Shown: positions 1-64,000 of the stretch, piece after piece
Layout of the letters: every line of letters starts with the position of its first letter
Numbering within the stretch: the first letter of the stretch is position 1
From: Macrostomum lignano
Taxonomy: Eukaryota
NCBI GenBank assembly: GCA_002269645.1
Contig: NIVC01002467.1
Span: forward strand, 62,001-126,000
Reading direction: 5' to 3'
Length of the DNA: 64,000 nucleotides
The notes under the pieces: generated by a model
Database searches by the model: none
Seen by the model: the letters and a program-made list of their open reading frames with translations, nothing else
What the model was told of the DNA's origin: nothing
Position numbers and translations under genes: made by a program

Positions 1-153
1 AGACAAGACAAGACAAGACAAGACAAGACTAGACTAGACAAGACAAGACAAGACAAGACAAGACAAGACAAGACAAGACAAGACAAGACAAGACAAGACA
101 AGACAAGACAAGACAAGACAAGACAAGACAAGACAAGACAAGACAAGACAAGA
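1..153. repeat. (AGACA)n pentanucleotide microsatellite, running off the left edge
   Basis: Directly visible, nearly perfect AGACA array. Confidence 0.97.
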
Positions 154-386
154 TAAGGAGTCTCTCCTTCCCGACGAATTCAAATGTAAAAAATCTGGGT
201 TGGCAAATTTTATGAAAATATTGCAATAAAAAACAGAGATGCATTTAAAAGTGCATGGTTATAAAATTATAAAAAAATTGCTTTTGCCTGATACATGTAA
301 TACGCACAAAAATAGCTACATGTGTAGGCGCATGCATGGGCTAATTTCTGCAACAAACATATATATATATACGAGTACATTACTTG

Positions 387-1096
387 TGTAGTAGGGGGTT
401 TAGTTTCAAGCAGTTTTGCTAAGGCGTTTGCCATTCGTCGGGATGAATTATTTTAGTAGCATGAATTCGAGAATAAGCAGTTTTGCTTTTACGCTACTAT
501 TAGTAGTTCACCTTCGGGAAAATATCTGAAGCTATGGGAATTCGAGTCTTAGCGGGTTTCTCTATTAGTAAAAGGCTGTTTGGCCTCGGGAAAAGCATCC
601 TGTTCAGGACCGTCCATTGGACAACATTTGTAAGAGATCTAAGTCTCAAATAAGCCAGACTAAGGGAGTCTCCCCTTTATAAAATAAAAGAATATATATA
701 AGAAAGTATAAAAGGTAAGATCGGGGTAAAATAGGGAGGCTAAGAGGAGTCTACCGCTTAGTCAAAACGGAGTCTACCGAGAATAGGAATTAGTACAGTC
801 AGTTAGATAGAAGTAAGGGAAAGGAACCAGGAGTCTACCGGTTCTAATAACATAGTAATAATAGTGCTTAAATCTTTGCATATTTGGTTCAATAATATCA
901 TTTTCTTTTGTTTGTTTATTCCAATAATCTTCCATGAAGTCGACTCTTGTCTCACTTATTTTAATCTAAAACTATTATTATAAGGGACATTAGTCTGGTG
1001 GCAGCAACCTACCAAATTAGAGTACATAATAACAGAAGTAATAATAGAAAACCAGAATAAACCAGTAGCCTAAACCGCAGGTACCACGCGTGTCCA
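387..1096 (+). mobile_element. Solo LTR (710 bp) of the Ty3/gypsy family found at 10011-25391
   Basis: TGTAGTAGG...GTGTCCA termini (TG..CA), flanked by a 4-bp TSD CTTG (383-386 and 1097-1100). By eye it matches 24682-25391 except for two homopolymer indels near the 5' end. Confidence 0.95.
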
Positions 1097-1321
1097 CTTG
1101 TGAGAGCTGGAAATGATGCCATAGATATACAAAATTACATGTAAGTGTAAAAGTTGAAAGCTTTACAAATTATTCGCATGTTAATCTAGCAGTTGATATT
1201 ATATTCTACATCTATTTCATATGCAAGATTTAGCTGCAGCAATCTAAAAACTGCACAATCTATCGTAGTAGCTCGGACAAAAATTAGCTACCAGCAGGAC
1301 ACTGCACAGCTTGCAGCAGTT

Positions 1322-3424
1322 ATGCCCAAGCATAGGCGAAAAAGCGGCGGCATGTTGAAATTGTTGGCATGCACCGAGACCCTCTCCATGGACGACGAAG
1401 ACTTGACTCAGTTTAATGAGGAAGGATGCTTCTTGCGCAACAACAGAACCCACGACGACGGGCCAATAATTGACGGGGACCGATCGCGAACTAAAGACGG
1501 TTTCTTACGAAAAGCGCTCAACAGTTTGCTAAACGATAAAGGCAGCGAAAACTTAAAGATTGTCAGCTCGACTAGGACTGGTAGGAGACTGGCCGATGCA
1601 CCTGCGGAAGCTACAACTGGCCCGCCAGCCGCAGCCGGTCGGTCTGTCAGTCGAAATCTGCGCAAACGTCTGATCGTGGCACTGCTGGAAGACTCCGGAC
1701 AGTTGTCGCCAGCCTCGGGAAGAATCGACAGAGGCAGCCGTCGGACAGCCGAGGCGGCTGCAGACATCAGGAAGCTGCTCCGCCAACTTAATGACGTCAT
1801 AGACGATTACAGCGGATCATCGAGCAGCGGAGTTGGCAGCAACAACACCAGTAGCAGCAGCAGGGACTGTAGCGGCTGCTGCGCCAGCGGAGGCGACGGT
1901 GGATGCTGCGAATTGCCGCAGAGCTCTTTACCACACGAATCACAGTTTGGCATCGACGAAAGGCCACCGCCGCTGCCGCCTCCAAGGCGACTGCAGATCG
2001 ATCTGCCGCCATCATCGCTGCCTCGTAATGCCGTCTACGAATGCACGGACTTAAACGCTGTCGCACCAACCAACAACCGGATTATTAAGCAAAGCGATTT
2101 CCAGCAGCAGACCTGCTGCTCCTGGTCAGCTGACGTTGTTGATGAAGATCCGCAATGCTCGGCAACAGTAGTTGCTAGGCCAATTGTTCCCGTGACTACG
2201 GTCCAGCAGGTGTCTATTGGTAATAATAGGACAGCTAAAGACTTGATACTCAAGCAGGGGACTGAGACTACTAATAATATTTGTACTACTAATGATACTA
2301 TTGCTACCAGTACGAAGATGCAGAACTCAAATCGAGCCGTCCAAGGATCGACCAAGACGCGTCGAGAAGTTGATAAAAACAAAACGGAATTGGGTTAGTG
2401 CGCGCAGGGCTTTTTGTTACTGGAGGACCAATTAGGTAGTCTAAATATCAGAAGACCCATTAGGTAGCCTAAATATCAGAGGACCAATTAGGTAGCCTGA
2501 ATACCAGAGGACCAATTAGGTAGCCTAAATACCAGAGGACCAATTAGGTAGCCTGAATACCAGAGGACCAATTAGGTAGCCTGAATATCAGAGGACCAAT
2601 TAGGTAGCCTAAATATCAGAGGACCAATTAGGTAGTCTAAATATCAGAAGACCCATTAGGTAGCCTAAATATCAGAGGACCAATTAGGTAGCCTGAATAC
2701 CAGAGGACCAATTAGGTAGCCTAAATACCAGAGGACCAATTAGGTAGCCTGAATACCAGAGGACCAATTAGGTAGCCTGAATATCAGAGGACCAATTAGG
2801 TAGCCTAAATATCAGAGGACCAATTAGGTAGTCTAAATATCAGAAGACCCATTAGGTAGCCTAAATATCAGAGGACCAATTAGGTAGCCTGAATACCAGA
2901 GGACCAATTAGGTAGCCTGAATATCAGAGGACCAATTAGGTAGCCTTAATATCAGAGGACCAATTAGGTAGTCTAAATATCTGAGTACCAATTAGGTAGC
3001 CTGAATACCAGAGGACCACAGGCAGCTAAAGAATTTATTAACTCCACGCCAAAGCACCACTGCTATTCGTTTTTTTTCTGGCACAGGCCCCTCATCGAGT
3101 TCGCACCATCGGCGCGGCCGCCCGCACCGCGGATTCCGACGCTACCGCTGCGCCCAGCCGCAGGCAGCCAGCAATTATTATGCCAATAATAATACGACGC
3201 AGGCAGTTTCGCAATCAGCCACCGTCGCTTTGCCGGCACCGATGGCGATGACGTCATCATCTTCGTGCGTCGTCAGGAACGGCTGCTGTGATGGCCCGAC
3301 CAGATGCTGCTGCCGGTGCCGCCGCTGCTGCTGCTGCTGCGGACCTTGCGGAGTCGTTGGGACCGGAGGAGGTCACCACGACCTGAGGCAGGATGTGGAA
3401 CATCTCATGGGAGGATCTCGTTGA
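1322..3424 (+). CDS. Uncharacterised two-exon protein (~469 aa), low complexity, with a Pro-rich PxxP segment and a C-terminal cysteine cluster
   Basis: Exon 1 is 1322-2393 (ATG at 1322, donor G|GTTAGT, phase 1). Exon 2 is 3087-3424 (acceptor ttttttttctggcacAG|GC). The phases match and the frame stays open to TGA. Composition is GC-rich and coding-like; no domain recognised. Additional upstream exons cannot be excluded. Confidence 0.55.
2423..3018. repeat. 28-bp minisatellite (GAGGACCAATTAGGTAGCCTRAATAYCA) filling the intron of the orphan gene
   Basis: About 21 visible tandem copies. Confidence 0.95.
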
Positions 3425-4090
3425 AGCATCCTTTGCTGAATATTAAAATAAAAGAATTGAATTGAACGATCGTTAAACATCGAGTTCAGCAAATTAAATC
3501 GAATATTCAAATGCGCGCCAAAAAGTGAGACACACGGCGTTAAACACGATCTTTGGCGCGAATTTGAATTTGATTTAAAAATCGATAAGTGGATGATTTA
3601 CCGGGAGTTGATAACATTGCCGTCGGATGAAAAGCGTGTCCTAAACTACTTTCATTTCAGTGCCTATAACAGCATACTATTTGTTTCTAAAATAATTGTA
3701 TCATTACTATATATTATTCGTGAAACTGCATGGTATGTCATAGGCATTTTACGGTGACCCTGACGGAGACAATTATTGCTGTAAAAACTATAACGGCGAG
3801 GGATTAACGAGGTACTTTTTATTGTTCCATCCACGGAATCCCTGGAATTTGGAACGGATTCCCATTCCGGTGGGAATAAATTCATTCATTTTTTAAAGAT
3901 CGTTCGTTAATTTGAATATTCCTAAACAGTCGCGTTGATGCAATTTGCTTTCAATATATATCTTATTTTTTGACATGTACTGTATCTGCATGAATTTTTT
4001 AATTTTATTTTGCGATTGTATTTTAGACATTAAAGTGCCTATTTTTTATCGTTGTTTGTAGTGTACAGTTTTTGCGACAATGCTTTTTAG

Positions 4091-4093
4091 TTC

Positions 4094-4130
<37 letters not shown>

Positions 4131-4135
4131 ACTCA

Positions 4136-4166
<31 letters not shown>

Positions 4167-4233
4167 ACTCACTCTCTCTCTCTCTTTCTCTCTCTATCTC
4201 TCTCTCTCTCTATTTCTCTCTCTCACACACACA

Positions 4234-4273
<40 letters not shown>

Positions 4274-4369
4274 CTCTCTCTCTCACTCTCTCTATCTCTC
4301 TATCTCTCTATCTCTCTCTCTCACACACACACTCTCTCACACACACACACTCACACACACACACACACA

Positions 4370-4400
<31 letters not shown>

Positions 4401-4538
4401 TCACTCTCTCTCTCACTCTATCTCTCTCTCTCTCTCACACACACTCTCTCTCTCACTCTCTCTCTCTCTCTCACTCTCTGTCTCTCTCTCAATCTCTCTC
4501 TCACTCTCTCTCTCTCTCACTCACTCTCTCTTTCTCTC

Positions 4539-4589
<51 letters not shown>

Positions 4590-4646
4590 CTCTCTCTCAC
4601 TCTCTCTCTCTCTCACTCACTCTCTCTCTCTCTCTCACTCTCTCTC

Positions 4647-4710
<64 letters not shown>

Positions 4711-4970
4711 CTTCTCTCTCTTTCTTTCTTCTCTCTCTTCTCTCTTCTCTCTCCTCTCTCTCCTCTCACCCCTCCCTCTTCTTTTTCTTCTCTCTCTCTC
4801 CTCTCCTCTCTCTCTTTTCTCCTTTCTCCTCTCTTTTCACTCTCTTTTTTCTCTCCCCGTCTTTCTTTTCTCTCTTCACTCCCCTCTCTCCCTTGTCCTC
4901 TCTCTCTTCTCTTTTTTCCCACTCCTCTCTCTCCCTCTCTCATCTTCCTCCTGTCTCCCCTTCTCTATCA
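4091..4970. repeat. Compound (CT)n/(CA)n microsatellite grading into a pyrimidine-rich low-complexity tract
   Basis: Directly visible. Confidence 0.95.
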
Positions 4971-5451
4971 TTACCACGGTCACCGCGGTCTTTCTGTTGC
5001 AATCTCAACGAAACTTTCTGAGCAGCAACTTTATAAACACACGCATTTCTTCGGCTGCAACGGTTGCTAAATTATTATTTTCAAACACGCATATCACCGC
5101 ACAATGCTGTCTGGTCTTACTTCGACCCCCATAATACGACAGTGCACAATTGAATAGTGCTTCGAAACCCTACTCTCAGGACTGAGGTCTTTGTTGCAGG
5201 CTTGAAATTAGAGTTTAGATACATTACCACACTTTTGTCATCATCATCATCATTTCTTTTGAATTTTAAGTTTTAACAAAGCTTCATTTGCTCATGATAC
5301 TACTGAAAGGTTTATTTTAAAGTAGTATGTATAGATAAAGGCCTGTTTTCGAAGTGACGGCAGCACGGGATCACCTGCAATTACGAGTGTCTTGCCCAGC
5401 GCTTGCCGCGGGTGTTGATCAGATCGACGGGGACTGGGACTCGTTGCCGAG

Positions 5452-6665
5452 GAATACTGATAGTGTGACAATAGGAATACTGATAGAGTGACAATAGGAA
5501 TACTGATAGAGTGACAATAGGAATACTGATAGAGTGACAATAGGAATACTGATAGAGTGACAATAGGAATACTGATAGAGTGACAATAAGAATACTGATA
5601 GAGTGACAATAGGAATACTGATAGAGTGAAAATAGGAATACTGATAGAGTGAAAATAGGAATACTGATAGAGTGACAATAGGAATACTGATAGAGTGACA
5701 ATAGGAATACTGATAGAGTGACAATAGGAATACTGATAGAGTGACAATATGAATACTGATATAGTGACAATATAAATACTGATGGAGTGACAATAGGAAT
5801 ACTGATAGAGTGACAATAGGAATACTGATAGAGTGACAATAGGAATACTGATAGAGTGACAATAAGAATACTGATAGAGTGACAATAGGAATACTGATAG
5901 AGTGAAAATAGGAATACTGATAGAGTGAAAATAGGAATACTGATAGAGTGACAATAGGAATACTGATAGAGTGACAATAGGAATACTGATAGAGTGACAA
6001 TAGGAATACTGATAGAGTGACAATATGAATACTGATATAGTGACAATATAAATACTGATGGAGTGACAATAGGAATACTGATAGAGTGACAATAGGAATA
6101 CTGATAGAGTGACAATAGGAATACTGATAGAGTGACAATAGGAATACTGATAGAGTGACAATAGGAATACTGATAGAGTGACAATAGGAATACTGATAGA
6201 GTGACAATAGGAATACTGATAGAGTGACAATAGGAATACTGATAGAGTGACAATAGGAATACTGATAGAGTGACAATAGGAATACTGATAGAGTGACAAT
6301 AGGAATACTGATAGAGTGACAATATGAATACTGATATAGTGACAATATAAATACTGATGGAGTGACAATAGGAATACTGATAGAGTGACAATAGGAATAC
6401 TGATAGAGTGACAATAGGAATACTGATAGAGTGACAATAGGAATACTGATAGAGTGACAATATGAATACTGATATAGTGACAATATAAATACTGATGGAG
6501 TGACAATATGAATACTGATAGAGTGACAATAGGAATACTGATAGAGTGACAATAGGAATACTGATAGAGTGACAATAGGAATACTGATAGAGTGACAATA
6601 GTAAGACTGATAGAGTGACAATAGTAAGACTGATAGAGTGGAAATAAATAAGTGACAATAAGGAG
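5452..6665. repeat. 23-bp minisatellite (GAGTGACAATAGGAATACTGATA)
   Basis: About 50 tandem copies with recurring variant units. Confidence 0.95.
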
Positions 6666-7204
6666 AGTGACAATTGGGTGAAAATATGGAGCCTGACGTA
6701 TTTTGTGAGCCAGCACAAGTGGTGGGCCTGTGGCTTATGTACATGATGCTTGTACATTATACATGTAGCAGACATTTTCTTTACTTATTCGGTTGCAATC
6801 CGCAGAATTAGCAATCAAAATTCAATTAAATGTGGAATTTCCAAGTTTATATTTTTGCACGCAAATGGTAGGTGGTACATGTAGGTGGACGGAAGAAAAG
6901 GCTAACAAAAAAGTCTGGAAATGTTTTCCACTTGTGCACCGCAACTCAGCAAGTGCTCTCCGGCAATTTGCGCAAATTTATGAATTCGCGGCAAAGTTAA
7001 ACGGCAGTTAACGTTAAGACTGTGCTAAGTGGCCCGGTGCCAAGTTGGTAATTGATTCTTCTGATTACGAATAAAGAAATTATTTACATGTGAGCTTGAG
7101 CTTCCATGCGTTTAATTAACTACTAAATTTAGTACGATTGTGAAGAATGCGTGAGAGTATAGTTTTTTAGGCTGACAATTATTGGGTTACGATTGAAGTG
7201 ATAG

Positions 7205-7600
7205 TTACTGAGTGACAATCGGAGTGACAATTGGAGTGACAGTTAGAGTGACAATTAGAGTGACATTTGGAGTGATGGAGTGACAATTAGAGTGAAATTT
7301 GGAGTGACAATTGGCGTGCCGATCGGAGCAATAATTTGAGTGACAGTTGGAGTGACAGTTGGAGTGAAAACTAGAGTGACAGTTGGAGTGACATTTGGAG
7401 TGACAATTGGAATGTCAACCGGAGTGACAATTTGAGTTACAATTGGAGTGCCAATCGGAGTCACAATTTGAGTTACAATTGGAGTGCCAATCGGAGTGAC
7501 AATTTGAGTTACAATTGGAGTGCCAATCGGAGTGACAATTTGAGTTACAATTGGAGTGCCAATCGGAGTGACAATTTGAGTGACAATTGGAGTGACAGAG
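7205..7600. repeat. 12-bp-based minisatellite (GGAGTGACAATT) with 36-bp trimers
   Basis: Directly visible tandem copies. Confidence 0.9.
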
Positions 7601-8207
7601 TGAAAATAAGAAAGAATTATTGACTCCAATGCCCAGAATTACGCATCCAGAGCAAACCAACAATGCTCTCCAACAACTTTACGACTTCACTTTGCGTGCA
7701 CAAGCTGACTCGAAATCAGCCCAACCCCCCTAAAAAAGCTGTATTATTTCACACTTAAAACGGTCGGCCTGCACACGCTTTGACCGTAAAAAAACTGATT
7801 CTATGGATCACGCAATTCCGCACACCACCCGCGGCCTGCACAGCACAACAAAGTACTTCTGCTGGACCTAGCGGCGCTCATGAACACGATTATTGTGCAG
7901 CACAGTAGTGTATATCCATGCAAGATTGCAGCGCTTCACAGCTCACTACAATACCAAGTTTAAGCAGGTAGTTTACGGTGTTAAAAGAGTTACCAACATG
8001 TATAGTGCAACTATGCATTTCCTGTTGGAATCCTCTTTGGTCAAGAGAATAAGAATGGAGCTGGCGATGCATGCACTGACTGAAATAGCCTTCAATCTAG
8101 CGTTCAATTTTTTATAGAGAGCCCATGACTCTTTGACGAATATGATTTGCACGTCAGGGCATCGCAGATTCTGATCTATTCGCATTTCTAATCCAGTTTC
8201 AGGGACT

Positions 8208-9012
8208 AGAACTCCACTATGTAGCTGTGTCAGGTTTCCAGTCCAAGTGTTTATATATGACTAGAAGTCCACGATGTAGCTGTGCCAGGTTTCCAGTCCA
8301 AGTGTTTATATATGACTAGAAGTCCACGATGTAGCTGTGCCAGGTTTCCAGTCCAAGTGTTTATATATGACTAGAAGTCCACGATGTAGCTGTGCCAGGT
8401 TTCCAGTCCAAGTGTTTATATATGACTAGAAGTCCACGATGTAGCTGTGTCAGGTTTCCAGTCCAAGTGTCTATATATGACTAGAAGTCCACGATGTAGC
8501 TGTGCCAGGTTTCCAGTCCAAGTGTTTATATATGACTAGAAGTCCACGATGTAGCTGTGTCAGGTTTCCAGTCCAAGTGTTTATATATGACTAGAAGTCC
8601 ACGATGTAGCTGTGCCAGGTTTCCAGTCCAAGTGCTTATATTGGACTAGAAGTCCACCATCTAGCTGTGTCAGGATTCCAGTCCAAGTGTCTATATTGGA
8701 CTAGAAGTCCACCATCTAGCTGTGTCAGGATTCCAGTCCAAGTGTCTATATTGGACTAGAAGTCCACCATCTAGCTGTGTCAGGATTCCAGTCCAAGTGT
8801 CTATATTGGACTAGAAGTCCACCATCTAGCTGTGTCAGGATTCCAGTCCAAGTGTCTATATTGGACTAGAAGTCCACCATCTAGCTGTGTCAGGATTCCA
8901 GTCCAAGTGTCTATATTGGACTAGAAGTCCACCATCTAGCTGTGTCAGGATTCCAGTCCAAGTGTCTATATTGGACTAGAAGTCCACCATCTAGCTGTGT
9001 CAGGATTCCAGC
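8208..9012. repeat. 55-bp minisatellite (CTAGAAGTCCAC...GTGTTTATATATGA), two variant blocks
   Basis: Period of 55 measured between 8261 and 8316; about 14 copies. Confidence 0.95.
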
Positions 9013-9408
9013 TGACCTAATAATTGAGATGCAATGCATTTGTAATAATTTAAATGTCTATGGCTGTCTGTCAAGTTTCCTGTGTCAGGAATGAAGCATG
9101 GCTAAAACTCAATGTATTGAAGATTTTTTACACACAGTAAAATGGGAAGGCTTAAACCTGTGAGGGTCGGGGAATGTCACAGCATCCCCTATTGTCATCA
9201 TCAGTCAGTTTGAATGGACTGAACTGTTCCCGCTTGCACACACCTGCCTGCCCTGAGTTGGGAGTCAATCACTGCCTGGGACCGCTATGCCATATAGGGA
9301 TTTGAGAAGCGATCATGAGTTCATAACTTTTTCTAATTCTTAATCTCACCGTCCTGATTGACATGACTCCACCCAAAATATTCCAGCGAAATTTGTATTC
9401 TAAACAGT

Positions 9409-9973
<565 letters not shown>

Positions 9974-10316
9974 ATTCAGCTACGAGCGTATCAATCCACA
10001 GTAACGCTATTGTAGTAGGGGGGTTTAGTTCAAGCAGTTTTGCTAAGGCGTTTGCCATTCGTCGGGATGAATTATTTTAGTAGCATGACTAGCAATCTAC
10101 GCCCCCCGTTGGGGAGCCAAAGAAATGCAATCGCTACACGTTTTTTTAATAAGCTACATGTATCCTTGAAATCTTAAAAAATCTCCTGTCAAACCTTGTA
10201 AGCCTTGACATGTCAGTAATTCCCCACCACAAGCTTTAACATATCAACTCCCCCCCTTGACATCTCAGCAATGCCCCCAATAAGCCTTGGAAATCTAAAA
10301 ATATCTGTCAACCTTC

Positions 10317-10383
10317 TAACCCTAACCCTAGCCTAACCCTAACCCTAACCCTAACCCTAACCCTAACCCTAACCTAACCCTAA
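10317..10383 (-). repeat. Interstitial telomere-type (TTAGGG)n tract, ~11 units, inside the Helitron
   Basis: (TAACCC)n on the + strand with two imperfect units. Confidence 0.9.
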
Positions 10384-11289
10384 AGCATTGACATTTCAGT
10401 AATTCTCTCTAAGAGTCATTATAGCACTGCTACAGCATTATAGCGATTTCCTGCAAGCCTCGACATCGTAGGGATTCCCAAATGAATCTCTTAACTTCGA
10501 CATGAAGCTTCTTTTATTTTTTACATTACGCTTTTTTTATCAGCGATCCCTCCCCTGAGGAGGCATCAAATAATGTAATAAAAAGTTTTCAATAAACTTT
10601 ACATGATTGTTTACATGTAGCTTCTGACTTTAGCTTTGAAATCTCATTTATACCCCCGTGAGCCTTGACATCTCAGCTATTCCCCCGTAAGCCTTGACAT
10701 GTCAGCGATGGCCTCCATAAACCTTGAAATCTGAAAAATCCCCCGTTAACCTTGAAACCCGATAAAATATAACCCTCAACCCACACCTGACCTAAACCTA
10801 ACTTTAACCCAACCTAAAGCCTTGAATCTCAGCAATTCTTCTCCCCTAAGCCTTGACATTTTAGTGATTCCTTCTTTAAGAATCACAGCACTGTAACGAT
10901 TCCCTCCAAGCTTTGACATCATAGCAATTCCCAAATGAATCTTTTAACTTCGACATGACTTTTCTTTTATGTATACATAGTGCTACTTTTATTTTTTACA
11001 TGACTCTTCTTCTATCAGCGACCCCCCCCGTGGCGAGCCAACAAAGAATGTAATAAAAAAATTGAGTAAAGTACATGAACTTTGAAGTAGCTTCTGACTT
11101 TTGCTTTGACATCTCAGCAACCCCCCCTTCGTAATCTCAGTTATTCTCTGAGAGCCTTAACGTCTCAGTTTTTCTCCCCAGCACAGCATTATAGCTGCAT
11201 TTATTTTTACATGACACCCTTCATGTCTGACATGACGCTTCTTTTATTCTACCATGATGCTTCTTAACTTTTTAAATGACACTTTCCTT

Positions 11290-14200
11290 AGTTTTTAAAT
11301 GAGGCTTCTATGATTTTTTCATGACGCTTCTATGATTTTAACATGACGCTTCTATGACTTTTTTTACATGACGCTTCTATGATTTTTTCTTGACGCTTCT
11401 ATAATTTTTACATGACGCTTCTATGATTTTTTACATGACGCTTCTATGATTGTTTACATGACGCTTCTATGATTGTTTACATGACGCTTCTATGATTCAT
11501 TACATGACGCTTCTATGATTTTTACATGACGCTTCTATGATTGTTTACATGACGCTTCTATGATTGTTTACATGACGCTTCTATGATTGTTTACATGACG
11601 CATCTATGATTTTTATATGACGCATCTATGATTTTTATATGACGCTTCTATGATTTTTACATGACGCTTCTATGATTGTTTACATGACGCTTCTATGATT
11701 TTTTACATGGCGCTTCTATGATTGTTTACATGACGCTTCTATGATTGTTTCATGACGCTTCTATGATTGTTTACATGACGCTTCTATGATTTTTATATGA
11801 CGCTTCTATGATTGTTTACATGACCCTTCTATGATTTTTTATATGACGCTTCTATCATTTTAACATAACGCTTCTATGATTTTTATATGACGCTTCTATG
11901 ATTGTTTACATGATGCTTCTATGATTTTTACATGGCGCTTCTATGATTGTTTACATGACGCTTCTATGATTGTTTACATGACGCTTCTAGGATTGTTTAC
12001 ATGACGCTTCTATGATTGTTTACATGACGCTTCTAGGATTGTTTACATAACGCTTCTAGGATTGTTTACATGACGCTTCTATGATTGTTTACATGACGCT
12101 TCTATGATTGTTTCATGACGCTTCTATGATTGTTTACATGACGCTTCAAGGATTTTTTACATGACGCTTCTACGATTTTGGCAGGATGATTCTATGATTT
12201 TACATGACGCTTCTATGATTTTTACATGACGCTTCTATGATTTTTTACATGACGCTTCTACGATTTTGGCAGGACGATTCTACGATTTTACATGACGCTT
12301 CTATGATTTTTACATGACGCTTCTATGATTTTACATGACGCTTCTATGATTTTTACATGACGCTTCTACGATTTTTACATGACGCTTTTATGATTTTTTA
12401 CATGACGCTTCTATGATTGTTTCATGACGCTTCTATGATTTTTACATGACGCTTCTATGATTGTTTACATTCTTCTATGCTTGTTTACATGACGCTTCTA
12501 TGATTGTTTAAATGACGCTTGAATGATTGTTTACATGACGCTTTATGATTTTTTACATGGCGCTTCTATGATTGTTTACATGACGCTTCTATGATTGTTT
12601 ACATGACGCTTCTATGATTGTTTACATGACGCTTCTATGATTGTTTACATGACGCTTCTATGATTTTTACATGACGTTTCTATGATTGTTTCATGACGCT
12701 TCTATGATTGTTTACATGACGCTTCTATGATTTTTACATGACGCTTCTATGATTGTTTACATGGCGCTTCTATGATTGTTTACATGACGCTTCTATGATT
12801 GTTTCATGACGCTTCTATGATTGTTTACATGACGCTTCTATGATTTTGACATGACGCATCTATGATTTTTATATGACGCTTCTATGATTTTTAAATGACG
12901 CTTCTATGATTGTTTACATGACGCTTCTATGATTGTTTACATGACGCTTCTATGATTTTTTACATGGCGCTTCTATGATTGTTTACATGACGCTTCTATG
13001 ATTGTTTCATGACGCTTCTATGATTGTTTACATGACGCTTCTATGATTGTTTCATGACGCTTCTATGATTGTTTACATGACGCTTCTATGATTTTTATAT
13101 GACGCTTCTATGATTGTTTACATGACCCTTCTATGATTTTTATATGACGCTTCTATCATTTTTACATAACGCTTCTATGATTTTTATATGACGCTTCTAT
13201 GATTGTTTACATGATGCTTCTATGATTTTTACATGACGCTTCTATGATTGTTTACATGACGCTTCTAGGATTGTTTACATGACGCTTCTATGATTGTTTA
13301 CATGACGCTTCTAGGATTGTTTACATAACGCTTCTAGGATTGTTTACATGACGCTTCTATGATTGTTTACATGACGCTTCTATGATTGTTTCATGACGCT
13401 TCTATGATTGTTTACATGACGCTTCAAGGATTTTTTACATGACGCTTCTACGATTTTGGCAGGATGATTCTATGATTTTACATGACGCTTCTATGATTTT
13501 TACATGACGCTTCTATGATTTTTTACATGACGCTTCTACGATTTTGGCAGGACGATTCTACGATTTTACATGACGCTTCTATGATTTTTACATGACGCTT
13601 CTATGATTTTACATGACGCTTCTATGATTTTTACATGACGCTTCTACGATTTTTACATGACGCTTTTATGATTTTTTACATGACGCTTCTATGATTGTTT
13701 CATGACGCTTCTATGATTTTTACATGACGCTTCTATGATTGTTTACATTCTTCTATGCTTGTTTACATGACGCTTCTATGATTGTTTAAATGACGCTTGA
13801 ATGATTGTTTACATGACGCTTTTATGATTTTTACATGGCGCTTCTATGATTGTTTACATGACGCTTCTATGATTGTTTACATGACGCTTCTATGATTGTT
13901 TACATGACGCTTCTATGATTGTTTACATGACGCTTCTATGATTTTTACATGACGTTTCTATGATTGTTTCATGACGCTTCTATGATTGTTTACATGACGC
14001 TTCTATGATTTTTACATGACGCTTCTATGATTGTTTACATGGCGCTTCTATGATTGTTTACATGACGCTTCTATGATTGTTTCATGACGCTTCTATGATT
14101 GTTTCATGACGCTACTATGATTGTTTACATGACGCTTCTATGATTTTTACATGACGCTTCTATGATTGTTTACATGGCGCTTCTATGATTGTTTACATGA

Positions 14201-16190
14201 CGCTTCTATGATTGTTTCATGACGCTTCTATGATTGTTTACATGACGCTTCTATGATTTTGACATGACGCATCTATGATTTTTATATGACGCTTCTATGA
14301 TTTTTACATGACGCTTCTATGATTGTTTACATGACGCTTCTATGATTGTTTACATGACGCTTCTATGATTTTTTACATGGCGCTTCTATGATTGTTTACA
14401 TGACGCTTCTATGATTGTTTCATGACGCTTCTATGATTGTTTACATGACGCTTCTATGATTGTTTCATGACGCTTCTATGATTGTTTACATGACGCTTCT
14501 ATGATTTTTATATGACGCTTCTATGATTGTTTACATGACCCTTCTATGATTTTTTATATGACGCTTCTATCATTTTTACATAACGCTTCTATGATTTTTA
14601 TATGACGCTTCTATGATTGTTTACATGATGCTTCTATGATTTTTACATGACGCTTCTATGATTGTTTACATGACGCTTCTAGGATTGTTTACATGACGCT
14701 TCTATGATTGTTTACATGACGCTTCTAGGATTGTTTACATAACGCTTCTAGGATTGTTTACATGACGCTTCTATGATTGTTTACATGACGCTTCTATGAT
14801 TGTTTCATGACGCTTCTATGATTGTTTACATGACGCTTCAAGGATTTTTTACATGACGCTTCTACGATTTTGGCAGGATGATTCTATGATTTTACATGAC
14901 GCTTCTATGATTTTTACATGACGCTTCTATGATTTTTTACATGACGCTTCTACGATTTTGGCAGGACGATTCTACGATTTTACATGACGCTTCTATGATT
15001 TTTACATGACGCTTCTATGATTTTACATGACGCTTCTATGATTTTTACATGACGCTTCTACGATTTTTACATGACGCTTTTATGATTTTTTACATGACGC
15101 TTCTATGATTGTTTCATGACGCTTCTATGATTTTTACATGACGCTTCTATGATTGTTTACATTCTTCTATGCTTGTTTACATGACGCTTCTATGATTGTT
15201 TAAATGACGCTTGAATGATTGTTTACATGACGCTTTTATGATTTTTACATGGCGCTTCTATGATTGTTTACATGACGCTTCTATGATTGTTTACATGACG
15301 CTTCTATGATTGTTTACATGACGCTTCTATGATTGTTTACATGACGCTTCTATGATTTTTACATGACGTTTCTATGATTGTTTCATGACGCTTCTATGAT
15401 TGTTTACATGACGCTTCTATGATTTTTACATGACGCTTCTATGATTGTTTACATGGCGCTTCTATGATTGTTTACATGACGCTTCTATGATTGTTTCATG
15501 ACGCTTCTATGATTGTTTACATGACGCTTCTATGATTTTGACATGACGCTTCTATGATTGTTTACATGACGCTTCTATGATTTTTACATGACGCTTCTAT
15601 GCTTGTTTACATGACGCTTCTATGATTGTTTAAATGACGCTTGAATGATTGTTTACATGACGCTTCTATGATTGTTTACATTCTTCTATGCTTGTTTACA
15701 TGACGCTTCTATGATTGTTTAAATGACGCTTGAATGATTGTTTACATGACGCTTCTATGATTGTTTAAATGACGCTTGAATGATTGTTTACATGACGCTT
15801 TTATGATTTTTACTTGGCGCTTCTATGATTGTTTACATGACGCTTCTATGATTGTTTACATGACGCTTCTAGGATTGTTTACATGACGCTTCTATGATTG
15901 TTTACATGACGCTTCTAGGATTGTTTACATGACGCTTCTAGGATTGTTTACAGCACGCTTCTATGATTGTTTACATGACGCTTCTATGATTGTTTCATGA
16001 CGCTTCTATGATTGTTTACATGACGCTTCAAGGATTTTTTACATGGCGCTTCTATGATTGTTTACATGACGCTTCTATGATTGTTTACATGACGCTTCTA
16101 TGATTTTTATACGATGCTTCTATGATTTTTTAAATGACGCATCTATGATTTTTATATGACGCTTCTATGATTTTTACATGACGCTTCTTT
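11290..16190. repeat. ~4.9-kb satellite of 21-24-bp units (CATGACGCTTCTATGATTGTTTA) with higher-order structure, inside the Helitron
   Basis: About 200 tandem copies. The diagnostic variant ACGCTTCAAG recurs at 12141, 13419, 14833 and 16023. Confidence 0.95.
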
Positions 16191-17411
16191 TTAAAAAGTC
16201 TTTTAGTTTTCCTGACGTTGAAAAGCTTTAATTGAAAAAATTATATTCTATGAAAATTCGAACCATCGTCGCTGCATTTATCAAATTTTGCACATATATA
16301 TATAATTCAACAGTTTAAAATCCAAGCATAGAGTAAATCACACGAAGCAGTTATGACATAATCAGTTTCTCAGTCAGTCAGTATCAGTTAACAATATGGT
16401 TACGCAATTTAAATCAAGTCTGGTGCTAGGCTTCCACACTGCATTTTCAATTCAAGTCAGAGTTACAATTCAGTTATGATGTAATCTATTTCAGAATCAG
16501 AATTCAACCAGTCAGTTTTTTCTCTAGCATTCTTACAATGCATTTCAAGTCAAAAAGTTTGCTTGACCTTTGCAAAAAAGCATGTTTTTCGAATATTTAA
16601 TGCCTCTAGCATTGAGCAATTTCTTAGCCACGATGCATGTACCGTCACGGGAAAATTTCTGATCGAACAGTGCAAGTTCGAACAAAATCGGTCCAGCCAT
16701 TTTTTCTCTAATCGATCACATAGATAGATAGATAGATAGATAGATAGACACAGACAGACCATTTTTAGTATATAGGAATTCGAGAATAAGCAGTTTTGCT
16801 TTTACGCTACTATTAGTAGTTCACCTTCGGGAAAATATCTGAAGCTATGGGAATTCGAGTCTTAGCGGGTTTCTCTATTAGTAAAAGGCTGTTTGGCCTC
16901 GGGAAAAGCATCCTGTTCAGGACCGTCCATTGGACAACATTTGTAAGAGATCTAAGTCTCAAATAAGCCAGACTAAGGGAGTCTCCCCTTTATAAAATAA
17001 AAGAATATATATAAGAAAGTATAAAAGGTAAGATCGGGGTAAAATAGGGAGGCTAAGAGGAGTCTACCGCTTAGTCAAAACGGAGTCTACCGAGAATAGG
17101 AATTAGTACAGTCAGTTAGATAGAAGTAAGGGAAAGGAACCAGGAGTCTACCGGTTCTAATAACATAGTAATAATAGTGCTTAAATCTTTGCATATTTGG
17201 TTCAATAATATCATTTTCTTTTGTTTGTTTATTCCAATAATCTTCCATGAAGTCGACTCTTGTCTCACTTATTTTAATCTAAAACTATTATTATAAGGGA
17301 CATTAGTCTGGTGGCAGCAACCTACCAAATTAGAGTACATAATAACAGAAGTAATAATAGAAAACCAGAATAAACCAGTAGCCTAAACCGCAGGTACCAC
17401 GCGTGTCCAAT

Positions 17412-17421
17412 TGGTGGCAGC
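17412..17421 (+). promoter_or_regulatory. Primer-binding site, probably tRNA-Leu
   Basis: TGGTGGCAGC, 2 nt after the LTR end, is complementary to the ...GCUGCCA-CCA 3' end of eukaryotic tRNA-Leu (recalled sequence). Only the first 10 nt match clearly. Confidence 0.75.
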
Positions 17422-17834
17422 TTAAGGGATTAGTAAACCCGAGAAACGCAAAAAAGTTAAGACTGGTGCAAACTAGCAAAAAAATTAGTAAAATATATAA
17501 CCTGCAAAATAAAACGTTTCGGAGAGTCAGAATCAAGTACGAAGGTAATTAATCTAAAAATTACTAAAACTAATACGATAATCCTAATCTTAGGATTAAC
17601 GGATTAAGATCGAATTAACGCTTCTAGTAGCTAATAGTGTCAAAATTAATAGCAAGGTCATAATTGACCCAGTTAAAAGTGAAGAGATCACGCAGTCTAG
17701 CAGTTCTGTTCACAAAAAATTAGAAATAACCAATTAAACTAGCTAGGTAGATCAGTGACTCAGGAGTCTCCCAGTTTCACTGAATTCAATTAATAGTAAA
17801 GTATCAGAAGCGATAATTCGTAATCAGGAATCTA

Positions 17835-18845
17835 ATGGACGCTAATGACGTAGTAGAAGCTTTGGCTGAAGGCATTAGAGACAGGCTAGACATTAGAAAG
17901 CACATTAGGATCCAAAAGTACACGCCTAATCAAGATATAGACGTATGGATTCAGGCTTTTGAGCAAAGGTGTATCGCAGATGAGATACCTGCAGCCGATT
18001 GGAAAAATGAACTACTATCTAATCTAGATGTCCAATCAGCATTTGCTATTGTGACAAGGCTGAATTTAGATCCTAATCTACCGTATGCTGAATTCAAGGA
18101 TAGGCTCATCGAACGATTCACGCATGCGGGTAGTGCCCAAGAAGCTAGGGAAGAATTCCGCAGCAGATATCAATCTAAGACAGAGAGCTCTGACGACTAT
18201 GCGGAGAAGCTGACAGAGTTAGCCTATAGGGCATTTCCCCACCTAACTAATGATCAAAGACAGGAAGAAGTGGTGGAACAATTTATTAGAGGTGTTAGGA
18301 TAACCCCAGAGGCTAGGGAAAAGCTACTGCTAGCACAGGCGAACACACTCCAAGAGACACGTCGAGTCTTGCGACGTATCGAAATGGCGTATACCATGTC
18401 TCGCCGAGGTAGAGATCCAGCTCAGTGCAAGGCAACTGGAGGAGATGAGGCGGAAAGTAGCTTGAGGGAGTTAGTCCGCAAGCAAGGTGAGACACTAGAA
18501 AGCCAGCAGAGGGTACTCCAGGAGTTGCTTCGACACCAGCAGAGTGCTGAGCAGAAGGCTAGGCAGAAGCCGTACCAAGGCCAGCAACAGGGCCAAGGTC
18601 AGAAGCAGCCAGTAAAGTGCTTCAAGTGTGGGAAAAGCGGTCACATAGCTAAGCATTGCCAGCAGCAGCAGAATCAGCCGCAGTTTCCGCAGCAGCAGTT
18701 TCCACAACCACCACAGTTTATTCCGTACCAGCCGCCGTACCCGCCGCCGCAGTTCCCGCAGCAGCAGTTCCCGCAGCAGTACCAGAATAAGAATCAGGGA
18801 AACGGAGTAGCCGGAAGCGTAGGAGGCAACGCTTTCCAGAAGTAG
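17835..18845 (+). CDS. gag: Gag (336 aa) with a CCHC zinc knuckle
   Basis: CFKCGKSGHIAKHC (CX2CX4HX4C) and a retrotransposon gag-like core; first ORF after the PBS. Confidence 0.92.
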   Translation: MDANDVVEALAEGIRDRLDIRKHIRIQKYTPNQDIDVWIQAFEQRCIADEIPAADWKNELLSNLDVQSAFAIVTRLNLDPNLPYAEFKDRLIERFTHAGSAQEAREEFRSRYQSKTESSDDYAEKLTELAYRAFPHLTNDQRQEEVVEQFIRGVRITPEAREKLLLAQANTLQETRRVLRRIEMAYTMSRRGRDPAQCKATGGDEAESSLRELVRKQGETLESQQRVLQELLRHQQSAEQKARQKPYQGQQQGQGQKQPVKCFKCGKSGHIAKHCQQQQNQPQFPQQQFPQPPQFIPYQPPYPPPQFPQQQFPQQYQNKNQGNGVAGSVGGNAFQK

Positions 18846-18867
18846 ACAGCCAGCAGTCTGTAGCCTC
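18797..18867 (+). promoter_or_regulatory. -1 programmed ribosomal frameshift signal (G GGA AAC plus stem-loop or pseudoknot)
   Basis: Slippery heptamer at 18797-18803, correctly phased in the gag frame. The -1 (pol) frame opens just after TAA at 18788-18790. Stem 18813-18820/18829-18837 begins 9 nt downstream. Confidence 0.8.
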
Positions 18868-21800
18868 GCAACCTGTAAATAGCAGCGATAGTTTTTCTGT
18901 AAATAGTGAATTGAATTCTTTGTATAACAGTAGACATGCGCAACCATTTAATCAATCATTTAATCAACCAAATATTTATTCTCAGCACTTTTCACACGCA
19001 CCACAGCAACAACCTTGTTCTAGTAAGCAGCAAATTAAACCACAAAATTTAAGCGAACCAACTAAGAAGCAAAATTACGATCCGTATATTACTGGCAGCA
19101 TTCTAAATAAGGAGGTAGTTTATCTATTAGACACTGGCAGCAATAGGAACATTCTAGGACGTGAAACCTGGAAACACTTGTTCACTGGCAAGAATAGTCA
19201 CTTAATTAAGCAGTGGAACAATAGAATCGTGTCATTCACGGAAGAGCCGATTCCAATTAAAGGTTCCGTAGTTATTAAGGCGACATTCGGTGATTTCGAA
19301 GAAGAAATCGAGTTTCTCTTATGTGACGCAGAAGTAGACAATGTGATAGGCGTGACGTTTGTCCAACAATATTGTAATGCTATCGACTTTGAGGCAGGAA
19401 TGCTAACTATGAAGCAGGGAACTAGAATTCCACTTCGTTCTACCAGAGCTAAGCCTCAGGTTAAGAGAATCTATGTTGCAGAAAAGACGACAGTTCCAGC
19501 TAATAGTTCAGGATTAGTCAAAGTTAGATTAGCCACAGGTAGCGAATCCAATTTCGGAGTGCCGTCAGTTGTTGAGCCACTCAGATCAGGATTGAAGACT
19601 AGAGCAGAGAAGGTAACTGTAGTACCAAGCTTAGTAACTCTAAGGCAAGGAGAAGCGTATCTAGAAGTGATTAACACCAGCTCACAGGAAGCTAGAGTGC
19701 CAGCAGCAGCACTAGTAGGAATGGCTAAGCCACTTTTAGCTAGTGAATTAAACTATCTTAAAGAACAACCAGAGAAAGAGCAGTTATGCCAGAATAAGAA
19801 CACGCAGTTTTGCGAAAACATCAGACAGGTTCAAGACAAGTCAGAAGACTGGATTAGTGAGATTAACATAGGAACTGAACTGACTCAGGAGCAGAGACAG
19901 AAGGTGATCGAAGTCGTCCAGGAGCATTCAGCAGCTTTCTCGCAGCACGAGTTAGACTTAGGCAGAACGCATTTAGTCACACATGAGATTATCTTGAAGG
20001 ACAACAACCCAGTTCAGATACCAGCTAGAAAGATTCCACCTCATTGGATCAAGGAGGTAGATGAGCAGTTAGATCTCATGTTGGCTAGAGGCATCATTAG
20101 GCCTAGTTACTCGCAGTACTCGACTCCATTAGTCATAGTACCTAAGAAAGATGGTTCGCTGAGATTAGTTAACGACTATCGAGCACTAAACAACAAATCG
20201 GAGTACTTTCCGTATCCAATAACTAATATTAATGAAACATTCTCATGTCTCCATGGGGCCAGTCAATTTTCTACGTTAGATCTATTTTCGGGATATTATC
20301 AGATAGCTCTTAGGGAAGAAGATAAATGCAAAACTAGTTTTCCAACTTTACATCGAGGCTCGTTTGAGTACGAAGTTTTGCCAATGGGATTGCAAGGAGC
20401 TCCAGGAACTTTCCAAAGGTGCATGAACTTAGTTCTTAAGGACATTGCACAGAAGTTCGCCATGGCTTACTTAGACGATGTAATAGTTTATAGTACAGAC
20501 TTTGAATCTCACTTAGAACACCTGAAAGAAGTGCTCAAAAGACTAATCCAAGCTAATATGAAACTAAAGGGCGAAGAAATGTCACCTTTTCAAATCGGGA
20601 ACTGCAATATCTAGGACACGTCATAGGCAAATCAGGAATTAAAAGAGATGCGTCAAAGTTAGAAACGATTAGGAACTGGCCAAAACCTAAATCGGTGACA
20701 GAGCTTCGAAGTTTTCTCGGACTCTGTAACTATTATCGAAAGTTTGTTAGAGATTTCGCAGAGGTAGCAGCACCACTCTGTGAGCTAACGAAGAAGAACA
20801 TCAAGTGTATCCAGGACAAATGGACCAGGATTCATGATGAATGCTTCGAGCTGTTGAAGGAACGGATGTGTTCCGAAGAAGTGCTTGCTTACCCAGAGTT
20901 TAATACGGACCCCCAAGTTTATTTTGTGTTAGACACTGATGCATCAGATGTCAGAATTGGGGCGGTCTTAAATCAAGTACAGAGCGACGGAGTTGAGAGA
21001 CCGATCGCGTATTATAGTCGAAAAATGAGGCAGTCAGAAAGTAGATATCCGATTACGAGGAAGGAGCTTCTAGCGATTGTTGACTCGCTGAAGTACTTCA
21101 GGTTTTACCTCGTAGGGAAACGTTTTAAGGTGCGCACTGATCACAATGCCCTAACCTGGTTGCTTCGCCAGACCGAACAGACAGGCATTTTAGGTCGTTG
21201 GATCGAGAGACTTAGTGAATTTGATTTTGAGATTGAGCATAGAAGTGGCCCTAAGCATGTGAATGCTGATGCTCTATCCAGGATCCCGGATCCTCAACAG
21301 GATGAGTCATCCCCATATGCCAGGTCGCTTAGCTGTAGGGCAACTGTGAACACAGACCCAGCATCAGCTGTTACTGTGAGCTCAGGCAATTCCGCGCAAG
21401 CCGAAACCTGTAGTCTGCACAGTGGAGTTACGTCATGCTGTTCGCCGCAGAATATGGCGCCGAACCGACACAATACTCCGAGTTTTAGTAGCAGGTTGCT
21501 AAGCAAAAGGCAAGAACAGGAGCCTAAGGAAAGGCACCCGCTTGTTTGCAATGCACTGCTGAGTGATTACCTTCGTAGCCCTGTGCGTCGCGAAAAATTG
21601 GTCGCAGCTCAGCTAGCCGACCCCGCACTAAGCTATGTCAGGAATCTGATTGAATCTGACTTGCCGAAACCGAACTTTCAAGAAAGACTAGAATTGTCTC
21701 ACGAGATTAGAAATCTGCTAGGCTATTATGAACTCTTCAGGATAGAAGACGGTGTTCTCCGAATAGACTTAAATTTAGGGCGGACCGAATCTAAAGTGGT

Positions 21801-23253
21801 GTTGCCCAAGTCTTTGGATGGTGAAGTTTTTCACGAATTCCACGATTCACCGTTAGCAGGTCATCTAGGAAGAGACAAAACTTATCAGCGAATTAAAGAA
21901 AGATTTTGGAGAGTAGGATTAGCTACAGCAGTCGAAAAGTACGTCGCCAAGTGCAAATCCTGTTTAGAAAGTAAATCAAGAAAGCGATGCAAGGCACCAG
22001 TGCAGAATTTTCCTATTGTCGAGCCATTCTCACGCCTTCACATTGATTTGATAGGTCCGATCAGTCAGACTAGCAAATCTGGTAACAAATATGTCTTGTC
22101 AGTTATTGACAGCACTAGCAAATTTCCGTTTGCGTTTGCAATTAAAAATCAGAAGGCTAAGACAGTAATTAAAATTCTGCAGGAGCGAGTTTTCGCCGAC
22201 TTTGGAATACCTCAGTGGATTCACACAGATCAGGGAACACAATTTACAGGGAGAGCATTTAGGAAGTTTCTAGACCTCTATGGGATTAGGCACACTAGGA
22301 CAACAAGCTATCATCCACAAAGCAATGGGCTAGTAGAAAATTTAAACAAACAAATTAAGTCAATTCTTACCTGTTTGCTCGAGAAAGAACATGCGAACTG
22401 GGATGTTCTATTGCCCGGTTGTATAACTGCATTGCGCACCAGCACGCATACAGCCACAGGTTTCAGCCCGCATTATCTTGTGTTTGGAAGAGAGGCCCGG
22501 ATGCCGAGTGACAATGTGTTCCAGCAGCCAAAGGCGTTCGCCGATCTGCCTGCTTATGTTCAAGAGCACTTGACTCACCTGCAAGAGGGGCAAGAACTCG
22601 CCAAACAGCGGCTCAAATTAATACAACGTAAGCGTGAGCAGCACTATTCTAACAAACCTAAACAACCAGACTTACCTATAGGGAGCTTAGTTTTCATTAA
22701 CAACCCAGTCATCACACAGACAGAAGCCAACAAGTTCCACAGGAAGAGAAGAGCAGTCTACGAGGTCATAGAACAGTTATCAGAAGTAGTTTACAGGATT
22801 AGATTATTAAACAAAAGTACTAAGGCTAGAAAAGAGGAATTAGTCATGCATAGGGATAATTTACTACCCGTACCAACAGCCGATTACGTTAGTGAGGAAG
22901 AAAAGCCAGAAAGCAGTTGTGCCAGGCGACCGAAACTTCGAGAAAATGTGCCGCTTAATCCGATGTACGAAGCAGCCGACAGTGAGAGTGAACATGAAGA
23001 TGAAGTGCAGTTTGTGCCAGTGCAGAGTCAGAATAATGTTCCAGTATCAGTGCAGGATATGCCAGTGCAGGTTATGCCAGTACAAGAAGATAATCTACCA
23101 GTGCAAAATAATAATGAGCAGCCAGCAATCGAAACTAGACCAGTTAGAGATAGACGGGAGCCGAGTAGATTAGCGATAGACCCAGGCCGGAAGAGCTATG
23201 TGCAAAAGGTAACGGAGTTGTTTAACCCCTACCTGCTCTTCCAGCTCGAATAG
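18797..23253 (+). CDS. pol: Pol polyprotein: aspartic protease, RT, RNase H, integrase; interrupted as sequenced by two single-G insertions
   Basis: Protease LLDTGS; [12 protein letters not shown] and YLDD; RNase H DTDAS/YYSRKM/ELLAIV; integrase HHCC (HDSPLAGH...CKSC) with DDE core ([23 protein letters not shown]) and a GPY/F-like tail. The frame break near 20570-20600 is explained by two extra Gs. Confidence 0.93.
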
Positions 23254-23257
23254 CATT

Positions 23258-24094
23258 ATGGCTGACGCCCCGGAGCGGGTATACCCAGTCAAGACAATTT
23301 ACTCGGGAAAGAAAAGAAGAAGAAGTAGCCCCGATGAAAACGAACAGCCACAAGTACGATCGGTACGAGCAAGAGAAGCAACTGAGAAGCCCATAGAAGT
23401 TCAGCAGCGAGAGGAAGTGGACAAGGATAAAGAGGCTGGAGAGTTGGTTGTAGATCTGAATGGAGTAGACCTGGAGGAGGCAACGAGAAGGCATGATGAG
23501 GAGGTGCGGCGAGAACAGGAGGAATTCATGGCAGCTCTACTGGGAGTAGAATTACCTGAACTCGAGGAAGAGCTCAGCCCGAAGAACGACGCCCCAGCAG
23601 AAGTATCGGAACCGCAAGAAATGCCGGAACCTAAGGAAGCGCCGGAGGCGAGGCCGACGACTAATGAGACTCCGGTCGATGTAGCTATCTTCTTCAGGGC
23701 CGACACACCGCAGCCACAAGACCTTGCTGAAAGCAACGAGCAGCCAGGAGCAAGCCCACGAAGTTTCAGGAAGAGTACCAAGGCGCTCAAAAAGTGGCTG
23801 CTAAGAACAGGCAGCACTGGCCACTACGACCCGGCGGTGCCGCCAGAGTGTACTCGATTTCTGGCCCAGGCCACCGCTGAGCAGAAAGTCCAGTGTATGG
23901 AAGTCGCCTGCACGTACGCCCTCCAATATGCTGAGGATAGGGCTAGGGGACCATTGTCGCCCTTCCAAGTAAGTGAGCATCTCCGGGCCATGGTCGAATT
24001 ATTCGACCCAAAGGACAGGCGAACCCCAGCGACTGGCCTCCTTTACCAGTGCTCTCAGCGCGCGCCAACTTGCCGACCGATAGGGCAACTCTAA
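23258..24094 (+). CDS. Third ORF of the gypsy element (278 aa), acidic, with a putative NLS; not env-like
   Basis: ATG lies 4 nt after the pol stop. The ORF is intact and GC-richer than the flanking 3' UTR, has KKRRRSS near the N-terminus, and shows no signal peptide or hydrophobic TM stretch. Confidence 0.75.
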   Translation: MADAPERVYPVKTIYSGKKRRRSSPDENEQPQVRSVRAREATEKPIEVQQREEVDKDKEAGELVVDLNGVDLEEATRRHDEEVRREQEEFMAALLGVELPELEEELSPKNDAPAEVSEPQEMPEPKEAPEARPTTNETPVDVAIFFRADTPQPQDLAESNEQPGASPRSFRKSTKALKKWLLRTGSTGHYDPAVPPECTRFLAQATAEQKVQCMEVACTYALQYAEDRARGPLSPFQVSEHLRAMVELFDPKDRRTPATGLLYQCSQRAPTCRPIGQL

Positions 24095-24668
24095 TAATAG
24101 ACAAGGATTAACATTTCAGCTTTATTAACCTTTTTCTACACAATTAAACAAGCTTTAATTTTTTCTTCTTCTTCGATGTTGTATGCATTTTTTTACACAG
24201 TGCCATAGTGCCATTTATTTTATTTTTTTCTCAAAATTACTGCACCGCTTCTTTGCCTTACATATATATTTACATATCGACATTATTCAGGAAAGTAAGC
24301 CTATATGTTTAGTATTTGCTTAATATTAATCATGCTCTTCAACCCTTACTGGTTATTAATCATTACTCAAAATTTATTGCTCAATTAATATTGTTATGTA
24401 TTGCTCAATTATTATTACTATTGCTCACTGCTCAACATTATTGCTCAATTAATATTGCTATGTATTACTCAATTATTATTGCTCGCTTCATTAACCATGC
24501 TATCATTGCTCAATTATTAATGCTCATTCTTACTTGTAATCCATTAATCATGCTCAATTAATATCGCTCGCATGCCATTACTCAACGAAACTAATATTGT
24601 CTGCATCACTTTACTTGAAATAAACCCGATAATAACTAAATATGCAAAGGGGTTTGCACATTTTTTTT

Positions 24669-24681
24669 AGTGGGGGGTAAG
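24669..24681 (+). promoter_or_regulatory. Polypurine tract (AGTGGGGGGTAAG) preceded by a T-run
   Basis: Immediately upstream of the 3' LTR start at 24682. Confidence 0.8.
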
Positions 24682-25391
24682 TGTAGTAGGGGGGTTTAGT
24701 TCAAGCAGTTTTGCTAAGGCGTTTGCCATTCGTCGGGATGAATTATTTTAGTAGCATGAATTCGAGAATAAGCAGTTTTGCTTTTACGCTACTATTAGTA
24801 GTTCACCTTCGGGAAAATATCTGAAGCTATGGGAATTCGAGTCTTAGCGGGTTTCTCTATTAGTAAAAGGCTGTTTGGCCTCGGGAAAAGCATCCTGTTC
24901 AGGACCGTCCATTGGACAACATTTGTAAGAGATCTAAGTCTCAAATAAGCCAGACTAAGGGAGTCTCCCCTTTATAAAATAAAAGAATATATATAAGAAA
25001 GTATAAAAGGTAAGATCGGGGTAAAATAGGGAGGCTAAGAGGAGTCTACCGCTTAGTCAAAACGGAGTCTACCGAGAATAGGAATTAGTACAGTCAGTTA
25101 GATAGAAGTAAGGGAAAGGAACCAGGAGTCTACCGGTTCTAATAACATAGTAATAATAGTGCTTAAATCTTTGCATATTTGGTTCAATAATATCATTTTC
25201 TTTTGTTTGTTTATTCCAATAATCTTCCATGAAGTCGACTCTTGTCTCACTTATTTTAATCTAAAACTATTATTATAAGGGACATTAGTCTGGTGGCAGC
25301 AACCTACCAAATTAGAGTACATAATAACAGAAGTAATAATAGAAAACCAGAATAAACCAGTAGCCTAAACCGCAGGTACCACGCGTGTCCA
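24682..25391 (+). repeat. 3' LTR (710 bp), intact
   Basis: TG...CA termini; matches the reassembled 5' LTR and the solo LTR. Confidence 0.96.
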
Positions 25392-26189
25392 CTATGAAAA
25401 TCATAAAAAAACAGTTTTATGACTTAGCTGGCTGTGCAAAATTAATGAAGAACTGCAGATGCAGCGCATAACAATAACGGCGTACAATGCTAGTCTCCTG
25501 CTTAATCAGCTGTTTTTACGTTTTTATTGATTAGATATGGCAATGTCATGCATGACTATATTCATTGCAGCAAGAGGAACTGGTCTTTGTTCCAAACTTT
25601 AGAATGATACAGAATCATTGATAAAATCACTATAGGGGACAAGTATGCATGGGAGAAGTTGTGTGAAGGTGTCAGACTGTAACGAAGACTGATAATATTT
25701 TAAAGATTATAAAATCCAATAAAATTCGTGTATCTCAACTCAACCCTATCGGTTTTTTGGAGGGGGTGAAGATAATAGCTGGCGCTAAGCAAGCATGCAC
25801 TGATTGCACTCTTATGCGCGAGTCCCAAGAGACTGCAGTGGTCCCTGTGTGAGCAAGCTAAGGACAAGGTCCTTGTCAAACATGAACACACGGGTTAGTG
25901 GGGTTACTCACTCAGGTCTGTGACTATGAGCAATGGGGGTTTGGGCTGAGTGAGTGGGTGGGGTGACAGACAATTGGGTAGTGCAACAAAGACTCATTTG
26001 GGAACAGGGGAAGAATAAAGAATGAATAAGAGGCGAAAAAGGGGACAAGGGCCCGGGGCAGAAGCGTGGACTACTAAACTTTGCATCTGGAAATTACTTT
26101 ATACCATAGGGACTCAGCAAATTAATCATTTAGTTGCGCATTAAACTGCGCATTTTGCTTGTAAATTGCATTTTTAACTGCTATTTTAC

Positions 26190-26445
26190 TTCGTGAGGAT
26201 TCGGGGATTTGTGAGGATTTGGGGATTTGTGAGGGTTAGGGATTTGTGAGGGTTGGGGATTTGTGAGGATTTAGGGATTTGTGAGGATTTGGGGATTTGT
26301 GAGGATTTGGGGATTTGTGAGGATTTTGTGAGGATTTAGGGATTTGTGAAGATTTAGGGATTTTGTGAGAATTTATGGATTTGTGAGGATCTGGGGATTT
26401 GTGAGGATTTTGTGAGGATTTGGGGACTTGTGAAGATTTTGCGGA
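26190..26445. repeat. 18-bp minisatellite (GGGGATTTGTGAGGATTT)
   Basis: Directly visible, somewhat degenerate. Confidence 0.85.
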
Positions 26446-26875
26446 TTGGGAAGATTCTGTTATTTGTATGTGAAGATGTGAAGATTTTCTGTCTATATTT
26501 TGATCCAAAAGTTTCCAATCCAGTCCCTGGGTCCGGCCAGGACTCCATGACTCAGGACGCTCAGTCACCTGCTGACTAGAGAAAGAGAAAAAAGTGTTTT
26601 TTTGTTTGGAAAGGAGAGAAGAGAATTTCTAGGCAAACCGGAGTTTGGAATCAATTTCGCTATAACCGCAATGCGCCCCCCCCCCATTTTATTGGCCAAA
26701 GCTATTTTTAGGCTATGACTCACTCACCCAATTCATTGTCCCGGGCAATGGACGGTACGCCAGCAATGAATCCCTTTTTAAATTCATGGAGCTGACTGAC
26801 AAAATACTTGCTGAGGCGGTTGGAGCAAAAGTTAATTAAAACAGAGCGATGAGTGACAGATGGGTAAAGTGACAC

Positions 26876-27655
<780 letters not shown>

Positions 27656-28371
27656 TAGAAGCAGAGTTTATATATTGGGGCGACAGCTGCTCTTAGGAGA
27701 TGATGGAAGTTAGGAATAACTGTAACACATGAACTTATTCTTTTTTACACACATTTAATTTATTTTGCTCTTGGCATTCGACAAGGTTGCTTGTCTGGGA
27801 AGAGGTCTGTTTTGACAGTTGACTGACAAATCGAAGAAACACCGTTTCTTTGCCAGACAATTTTCAGATTCTGGTCTCCAAATCGCCAACAGAATCTGGC
27901 AATACAGAGAAACTTGTCCGAAGGACTTTGACAGAAATCATTTCGAAGGCTGGAAAGTCAGGCCAAGGAACTCCCGAGGCTCCCAGAGAGTCTCAGCTCT
28001 CAAGGGATAGGCAGCAGAAGTGCAAAAGAAAACAACAGAAAAGCTAAAAATGAAGTGTGGCTCCAACCAGACAAGAAAGTCTGCGGAGGAAGATCTACAG
28101 GAAGACAGCAAATTAAGAGTCCGAACCACTGGCAGTCGGTTTGCATTGGTTAAGTGTCGGTACTTTAAATATTTTTGCTCAACAACTGCATTCGTGCTGA
28201 AAGTTGAAGCAAATGTGTTTTCTAAGAAAAGGCCGGTTTATTTTATAGCGGATTAACAAAATAAGAAATCATAATATCCGAGAATGCTTAAACAAGCTGC
28301 TTTTTCTGTGCATAGTCGCTAAGTGCCTCTGTGAAAAGTTTTCTTTAGCGGCACCTCACCATTTTATGAAC

Positions 28372-29405
28372 ATCAGCTTAGCGCCATCTTGAGCATCAGT
28401 TTAGCGCCATCCTGACTATCAGTTTAGCGCCATCCTGAGCATCAGTTTAGCGCCATCCTGACTATCAGTTTAGCGCCATCCTGACTATCAGTTTAGCGCC
28501 ATCCTGACTATCAGTTTAGCGCCACTCTGAGTCTCAGTTTAGCGCCATCCTGACTATCATCAGTTTAGCGCCATCCTGAGCATCAGTTTAGCGCCATCCT
28601 GAGCATCAGTTTAGCGCCATCCTGACTATCAGTTTAGCGCCACCCTGACTATCAGTTTAGCGCCATCCTGAGCATCAGTTTAGCGCCACTCTGAGTCTCA
28701 GTTTAGCGCCATCCTGACTATCAGTTTAGCGCCATCCTAAGCATCAGTTTAGCGCCATCCTGACTATCAGTTTAGCGCCATCCTGACTATCATCAGTTTA
28801 GCGCCATCCTGACTATCAGTTTAGCGCCTTTCTGAGTCTCAGTTTATAGCGCCATCCTGAGCATCAGTTTAGCGCCATCCTGACTATCAGTTTAGCGCCA
28901 TCCTGAGCATCAGTTTAGCGCCATCCTGACTATCAGTTTAGCGCCACTCTGAGTCTCAGTTTAGCGCCATCCTGACTATCAGTTTAGCGCCATCCTGACT
29001 ATCAGTTTAGCGCCTTTCTGAGTCTTAGTTTATAGCGCCATCCTGACTATCATCAGTTTAGCGCCATCCTGACTATCAGTTTAGCGCCTTTCTGAGTCTC
29101 AGTTTATAGCGCCATCCTGACTATCAGTTTAGCGCCATCCTGACTATCAGTTTAGCGCCCTCCTGACTATCAGTTTAGCGCCACTCTGAGTCTCAGTTTA
29201 GCGCCATCCTGACTATCAGTTTAGCGCCATCCTGACTATCATCAGTTTAGCGCCATCCTGACTATCAGTTTAGCGCCTTTCTGAGTCTCAGTTTATAGCG
29301 CCATCCTGACTATCAGTTTAGCGCCATCCTGACTATCAGTTTAGCGCCCTCCTGACTATCAGTTTAGCGCCACTCTGAGTCTCAGTTTAGCGCCATCCTG
29401 ACTAT
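28372..29405. repeat. 23-bp minisatellite (CAGTTTAGCGCCATCCTGACTAT)
   Basis: About 44 copies with recurring variants. Confidence 0.95.
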
Positions 29406-29784
29406 AATGCGAAGAGAAACACGCAGATCAATGAAGTGAATAAATTTACTATACAACAATGAAAGAAGTTCTGCTATTTTTAAAAGATTAAAGCCGTGAG
29501 CAGGTATTGTTAATAACTTTGGTTAAGATTGTTGGTAATAAAAACTAAAGTGATTAAAATTTAATTATCCTACGCGTATGATGAGCTGTGCGCACTAATG
29601 GAGTACAATTATCATACTATATAGGACTAACTAATGACTGCAATCATAATGTGCACAAACATTTTTACGCAAATTAAAGTGTCGCAAATATTTTAAGCCA
29701 ATTAGTCTCAAAATTATTATTTGTATCCAGGATAAATTAATTTTTATCGATGTAAAACTCTGTCGTATTCAATGGGAAGTCCAA

Positions 29785-30345
29785 TAATATCCAGGGGAAA
29801 TCCCGTAGTATCCAAGTGTCGTATCCAAGGGGAATCCTTTCGTATCCAAAGGGAATCCTTTCGTATCCAAGGGGAATCCTTTCGTATCCAAGGGGAATCC
29901 TTTCGTATCCAAGGGGAATCCTTTCGTATCCAAAGGGAATTCTTAAGTATCCAAGGGGAATCCTTTCGTATCCAAGGGGAATCCTTTCGTATCCAAAGGG
30001 AATTCTTAAGTATCCAAGGGGAATCCTTAAGTATCCAAAGGGAATCCTTTCGTACCCAAGGGGAATCCTTTCGTATCCAAAGGGAATCCTTTCGTATCCA
30101 AGGGGAATCCTTTCGTATCCAAAGGGAATTCTTAAGTATCTAAAGGGAATCCTTAAGTATCCAAAGGGAATCCTTAAGTATCCAAAGGGAATTCTTAAGT
30201 ATCCAAGGGGAATCCTTTCGTATTTAAGGGAATCCATTCGTATACAAGGGGAATCCTGTCGTACCCCAGGAATCTCAAGGGGAATCCATTCCTATCTGAA
30301 TCCAAGGGAAAGCCCTTTGCATCCAAGGAGAATCCTGTTGCATCC
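29785..30345. repeat. 21-bp minisatellite (GTATCCAAGGGGAATCCTTTC) starting just beyond the tincar-like stop codon
   Basis: Directly visible tandem copies. Confidence 0.93.
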
Positions 30346-30374
30346 AGAGACAACCTTAAAATTTGCGCAACGTC

Positions 30375-33300
30375 TCACACCTGACTGCACAACCCATCCA
30401 GGTGCTCGTCAAGCATCATGGAACTCATCTGCTGATTCGTTGAGGTCGGCGGCGGCGGCGGCGGTGGAGGCGAAGGCGGCGGGGGCAGCATTTCGAGCAG
30501 TTCGGAGCCGCTCAGCTGCCTGCCGAAAATTGACAGCGGCGGCTTCCGAGAGCCGCGGCCCAGACTGCTGCTGTGCGCACCCTGCTGAAGCTGCTGATGC
30601 TGGAACTGGCCGCACCTGGTCATGAGGATGTCCGGCACCCGAGTTGACACTGAAGCCGTCGAGGCTACTGACAAAGCATGCGGCGACGATAGCGGAGGCA
30701 GCGGCGGAGGCGGCGGCGGCAGTGACGGAAACGACGTGGAGGGAGCGAAGACTTCACTTCTAGTTGCGTAGGTGGCCACGGGCTCGTGACCTCCACCGAA
30801 TGCTGAGAATAGCGGCGCCTGCTGATGCTGCTGATGGTGCAGCAGGTGCTGATGAAACTGATAGTCCGCCACGCCGCTATCTGACGACGAGGCTCCGCCG
30901 ACCTGACTGGACGCTGGCGACGCTGTCGACGCCAGAAACGACAGCTGAGGCAGCGTCGGCCCTCCGCCGCCAGCGGCGCCGCCTGAGCCGCCACCGACGG
31001 AGCCCTCCTTGAAAGTGACCACCCGGTTGTGACCGCCGTTGCCGGGACTCCGCTTCAAACTGCCACCGGCCGAGTCTCGCCGAACCTGGTAAAATGAGAA
31101 AAACAGATTTATAACAGCACCAGCGCAATTCTGCCCATTCCGCAGACTCCTGAGCAACATACAAGCGCCAATACTGTACGCAGGCACAGCACTTAAACAC
31201 ACGCTCACACAGGGTGCACAGCGGCCCTTTGACTTTCTAATCTTCCGACATGCACACTTCACTGTGCATTGGGAGTTGGCCCTCAAGGCCGTTAATTTAG
31301 CCCCAGATTAATGCGACTGCACTTGGAATCGAGCCTGGGCCGCTAGCACATCAGAGCTCCGCGCTAGACCGCTGGGCTACGCCCCCCTCGCCGAACCTGA
31401 TACTTCACCAGGCCGCTCGCTCGCATCCTGTCGGCAGAATCGGCGCTGCTGGCGCCGCCGTCCTCGCTGGCGGATGAGTCCAGCCGCTCCGAGATGGTCG
31501 GCACCATGCCGTGCAGGTGGTGGTACACGTAGCCAGACGTCGACTGCAGATGACTCTGACCCGGCGTCGCCGCGCCTCCGTCGATGCCGGGATTGCCGTC
31601 TCCAGCGCCAGCCGCCTCATCATCTCCCAGATGCTCCTCCTCGCCGACGTCCCGGCCAGCCAGCTGTTCGTCGTCGACTTCGTCCAGCATTCGCTGCAGC
31701 TCGATTCGAATGTCGAACCGGCACAGCGGGGAGCCGCGGCACAGGCCGAGCAGCAGCCAGGCTGCGGTCCAGACCAGAGCGTAGACTCCGCCAGAAATCA
31801 CAGCTCCTAGAAGCACGGGCAATCGGCGCTGTCTGTACAGAGACAGCCAGTCCCAGAATAGCGGAGCTTTGATCACCGCCGAGGCCAGCATGAGCAGCGA
31901 GCCGAGCACCTGGGCGGCCAGGACGCCTCGCTGACAGCAGGCGGTCGGTTCCACGGCTGCTTCTGACGCCGCTGGGCCACCAGTGGAGAAGTCGCTGCCG
32001 CTTGGGGCGATGCAGTTCGACACCGAGTCCAGGTGGTCGGGCTGCTTTGATTGCAGCAGACGCTGCTGCTGTTGCTGCTTCTGCTGCTCCAGCAGATACG
32101 GCCGCAGCTGGCGTAGGCTGGACAGAATCTGGAAGCGGGGTTGATGCTCAACTCAGTCACTCTTCCGGTCACTCTCTCAGTCACTCTCCCGGTCACTCCT
32201 TCAGTTACTCTCCAGGTCACTTTCCCAGTCATTCTACCGGTCACCCTCCTTGTCACTCTCTCAGTCACTCTCCCGGTCACTCTCTCAGTCACTCTCCCGG
32301 TCACTCCTTCAGTCACTCTCCCAGTCATTCTCCCAGTCACCCTCCTGGTCACTCCCTCCGTCACTCTCCCTTGTCACTCTTTCAGTGACTCTCCCGGTCA
32401 CTCTCAGTCACTCTTCCGGCCAATCTGGAAGCGGGGTTGATGCTCAACTCAGTCACTCTCCCTTGTCACTCTTTCAGTGACTCTCCCAGTCACTCTCCCA
32501 GTCAGTCTACCAGTCACTCTCCCGGTCAGTCTACCAGTCACTCTCCCGCAGTTCCCGCAATTCGCACCCGTCCATAGCCAAACTCAAAGAAGGCCACACA
32601 AGCCGTTAGCAGCATCAGATCGCTGAGGGTCTGCAGAGCGGGCACCACAGCTGCTGGCAGGCAGCTGCCGCCGCTGACGCCGCCGTCTGTCGAACCGCCG
32701 ACAACGCCAACACGCAGCAGCACGGCCGAAGCCTCCCTAGACAGCATCACGTGAACGCAGCAAGCGCACAGGACGCCGGAGAATAGCAGCGAAAATGGTC
32801 GGCTAGACAGCCAGAATGTGGACGGATAGCGGATGAGCAGTAGGCACAGGGCCAGTACAAAGTTGGCGACCTCGGCTGTCACTCCCGTACCACCGGCGGC
32901 CACGGGCTCGGCGCCGGCTCGCTCCGGCGGCATCGGATGGCGGGGATATCGTCGACCGAAAAGAAAGTCGAAGCTAGTCGACCAGATCGTGTCTGTGAAT
33001 GTTATTGGTGGTCGATTGGCCTGTGATTAACTACCAATTTTACTCTGTCTGGGGGTTGGGCACCGACAACCACCCCATTTTATAGTGTTTGGGAGGTGAT
33101 TGCTCTTTAACAACCACCCCAATTTTATGGTGTCTAGGAGTGTCGACTCTTTAACAACCGCCCCATTTTATGGTGTCTAGGGGTGTTGACTCTTTAACAA
33201 CCGCCCCATTTTATGGTGTCTAGGGGTGTTGGCTCTTTAACAACCGCCCCATTTTATGGTGTCTAGGGGTGTTGGCTCTTTAACAACCACCTCATTTTTA

Positions 33301-36300
33301 TGGTATCTAGGGGTGTCGGCTCTGAAAAGCACAATATTTTAATGTCGAATACAAAATTCAAGGCTTGTTTTGTATTCTTTTAAACTATAAACTGTGGATC
33401 CTTCGTGAACTCCTTCACCCATTATACTCTTTCCTATAGTTGATTGTAGCCCAGTATAGTAATGCCATTTTGAGTCAGAAATTGGCCAAGTGAGCCATTG
33501 CCCATCATATTCACCTTCCGTGCTGCATTTGACGCTTCACTAAACTCACTAAATCCCCCAGCATAGACCTTCTCACTAACGAAGAACTGTGTAATCATAT
33601 CTATAACTGCCAGTGTGGCTTCGGAACACTAAACAAAATCGCCTGCCTCCCAAACAGGACTGTTTTACCCAGGAAGTATTACGCAACCCAGCCACCCACA
33701 ACAACAACAACAACAGCAGCTCTAACTAAACAGGTTTATAATAGGATTCCAATGGCATACTCGTAGCTCGCTCTACTTGTGATTAAAGACAGCTATTCGT
33801 GACATGGAATGCTATAATTGGCACTCAACTGGATACAAATAATATTGTTGATAATAATACAGACTTAATTAGCTTCAATTCGACCCTCTATAGCTTGCCA
33901 TGCCATTGCCATTTTGCCCGCCCACATGCACAGTTAATTATTTAATTAATACAGAGCAAGGTCTTTTCTGGGTCACGTTGGGTGTAAAAAGCTTGAGTTT
34001 TTATTTCTTTATATGCACGTTCCAGGATTGAGAGAGGGGGCGTTTAGTATAAACAAAGCACGCTGAATATTAATAATATAATTGAAACTACGGTGCAGGT
34101 ACAACTTTTATATTTAATTTGCCCTCTGCTTGGCCTTCTAATCTATTCTCTTCCCTCCCTTATCTCTACTCTCTCTTTCCTTCCCTTGTCTCTACTCTCT
34201 CTTTCCTTCCCTTATCTCTACTCTCTCTTCCCTCCCTTATCTCTACTCTCTCTTTCCTTCCCTTATCTCTACTCTCTCTTTCCTTCCCTTATCTCTACTC
34301 TCTCTTTCCTTCCCTTATCTCTACTCTCTCTTCCCTCCCTTATCTCTACTCTCTCTTCCCTCCCTTATCTCTACTCTCTCTTTCCTTCCCTTATCTCTAC
34401 TCTCTCTTCCCTCCCTTCCTCCCTTATCTATCTGTCTTATCTTATCTCTTAAAACAAAGAGAATAAACAGATCTCTTAAATGTCTTGTCAAGGCTAAGGC
34501 GGTTAACATATTCTTGTTAGATTGAAAACAGAGGAATTCTGCAAAAAAGCCTCGAAATAAGCTCCTATCATTTCTTAGAAAATCTTCATATCTATCTTAA
34601 TTACAAGATGTCACGTCGAACACAACGGCAGTTGACCTCCTTCACAAGAGCATTACGTAACAGAACAGGCCCACTTCCCTACTCCCAAATGACGTCTGCA
34701 TTAGCTTCGCAATATGAAACGCAAGGCAAATTGAAAATTGCATAAAGTTAATGCCAATTCATTAACTGAATCAGTCTTTGTCCTGTGAAGCTGTTGACTC
34801 ACCCCCCCCCCAGTCACCTCTGTTGACCTGCCTGCAAGGTTCTTTCTCCTTATTTCCCCCTGTGCTTTTTCATTCTTTCGTAGTTAACCGTCTTCTTTCT
34901 TCTGTGTTGGCGGGGGGGGGGTAAATCTATAGGGTTATATTATGGGCTTAAATGACTTAGAGACTCGTCAGATGTCTAGCCTGTAGCAGAAGCATTGCCC
35001 ATATTACAGTTTATAGTTTCTATGAATAGATATTGTAGTTATACTATCTTGTAAGTTCAGACTATGCGACAAATACAATGCAAGTTTTTAAAAACACCTG
35101 CTAGACAAGTTTGCTGAACAGCTATAAACTAGAAACTTTAGCTTGGGGGCACAATGTTCACGAGCATGATAAAGCATACAGTTAAGTGAATTAGTTCTAT
35201 AGGTGATGGAAGTATGAGTAACACAAATTATATATGAGCAGTGAAGATAAAGAACTGAGGGCTTGAAGAATGAGGTAGGAGAGTGGAGAGGAGAGGAGAG
35301 GAGAGGAGAGGAGAGGAGAGGAGAGGAGAGGAGAGGAGAGGAGAGGAGAGGAGAGGAGAGGAGAGGAGAGGAGAGGAGAGAAGAGGAGAGGAGAGGAGAG
35401 GAGAGTAGAGGAGAGGAGGGGAGGGAGGAGAGGAGGGGAGAGAGGAGAGGAGGGGAGAGAGGAGAGGAGGGGAGAGGAGAGGAGGGGAGAGAGGAGAGGA
35501 GGGGAGAGAGGAGAGGAGGGGAGAGAGGAGAGGAGGGGAGAGAGGAGAGGAGGGGAGAGGAGAGGAGAGGAGAGGAGAGGAGAGGAGAGGAGAGGAGAGG
35601 ACAGGAGAGGAGAGGAGAGGAGAGGAGAGGAGAGGAGAGGAGAGAAGAGAAGAGGAGAGGAGAGGAGAGGAGAGGAGAGGAGAGGAGAGGAGGGGAGAGA
35701 GGAGAGGAGGGGAGAGAGGAGAGGAGGGGAGAGAGGAGAGGAGGGGAGAGAGGAGAGGAGGGGAGAGAGGAGAGGAGGGGAGAGAGGAGAGGAGGGGAGA
35801 GGAGAGGAGAGGAGAGGAGAGGACAGGAGAGGAGAGGAGAGGAGAGGACAGGAGAGGAGAGGAGAGGAGAGGAGAGGAGAGGAGAGGAGAGGAGAGGAGA
35901 GGAGAGGAGAGGAGAGGAGAGGAGAGTAGAGGAGAGGAGGGGAGGGAGGAGAGGAGGGAGAGAGGAGAGAGGGGAGAGAGGAGAGGAGGGGAGAGAGGAG
36001 AGGAGGGGAGAGAGGAGAGGAGGGGAGAGAGGAGAGGAGGGGAGAGAGGAGAGGAGGGGAGAGAGGAGAGGAGGGAGAGGAGAGGAGAGGAGAGGAGAGG
36101 ACAGGAGAGGAGAGGAGAGGAGAGGACAGGAGAGGAGAGGAGAGGAGAGGAGAGGAGAGGAGAGGAGAGAGAGAAGAGGAGAGGAGAGGAGAGGAGAGGA
36201 GAGGAGAGGAGAGGAGAGGAGAGAGAGAGGAGGGGAGAGAGGAGAGGAGGGGAGAGAGGAGAGGAGGGGAGAGAGGAGAGGAGGGGAGAGAGGAGAGGAG

Positions 36301-39300
36301 GGGAGAGAGGAGAGGAGGGGAGAGAGGAGAGGAGGGAGAGGAGAGGAGAGGAGAGGAGAGGACAGGAGAGGAGAGGAGAGGAGAGGAGAGGAGAGGAGAG
36401 GAGAGGAGAGGAGAGGAGAGGAGAGGAGAGGAGAGGAGAGGAGAGGAGAGGAGAGGAGAGGAGAGGAGAGGAGAGGAGAGGAGAGGAGAGGAGAGGAGAG
36501 GAGAGGAGAGGAGAGGAGAGAGAGGAGAGGAGAGGAGAGGAGGAGAGGAGAGGAGAGGAGGGGAGGGAGGAGAGGAGAGGAGAGTAGAGGAGAGGAGGGG
36601 AGGGAGGAGAGGAGGGGAGAGAGAGAGGAGGGGAGAGAGAGAGGAGAGGAGAGGAGAGGAGAGGAGAGGAGAGGAGAGGAGAGGAGAGGAGACGAGAGGA
36701 GAGGAGACGAGAGGAGAGAATGTGAAAGAAAGAAGGTTACAAGACTAACCGATTGAGCCTTTCTCCCGATTTGCAAATTTGAAGCAATTTCTCTAGAAAT
36801 TTAGTAAAGGATTTACTGACACGGCACACATGAATAACTAAGGCTAAGTAGCCGTATCCAGTGTTCACAAAATCGCGATCTGTTTCGTCTTTAACAGAAA
36901 TCCGCCTACGAGCATGTTGAGCTGTTTACTCAGAGTCAGAGTTATAATATTGCGTGACCTGTCAGATTAATGCGCGACCTGCTAATGGGTGATTGATTTT
37001 GTTGGGACTGTGGGGGGGGGGGCTACTCTATTGTATCAATGTTAGAAAATTAAAGCGAAGGTGGGGTCTTTTATGTAGAAAATATGCGCTTTCGGAAACT
37101 TCTAAAGGATCTGAAAAAAATAATGGTTAGCCGAAATCGTCTTGAAAGTGATTCGCATTAGGGTATATTGAGGAAACAGAATAGTAAAAGAAAGTAGAAG
37201 TAGGCATAGTAGACATGGTAGACAGAGTACAGAAGGGAGTAGTCAAAGTAGACAGAGTAGACAGAGTAGAGAAGAGAGTAGTCGAAGTAGACAGAGTAGA
37301 CAGAGTAGACAGAGTAGAGAATGCAGTAGTCAAAGTAGTCTAGTAGACTAAGTAGACAGGGTACAGAACGGAATGGTCAAAATACAGAGTAGAGAATTCA
37401 GTAGTCGAAGTAGACAGAGTAGACAGAGTAGACAGAGTAGAGAATGCAGTAGTCAAAGTAGTCTAGTAGACAAAGTAGACAGGGTAGACAGAATACAAAA
37501 CGGAATGGTCAGAATACAGAGTAGAGAATTCAGTAGTCAAAGTAGACAGAGTAGACAGAGTAGACAGATTACAGAATGGAGTGATCAAAATAGACATAGT
37601 AGACAGAGTAGAGAATGCAGTAGTCAAAGTAGACAGAGTAGACAGAGTAGAGAAGGGAGTAGTCAAAGTAGACAGAGTAGACAGAGTAGAGAAGGGAGTA
37701 GTCAAAGTAGACAGAGTAGACAGAGTAGAGAATGCAGTAGTCAAAGTAGACAGAGTAGACAGAGTAGAGAAGGGAGTAGTCAAAGTAGACAGAGTAGACA
37801 GAGTAGAGAAGGGAGTAGTCAAAGTAGACAGAGTAGACAGAGTAGAGAAGGGAGTAGTCAAAGTAGACAGAGTAGACAGAGTAGAGAAGGGAGTAGTCAA
37901 AGTAGACAGAGTAGACAGAGTAGAGAATGCAGTAGTCAAAGTAGACAGAGTAGACAGAGTAGAGAAGGGAGTAGTCAAAGTAGACAGAGTAGACAGAGTA
38001 GAGAATGCAGTAGTCAAAGTAGACAGAGTAGACAGAGTAGAGAATGCAGTAGTCAAAGTAGACAGAGTAGATAGAGTAGAGAATGCAGTAGTCAAAGTAG
38101 ACAGAGTAGACAGAGTAGAGAAGGGAGTAGTCAAAGTAGACAGAGTAGACAGAGTAGAGAAGGGAGTAGTCAAAGTAGACATAGTAGACAGAGTAGAGAA
38201 TGCAGTAGTCAAAGTAGACAGAGTAGACAGAGTAGAGAAGGGAGTAGTCAAAGTAGACAGAGTAGACAGAGTAGAGAATGCAGTAGTCAAAGTAGACAGA
38301 GTAGACAGAGTAGAGAAGGGAGTAGTCAAAGTAGACAGAGTAGACAGAGTAGAGAAGGGAGTAGTCAAAGTAGACAGAGTAGACAGAGTAGAGAAGGGAG
38401 TAGTCAAAGTAGACAGAGTAGACAGAGTAGAGAATGCAGTAGTCAAAGTAGACAGAGTAGACAGAGTAGAGAATGCAATAGTCAAAGTAGACAGAGTAGA
38501 CAGAGTAGAGAAGGGAGTAGTCAAAGTAGACAGAGTAGACAGAGTAGAGAATGCAGTAGTCAAAGTAGACAGAGTAGACAGAGTAGAGAAGGGAGTAGTC
38601 AAATTAGTCAGCCTATAAATAGTTGACGGCAAAATATATTAGTCAAAATAAATGTGTACATTAAAAATTATGAGATACAGCAGGCATCTGAGAATGAAAT
38701 TATGTATACATAATCGATCAGTATTTTTCTTCTAGCATACTTAAAATCTGCAAGACGAATCCAGGTAAAGTAGGTAGATGTAGAGATGAGAATGGCCTGA
38801 TATTGAGAGACTCCAGCTTCCTAGATGAGGCTCATAGGTCAAGCAATTTTATGTTAGCATGGCCTGGCCACAAAGGGCGGAAACGCTCGAAGACAGGCAG
38901 GCAGGTAGGCAGGTAGGGGCAATGCAAAGTAGATCACAGCGATAAGACGATACTCAATACGATGCCATGGGGAAGTCAGCTCAACCGAGGGTTGGTTGCA
39001 TCTGATCTCTATAAGCAAAGCAAGAGACAGTCTTTATGATCTGCAGGGTTAAAAAATGTCCTGCCCCGATCTGCTGAGCTTTTATGGGACAATATGGGGA
39101 CAGCAAGGCATGCAGGAATCGGGGCGTGAGGTCAAGCAGAACCCGAGCGAACCTTGACATTAGCCGCTCGTTGGGATTTAATCTAATAGCTGAAACTGTA
39201 CTATTTATCTTTCTACATCAGGGGTTGGCGAACTTTAACTTATTGCGGGCCAGAGAGACGAGAGAGAAGAGGAGAGGAGAGAGGGGAGATGAGAAAGAAT

Positions 39301-42300
39301 TGAGGGGAGAAGGGGATGAGAGAGAAGAGAAAAGAGGGATGAGGAGGGGAGAGAGGAGAGGAGGGGAGAGAGGAGAGGAGGGGAGAGAGGAGAGGAGGGG
39401 AGAGAGGAGAGGAGGGGAGAGAGGAGAGGAGGGGAGAGAGGAGAGGAGGGGAGAGAGGAGAGGAGGGGAGAGAGGAGAGGAGGGGAGAGAGGAGAGGAGG
39501 GGTGAGAGGAGATGAGGGGAGAGAGGAGAGGAGGGGAGAGAGGAGAGGAGGGGAGAGAGGAGAGGAGGGGAGAGAAGAGAGGAGGGGAGAGAGGAGAGGA
39601 GGGGAGAGAGGAGAGGAGGGGAGAGAGGAGAGGAGGGGAGAGAGGAGAGGAGGGGAGAGAGGAGAGAAGGGGAGAGAGGAGAGGAGGGGAGAGAGGAGAG
39701 GAGGGGAGAGAGGAGAGAAGGGGAGAGAGGAGAGGAGGGGAGAGAGGAGAGGAGGGGAGAGAGGAGAGGAGGAGAGATGAGAGAGATGATTGCTATTGCG
39801 AATTTTCAAAGGACCCGAGGGCCGGTAGAGGCGTTGCAGGCCGGAGCTTGCAACCCCTGATCTGATCTACGTGATACCATAGACAAATGAACCAGAAGCA
39901 CACGCTAAAACCGATTTTATTAGAAATAAGCCGGATGCCTAGAGAGGCATTTAGCTATGCTTCACTAGACAAATCGGTTTTCTACTCGACTGAATTTGTC
40001 TATGGCCAAACCCCATTCAGCGCTATGCATTCTGGGCTCATTGCTAAGAAACTCGAATGTAGCGTCCTTTTATGTGCATAACCCAACAAAGCGCTCACCC
40101 CTCTCACAGGGGTCGTGTGTCAGAGCAGGACAGATGGTAGCAAGACAGCAGCAAACTGGGACACGACACGGCAAACTGCCTTTATATTATAAATCACCCG
40201 CGGAGCAAAGGAATTGTGGTAAACTAAATATGGGATAGGAGAGCCTAAAGCATGACAATAATCTTCCCAATACGCGTGCAATACCGCAAGCAGATCAGGG
40301 CAAAAGGGTGCAGAATCAAGGAGATGGCGAAACAAGGACTATGAAGTGCTTGATCTGCTTCAATTCCTACATTTCTATGGGATTAAAATTTAGACCCGAC
40401 ATCATAAAAAGGAATCTCTATAATACTAAGACTACACATGTAAATCGTATAATATAACACCCATGTGCTCCCCGCCTCCCAAACTCGAATGAACTCGTTA
40501 CTACAACGCAAAGACAAGAAAGAGAATGGCATGGTTTAGACTTAACAAACTGATTTGAAGCACAGGATTTAACACAAAGGACACAAAGAACACCCCGTGT
40601 TGCTAGCTTAGTGCTACATGCGATAGAGCCATTTGAGGACAAAGCATTAAAGGGCGTGGCTCTCGTTCTGTGATCGGTATTTTTTTAGCCTGCATGATCC
40701 CTTTTAAATTTGTGCCCCGGCACTGGAGAAAGCTCTTTGTTTTCTAAATCTTTTAGCATAGAGCTAAATCCTTATCCTTAAGCACTATTTCTGATATCAG
40801 TAAAACTTCATAGTACCGAAAATACACTGACATAGCGTTCACTGGAATTCTCAATTCGAGATCCTGACGCCTCACTTCCTTTCCTGACCCCTCACTTCCT
40901 TTCCTGACCCCTCACTTCCTTTCCTGACCCCTCACTTCCTTTCCTGACCCCTCACTTCCTTTCCTGACCCCTCACTTCCTTTCCTGACCCCTCACTTCCT
41001 TTCCTGACCCCTCACTTCCTTTCCTGACCCCTCACTTCCTTTCCTGACCCCTCACTTCCTTTCCTGACCCCTCACTTCCTTTCCTGACCCCTCACTTCCT
41101 TTCCTGACCCTCACTTCCTTTCCTGACCCTCACTTCCTTTCCTGACCCCTCACTTCCTTTCCTGACCCCTCACTTCCTTTCCTGACACCTCACTTCCTTT
41201 CCTGACACCTCACTTCCTTTCCTGACCCCTCACTTCCTTTCCTGACCCCTCACTTCCTTTCCTGACCCCTCACTTCCTTTCCTGACCCCTCACTTCCTTT
41301 CCTGACCCCTCACTTCCTTTCCTGACCCCTCACTTCCTTTCCTGACCCCTCACTTCCTTTCCTGACCCCTCACTTCCTTTCCTGACCCCTCACTTCCTTT
41401 CCTGACCCCTCACTTCCTTTCCTGACCCCTCACTTCCTTTCCTGACCCCTCACTTCCTTTCCTGACCCCTCACTTCCTTTCCTGACCCCTCACTTCCTTT
41501 CCTGACCCCTCACTTCCTTTCCTGACCCCTCACTTCCTTTCCTGACCCCTCACTTCCTTTCCTGACACCTCACTTCCTTTCCTGACCCCTCACTTCCTTT
41601 CCTGACCCCTCACTTCCTTTCCTGACCCCTCACTTCCTTTCCTGACCCCTCACTTCCTTTCCTGACCCCTCACTTCCTTTCCTGACCCCTCACTTCCTTT
41701 CCTGACCCCTCACTTCCTTTCCTGACCCCTCACTTCCTTTCCTGACCCCTCACTTCCTTTCCTGACCCCTCACTTCCTTTCCTGACCCCTCACTTCCTTT
41801 CCTGACACCTCACTTCCTTTCCTGACACCTCACTTCCTTTCCTGACCCTCACTTCCTTTCCTGACACCTCACTTCCTTTCCTGACCCCTCACTTCCTTTC
41901 CTGACCCCTCACTTCCTTTCCTGACCCCTCACTTCCTTTCCTGACCCCTCACTTCCTTTCCTGACCCCTCACTTCCTTTCCTGACACCTCACTTCCTTTC
42001 CTGACACCTCACTTCCTTTCCTGACCCCTCACTTCCTTTCCTGACCCCTCACTTCCTTTCCTGACCCCTCACTTCCTTTCCTGACCCCTCACTTCCTTTC
42101 CTGACCCCTCACTTCCTTTCCTGACACCTCACTTCCTTTCCTGACACCTCACTTCCTTTCCTGACACCTCACTTCCTTTCCTGACACCTCAGTTCCTTTC
42201 CTGACACCTCAGTTTCTCTCCTGACACCTCAGTTCCTTTCCTGACACCTCAGTTCCTTTCCTGACACCTCAGTTTCTCTCCTGACACCTCAGTTCCTCTC

Positions 42301-44130
42301 CTGACACCTCAGTTCCTCTCCTGACACAGCTCACTTTCTTTCCTGACACCTCACTTCCTCTCTTGACACTTCACTTCTTCTCCTGACACTTCACTTCCTT
42401 TCCTGACACCTCACTTCCTCTGCTGACACCTCACTTCCTTTCCTGACACCTCACTTCCTCTCCTGACACCTCACTTCCTTTCCTGACACCTCACTTCCTT
42501 TCCTGACACCTCACTTCCTTTCCTGACACCTCACTTCCTTTCCTGACACCTCACTTCCTTTCATGACCCCTCACTTCCTTTCCTGACACCTCAGTTCCTT
42601 TCCTGACACCTCAGTTTCTCTCCTGACACCTCAGTTCCTCTCCTGACACCTCAGTTTCTCTCCTGACACCTCAGTTCCTCTCCTGACACCTCAGTTCCTC
42701 TCCTGACACAGCTCACTTTCTTTCCTGACACCTCACTTCCTCTCTTGACACTTCACTTCTTCTCCTGACACTTCACTTCCTTTCCTGACACCTCACTTCC
42801 TCTGCTGACACCTCACTTCCTTTCCTGACACCTCACTTCCTCTCTTGACACCTCACTTCCTTTCCTGACACCTCACTTCCTCTCTTGACACTTCACTTCC
42901 TCTCCTGACACCTCAATTCCTCTCCTGACACCTCAGCTCCGATTCTGACACCTCACTTCCTCTCCTGACATCTCAGCTCCGATTCTGACACCTCACTTCC
43001 TCTCCTGACACCTCAATTTCTCTCCTGACACCTCACTTCCTCTCCTGACACCTCACTTTCTCTCCTAACACCTCACTTCCTCTCCTGACACCTCACTTTC
43101 TCTCCTGACACCTCACTTCCTCTCCTGACACCTCACTTTCTCTTCTGACACCACAGCTCCGATTCTGACGCCTCACTTCCTTTCCTGACACTTCACTTCC
43201 TCTCTTGACACTTCACTTCTTCTCCTGACACCTCACTTCCTTTTCTGACACTTCACTTCTCCTGACACCTCACTTCCTTTCCTGACACCTCACTTCCTTT
43301 CCTGACACCTCACTTCCTTTCCTGACACCTCACTTCCTTTCCTGACACCTCACTTCCTTTCCTGACACCTCACTTCCTTTCCTGACACCTCACTTCCTTT
43401 CCTGATACCTCACTTCCTTTCCTGACACTTCACTTCCTCTCCTGACACCTCACTTCCTCTCCTGACACCTCACTTTCTCTCCTGACACCACAGCTCCGAT
43501 TCTGACACATCAGTTCCGATTCTGACAGTCAACTTTTTTCATAAAATCCAAATTTCCCTTTTTTTTATTCCAATGGCTATTTCGTCAGAGTCAGAGATGT
43601 CACAAATCTACATATGCACATGCGAGCTATCACGCATTCCAGCTCATACCTTTTGGCGCCTCCTCGTGCAGCACAGCTTGAGCCTCCAGAGCAGGCAGCG
43701 GAGCCAGCAGGCACATCGCAATCAGCAGGTGCAAGCCGCAGGTTGGCGGCAGAAAGTGGCGCCTCATCCTGCTAGCGCAGCTGCCGCCGCTGCTACTCGA
43801 AGAAGCAACAGAAGCCGGCGCGGCCACGCCAGCCTCAGCCATGGCCATCCGCAGGCTCGCCCGATCCCGGCCCAAGGCCACTCCATCGTCGGCATAGTTG
43901 CCAGTTGAGGCGAAGGCGGCATAGGCGAACAGCGTTGCTAAGCAACCGGCAGTCAGTATGGCCGCTAAATAGCAGTTCATGGGCTCCTGCGGCCACAGCT
44001 CTCTCATTGCCCGGCTCCGATAGTCCAGATAGCGACAGGCGGCCGCATAGAGCAGGAATGCCTGCAGCAGCAGCACCAGCAGGGCGTACCAGACACGCCA
44101 CAGTCTGTCTAATTTGCGATTTCGTCGCAT
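30375..44130 (-). CDS. tinc: Tincar-like multi-pass transmembrane protein (~782 aa, 4 exons)
   Basis: Exons 44130-43650, 32992-32568, 32128-31397 and 31085-30375 have GT-AG boundaries, matching phases and no in-frame stop. Motifs LWRVWY, GNYADDGVALG, PPT..LHLLIAMCLLAP, IWSTSFDFL and IRYPSTFW parallel recalled Drosophila Tincar motifs (LWSVWY, GNLANDG, IWATELDFL, VRYPAVFW). The protein ends in CSQV. Confidence 0.8.
31089..31386 (-). mobile_element. tRNA-derived SINE-like element (298 bp) with a 13-bp TSD, constituting tincar intron 3
   Basis: The head GGGGGCGTAGCCCAGCGGTCTAGC... has an A-box TAGCCCAGCGG (31379-31369) and a B-box-like GGCTCGATTCC (31335-31325), 33 nt apart. It is flanked by the direct repeat CAGGTTCGGCGAG (31399-31387 and 31088-31076). 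Only one copy is seen in the window. Confidence 0.7.
32153..32545. repeat. Degenerate ~12-bp minisatellite (GTCACTCTCCCG/A) filling tincar intron 2
   Basis: Directly visible. Confidence 0.9.
33060..33320. repeat. 43-bp minisatellite, ~6 copies
   Basis: Period of 43 between 33147 and 33190. Confidence 0.85.
34145..34435. repeat. Pyrimidine-rich 25-29-bp minisatellite (CTTCCCTCCCTTATCTCTACTCTCT)
   Basis: Directly visible. Confidence 0.88.
35281..36718. repeat. Polypurine (GAGAG)n / (GGGGAGAGAGGAGAGGA)n array
   Basis: Directly visible. Confidence 0.95.
37190..38605. repeat. 39-bp minisatellite built from 9-bp GTAGACAGA subunits
   Basis: Directly visible; two alternating variants (AAGGGA / AATGCA). 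Confidence 0.95.
39255..39785. repeat. 17-bp polypurine minisatellite (GGGGAGAGAGGAGAGGA)
   Basis: Directly visible. Confidence 0.92.
40863..43525. repeat. 20-bp satellite (CCTGAC[C/A]CCTCACTTCCTTT), homogeneous at left and diverged at right
   Basis: About 130 copies. Confidence 0.96.
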
Positions 44131-44430
44131 CGAATTCTATTGGCACAGCACAGCACAGTCTGGGTTGCCTTTTGTCCAGCTTCAAATTCTATTGTAAATT
44201 TTTTAGCTGTGCTAAATTCTATTCTGGAACCCGTTCTTATAGGCTATATTATACCTTTCTCTCTATTAGTTGGTTATTAGCCAATCAAAAGAGGGCAGCA
44301 GTTTGAACATCATTCTCTGTAGCTAATTTTACATTCCATACTACTTATTGTAGACGGATAGTAGAGGAATAAGCGCGTTACGATTGGAAGTCAGGGACTT
44401 CATGGGAAATTTGGGTCTTGGGAGATAATA

Positions 44431-46480
44431 GGTGTCAGTCAATGGAGAGACAGTGAGGTGTCAGTCAATGGAGAGACAGTGAGGTGTCAGTCAATGGAGA
44501 GACAGTGAGGTGTCAGTCAATGGAGAGACAGTGAGGTGTCAGTCAATGGAGAGACAGTGAGGTGTCAGTCAATGGAGAGACAGTGAGGTGTCAGTCAATG
44601 GAGAGACAGTGAGGTGTCAGTCAATGGAGAGACAGTGAGGTGTCAGTCAATGGAGAGACAGTGAGGTGTCAGTCAATGGAGAGACAGAGAGGTGTCAGTC
44701 AATGGAGAGACAGTGAGGTGTCAGTCAATGGAGAGACAGTGAGGTGTCAGGAGAGACAGTGGGTGTCAGGAGAGACAATGGAGTGTCAGGAGAGACAATG
44801 GAGTGTCAGGAGAGACAATGAAGTGTCAAGAGAGGCCATGAAGTGTCAGGAGAGACAGTTAGGTGTCAGGAGAGACAATGGAGTGTCAGGAGAGACAATG
44901 GAGTGTTCGGAGAGACAATGAAGTGTCAGGAGAGACAATGAAGTGTCAGGAGAGACAGTGAGCTGTCAGGAGAGACAATGAAGTGTCAGGAGAGACAATG
45001 GAGTGTCAGGAGAGACAATGAAGTGTCAGGAGAGACAATGAAGTGTCAGGAGAGACAGTTAGGTATCAGGAGAGACAATGGGGTGTCAGGAGAGACAGTT
45101 AAGTGTCAGGAGAGACAATGGAGTGTCAGGAGAGACAGTTAGGTGTCAGGAGAGACAATGGAGTGTCAGGAGAGACAGTCAGGAGAGACAATGGAGTGTC
45201 AGGAGAGACAATGGAGTGTCAGGAGAGACAGTTAGGTGTCAGGAGAGACAATGGAGTGTCAGGAGAGACAGTTAGGTGTCAGGAGAGACAATGAAGTGTC
45301 AGGAGAGACAGTGAGCTGTCAGGAGAGACAATGAAGTGTCAGGAGAGACAATGGAGTGTCAGGAGAGACAATGGAGTGTCAGGAGAGACAGTTAGGTGTC
45401 AGGAGAGACAATGAAGTGTCAGGAGAGACAATGGAGTGTCAGGAGAGACAGTTAGGTGTCAGGAGAGACAATGGAGTGTCAGGAGAGACAGTTAGGTGTC
45501 AGGAGAGACAATGGAGTGTCAGGAGAGACAGTTAGGTGTCAGGAGAGACAATGAATGTCAGGAGAGACAATGGAGTGTCAGGAGAGACAATGAAGTGTCA
45601 GGAGAGACAATGGAGTGTCAGGAGAGACAATGAAGTGTCAGGAGAGACAATGGAGTGTCAGGAGAGACAATGAAGTGTCAGGAGAGACAATGAAGTGTCA
45701 GGAGAGACAATGAAGTGTCAGGAGAGACAATGGAGTGTCAGGAGAGACAATGGAGTGTCAGGAGAGACAGTTAGGTGTCAGGAGAGACAATGGAGTGTCA
45801 GGAGAGACAATGGAGTGTCAGGAGAGACAATGAAGTGTCAGGAGAGACAATGGAGTGTCAGGAGAGACAATGGAGTGTCAGGAGAGACAATGGAGTGTCA
45901 GGAGAGACAATGAAGTGTCAGGAGAGACAATGAAGTGTCAGGAGAGACAATGGAGTGTCAGGAGAGACAGTTAGGTGTCAGGAGAGACAATGGAGTGTCA
46001 GGAGAGACAATGAAGTGTCAGGAGAGACAATGAAGTGTCAGGAGAGACAATGAAGTGTCAGGAGAGACAATGGAGTGTCAGGAGAGACAATGAAGTGTCA
46101 GGAGAGACAATGAAGTGTCAGGAGAGACAATAAAGTGTCAGGAGAGACAATGAAGTGTCAGGAGAGACAATGGAGTGTCAGGAGAGACAATGAAGTGTCA
46201 GGAGAGACAATGAAGTGTCAGGAGAGACAATGGAGTGTCAGGAGAGACAATGGAGTGTCAGGAGAGACAATGGAGTGTCAGGAGAGACAATGGAGTGTTC
46301 GGAGAGACAAAAAAGTGTCAAGAGAGGCCATGAAGTGTCAGGAGAGACAGTTGGATGTCAGGAGAGACAGTGGGGTGTCAGGAGAGACAGTGGGGTGTCA
46401 GGAGAGACAATGGAGTGTCAAGAGAGGCCATGAAGTGTCAGGAGAGACAGTTGGATGTCAGGAGAGACAGTGGGGTGTAA
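44431..46480. repeat. Satellite of 26-bp then 20-bp units (GTGTCAGGAGAGACAATGRA)
   Basis: Directly visible. The 26-bp unit equals the 20-bp unit plus TCAATG. Confidence 0.96.
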
Positions 46481-47392
46481 GGAGGCAGTGAAACTCTTAT
46501 AAAGTCCCCCCCCCTGCATGCAGCTATAGCCGTCACGGTTCAGAGAAGACAAAGCAGAAAAAGAAGAATAATTTGGCCGATCCAAATTAGGAGCAGAAAA
46601 ATGAAAGCAGGACGAAGAGACAGGAAAAATGACAACTGCCTACGTCAAAGAAGTTTTGGGTGCAATAATTTCAATAATATAATTAATATTTCGTAAGATC
46701 GCAGCTAATTATCATAACAGCTCGGCTGCTAATTAAAGCATTGGTATGCATTTCCTGGAGCCTGCATATTTTCCGAGCCTAATTAACTGTTGCATAAACA
46801 CAGTCAACAATGGAAACAATTCACAAGACAGATGAGCAAGTTTATATAACAGAACACAAAATTTGTCAATTAATATTAATTAAAATTTATTGTCCAATGT
46901 TAGACAAAAGTTATTGTCTATCATAACTCAGGCCAAGTGTATTTTACATTCACCGCACAAATTTTACAAGGAATAAACAGCAAACAAAAAATAAAAATCC
47001 AACCAGTATGGAACAAGTATGACACAATTAAAATCATCAACTTATGTACTTTAAGCAGAGCGACTGCTTTCTATCAAATAACAAAAAAATGGTGTGTTTT
47101 CTAGTGTCTTTTCTAACGAAAACACACTTAGAAGTTATTAATAAAGCATTCATTTTAAACACGAACTGTCATACTTATCTAAGTAGTCATCAGTAGTCTA
47201 TCGCGTGAATATAAAAATGCATAAAAAGATAGTTTTTATTAATGGAACTCCAACTGAAATTTAGCATCAATAATCAATAATAATCATTCCTTTGCTCTTA
47301 TCGTTCTTTTAAGCAAGTCAATTTTGCAAGAGTCCAAACAGCGACCATGTTGACGAAGCTGGAAGAAAATTGTAGAATGGAGACTTTAGAAA

Positions 47393-48972
47393 GCAACTGA
47401 GGGTCTGGGAGGCTGGCCCAGCAACTGAAGATCTGGGAGGCTGGCCCAGCAACTGAAGATCTGGGAGGCTGGCCCAGCAACTGAAGATCTGGGAGGCTGG
47501 CCCAGCAACTGAAGATCTGGGAGGATGGCTCAGCAATTGAGGATCTGGGAGGCTGGTCTAGCAACAGAAGATCTGGGAGGATGGCTCAGCAACTGAGGAT
47601 CTGGGAGGCTGGTCTAGCAACTGAAGATCTGGGAGGATGGCTCAGCAACTGAAGATCTGGGAGGATGGCTCAGCAATTGAGGATCTGGGAGGCTGGTCTA
47701 GCAACTGAAGATCTGGGAGGATGGCTCAGCAACTGAAGATCTGGGAGGATGGCTCAGCAACTGAGGATCTGGGAGGCTGGCCCAGCAACTGAAGATCTGG
47801 GAGGCTGGCCCAGCAACTGAGGATCTGGAAGGCTGGCCTAGCAACTGAAGATCTGGGAGGATGGCTCAGCAATTGAGGATCTGGGAGGCTGGTCTAGCAA
47901 CTGAAGATCTGGGAGGATGGCTCAGCAACTGAGGATCTGGGAGGCTGGTCTAGCAACTGAAGATCTGGGAGGATGGCTCAGCAACTGAAGATCTGGGAGG
48001 ATGGCTCAGCAATTGAGGATCTGGGAGGCTGGCCCAGCAACTGAAGATCTGGGAGGATGGCTCAGCAATTGAGGATCTGGGAGGCTGGTCTAGCAACTGA
48101 AGATCTGGGAGGATGGCTCAGCAACTGAAGATCTGGGAGGATGGCTCAGCAACTGAGGATCTGGGAGGCTGGCCCAGCAACTGAAGATCTGGGAGGATGG
48201 CTCAGCAACTGAAGATCTGGGAGGCTGGCCCAGCAACTGAGGATCTGGAAGGCTGGCCTAGCAACTGAAGATCTGGGAGGATGGCTCAGCAATTGAGGAT
48301 CTGGGAGGCTGGTCTAGCAACTGAAGATCTGGGAGGATGGCTCAGCAACTGAGGATCTGGGAGGCTGGTCTAGCAACTGAAGATCTGGGAGGATGGCTCA
48401 GCAACTGAAGATCTGGGAGGATGGCTCAGCAACTGAGGATCTGGGAGGCTGGCCTAGCAACTGAAGATCTGGGAGGATGGCTCAGCAACTGAAGATCTGG
48501 GAGGATGGCTCAGCAACTGAGGATCTGGGAGGCTGGCCTAGCAACTGAAGATCTGGGAGGATGGCTCAGCAACTGAGGATCTGGGAGGCTGGTCTAGCAA
48601 CTGAAGATCTGGGAGGATGGCTCAGCAACTGAGGATCTGGGAGGCTGGCCTAGCAACTGAAGATCTGGGAGGATGGCTCAGCAACTGAGGATCTGGGAGG
48701 CTGGCCTAGCAACTGAAGATCTGGGAGGATGGCTCAGCAACTGAGGATCTGGGAGGCTGGTCTAGCAACTGAAGATCTGGGAGGATGGCTCAGCAACTGA
48801 GGATCTGGGAGGCTGGCCCAACAACTGAGGATCTGGGAGGCTGGTGGAACAGCAACTGAGGATCTGGGAGGCTGGCCCAGCTACTGGGGATCTGGGAGGC
48901 TAGCCCAGAAACTGAGGATCTGGGAGGCTGGCTCAGACTGAGGATCTGGGAGGCTGGCACCTCAGCAACTGA
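47393..48972. repeat. 28-bp minisatellite (CTGAAGATCTGGGAGGCTGGCCCAGCAA) downstream of the COG4 stop
   Basis: Period of 28 (47425 to 47453); about 56 copies. Confidence 0.96.
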
Positions 48973-48983
48973 CACTACTCACT

Positions 48984-51900
48984 CTACAACCGCAGTCTCC
49001 GCACATCATCCTGCCGGAAGTCCACCCTCAGTGCCAGCACGTGCCGCACCTCGGCCGGGGTGAGTCGCCAGGCCATGACAGAGTCGGACCAGCAGGCGGT
49101 CAGCTCGTCCAGGCTCTCTAGACCCAGCAGCATGGCGGTCTGGCTCAGCCTGGCCAGTCTATCTCGGACACTCCAAGCGGCCCTGGCGCTGAGGCAGGCG
49201 GCCAGAGAGCGGACCTCCCGGTCCAGCTGCAGTCCCCCAGCCTGTTGAACTGTTTCCTAGCAATCAGCTTCTCGGCTCTGAGCACCAGCTCGCCAGCCAG
49301 AGACTGCAGCAGGGTGTCAAACAGCGGCGGCAGCAGCAGGCGCTGGAATCCGTCAGCCAGTTGGCCAATGCGAAGGCAGGCCGCCTCCACCCAGGGGTCG
49401 CTGGCCTCGTAGGCCAGGAGCTCTTCTTCTGTGATCACGTGACTCACGTTGGACAGAGGGGCCAGGATTTGCTTCACCTGAGCGCAAAGGGATCGACAGT
49501 GTTTGGGATGATGCTTTAGCTGACGAGTTGGGGTTTCAACATCATTTCAACATTCCAGCATTATTAAAGCCGTAGAAATCAAGCACCATTCCAGCCTGAA
49601 GTTCTACATCATTCCAACCCCTAGAATTCCAGCATCATTCCAACCCCTAGAATTCCAGCATCATTCCAACCCCTAGAATTCCAGCATCATTCCAACCCCT
49701 AGAATTCCAGCATCATTCCAACCCCTAGAATTCCAGCATCATTCCAACCTGAGATCCAGCATCATTCCAACCTCTAGAATTCCAGCATCATTCCAACCTC
49801 TAGAATTCCAGCATCATTCCAACCTCTAGAATTCCAGCATCATTCCAACCTCTAGAATTCCAGCATCATTCCAACCTCTAGAATTCCAGCATCATTCCAA
49901 CCTCTAGAATTCCAGCATCATTCCAACCTGAGATCCAGCATCATTCCAGCCTGAGTTCCAGCATCATTCCAGGCTGAGTTCCAGCATCATTCCAACTTGA
50001 ATTCCAGCATCATTCCAGCCGGAGTTCCATCATCATTCCAACTTGAATTCCAGCATCATTCCAGCCGGAGTTCCAGCATCATTCCAACTTGAATTCCAGC
50101 ATCATTCCAGCCGGAGTTCCATCATCATTCCAACTTGAATTCCAGCATCATTCCAGCCGGAGTTCCATCATCATTCCAACTTGAATTCCAGCATCATTCC
50201 AGCCGGAGTTCCATCATCATTCCAACTTGAATTCCAGCATCATTCCAGCCGGAGTTCCAGCATCATTCCAGGCTGAGTTCCAGCATCATTCCAAGCTGAG
50301 TTCCAGCATCATTCCAGGCTGAGTTCCAGCATCATTCCAGGCTGAGTTCCAGCATCATTCCAGGCTGAGTTCCAGCATCATTCCAGGCTGAGTTCCAGCA
50401 TCATTCCAGGCTGAGTTCCAGCATCATTCCAGCCCCTAGAATTCCAGCATCACTCCAGCCTGAATTCCAGCATCATTCCAACTGAGTTCCAGCATCATTC
50501 CAGGCTGAGTTCCAGCATCATTCCAAGCTGAGTTCCAGCATCATTCCAGGCTGAGTTCCAGCATCATTCCAGGCTGAGTTCCAGCATCATTCCAGCCCCT
50601 AGAATTCCAGCATCACTCCAGCCTGAATTCCAGCATCATTCCAACTGAGTTCCAGCATCATTCCAGCAAACCCACCTGAGGCCGCAGCGAGATCTCTGTC
50701 AGACACTCGACACCCTCGTTCACAATGGCGGCCAGAGCTTCGCCCAGCCCAGCGTCCATCGCCTGCAGGCAGCTCAGCAGCTTCTCGCGGTCCCGCCGCC
50801 CAGCCCCGCTAGTGGTGTCGGATTCCAGCAGGCGTCTGAGGTCCCGCAGATTGCCGCGACACGCCTCGGCGCAGTTGAGCGCCGTCAGGTAGGCCTGCCT
50901 GGCCTCTTCAACGCTGGCCTTGGAGCCGAAGGCGTCCTGCACCCAGCCGGAGGGAAATCCGCGGCCTAGACGGGATCGAAGCGCGCCAATCAGTTGAGCT
51001 TCGGCCACGTCTGCTGCCCGGTTCAACGCGGCGCAGGTGGCGTCAGCGCTGCCAGTTGAAACAGCTCGGCGAAGGCACTTCTTCAAGATGAAGAACGCAT
51101 CGTCAGCGAGGCGGGTGTCGGTGGGATCCGAGCCGCCTACGCCGCTGTCCAAGGCCACCGCTTTGGCAAGCATCTCGCGCATGAAGTGCTCTTCTAATAA
51201 GCAGTACTCATCCACCAGTTTCTGCGGAGATGGGGGGATTAACGGATCTGCAGTTGGATTGCTTATATATTATTAGGATTATCCGCCTGACTGTCAGGAT
51301 TATCTATCTGACTGTGGGGATTATCTATCTGACTGTCGGGATTATCTATCTGACTGTCAGGATTATCTATCTGACTGTGGGGATTATCCACCTTACTGTC
51401 AGGATTATCTATCTGACTGTGGGGATTATCTATCTGACTGTCGGGATTATCTATCTGACTGTGGGGATTATCTATCTGACTGTGGGGATTATCCACCTTA
51501 CTGTCAGGATTATCTATCTGACTGTGGGGATTATCCACCTGACTGTCAGGATTATCCACCTGACTGTTGGGATTATTTATCTGACTGTCAGGATTATCTA
51601 TCTGACTATCAGGATTATCTATCTGACTGTCAGGATTTTTTATCTGACTGTTGGGATTATCCATCTGACTGTCAGGATTATCTATCTGACGGTGTGGATT
51701 TCTATCTGACTGTCAGGATTATCTACCTGACTTTCGGGATTATCCATCTGACTCATCCCATTGTCTGGATAATCCAAGATTATCAGTCACAGTTTAAAAA
51801 AGCCTTCTACACCAATAAAAAGCCTAAAAACAAAAGAATGACAACCGTATTCTCACCTGAATACACCTGGTCACGGCACACTTTCGTAGAAAGTCATCTA

Positions 51901-54900
51901 ATTTTCGCTGCCTCCTCTGTTCTACGGATTCGCTCTCCGAGTCAGCTGCTCCCGAGGCCGCACCGCCTCCACTGCCGCCTCCTTTGCTATCGGCAGCTGC
52001 CCAATCTGCTAAGCACCTGCGAGAAACAAATCTCAGGTAGAGTTCGGTTCGGGAACTCAGCACAGCCAGCTCGGATAATACGGCATCTAGTTGCTTGGCG
52101 TCCAGCTGCTGGCCCTGCACAGTGCGTGTAAAATTTTAATTAACTAATTAGGACGGTGTTGATGAAGTTTTCATCAGCTTTAATAAAATAATCTAAAAGC
52201 GGGAACTAAACTGCTATATACATGCAAATAAGTACTCACATTTCTTTCTTGGGTAACCACAGCCTCTATAAACGCAATGCATAATTGGGTATCTACATGT
52301 ACAACCCCCATAAACAATAACCCCCTTAAATGCCTAACTGGGTATCTACATGTACAACCCTCATAAACACAACACCAAATTGGGTATTTGCATGTACAAC
52401 CCTCATAAACACAACACCAAATTGGGTATTTGCATGTACAACCCTCATAAACACAACACCTAATTGGGTATTTGCATGTACAACCCTCATAAACACAACA
52501 CCTAATTGGGTATCTACATGTACAACCCTCATAAACACAATACCTAATTGGGTGTCAAGAACCCCCTAGGTGGTCACTAACTCACCTGTTGCTGCTGCTG
52601 CTGGTACATCATCTGAGCCTGGCTACCCGGGCCGTACTGCTGCTGCGACTGCTGATGACGAGTGGCCGATGTGCGCGCTAAACGGACGCGCGAGTCCAGA
52701 TCGCGCAGACTGCGAAATCGATCCACAATGCGCTTCGCTTGCGCGTCTACTTCATTTTGCAGCACCTGATTGGGCGATCAGACGGGATTAGGGTTTACGA
52801 GTGAAAAAGGATCATAGAATTATAATTACCTGATCTAGAGTGCGACAAAAGATATTTAATAATTGGATAATGTGTCCTAAAAGATAGAAAAATGTCTAAA
52901 CGAAAAAACGTCTAGACAGGAGGGAAATGTATCTCAAAGAACAGGAACTGTGTCTCAAAGAACAGGAAATGTGTCTCAAGAACAGGAAATGTGTCTCAAA
53001 GAACAGGAACTGTGTCTCAAAGAACAGGAAATGTGTCTCAAGAACAGGAAATGTGTCTCAAAGAACAGGAAATGTGTCTCAAAGAACAGGAAATGTGTCT
53101 CAAAGAACAGGAAATGTGTCTCAAAGAACAGGAAATGTGTCTCAAAGAACAGGAAATGTGTCTCAAGAACAGGAAATGTGTCTCAAGAACAGGAAATGTG
53201 TCTCAAAGAACACGAAATGTGTCTCAAGAACAGGAAAATGTGTCTCAAAGAACAGGAACTGTGTCTCAAAGAACAGGAACTGTGTCTCAAAGAACAGGAA
53301 ATGTGTCTCAAAGAACAGGAAATGTGTCTCAAAGAACAGGAAATGTGTCTCAAAGAACACGAAATGTGTCTCAAGAACAGGAAATGTGTCTCAAAGAACA
53401 GGAAATGTGTCTCAAAGAACAGGAAATGTGTCTCAAAGAACAGGAAAATGTGTCTCAAAGAACAGGAAATGTGTCTCAAAGAACAGGAAATGTGTCTCAA
53501 AGAACAGGAAATGTGTCTCAAAGAACAGGAATTGTGTCTCAAAGAACAGGAAATGTGTCTTAAAGAACAGGAAATGTGTCTCAAGAACAGGAAATGTTTC
53601 TCAAAGAACAGGAAATGTATCTCAAGAACAGGAAATGTGTCTCAAAGAACAGGAAATGTATCTCAAGAACAGGAAATGTGTCTCAAAGAACAGGAACTGT
53701 GTCTCAAAGAACAGGAAATGTGTCTCAAGAACAGGAACTGTGTCTCAAAGAACAGGAAAATGTGTCTCAAAGAACAGGAACTGTGTCTCAAAGAACAGGA
53801 AATGTGTCTCAAAGAACAGAAAATGTGTCTCAAAGAACATAAAAAAGTGTCTCAAAGAACAGAAAATGTGTCTCAAAGAACAGAAAATGTGTCTCAAAGA
53901 ACAGAAAATGTGTCTCAAAGAACAAAAAATGTGTCTCAGAAACAGGAAATGTGCCTCAAGAACAGGAACATGTCCCCAGGAAAGGCACACTGAAGAGGCG
54001 AACCTGCAGCAGACCGAACAAATGACCGGGTCCATAGAAAGTCTCCACAAGCGGCTGATGCACTTCAACGCTGGCGGCCACAGCTTCGTACAGCTGCAGC
54101 AGCTGCTGGGCTGCCCAGGCGCCACCGTCTTGACCAGCAGCCGAGGACGCTGCGATGCGGGCCTTCTCGCACTGCTCCCTGAGACAGCCGCCGAGATAAC
54201 CGCCCAGTTTCTCCAAACCCGCTTGGTGCAAATTTAATAGGGGGAAAATCTTAAAAAACCTCTCTATAGAAGCTCGATCTTGGCGTTGTACGGCTAAATC
54301 GAACTGTTTATGGACAATGTCTTTTAATACGGCCTCGGATTTGTGTAGAACTTCGAAGCTGGCCTCCAGGGTGCTGCCTTCGCTTGCGTCAGCCGTCATG
54401 CGCATCACGGTTTCGTCCAGGGTCAGATATCTGCAGTTAGCGGGGTTTGAGTACCAATTTCGGGTTCGGGTAGCGTTTGACATTGCTGGGATTCTAGGAC
54501 TCAAGATTGAGATTCTAGGATTTGAGATTGGGATTCTAGGATTTGAGATTGGGATTCTAGGATTTGAGATTGGGATCCTAGGATTTGAGATTGGGATCCT
54601 AGGATCTGAGATTGGGATTCTAGGATTAGAGGTTGGGATTCTAGGATTTGAGGTTGGGATTCTAGGATTTGAGATTAGGATTCTAGGATTTGAGATTGGG
54701 ATTCTAGGATTCGAGATTGAGATTCTAGGAGCTGAGATTCGGCTTCTTGGATTTGAGATTGGGATTTTAAGATTATAGATATTTAATCAACTGTAGGATT
54801 TGGAATCTGGAATTTAGGATTTGGGATCTAAATTTTAGGATTTGAAATTGGGATTGTATAATTTGGGATCTAGATCGTAGGAGTTGGGATCTGGATTGTA

Positions 54901-55519
54901 GGATTTGGGATCTTGATTGTAAGGATTTGGGATTTGGATTGTAAGGATTTGGGATTTGGATTGTAAGGATTTGGGATTTGGATTGTATGGATTTGGGATT
55001 TGGATTGCAAGGATTTGGGATTTGGATTGTAAGGATTTGGGATTTGGATTGTAAGGATTTGGGATTTGGATTTCTGGCTGGGAAATCGGGACTGGCAGCA
55101 CTAACAAACCTGTGAATATGCGCTGCAGCAATCTCGTAATCCTCATCTTGCAGGGCCTTCTGAACACCATCCGTGCAGGCCTTCAAATCGATTATGTCCT
55201 CAACACGCTGCAGGCCAGCTGTGACTCGACTCTTGGCACAGTCGAGCTGTCGAACTTTACTGCTGACGCGGTCGGCCAGTTCCGAAGTGCAGCGGATCAT
55301 TTCGGACAGACTGCGAGCGTCCGCCAGCACAGGCTCGAGTCCAGCGGATGAAGAATTTGACCCGTTGCCAATAGCAACGCTGCTATTACTAACTGAGTCC
55401 AGACGTCTCGTGGTGGCTCCAATTCGTTCAACTTTGGCCAGCAGGCGCTGCAGGTCAGGGTCTTGGTTGGCTGCAGCGGCTGCAGCATCTGTGATGCTAG
55501 TGGCACCAACTGATGGCAT
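48984..55519 (-). CDS. COG4: Conserved oligomeric Golgi complex subunit 4 (~771 aa, 6 exons; one-base deletion in the last exon as sequenced)
   Basis: Exons 55519-55110, 54430-54004, 52765-52586, 52114-51857, 51221-50676 and 49477-48984 are in phase. Motifs SSKVRQLD.AK.R, DLK.C.DGVQ.AL..EDYE.AA.H.HRY, FFKIFPL, ELYLRF, EEHFMRE..KAVALD, YEASDPWV, FNRLGGLQLDREVR and WRLTPAEVRHVLALRVDF match recalled COG4. Confidence 0.95.
49588..50667. repeat. 23-24-bp minisatellite (CAGCATCATTCCAGGCTGAGTTC) in COG4 intron 5
   Basis: Directly visible. Confidence 0.94.
51275..51775. repeat. 21-bp minisatellite (GGATTATCTATCTGACTGTCA) in COG4 intron 4
   Basis: Directly visible. Confidence 0.93.
52278..52556. repeat. 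42-bp minisatellite in COG4 intron 3
   Basis: About 6-7 copies. Confidence 0.9.
52925..53965. repeat. 20-22-bp minisatellite (GAACAGGAAATGTGTCTCAAA) in COG4 intron 2
   Basis: Directly visible. Confidence 0.95.
54484..55075. repeat. Two adjacent GGATT-rich minisatellites (21-bp and 22-bp units) in COG4 intron 1
   Basis: GGATTTGAGATTGGGATTCTA (54484-54775) and GGATTTGGGATTTGGATTGTAA (54795-55075). Confidence 0.92.
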
Positions 55520-58002
55520 TGTTAATTTAAAGATGGCTGAAGGGGTTGGCAGTTTAGAGATTTTAAAGTTAACTGGGGTCATTTTGGTAAGAAGTTAAAC
55601 AAATATACTAGTATAGTATCATTTAAACTGTCAAATATTATTATACTATTAATTAGGCAGCCCAAAGTGTGGCAAACTAAAAAAATGTTATTAATAAGTA
55701 AGAAGACCTTGTTGCTTAATTTGATTGTTTTGTATTAAATCAATTGTTGTCCTTTATATTATTAAATTTTAAATGCCAATAAAATAAGCCAAAGTTGCAA
55801 TATTCTAATACCAAAGGAAATTTTAGTCAAATATTTTTTTTCTTAATGAAAAACAGTTTTTATGACAAGTTTTAGGTAACCAATGAATCTTATGCTTATT
55901 ATCAAGTACTTTAAATAACTTAATTAACAACTAAATTCTAAAATACTCATATAATAATAAGATAATAAAATTGAGATACTAACAAAAACTAAACTATAAA
56001 TAAAATATAAAAAATTTATCTAAGATAACTTTTATTTAAAACTTTTAATTTCATTGTTTCCTTTAAGTACTATATAGTTGTAGATTAAATCTTAAAAATT
56101 TTGAAAAAATAATATCTATTCTAAGAACATCTAGACTCAAATCCACATAATTTTAATAAGCTCTCACAACAAAATTCACATTAAAAGCATATGTTTTTAA
56201 TGTTAGTATTGCTAGTTCTTAACTTGAGCGAGGGTGAATTATTAATAATATTATTTAAAAACAGTAAGTAAAATAATTATCAATTTTATTGAATTAAGCT
56301 TGACTTTGTACTTAATTATAGCATAAAGTTCAAATCTAGGATAAGATAGGGGTTTAATAAAGGTGATTTTTCAGCTGCTAAGTAAACTATCTTCTATTTA
56401 TTTACTTGTAAACAATATAATTGGTGCAGTTATATATTAGATGGCCAGGTTTAGGGGCCTACTTTGATTTACTGAATTTGGCCTGCTAGCTGAAATAAGA
56501 TAAAATTGAAAGTCTGAATATTAGATATGATAAGACTGACAAGAAACTTTGCCCTTTAAATCAAGATTTGGAAAAAATTACGCCAAAGTTATGTCTATCT
56601 GAAAGTCTTGCTCATGTCATTTATGGAGAGCAAAAAGAGTGACATCACTAAATTAATTTACTTGTTCTTTAGATTGGATTGCATCGGGTTTAGTAACACA
56701 GTAAGAATTCTGGAATTTCGAATGACCCCAGTGGGGAAAAGAAATTAAAATGTCAAAATGCGAAGCACTATCACTTTTCATTTTCATTAAAAACAATTGT
56801 AATAATAAACCCTAACCGCAAACACAAAACGTTAAGCACTCATTCCTGGAAAGTTGTTAGTTGAAATTTAACAATGACTCTACAACATTATAAACAAAAG
56901 GTAAAAAAATAAAGGTGTAATAAAAACCTTCTTAAAAATATAAAGCGTTTCCTATAGTAAAGCAAGGAAAAAAGATTTTTTAAATTGCATTTTTTAATTT
57001 TAAAACTGTTAAAGACTGACACTTTGAAATGTAAAAAATACCTTACGTTTTAACAAACATTTTCTTTAGAAGGATACAAAGCCCTTGATATGCTAATATT
57101 TTATTTTATATATCTTTTTAGGCTGTAAAAGTTAATAAAAAATATAGTTCAAACTATTATAAGGTTTGTAACTACATAATTATCGTGCGAATTTGTCTTG
57201 CTACTATTCAACGAAATTTGCACAGAGCAACATTCATATTTATTATTTCAAGTGTAACTCAGGTCCACGTTTTAACTTAGTTGGTTATTCTTCACTTGTT
57301 ACAAAATATTCATTGTTATCTAGTTAACAAGGCTTGTGGGTGTATTTGCTTGTGTAGTTTCTGCCTTTCTGGTTGGTTGATCCAACCAAAGTTAGTGGAC
57401 GGCTTATTTTGCCTTGTTTTTTTGTGAATTAGTTATTTTTACCTACTGGAGGTTGAGTGGAATGATAAAAGAGTTGCGAGTAGTATATTTAGTTAGTAGA
57501 TATACTAAATTCCTAGATTAAATACTAAACCTTGCTTTCGTCTTTTTACCTCGTGTCGTGAGTGCATGATTTGTTTCTGCCAGAGTTTAGCTGTAGCATT
57601 TTCAAGACAGTCAGAAAAAAGTCAAAGAATCAGTTATCTTAGAAAAATGCTTCGATCAAAGGTTTTCATTTTTAATTTGTATTTTTTACCAACACAATAC
57701 TTTGATTAACTGATTTATTCTAAACGGGACGCTCGGCTTTATTTGCAATGATAAAAATTCTAGTTTAGCATGTAATAGGATAGAATGTACATCGGTACAT
57801 GCATCAGATATCGTGTTTGTATCGTGTTTTTCGAGATTTTAAAAGTTATTTTATTTTATACCTAATTATACTTTATAGGCCACAAAATTATTTGAGTAAA
57901 AATTTCTCTGTAATGCAGTTGTAGGCGCATGTTTAATTTTATATTGTGAAAATGCCATTAATGAATTTAATTTTTACAGGCTGGGTATCTGTTGAATAAA
58001 AC

Positions 58003-59502
58003 ATGAGCACACTATCCGAGGAAATTCAACAAGCTACAAATAGACGGAATTCAATTAAACAAAATGACCCAGAACATCAACACCAACTGTCAGAGGAGCA
58101 GCAGCAGCGGCAAAGCCCAGTAAAAGCACCCGGTCATACTTCAATCTGCAATTCAATCAGTCAAGCATACGCACTTCGTCGCGAGTACATAGCGGCTATG
58201 CAGAACCCGGTAGCTGGAATGTACCCGCTGCCGTCTAGCCTGTCGCCCTACACCTGGTTCGGCCTGCTGTTTGTTCGCAGCGGCCCATACCAGGGTTATA
58301 TTATTCGGTTCACGTTGCACATTTCCAAAGGATTTCCTGACAGCGCTTGTCCTGAGGTGCGCAACTTTATCTGTGCTCAATAAATACTACTGAGAGTAGG
58401 TTAGATGGAAAGATGATTAGCTGTAAAATATGTTCCAATTTAGCCAGGATTTTTCATTGGTGGTCCTTTTTTATTCGATGCTCATTGCATTTGATTTAAG
58501 GCGACGCTATTTTATTTGAGGTGACGCCATTTCATTTGACGTGACGCCACATTCATTAGAGGTGAGGCCAATGGCCAAAGCTCCTGCATGTAGGGAGAGG
58601 GGCTGCAGCGGGATGTTTTTATGTAGACTTATTAAAGTCTTATTGAGTTTCTTATAGTACGATGGAAGGTATTTACATGTAGATACCTCTACAATTTGTT
58701 GGTAGCTATAAGCATCGTCAATGAAGACGTCAACGACATGTAGAAGGACGCGCTTTCACGTAGAGGCCGGTTTTAACTCTCTCCCAAAATTGCATTAGCA
58801 AGACAGCCAGTTTTCAGTGTTTGTATCCATAATATAACCTTTGCTTGACTTTCGAATAAATACATGCATGGGCTGGTGCTGCAGGGGCGGTCCGGAGACA
58901 CAGCCTACTGCAGGCCCCTGACACCAAGGCATCCCCTGCACCCGCAGGTGTACCTGGCCCCGCCCTACGTGTTCCACCCGCTAGTTGACCCCAGCAGCGG
59001 TCACGTGGACATCGCTCGTGGCTTCCGCGGCGGCGGCTGGCAACCGCACGGCAACCGACTGTGGCACGCGCTGCACTTTCTTCGCCGGATCTTCCTTCGA
59101 CCAGACGAATTCTGCAGCTCAACAGCGGACGAGAGTTCGAATCCGCAGGCGGCCGAACTGCTTCTTAACAGCGCGCCAGATTATCGATCGGAATTCCGTC
59201 GCCGATTAGCGGACGAACTGTCGGAAAATTTGGCGGCTGGCGGCGAGCCGCCACTGCCCGACGATCCGGCAGCTGACTCGATTTGGCGAGCCGCATCGAT
59301 TTGTGGCGGCGGCGCTCTGGACGGCGCCGAATTGGAGACGGCTCGAGCGCGCCTCTTCCTATCAGGCAGTGGCGCCGGCGCGTCACTGGCGGATAATAAA
59401 GACGCCGCCGACGGAAACGGCAGCCCCGAGCCGGCAGTCAGTCGCGGGCTCAGCTGGATGAATCGCGATTCGATGCAAATTTTAAGCGGCAGTTTGTTTT
59501 AA
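58003..59502 (+). CDS. AKTIP: AKT-interacting protein / FTS (crossbronx) homologue, an inactive E2 ubiquitin-conjugating variant (~302 aa, 2 exons)
   Basis: Exons 58003-58356 (GAG|GTGCGC) and 58948-59502 (CGCAG|GTG), phase 0. Motifs WFGLLFVRSGPYQ..I.RFTLHI..FPD..CP, VFHPLVDPSSGHVDI and W...NRLWHALHFLRRIF match recalled AKTIP. Asp replaces the catalytic Cys. Confidence 0.92.
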
Positions 59503-61119
59503 TTTGCAAATTTTCTTAGAATATCTTTGAAGGCTGGCTTCTGGTCGAATTTTATTTTGACTTGCCTGTTTTATTGCTTCATTTAAGACAAAACTCCTTA
59601 AAATCTTTAATGACTGCATTATTTTGTATTTGGTTCCATTTCTAATCGCCTCACTAACCTAAAGCCAGCCTTCAAATATTTGATTGGAAACAAAGAATTC
59701 CGTCAATTTTATCTGATTCTTAAAGTCGATCTTGTACTGACAAGTTTGCAAAGCTTTTAAAAAACATTTTTATATTCTAGTCCTACATGTATAGTGTTAA
59801 CATTCTAGTCTATATTTATCTTCAGCTTTTCTTTTCCATAAAATTTATTATCTTTCAATTCTTTTCAAAATTTATACGCCAAATGGACCCACAACACATT
59901 TATTTAACCATACATTTTTAATCATTACATTCAAAGGTTTACATTGAACAATATAAACAGTTCACAAAGCTATATTGAATATTCTAAAATAGTTCAAATG
60001 ATTTTTTGCGAACACCTTAACTGCGTACAATTTCTATTATTGACAACAGTAAACTGGGATTCATATAACGTGGACTTTAGGCAGATAAATACATGTGTAC
60101 ACTAAGTAGGTTAAAGTGCATTGTGGATTGCTACAAAAAGTTTAAAAAATATGTGCTGCATTTTTAGACGTACAAATATGAAATAGATGCGAGAGTACTT
60201 GTCGTGTGAAAAATACTTAATTGGTAGCCTCTTTAAAGAGTTTTAAAAAAAATATTCATTCTAACTGATCCCAATTTTAGAAAATCTTTTACTTAAAAAT
60301 AGCCTTTTTCTTGTAGAAAACTATCCATCATTTAAACTAATCCTATTCCAGAAAACATTGTAACATTATATTCTATAGTAGGAAACATTCATTTAAACGG
60401 ATCTTCTTCTATGAAATTATCATTCAAGCCGATCTTTTTCTAGAAAACCTTCGTTCAATCTTATCCTATTCTAGGAAACCATATCATATAAACAGGTCAT
60501 TTTTTAGGAAAAAGTTTATTATAACAGAATTTATAGAATTCCCTACATTCTTGCCAAAAACAACTTTAGAAAAGTCACCATTTGTTTATCTGCTTGATTT
60601 CGCATCAAATTAAATTCCACAATCGACGCATGACTGTACAGCCCACAATACAACATCTACAGTAATAGAAGGTTTATTCTGCTAAAAGCCTAATTAACAG
60701 TCTCTTTAAGTTAATTTGAATGGACGCAAAAATACAGACCTGGTTTAAATAACAGATATATAGAAACATACATATATCAAGAATTCATAACATGGTTCTT
60801 ACAATAGCATAATAAAAATGAATAACGCATCAAGAACATTTAAAGTTGTGGATTACAAACTTCAGTTACTTGTTGCAGCTAATTTAAACAAAACTTCATG
60901 TAACGCGCACGGGAGCTAAAACGTATTAGAACGAAGGTATTTTGTTACAAATCTAAAATCGATCTGGCTGGAATGCGGCCTGAACCTGCTAGTATACCTG
61001 CAGCTGAGTTTAATAGCTTGAATAAACTGGTTAATAAACCCTGATTGATTGGGCCTGCAATCCACTCTCAGCCCTTACCTATAGCTCGTTTCTCTCTTCA
61101 ACCCAGCCTCTCCTATCAC

Positions 61120-61560
61120 CAACTCAGCCTCCCTTGTCTCCCTCTCCGCGTCCCCTGTCTCCCTCTCCGCGTCTCCTGTCTCCCTCTTAGCCTCCCCTGT
61201 CTCCCTCTCAGCCTCCCCTGTCTCCCTCTCTGCCTCGCCTGTCTCCCTCTCAGCCTCCCCTGTCTCCCTCTCAGCCTCCCCTGTCTCCCTCTCAGCCTCC
61301 CCTGTCTCCCTCTCAGCCTCCCCTGTCTCCCTCTCAGCCTCCCCTGTCTCCCTCTTAGCCTCCCCTGTCTCCCTCTCAGCCTCCCCTGTCTCCCTCTCTG
61401 CCTCGCATGTCTCCCTCTCAGCCTCCCCTGTCTCCCTCTCAGCCTCCCCTGTCTCCCTCTCAGCCTCCCCTGTCTCCCTCTCAGCCTCCCCTGTCTCCCT
61501 CTCAGCCTCTCCTGTCTCCCTCTCTGCCTCGCCTGTCTCCATCTCTGCCCACTTTCCCTC
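61120..61560. repeat. 21-bp minisatellite (CTCAGCCTCCCCTGTCTCCCT)
   Basis: Directly visible. Confidence 0.92.
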
Positions 61561-61739
61561 TCCCTTCCTTTGTTTCTTTAATTTTTTCTCGAAACTCGTA
61601 ACAACTCAAAACTTATTTGTATCCTCTTAGAAAGCACAACTGTTGTTTGTTCTATTTTCTAAGAAAATATCCCCTATGATAAATAAATAGCATTATTGAC
61701 TTGTCGAATGTGGCTATTAACACAGCAATCACTCGGTGC

Positions 61740-62888
61740 TCAGTGCTGCACTTTCATCTGCACCATCTCCAGTTTCACGCCGGTTTCGCATTTCACTAAT
61801 CCGTTGTCCTCCCTGTCCGGGCTGTTAGCATCCGTTGCCATGGTAGCGGGGGCCGCTAGTAGCCGAGCCTCAGCAGCCGGAGCCTCATCGGCCGAATCTT
61901 CCTCATGAATGCAAACTTTACCCTGGCGAATGGACTGTCGATGATTTGCTTCTAGGAGAGGCCTGCGCTGCCGTTGCTGGTTCGCAAAATTTTGAGGCAC
62001 CGTCGGCTGTCGGTTGCCGTTGGCCTGACTTCTGCTGCAGCATTGGCTGGAATTCAGCAACAACCGTCAGTGAAGTTTGGTTTTCTTCCCTCTCCGTCTC
62101 TCCCTCTCCGCCTCTCCGTCTCTCCCTCTCCGTCTCTCCCTCTCCGCCTCTCCGTCTCTCCCTCTCCGTCTCTCCCTCTCCGCCTCTCCGTCTCTCCCTC
62201 TCCGTCTCTCCCTCTCCGCCTCTCCGTCTCTCCCTCTCCGTCTCTCCCTCTCCGTCTCTCCCTCTCCGTCTCTCCCTCTCCGCCTCTCCGTCTCTCCCTC
62301 TCCATGTCTCCCTCTCCATCTCTACATCTCTGTCTCTCCTTCTCCGTCTCTCTCTACATCTACATCTCTACATCTCCGTCTCTGTCCCTCTCCGTGTCTC
62401 CCTCTCAATCTCTACATCTCCGTCTCTGTCCCTCTCCGTGTCTCCCTCTCAATCTCTACATCTCCGTCTGTCCCTTTCCGTCTCCCCTACCCGTCTCTGC
62501 CCTCTCCGTCTCTCATCTCCGTCTCTCCCTCTCTGTCTCCCCTCTCCGTCTCTACCTCTGAATCTCTCCCTCTCCGTCCCTTCCTCTCCGTCTCTCCCCC
62601 CTGTCCTTCGCCTCTCCTTCTCCGTACTCACTTATAATTGAAGATGAAAAAAATGATTGGATTGGCTGCTGAATTCAGTGTGCCGAGCGTCTGCAATTGA
62701 TTAATTTATTAAAGCGCGCTTGCCTCAGATTGTACCGGGACAAAAAAGCAAATCATGTCAATTGAATATATTAACACTGCACACAATGTTTACCTGAATC
62801 AGCGCCTTTGAGTAGATCGACAATCGGGCCACGTGATAGATGTCGAGAAAATTACCAACAGTATATGGTAGCCAGCATAGGATGAATA
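61740..62888 (-). CDS. 3' part (TM6, TM7, C-tail) of a class A neuropeptide GPCR, NPS/CCAP/vasopressin-type; 5' exons lie upstream of 62888, probably beyond the window
   Basis: Exons 62888-62794, 62690-62632 and 62046-61740 join in phase and give FILCWLPYTVGNFLDIYHVARLSIYSKALIQ|TLGTLNSAANPIIFFIFNY(N)QCC.... This contains the CWxP motif and NSAANP, recalled as typical of CCAP/NPS receptors. The supplied ORF track shows only the last exon. Confidence 0.85.
62088..62625. repeat. CT-rich low-complexity minisatellite (CTCTCCGTCTCTCC) in a GPCR intron
   Basis: Directly visible. Confidence 0.9.
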
Positions 62889-63244
62889 CTGAAACAGAAT
62901 TTCGATTCCTTGTATACCCGTATATTGGTAATTATCTGATCGTTAACCTCAGCCAACAGACAAATAGGCGCAATAATGATAACAGTAATAATGATAATAA
63001 TAATAATAAATAGTAATAATTTTTGTAGTGTAATACTAATAATGATAATAACTATTCTAATTAACAAACTACAAGTAATAGTTGTGTCGCCACTTTCTTA
63101 TAGTCATCATCTAATCTAATCTATTCAGTTGATATGCCCTCGTCTCCGCTACCTTTGTTTTCTCTCCCTCACTGTCCAGTACAGTTTATATATATATATC
63201 TCTCTCGCTGCCTTCTGATTGGCTCTTGAACCTCGGCTCGTCCC

Positions 63245-64000
63245 TTAGCCACGCACTCCACCCCTCCTTTTCTTATCTGCACTGAACCCCCCCCTCTTCA
63301 ACCTCACCTTTTCCCTCAGCCACGCACTCCACCCCTCCTTTTCCTATCTGCACTGAACCCCCCCCTCTTCAACTCCCCCCCTCTTCAACTCCCCCCCTCT
63401 TCAACCTCACCTTTTCCCTCAGCCACGCACTCCACCCCTCCTTTTCCTATCTGCACTGAACCCCCCCCCTCTTCAACCTCACCTTTTCCCTCAGCCACGC
63501 ACTCCACCCCTCCTTTTCCTATCTGCACTGAACCCCCCCCTCTTCAACTCCCCCCCTCTTCAACCTCACCTTTTCCCTCAGCCACGCACTCCACCCCTCC
63601 TTTTCCTATCTGCACTGAACCCCCCCTCTTCAACTCCCCCCCTCTTCAACCTCACCTTTTCCCTCAGCCACGCACTCCACCCCTCCTTTTCCTATCTGCA
63701 CTGAACCCCCCCCCTCTTCAACTCCCCCCCTCTTCAACCTCACCTTTTCCCTCAGCCACGCACTCCACCCCTCCTTTTCCTATCTGCACTGAACCCCCCC
63801 CCTCTTCAACCTCACCTTTTCCCTCAGCCACGCACTCCACCCCTCCTTTTCCTATCTGCACTGAACCCCCCCCCTCTTCAACCCCCCCTCTTCAACCCCC
63901 CCCTCTTCAACCTCACCTTTTCCCTCAGCCACGCACTCCACCCCTCCTTTTCCTATCTGCACTGAACCCCCCCCCTCTTCAACCTCACCTTTTCCCTCAG
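63245..64000. repeat. ~72-bp C-rich minisatellite with optional 15-bp sub-duplication, running off the right edge
   Basis: Directly visible tandem copies. Confidence 0.92.

What the first reader, a model, noticed from the sequence alone, without database searches (positions are those of the whole stretch)
31076..31399. An intron that is exactly a SINE: tRNA-derived insertion whose TSD supplies both splice sites (retro-introner)
Seen (minus strand): exon ...GTG AAG TAT [CAG|GTTCGGCGAG] GGGGGCGTAGCCCAGCGG...GGCTCGATTCC...CTGTTTTTCTCATTTTAC [CAG|GTTCGGCGAG] ACTCG... exon. A 298-bp element with Pol III A/B boxes and a tRNA-like 5' end lies between two perfect 13-bp direct repeats. Ten nt of the downstream exon are duplicated at the intron start. 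The left repeat provides the GT donor and the right repeat provides the AG acceptor. The element's 3' end is a T/C tract (polypyrimidine tract and possible Pol III terminator) rather than an A-tail. Splicing removes 311 nt (element plus one repeat) and restores the frame exactly (VKYQ|VRRD). Established: known introners are mostly DNA transposons, and intron gain from SINEs is only rarely reported. Inference: if this family is dispersed and targets CAG|GT sites, it would be an intron-generating retroelement system.
Basis: partly seen in the sequence, partly recalled or inferred. Interest (0 to 1): 0.9.

Follow-up and report, generated by a model that had tools for sequence, protein, structure and literature searches.

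The report
SINE-like insertion that may be an intron
A 298-base retroposon with a tRNA-type promoter sits inside a coding exon of a flatworm (Macrostomum lignano) gene, and the 13 bases duplicated at its insertion happen to supply both splice signals, so it may be a newly made intron; neither its splicing nor an intron-making family could be checked here.

Summary
On the minus strand, a 298-nt non-coding insert (31386..31089) lies between two perfect 13-nt direct repeats, CAGGTTCGGCGAG. It interrupts a GC-rich coding exon, and removing 311 nt restores a 445-codon open frame. The insert starts with A and B boxes at canonical tRNA positions and ends in a T-rich tract. ARAGORN and Rfam both fail to call a tRNA there.

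The window comes from Macrostomum lignano or a very close relative. The structure fits a young SINE-type retroposon inserted in sense orientation. Its target happened to contain CAG|GT, so a donor and an acceptor lie in register.

Splicing is plausible. A conserved COG4 intron in the same window uses the near-identical donor CAG|GTTCGC, and only 3.9% of 13-nt targets in this exon contain AGGT. No transcript data were reachable, so splicing is not shown.

I found no second copy, no empty site and no partner LINE. This hidden polyploid could also tolerate a gene copy broken by the insertion.

The "retro-introner family" idea is untested. Single SINE-made introns and retrotransposon-derived introners are already published, so this is a possible new member of a known kind, of moderate interest.

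The parts
31387..31399 (-). Upstream copy of the 13-nt target-site duplication CAGGTTCGGCGAG. CAG (31399..31397) is the end of the upstream exon part. GTTCGG (31396..31391) is the proposed donor.
31089..31386 (-). 298-nt non-coding insert, a SINE-type retroposon in sense orientation to the gene. It is 53% GC with no codon periodicity and has stops in all frames.
31369..31379 (-). A-box-like motif TAGCCCAGCGG, element nt 8-18
31325..31335 (-). B-box-like motif GGCTCGATTCC, element nt 52-62
31089..31106 (-). T-rich 3' tail CTGTTTTTCTCATTTTAC. It would serve as the polypyrimidine tract of the proposed acceptor. Its T5 and T4 runs resemble Pol III terminators. There is no A-tail.
31076..31088 (-). 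Downstream copy of the duplication. CAG (31088..31086) is the proposed acceptor. GTTCGGCGAG (31085..31076) is the start of the downstream exon part.
31397..32023 (-). Upstream part of the interrupted coding exon (open frame; the true exon start is not defined). It includes predicted membrane-spanning stretches.
30381..31085 (-). Downstream part of the interrupted coding exon. It ends at a good donor, CAG|GTGTGA (intron starts at 30380), or at the TGA at 30377..30375 if that donor is not used.
31401..31408 (-). Alternative in-frame donor CTG|GTGAAGTA (GT at 31408). With the same acceptor it would remove 323 nt and four codons.

Best explanation
A young, full-length copy of a short retroposon with an internal Pol III promoter (a SINE with a decayed tRNA-like head) inserted into a long coding exon of a Macrostomum lignano gene. 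It lies in the same orientation as the gene. The insertion mechanism was probably target-primed reverse transcription by a LINE enzyme, which duplicated 13 (possibly 16) bp of target.

The target happened to contain CAG|GT. The upstream copy therefore offers a donor (CAG|GTTCGG) and the downstream copy an acceptor (CAG|G), in exact register. The element's T-rich tail lies directly before that AG as a polypyrimidine tract. The spliceosome can then remove the element plus one repeat copy (311 nt) and restore the original mRNA. On this reading the insertion persists as a newly gained intron.

Shown: the anatomy, the duplication, the frame restoration, and the use of an almost identical donor in a neighbouring gene. 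Inferred: the retroposition mechanism, and the splicing itself.
For: - **Duplication.** The 13-nt repeat is perfect and unique in the window, and it abuts the insert on both sides.
- **5' boundary.** The insert starts exactly at tRNA position +1. A and B boxes sit at nt 8-18 and 52-62. Of 23 conserved tRNA nucleotides, 22 are present. Of 21 cloverleaf pairs, 13 form (shuffle mean 8.7, P=0.045).
- **Element type.** No terminal inverted repeats and no ORF.
- **Host exon.** The flanks have coding periodicity, and a 445-codon frame is restored.
- **Donor.** Five COG4 introns in the same window were inferred from a spliced model that aligns continuously to Pfam COG4_m 1-291 and to COG4_N. They use the donors AG|GTTTGT, CAG|GTTCGC, GTGAGT, GTGAGA and GTGGGT, and every acceptor is CAG|. 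GTT donors and CAG|G junctions are therefore normal here.
- **Acceptor.** The candidate acceptor has 16 pyrimidines among the 20 bases at -23 to -4 (my count from the sequence), at least as many as the COG4 acceptors.
- **AGGT coincidence.** Only 3.9% of 13-nt windows in this exon contain AGGT. A splice-competent duplication would be a rare coincidence for a random, merely tolerated insertion.
- **Genome context.** Published repeat tables give SINEs 0.39% and LINEs 1.66% of the M. lignano assembly. One 298-nt copy in 64 kb (0.47%) is the expected density.
Against: - **No expression evidence.** No transcript evidence of any kind was reachable. No protein in the searched collections covers this exon.
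- **tRNA finders negative.** ARAGORN and Rfam do not recognise a tRNA.
- **Copy number and tail.** Only one copy was found. There is no A-tail and no identified partner LINE.
- **Internal terminator.** A T5 run 15 nt before the element's end would be expected to terminate Pol III early.
- **Weak donor by general standards.** The donor has T at +3. A competing donor, GTGAAG, lies 12 nt upstream.
- **Redundancy.** The sequenced DV1 line of M. lignano is a hidden polyploid with 180 Mb of near-identical duplicated blocks, so a broken copy could persist without being spliced.
The finding was picked out because of the AGGT coincidence, which weakens that argument.
Confidence: 0.55

Rival explanations
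1. The insertion is real, but it is simply a disruptive mutation. This is a recent retroposon hit in one of several redundant copies of the gene in a hidden polyploid. It is not spliced, or only poorly spliced, and it truncates the protein after 11 extra codons. The AG|GT in the duplication is coincidence.
For: - Read-through gives an early stop.
- The M. lignano DV1 assembly has 180 Mb of duplicated non-repetitive blocks at 95% identity or more, and extra large chromosomes.
- No annotated protein covers this exon.
- The perfect duplication suggests a very recent event that selection may not yet have tested.
- An intact gypsy element with 100% identical 634-nt LTRs lies 6 kb away, so retrotransposition is currently active.
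Against: - Only 3.9% of possible 13-nt targets in the exon contain AGGT, and only half of insertions would be in sense orientation.
- The acceptor context is strong, and the donor matches one used in COG4.
- The rest of the 445-codon frame is intact.
- The one frameshift seen nearby in COG4 lies in a G run. It is probably an assembly error. The very young gypsy copy shows two similar frameshifts, which are best explained the same way.
Confidence: 0.33
2. The element belongs to a dispersed SINE family that preferentially lands in CAG|GT sites and systematically creates introns, a 'retro-introner' system in an animal.
For: - The single copy here has exactly the architecture such a family would need.
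- SINEs make up 0.39% of the genome, roughly 10,000 copies of this size, so a family probably exists.
- Introner families derived from non-LTR retrotransposons exist in other eukaryotes.
Against: - One copy cannot show either target preference or repeated intron creation.
- There is no second copy in 64 kb.
- None of the five COG4 introns shows more than consensus-level in-register identity, and all contain minisatellites rather than this element.
- In the 2022 survey, introners were found in only two animal groups among 835 animal and plant genomes.
- LINE-mediated insertion has no known reason to prefer AG|GT.
Confidence: 0.07
3. The insert is not a SINE. It could be filler DNA captured during repair of a staggered double-strand break, as proposed for direct-repeat-flanked new introns in Daphnia (recalled from the literature, not checked here). 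It could be a fragment of another element class. It could also be an assembly artefact.
For: - tRNA finders and Rfam are negative.
- There is no A-tail, no partner LINE and no second copy.
- The assembly shows homopolymer indel errors.
Against: - The 5' end coincides with tRNA position +1, the A and B boxes are in canonical register, and 22 of 23 invariant positions are present. Random filler would not be expected to show this.
- A perfect 13-nt duplication directly abutting both ends is the signature of insertion, not of misassembly.
- There are no terminal inverted repeats.
Confidence: 0.05

Closest known systems
[quoted passage not shown] 2007 (PMC2394776)
   Same: A single SINE insertion into a coding exon that is removed as an intron.
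   Different: That case is in a plant and rests on experimental and comparative support. Here splicing is only predicted, and both splice sites come from the target duplication rather than from the element. I could not check how the rice sites arose.
Alu 'intronization' in human 3' UTRs (Sela et al. 2007, PMC2394776)
   Same: A SINE insertion into an exon gives rise to a new, spliced intron in an animal.
   Different: Those introns lie in untranslated last exons and are alternatively spliced. They depend on splice sites inside Alu or created by mutation. They are not an exact element-plus-duplication excision that restores a coding frame.
Introners, i.e. intron-generating transposable elements (Gozashti et al. 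2022, PMC9860276; 2025, PMC12130899)
   Same: Element plus target duplication equals the intron. Some families (Florenciella) take both splice sites from the insertion site. About 5% of classified families derive from non-LTR retrotransposons.
   Different: Introners are defined by many near-identical intron copies. Only one copy is seen here. Most introners are DNA transposons with 3-9 bp duplications. No SINE with a Pol III promoter and no flatworm is mentioned in the main text of either paper, as far as I could search it.
tRNA-derived SINEs without a poly(A) tail, mobilised by a LINE that recognises a shared 3' tail (established knowledge of SINE biology)
   Same: About 300 nt, with internal A and B boxes. 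The 5' end lies at the Pol III start. The flanking duplication is of variable length, above 10 bp. The element is non-coding.
   Different: No partner LINE or shared tail has been identified. The head is too decayed for tRNA finders. T runs lie just inside the 3' end.
Intron gain by duplication of an AGGT-containing segment (model cited in PMC2394776)
   Same: Two copies of AGGT in register define the new donor and acceptor, and splicing restores the original message.
   Different: In that model the intron is duplicated exon sequence. Here only 13 nt are duplicated, and the intron body is foreign, an inserted element.

Membership tests
tRNA-derived SINE | Internal Pol III promoter: A and B boxes at tRNA-like positions near the 5' end | tested here: met
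   TAGCCCAGCGG lies at nt 8-18 and GGCTCGATTCC at nt 52-62. The degenerate pattern is unique in the window, with 0 expected.
tRNA-derived SINE | Head detectably derived from a tRNA | tested here: inconclusive
   22 of 23 conserved tRNA positions are present, and 13 of 21 cloverleaf pairs form (P=0.045). ARAGORN down to 70% of its thresholds and Rfam in E-value mode find nothing. No eukaryotic tRNA set was available for comparison.
tRNA-derived SINE | Short, non-coding, no terminal inverted repeats | tested here: met
   298 nt, stops in all six frames, no inverted termini.
tRNA-derived SINE | Flanked by a target-site duplication of LINE-type length | tested here: met
   13 nt perfect, or 16 nt with one mismatch.
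tRNA-derived SINE | Many dispersed copies in the genome | not testable with these tools
   One copy in the window. No Macrostomum genome was reachable. The literature gives SINEs as 0.39% of the assembly.
tRNA-derived SINE | 3' tail that is A-rich, a simple repeat, or shared with a partner LINE | tested here: inconclusive
   The tail is T-rich (CTGTTTTTCTCATTTTAC) with no A-tail. No LINE and no tail match exist in the window. A partner LINE elsewhere could not be sought.
Introner (intron-generating transposable element family) | Element, with or without its duplication, coincides exactly with GT...AG boundaries, and removal restores the reading frame | tested here: met
   Removing 31396..31086 (311 nt) gives 445 codons with no stop.
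Introner (intron-generating transposable element family) | Multiple similar copies that each form an intron in different genes | not testable with these tools
   Only one copy is available. The five COG4 introns in the window are unrelated to it.
Introner (intron-generating transposable element family) | Shown to be spliced from transcripts | not testable with these tools
   No transcript data were reachable. No protein spanning the junction exists in the collections.
U2-type spliceosomal intron | GT donor, AG acceptor, polypyrimidine tract, and signals comparable to other introns of the species | tested here: met
   The donor is CAG|GTTCGG, against CAG|GTTCGC in COG4 intron 2. The acceptor is TTTTTCTCATTTTACCAG|G. 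No clear branch-point motif sits at the usual distance; this comes from my reading of the sequence.
   No homologue of the exon among 1.84 billion representatives apart from a low-complexity hit. Pfam finds nothing. The only word-index hit is a mis-fused M. lignano COG4 model.

The most novel reading that the evidence does not exclude
The element belongs to an active SINE family of Macrostomum lignano whose sense-oriented insertions into CAG|GT-containing exon sites are routinely spliced out. Their own T-rich tail serves as the polypyrimidine tract. That would make it a Pol III-transcribed, LINE-mobilised intron-generating element in an animal.
Probability: 0.07. Interest if true: 0.8.

Novelty: new member of a known kind. 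Interest (0 to 1): 0.4.

Why it matters
Cases where the origin of a spliceosomal intron can be read directly from the sequence are rare in animals.

If this 311-nt segment is spliced, it would be a clean example of a coding-region intron made in one step by a retroposon. Both splice sites would be inherited from the duplicated target, and the pyrimidine tract would come from the element's tail.

M. lignano is a laboratory model with transgenesis and abundant RNA-seq data. The prediction can therefore be checked quickly: junction reads, an empty site in paralogous copies or sister lines, and a minigene assay. A census of the family would show whether this is a one-off or part of a wider process of intron gain.

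If it is not spliced, it is an ordinary disruptive insertion in a redundant gene copy.

Tried and rejected
**Searches for more copies or an empty site**
- blastn of the element against the window found only itself.
- Exact-pattern scans of JGI metagenomes (twice), IMG/VR and GTDB genomes gave 0 hits.
- A six-frame peptide query built from the element, meant to catch ORFs called over other copies, gave no hit.
- The M. lignano protein P0001 is not on record in the contig index.
- Ten window ORFs are not in the protein collection. No further Macrostomum DNA could therefore be fetched.

**Searches for homologues of the host gene**
- Two word-index searches and one full HMMER search of 1.84 billion representatives returned nothing for the interrupted exon.
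- The host gene is unnamed, the 'tincar' label is rejected as unverifiable, and intron positions in orthologues could not be compared.

**tRNA and RNA-family detection**
- ARAGORN at default and relaxed thresholds, Rfam in E-value mode on 2.5 kb and on 110 nt, and Rfam at gathering thresholds on the whole window were all negative.
- Folding of the head and of the whole element gave no significant structure: z = 0.11 and z = -1.98.

**Literature**
- Full-text searches for sequence strings from the element returned only chance primer matches.
- The supplements of the 2025 introner paper are not held.

**Ideas considered and rejected**
- A DNA transposon or MITE: there are no inverted termini, and a 13-bp duplication does not fit.
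- A decaying duplicated segment, suggested by a COG4 frameshift. A gypsy element in the window with 100% identical LTRs carries two frameshifts of the same kind, which points to assembly indel errors instead.
Full report
**What is there**

On the minus strand the sequence reads ...GTG AAG TAT CAG|GTTCGGCGAG-[298 nt]-CAG|GTTCGGCGAG ACTCGG....
- The 13-nt repeat is perfect, with copies 311 nt apart.
- It occurs nowhere else in the 64 kb even with one mismatch allowed. Shuffles give 0.04 matches on average, and none of 100 gave two.
- One more base triplet on the 5' side matches at 2 of 3 positions (TAT/TAC). The duplication may therefore be 16 nt with one change.
- The 298 nt between the repeats (31386..31089) have no second copy in the window.
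- They have stops in all six frames and no terminal inverted repeats.

**The flanks are one interrupted coding exon**

| Segment | GC | GC by codon position |
|---|---|---|
| Upstream part, 627 nt | 66% | 0.70 / 0.52 / 0.76 |
| Downstream part, 708 nt | 65% | 0.66 / 0.58 / 0.71 |
| Insert, 298 nt | 53% | no periodicity |

- Reading through the insert stops after 11 codons.
- Deleting 31396..31086 (311 nt) gives 445 codons with no stop.
- The downstream part ends at a good donor, CAG|GTGTGA, so this looks like a long internal exon.

**Organism and host gene**

The only database relative of the gene's upstream exon is a UniRef protein of Macrostomum lignano labelled COG4 (P0001). It matches two COG4 exons in the window at 97-99% identity, and it also matches the exon at 43630-44130. 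The window is therefore from M. lignano or a very close relative.

The window content fits the published description of that genome (LTR retrotransposons 21%, tandem repeats 13-15%).
- Tandem repeats cover 43% of it.
- It contains a young gypsy element.

The interrupted exon itself has no detectable homologue.
- A word-index search of the spliced exon found nothing. A second one, of the gene's membrane-spanning parts, found only P0001, through the exon at 43630-44130.
- A full HMMER pass over 1.84 billion representatives returned only a proline-rich low-complexity hit.
- Pfam found nothing.

**What the insert is**

- Its first base corresponds to tRNA position 1.
- TAGCCCAGCGG lies at nt 8-18 and GGCTCGATTCC at nt 52-62. 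This is the canonical register of the Pol III A and B boxes.
- A degenerate A-box/gap/B-box pattern hits only here, with none expected.
- I mapped the head onto standard tRNA numbering from established knowledge. On that mapping, 22 of 23 conserved positions are present (T54 is C).
- Of 21 cloverleaf pairs, 13 can form, against a shuffle mean of 8.7 (P=0.045).
- The anticodon and T stems are broken. ARAGORN, even at 70% of its thresholds, and Rfam do not call a tRNA.
- The 3' end is CTGTTTTTCTCATTTTAC, with no A-tail.

A promoter-bearing head that starts at the Pol III start site, a length near 300 nt, no coding capacity and a 13-16 nt duplication together fit a SINE mobilised by a LINE enzyme.

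Three features could not be tested: copy number, a partner LINE, and homology to a named SINE family. No Macrostomum sequence beyond the window was reachable. The published repeat table gives SINEs 0.39% and LINEs 1.66% of the assembly. One 298-nt copy in 64 kb (0.47%) is about the expected density.

One oddity remains. A T5 run lies 15 nt inside the 3' end, where a Pol III transcript would be expected to stop. If the duplication is read as 16 nt, the element ends in ...CATTT, which looks like a Pol III 3' end.

**Could it be spliced?**

I reconstructed the neighbouring COG4 gene as a local control. The five-exon spliced model aligns in one continuous stretch to Pfam COG4_m (1-291 of 291, 214 bits) and to COG4_N. 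This supports the inferred junctions below.

| COG4 intron | Donor | Acceptor |
|---|---|---|
| 1 | AG\|GTTTGT | CAG\| |
| 2 | CAG\|GTTCGC | CAG\| |
| 3 | CAG\|GTGAGT | CAG\| |
| 4 | CAG\|GTGAGA | CAG\| |
| 5 | CAG\|GTGGGT | CAG\| |

- The candidate donor CAG|GTTCGG looks weak by general metazoan standards. It nevertheless matches a donor used in a conserved housekeeping gene 23 kb away almost exactly.
- The candidate acceptor, TCTGTTTTTCTCATTTTACCAG|G, is richer in pyrimidines than the COG4 acceptors.
- In-register identity across intron ends is 3-8 nt for the COG4 introns and 13 nt for the candidate.
- A competing in-frame donor, CTG|GTGAAGTA, lies 12 nt upstream.
- I saw no convincing branch-point motif at the usual distance.

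**Intron or broken gene?**

For the intron reading:
- Only 3.9% of 13-nt target windows in this exon contain AGGT.
- Only half of insertions would be in sense orientation, which is what places the T-rich tail before the AG.
- A splice-competent configuration is therefore unlikely for a random insertion that is merely tolerated. It is expected if spliceability is the reason the insertion survives.

Against it:
- The finding was selected because of this coincidence.
- M. lignano DV1 is a hidden polyploid with 180 Mb of near-identical duplicated blocks, so a disrupted copy could persist.
- The perfect duplication suggests a very recent event.
- No transcript or protein evidence covers the exon. 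The published annotation excluded transcripts that overlap repeats, so this absence carries little weight.

A 1-nt frameshift in a G run of the last COG4 exon might suggest a decaying duplicate. However, a gypsy element in the window whose 634-nt LTRs are 100% identical has two similar frameshifts within about 30 nt of its pol gene. These are more likely long-read assembly errors.

My estimates are about 0.85 that this is a genuine retroposon insertion and about 0.55 that it is spliced as an intron.

**Comparison with what is known**

- A SINE-made intron in a coding region is on record for rice catalase A. Alu-made introns are known in human 3' UTRs (PMC2394776).
- Introner surveys describe families that recruit both splice sites from the insertion site (Florenciella). 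They found introners in only two animal groups (PMC9860276).
- The 2025 survey attributes about 5% of classified introner families to non-LTR retrotransposons and about 12% to LTR retrotransposons (PMC12130899).

What would be new is a Pol III-type SINE doing this in the coding region of a flatworm gene. A family-level 'retro-introner' system has no evidence beyond this one copy, and I put it at about 0.07.

**Verdict**

This is a possible new member of a known kind. Interest is moderate because the prediction is sharp and can be tested directly with existing M. lignano data.

Noticed in passing
window 16776-25391 (+): Intact Ty3/gypsy LTR retrotransposon of about 8.6 kb. Its 634-nt LTRs (16776-17409 and 24758-25391) are 100% identical, so the insertion is very recent. 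ORFs: gag 17835-18845, PR/RT 18911-20614, RH/IN 20695-23253, and an extra ORF at 23258-24094.
   Followed up: partly
window 20570-20610 (+): Two 1-nt frameshifts within about 30 nt split the gypsy pol gene (KLKG / KCHLF / [10 protein letters not shown] lie in three frames) although the LTRs are identical. They are most likely homopolymer indel errors of a long-read assembly. Run lengths elsewhere in the window may be unreliable for the same reason.
   Followed up: partly
window about 49225-49245 (-): The last exon of COG4 has a 1-nt frameshift in a G5 run: FNRLG in one frame, then GLQLDREVRSL... in the next, which stays open to the natural stop. This is probably an assembly error. The alternative is a very recent disabling mutation in this gene copy.
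   Followed up: partly
window 48990-55582 (-): COG4 gene with at least six exons. Two of the five inferred donors have T at +3 (AG|GTTTGT at 55110, CAG|GTTCGC at 54004). All inferred junctions are CAG|. GTT donors may be unusually common in this species.
   Followed up: partly
whole window, e.g. 11253-16188, 40862-43489, 44430-46484, 52923-53973: 29 tandem-repeat arrays cover 43% of the window, mostly with periods of 20-28 nt. Almost every intron and intergenic stretch carries its own distinct minisatellite, including all five COG4 introns. The candidate intron is the only one without one.
   Followed up: no
window 43630-44130 (-) and P0001: The UniRef M. lignano 'COG4' protein P0001 fuses COG4 exons with the first exon of the downstream membrane-protein gene and skips or garbles several COG4 exons. 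It is a faulty gene model, perhaps reflecting a polycistronic transcription unit.
   Followed up: no
window 1193-2398 (+) and 58003-59502 (+): Further long GC-rich open frames with no Pfam match. They may be exons of other lineage-specific genes and were not examined.
   Followed up: no
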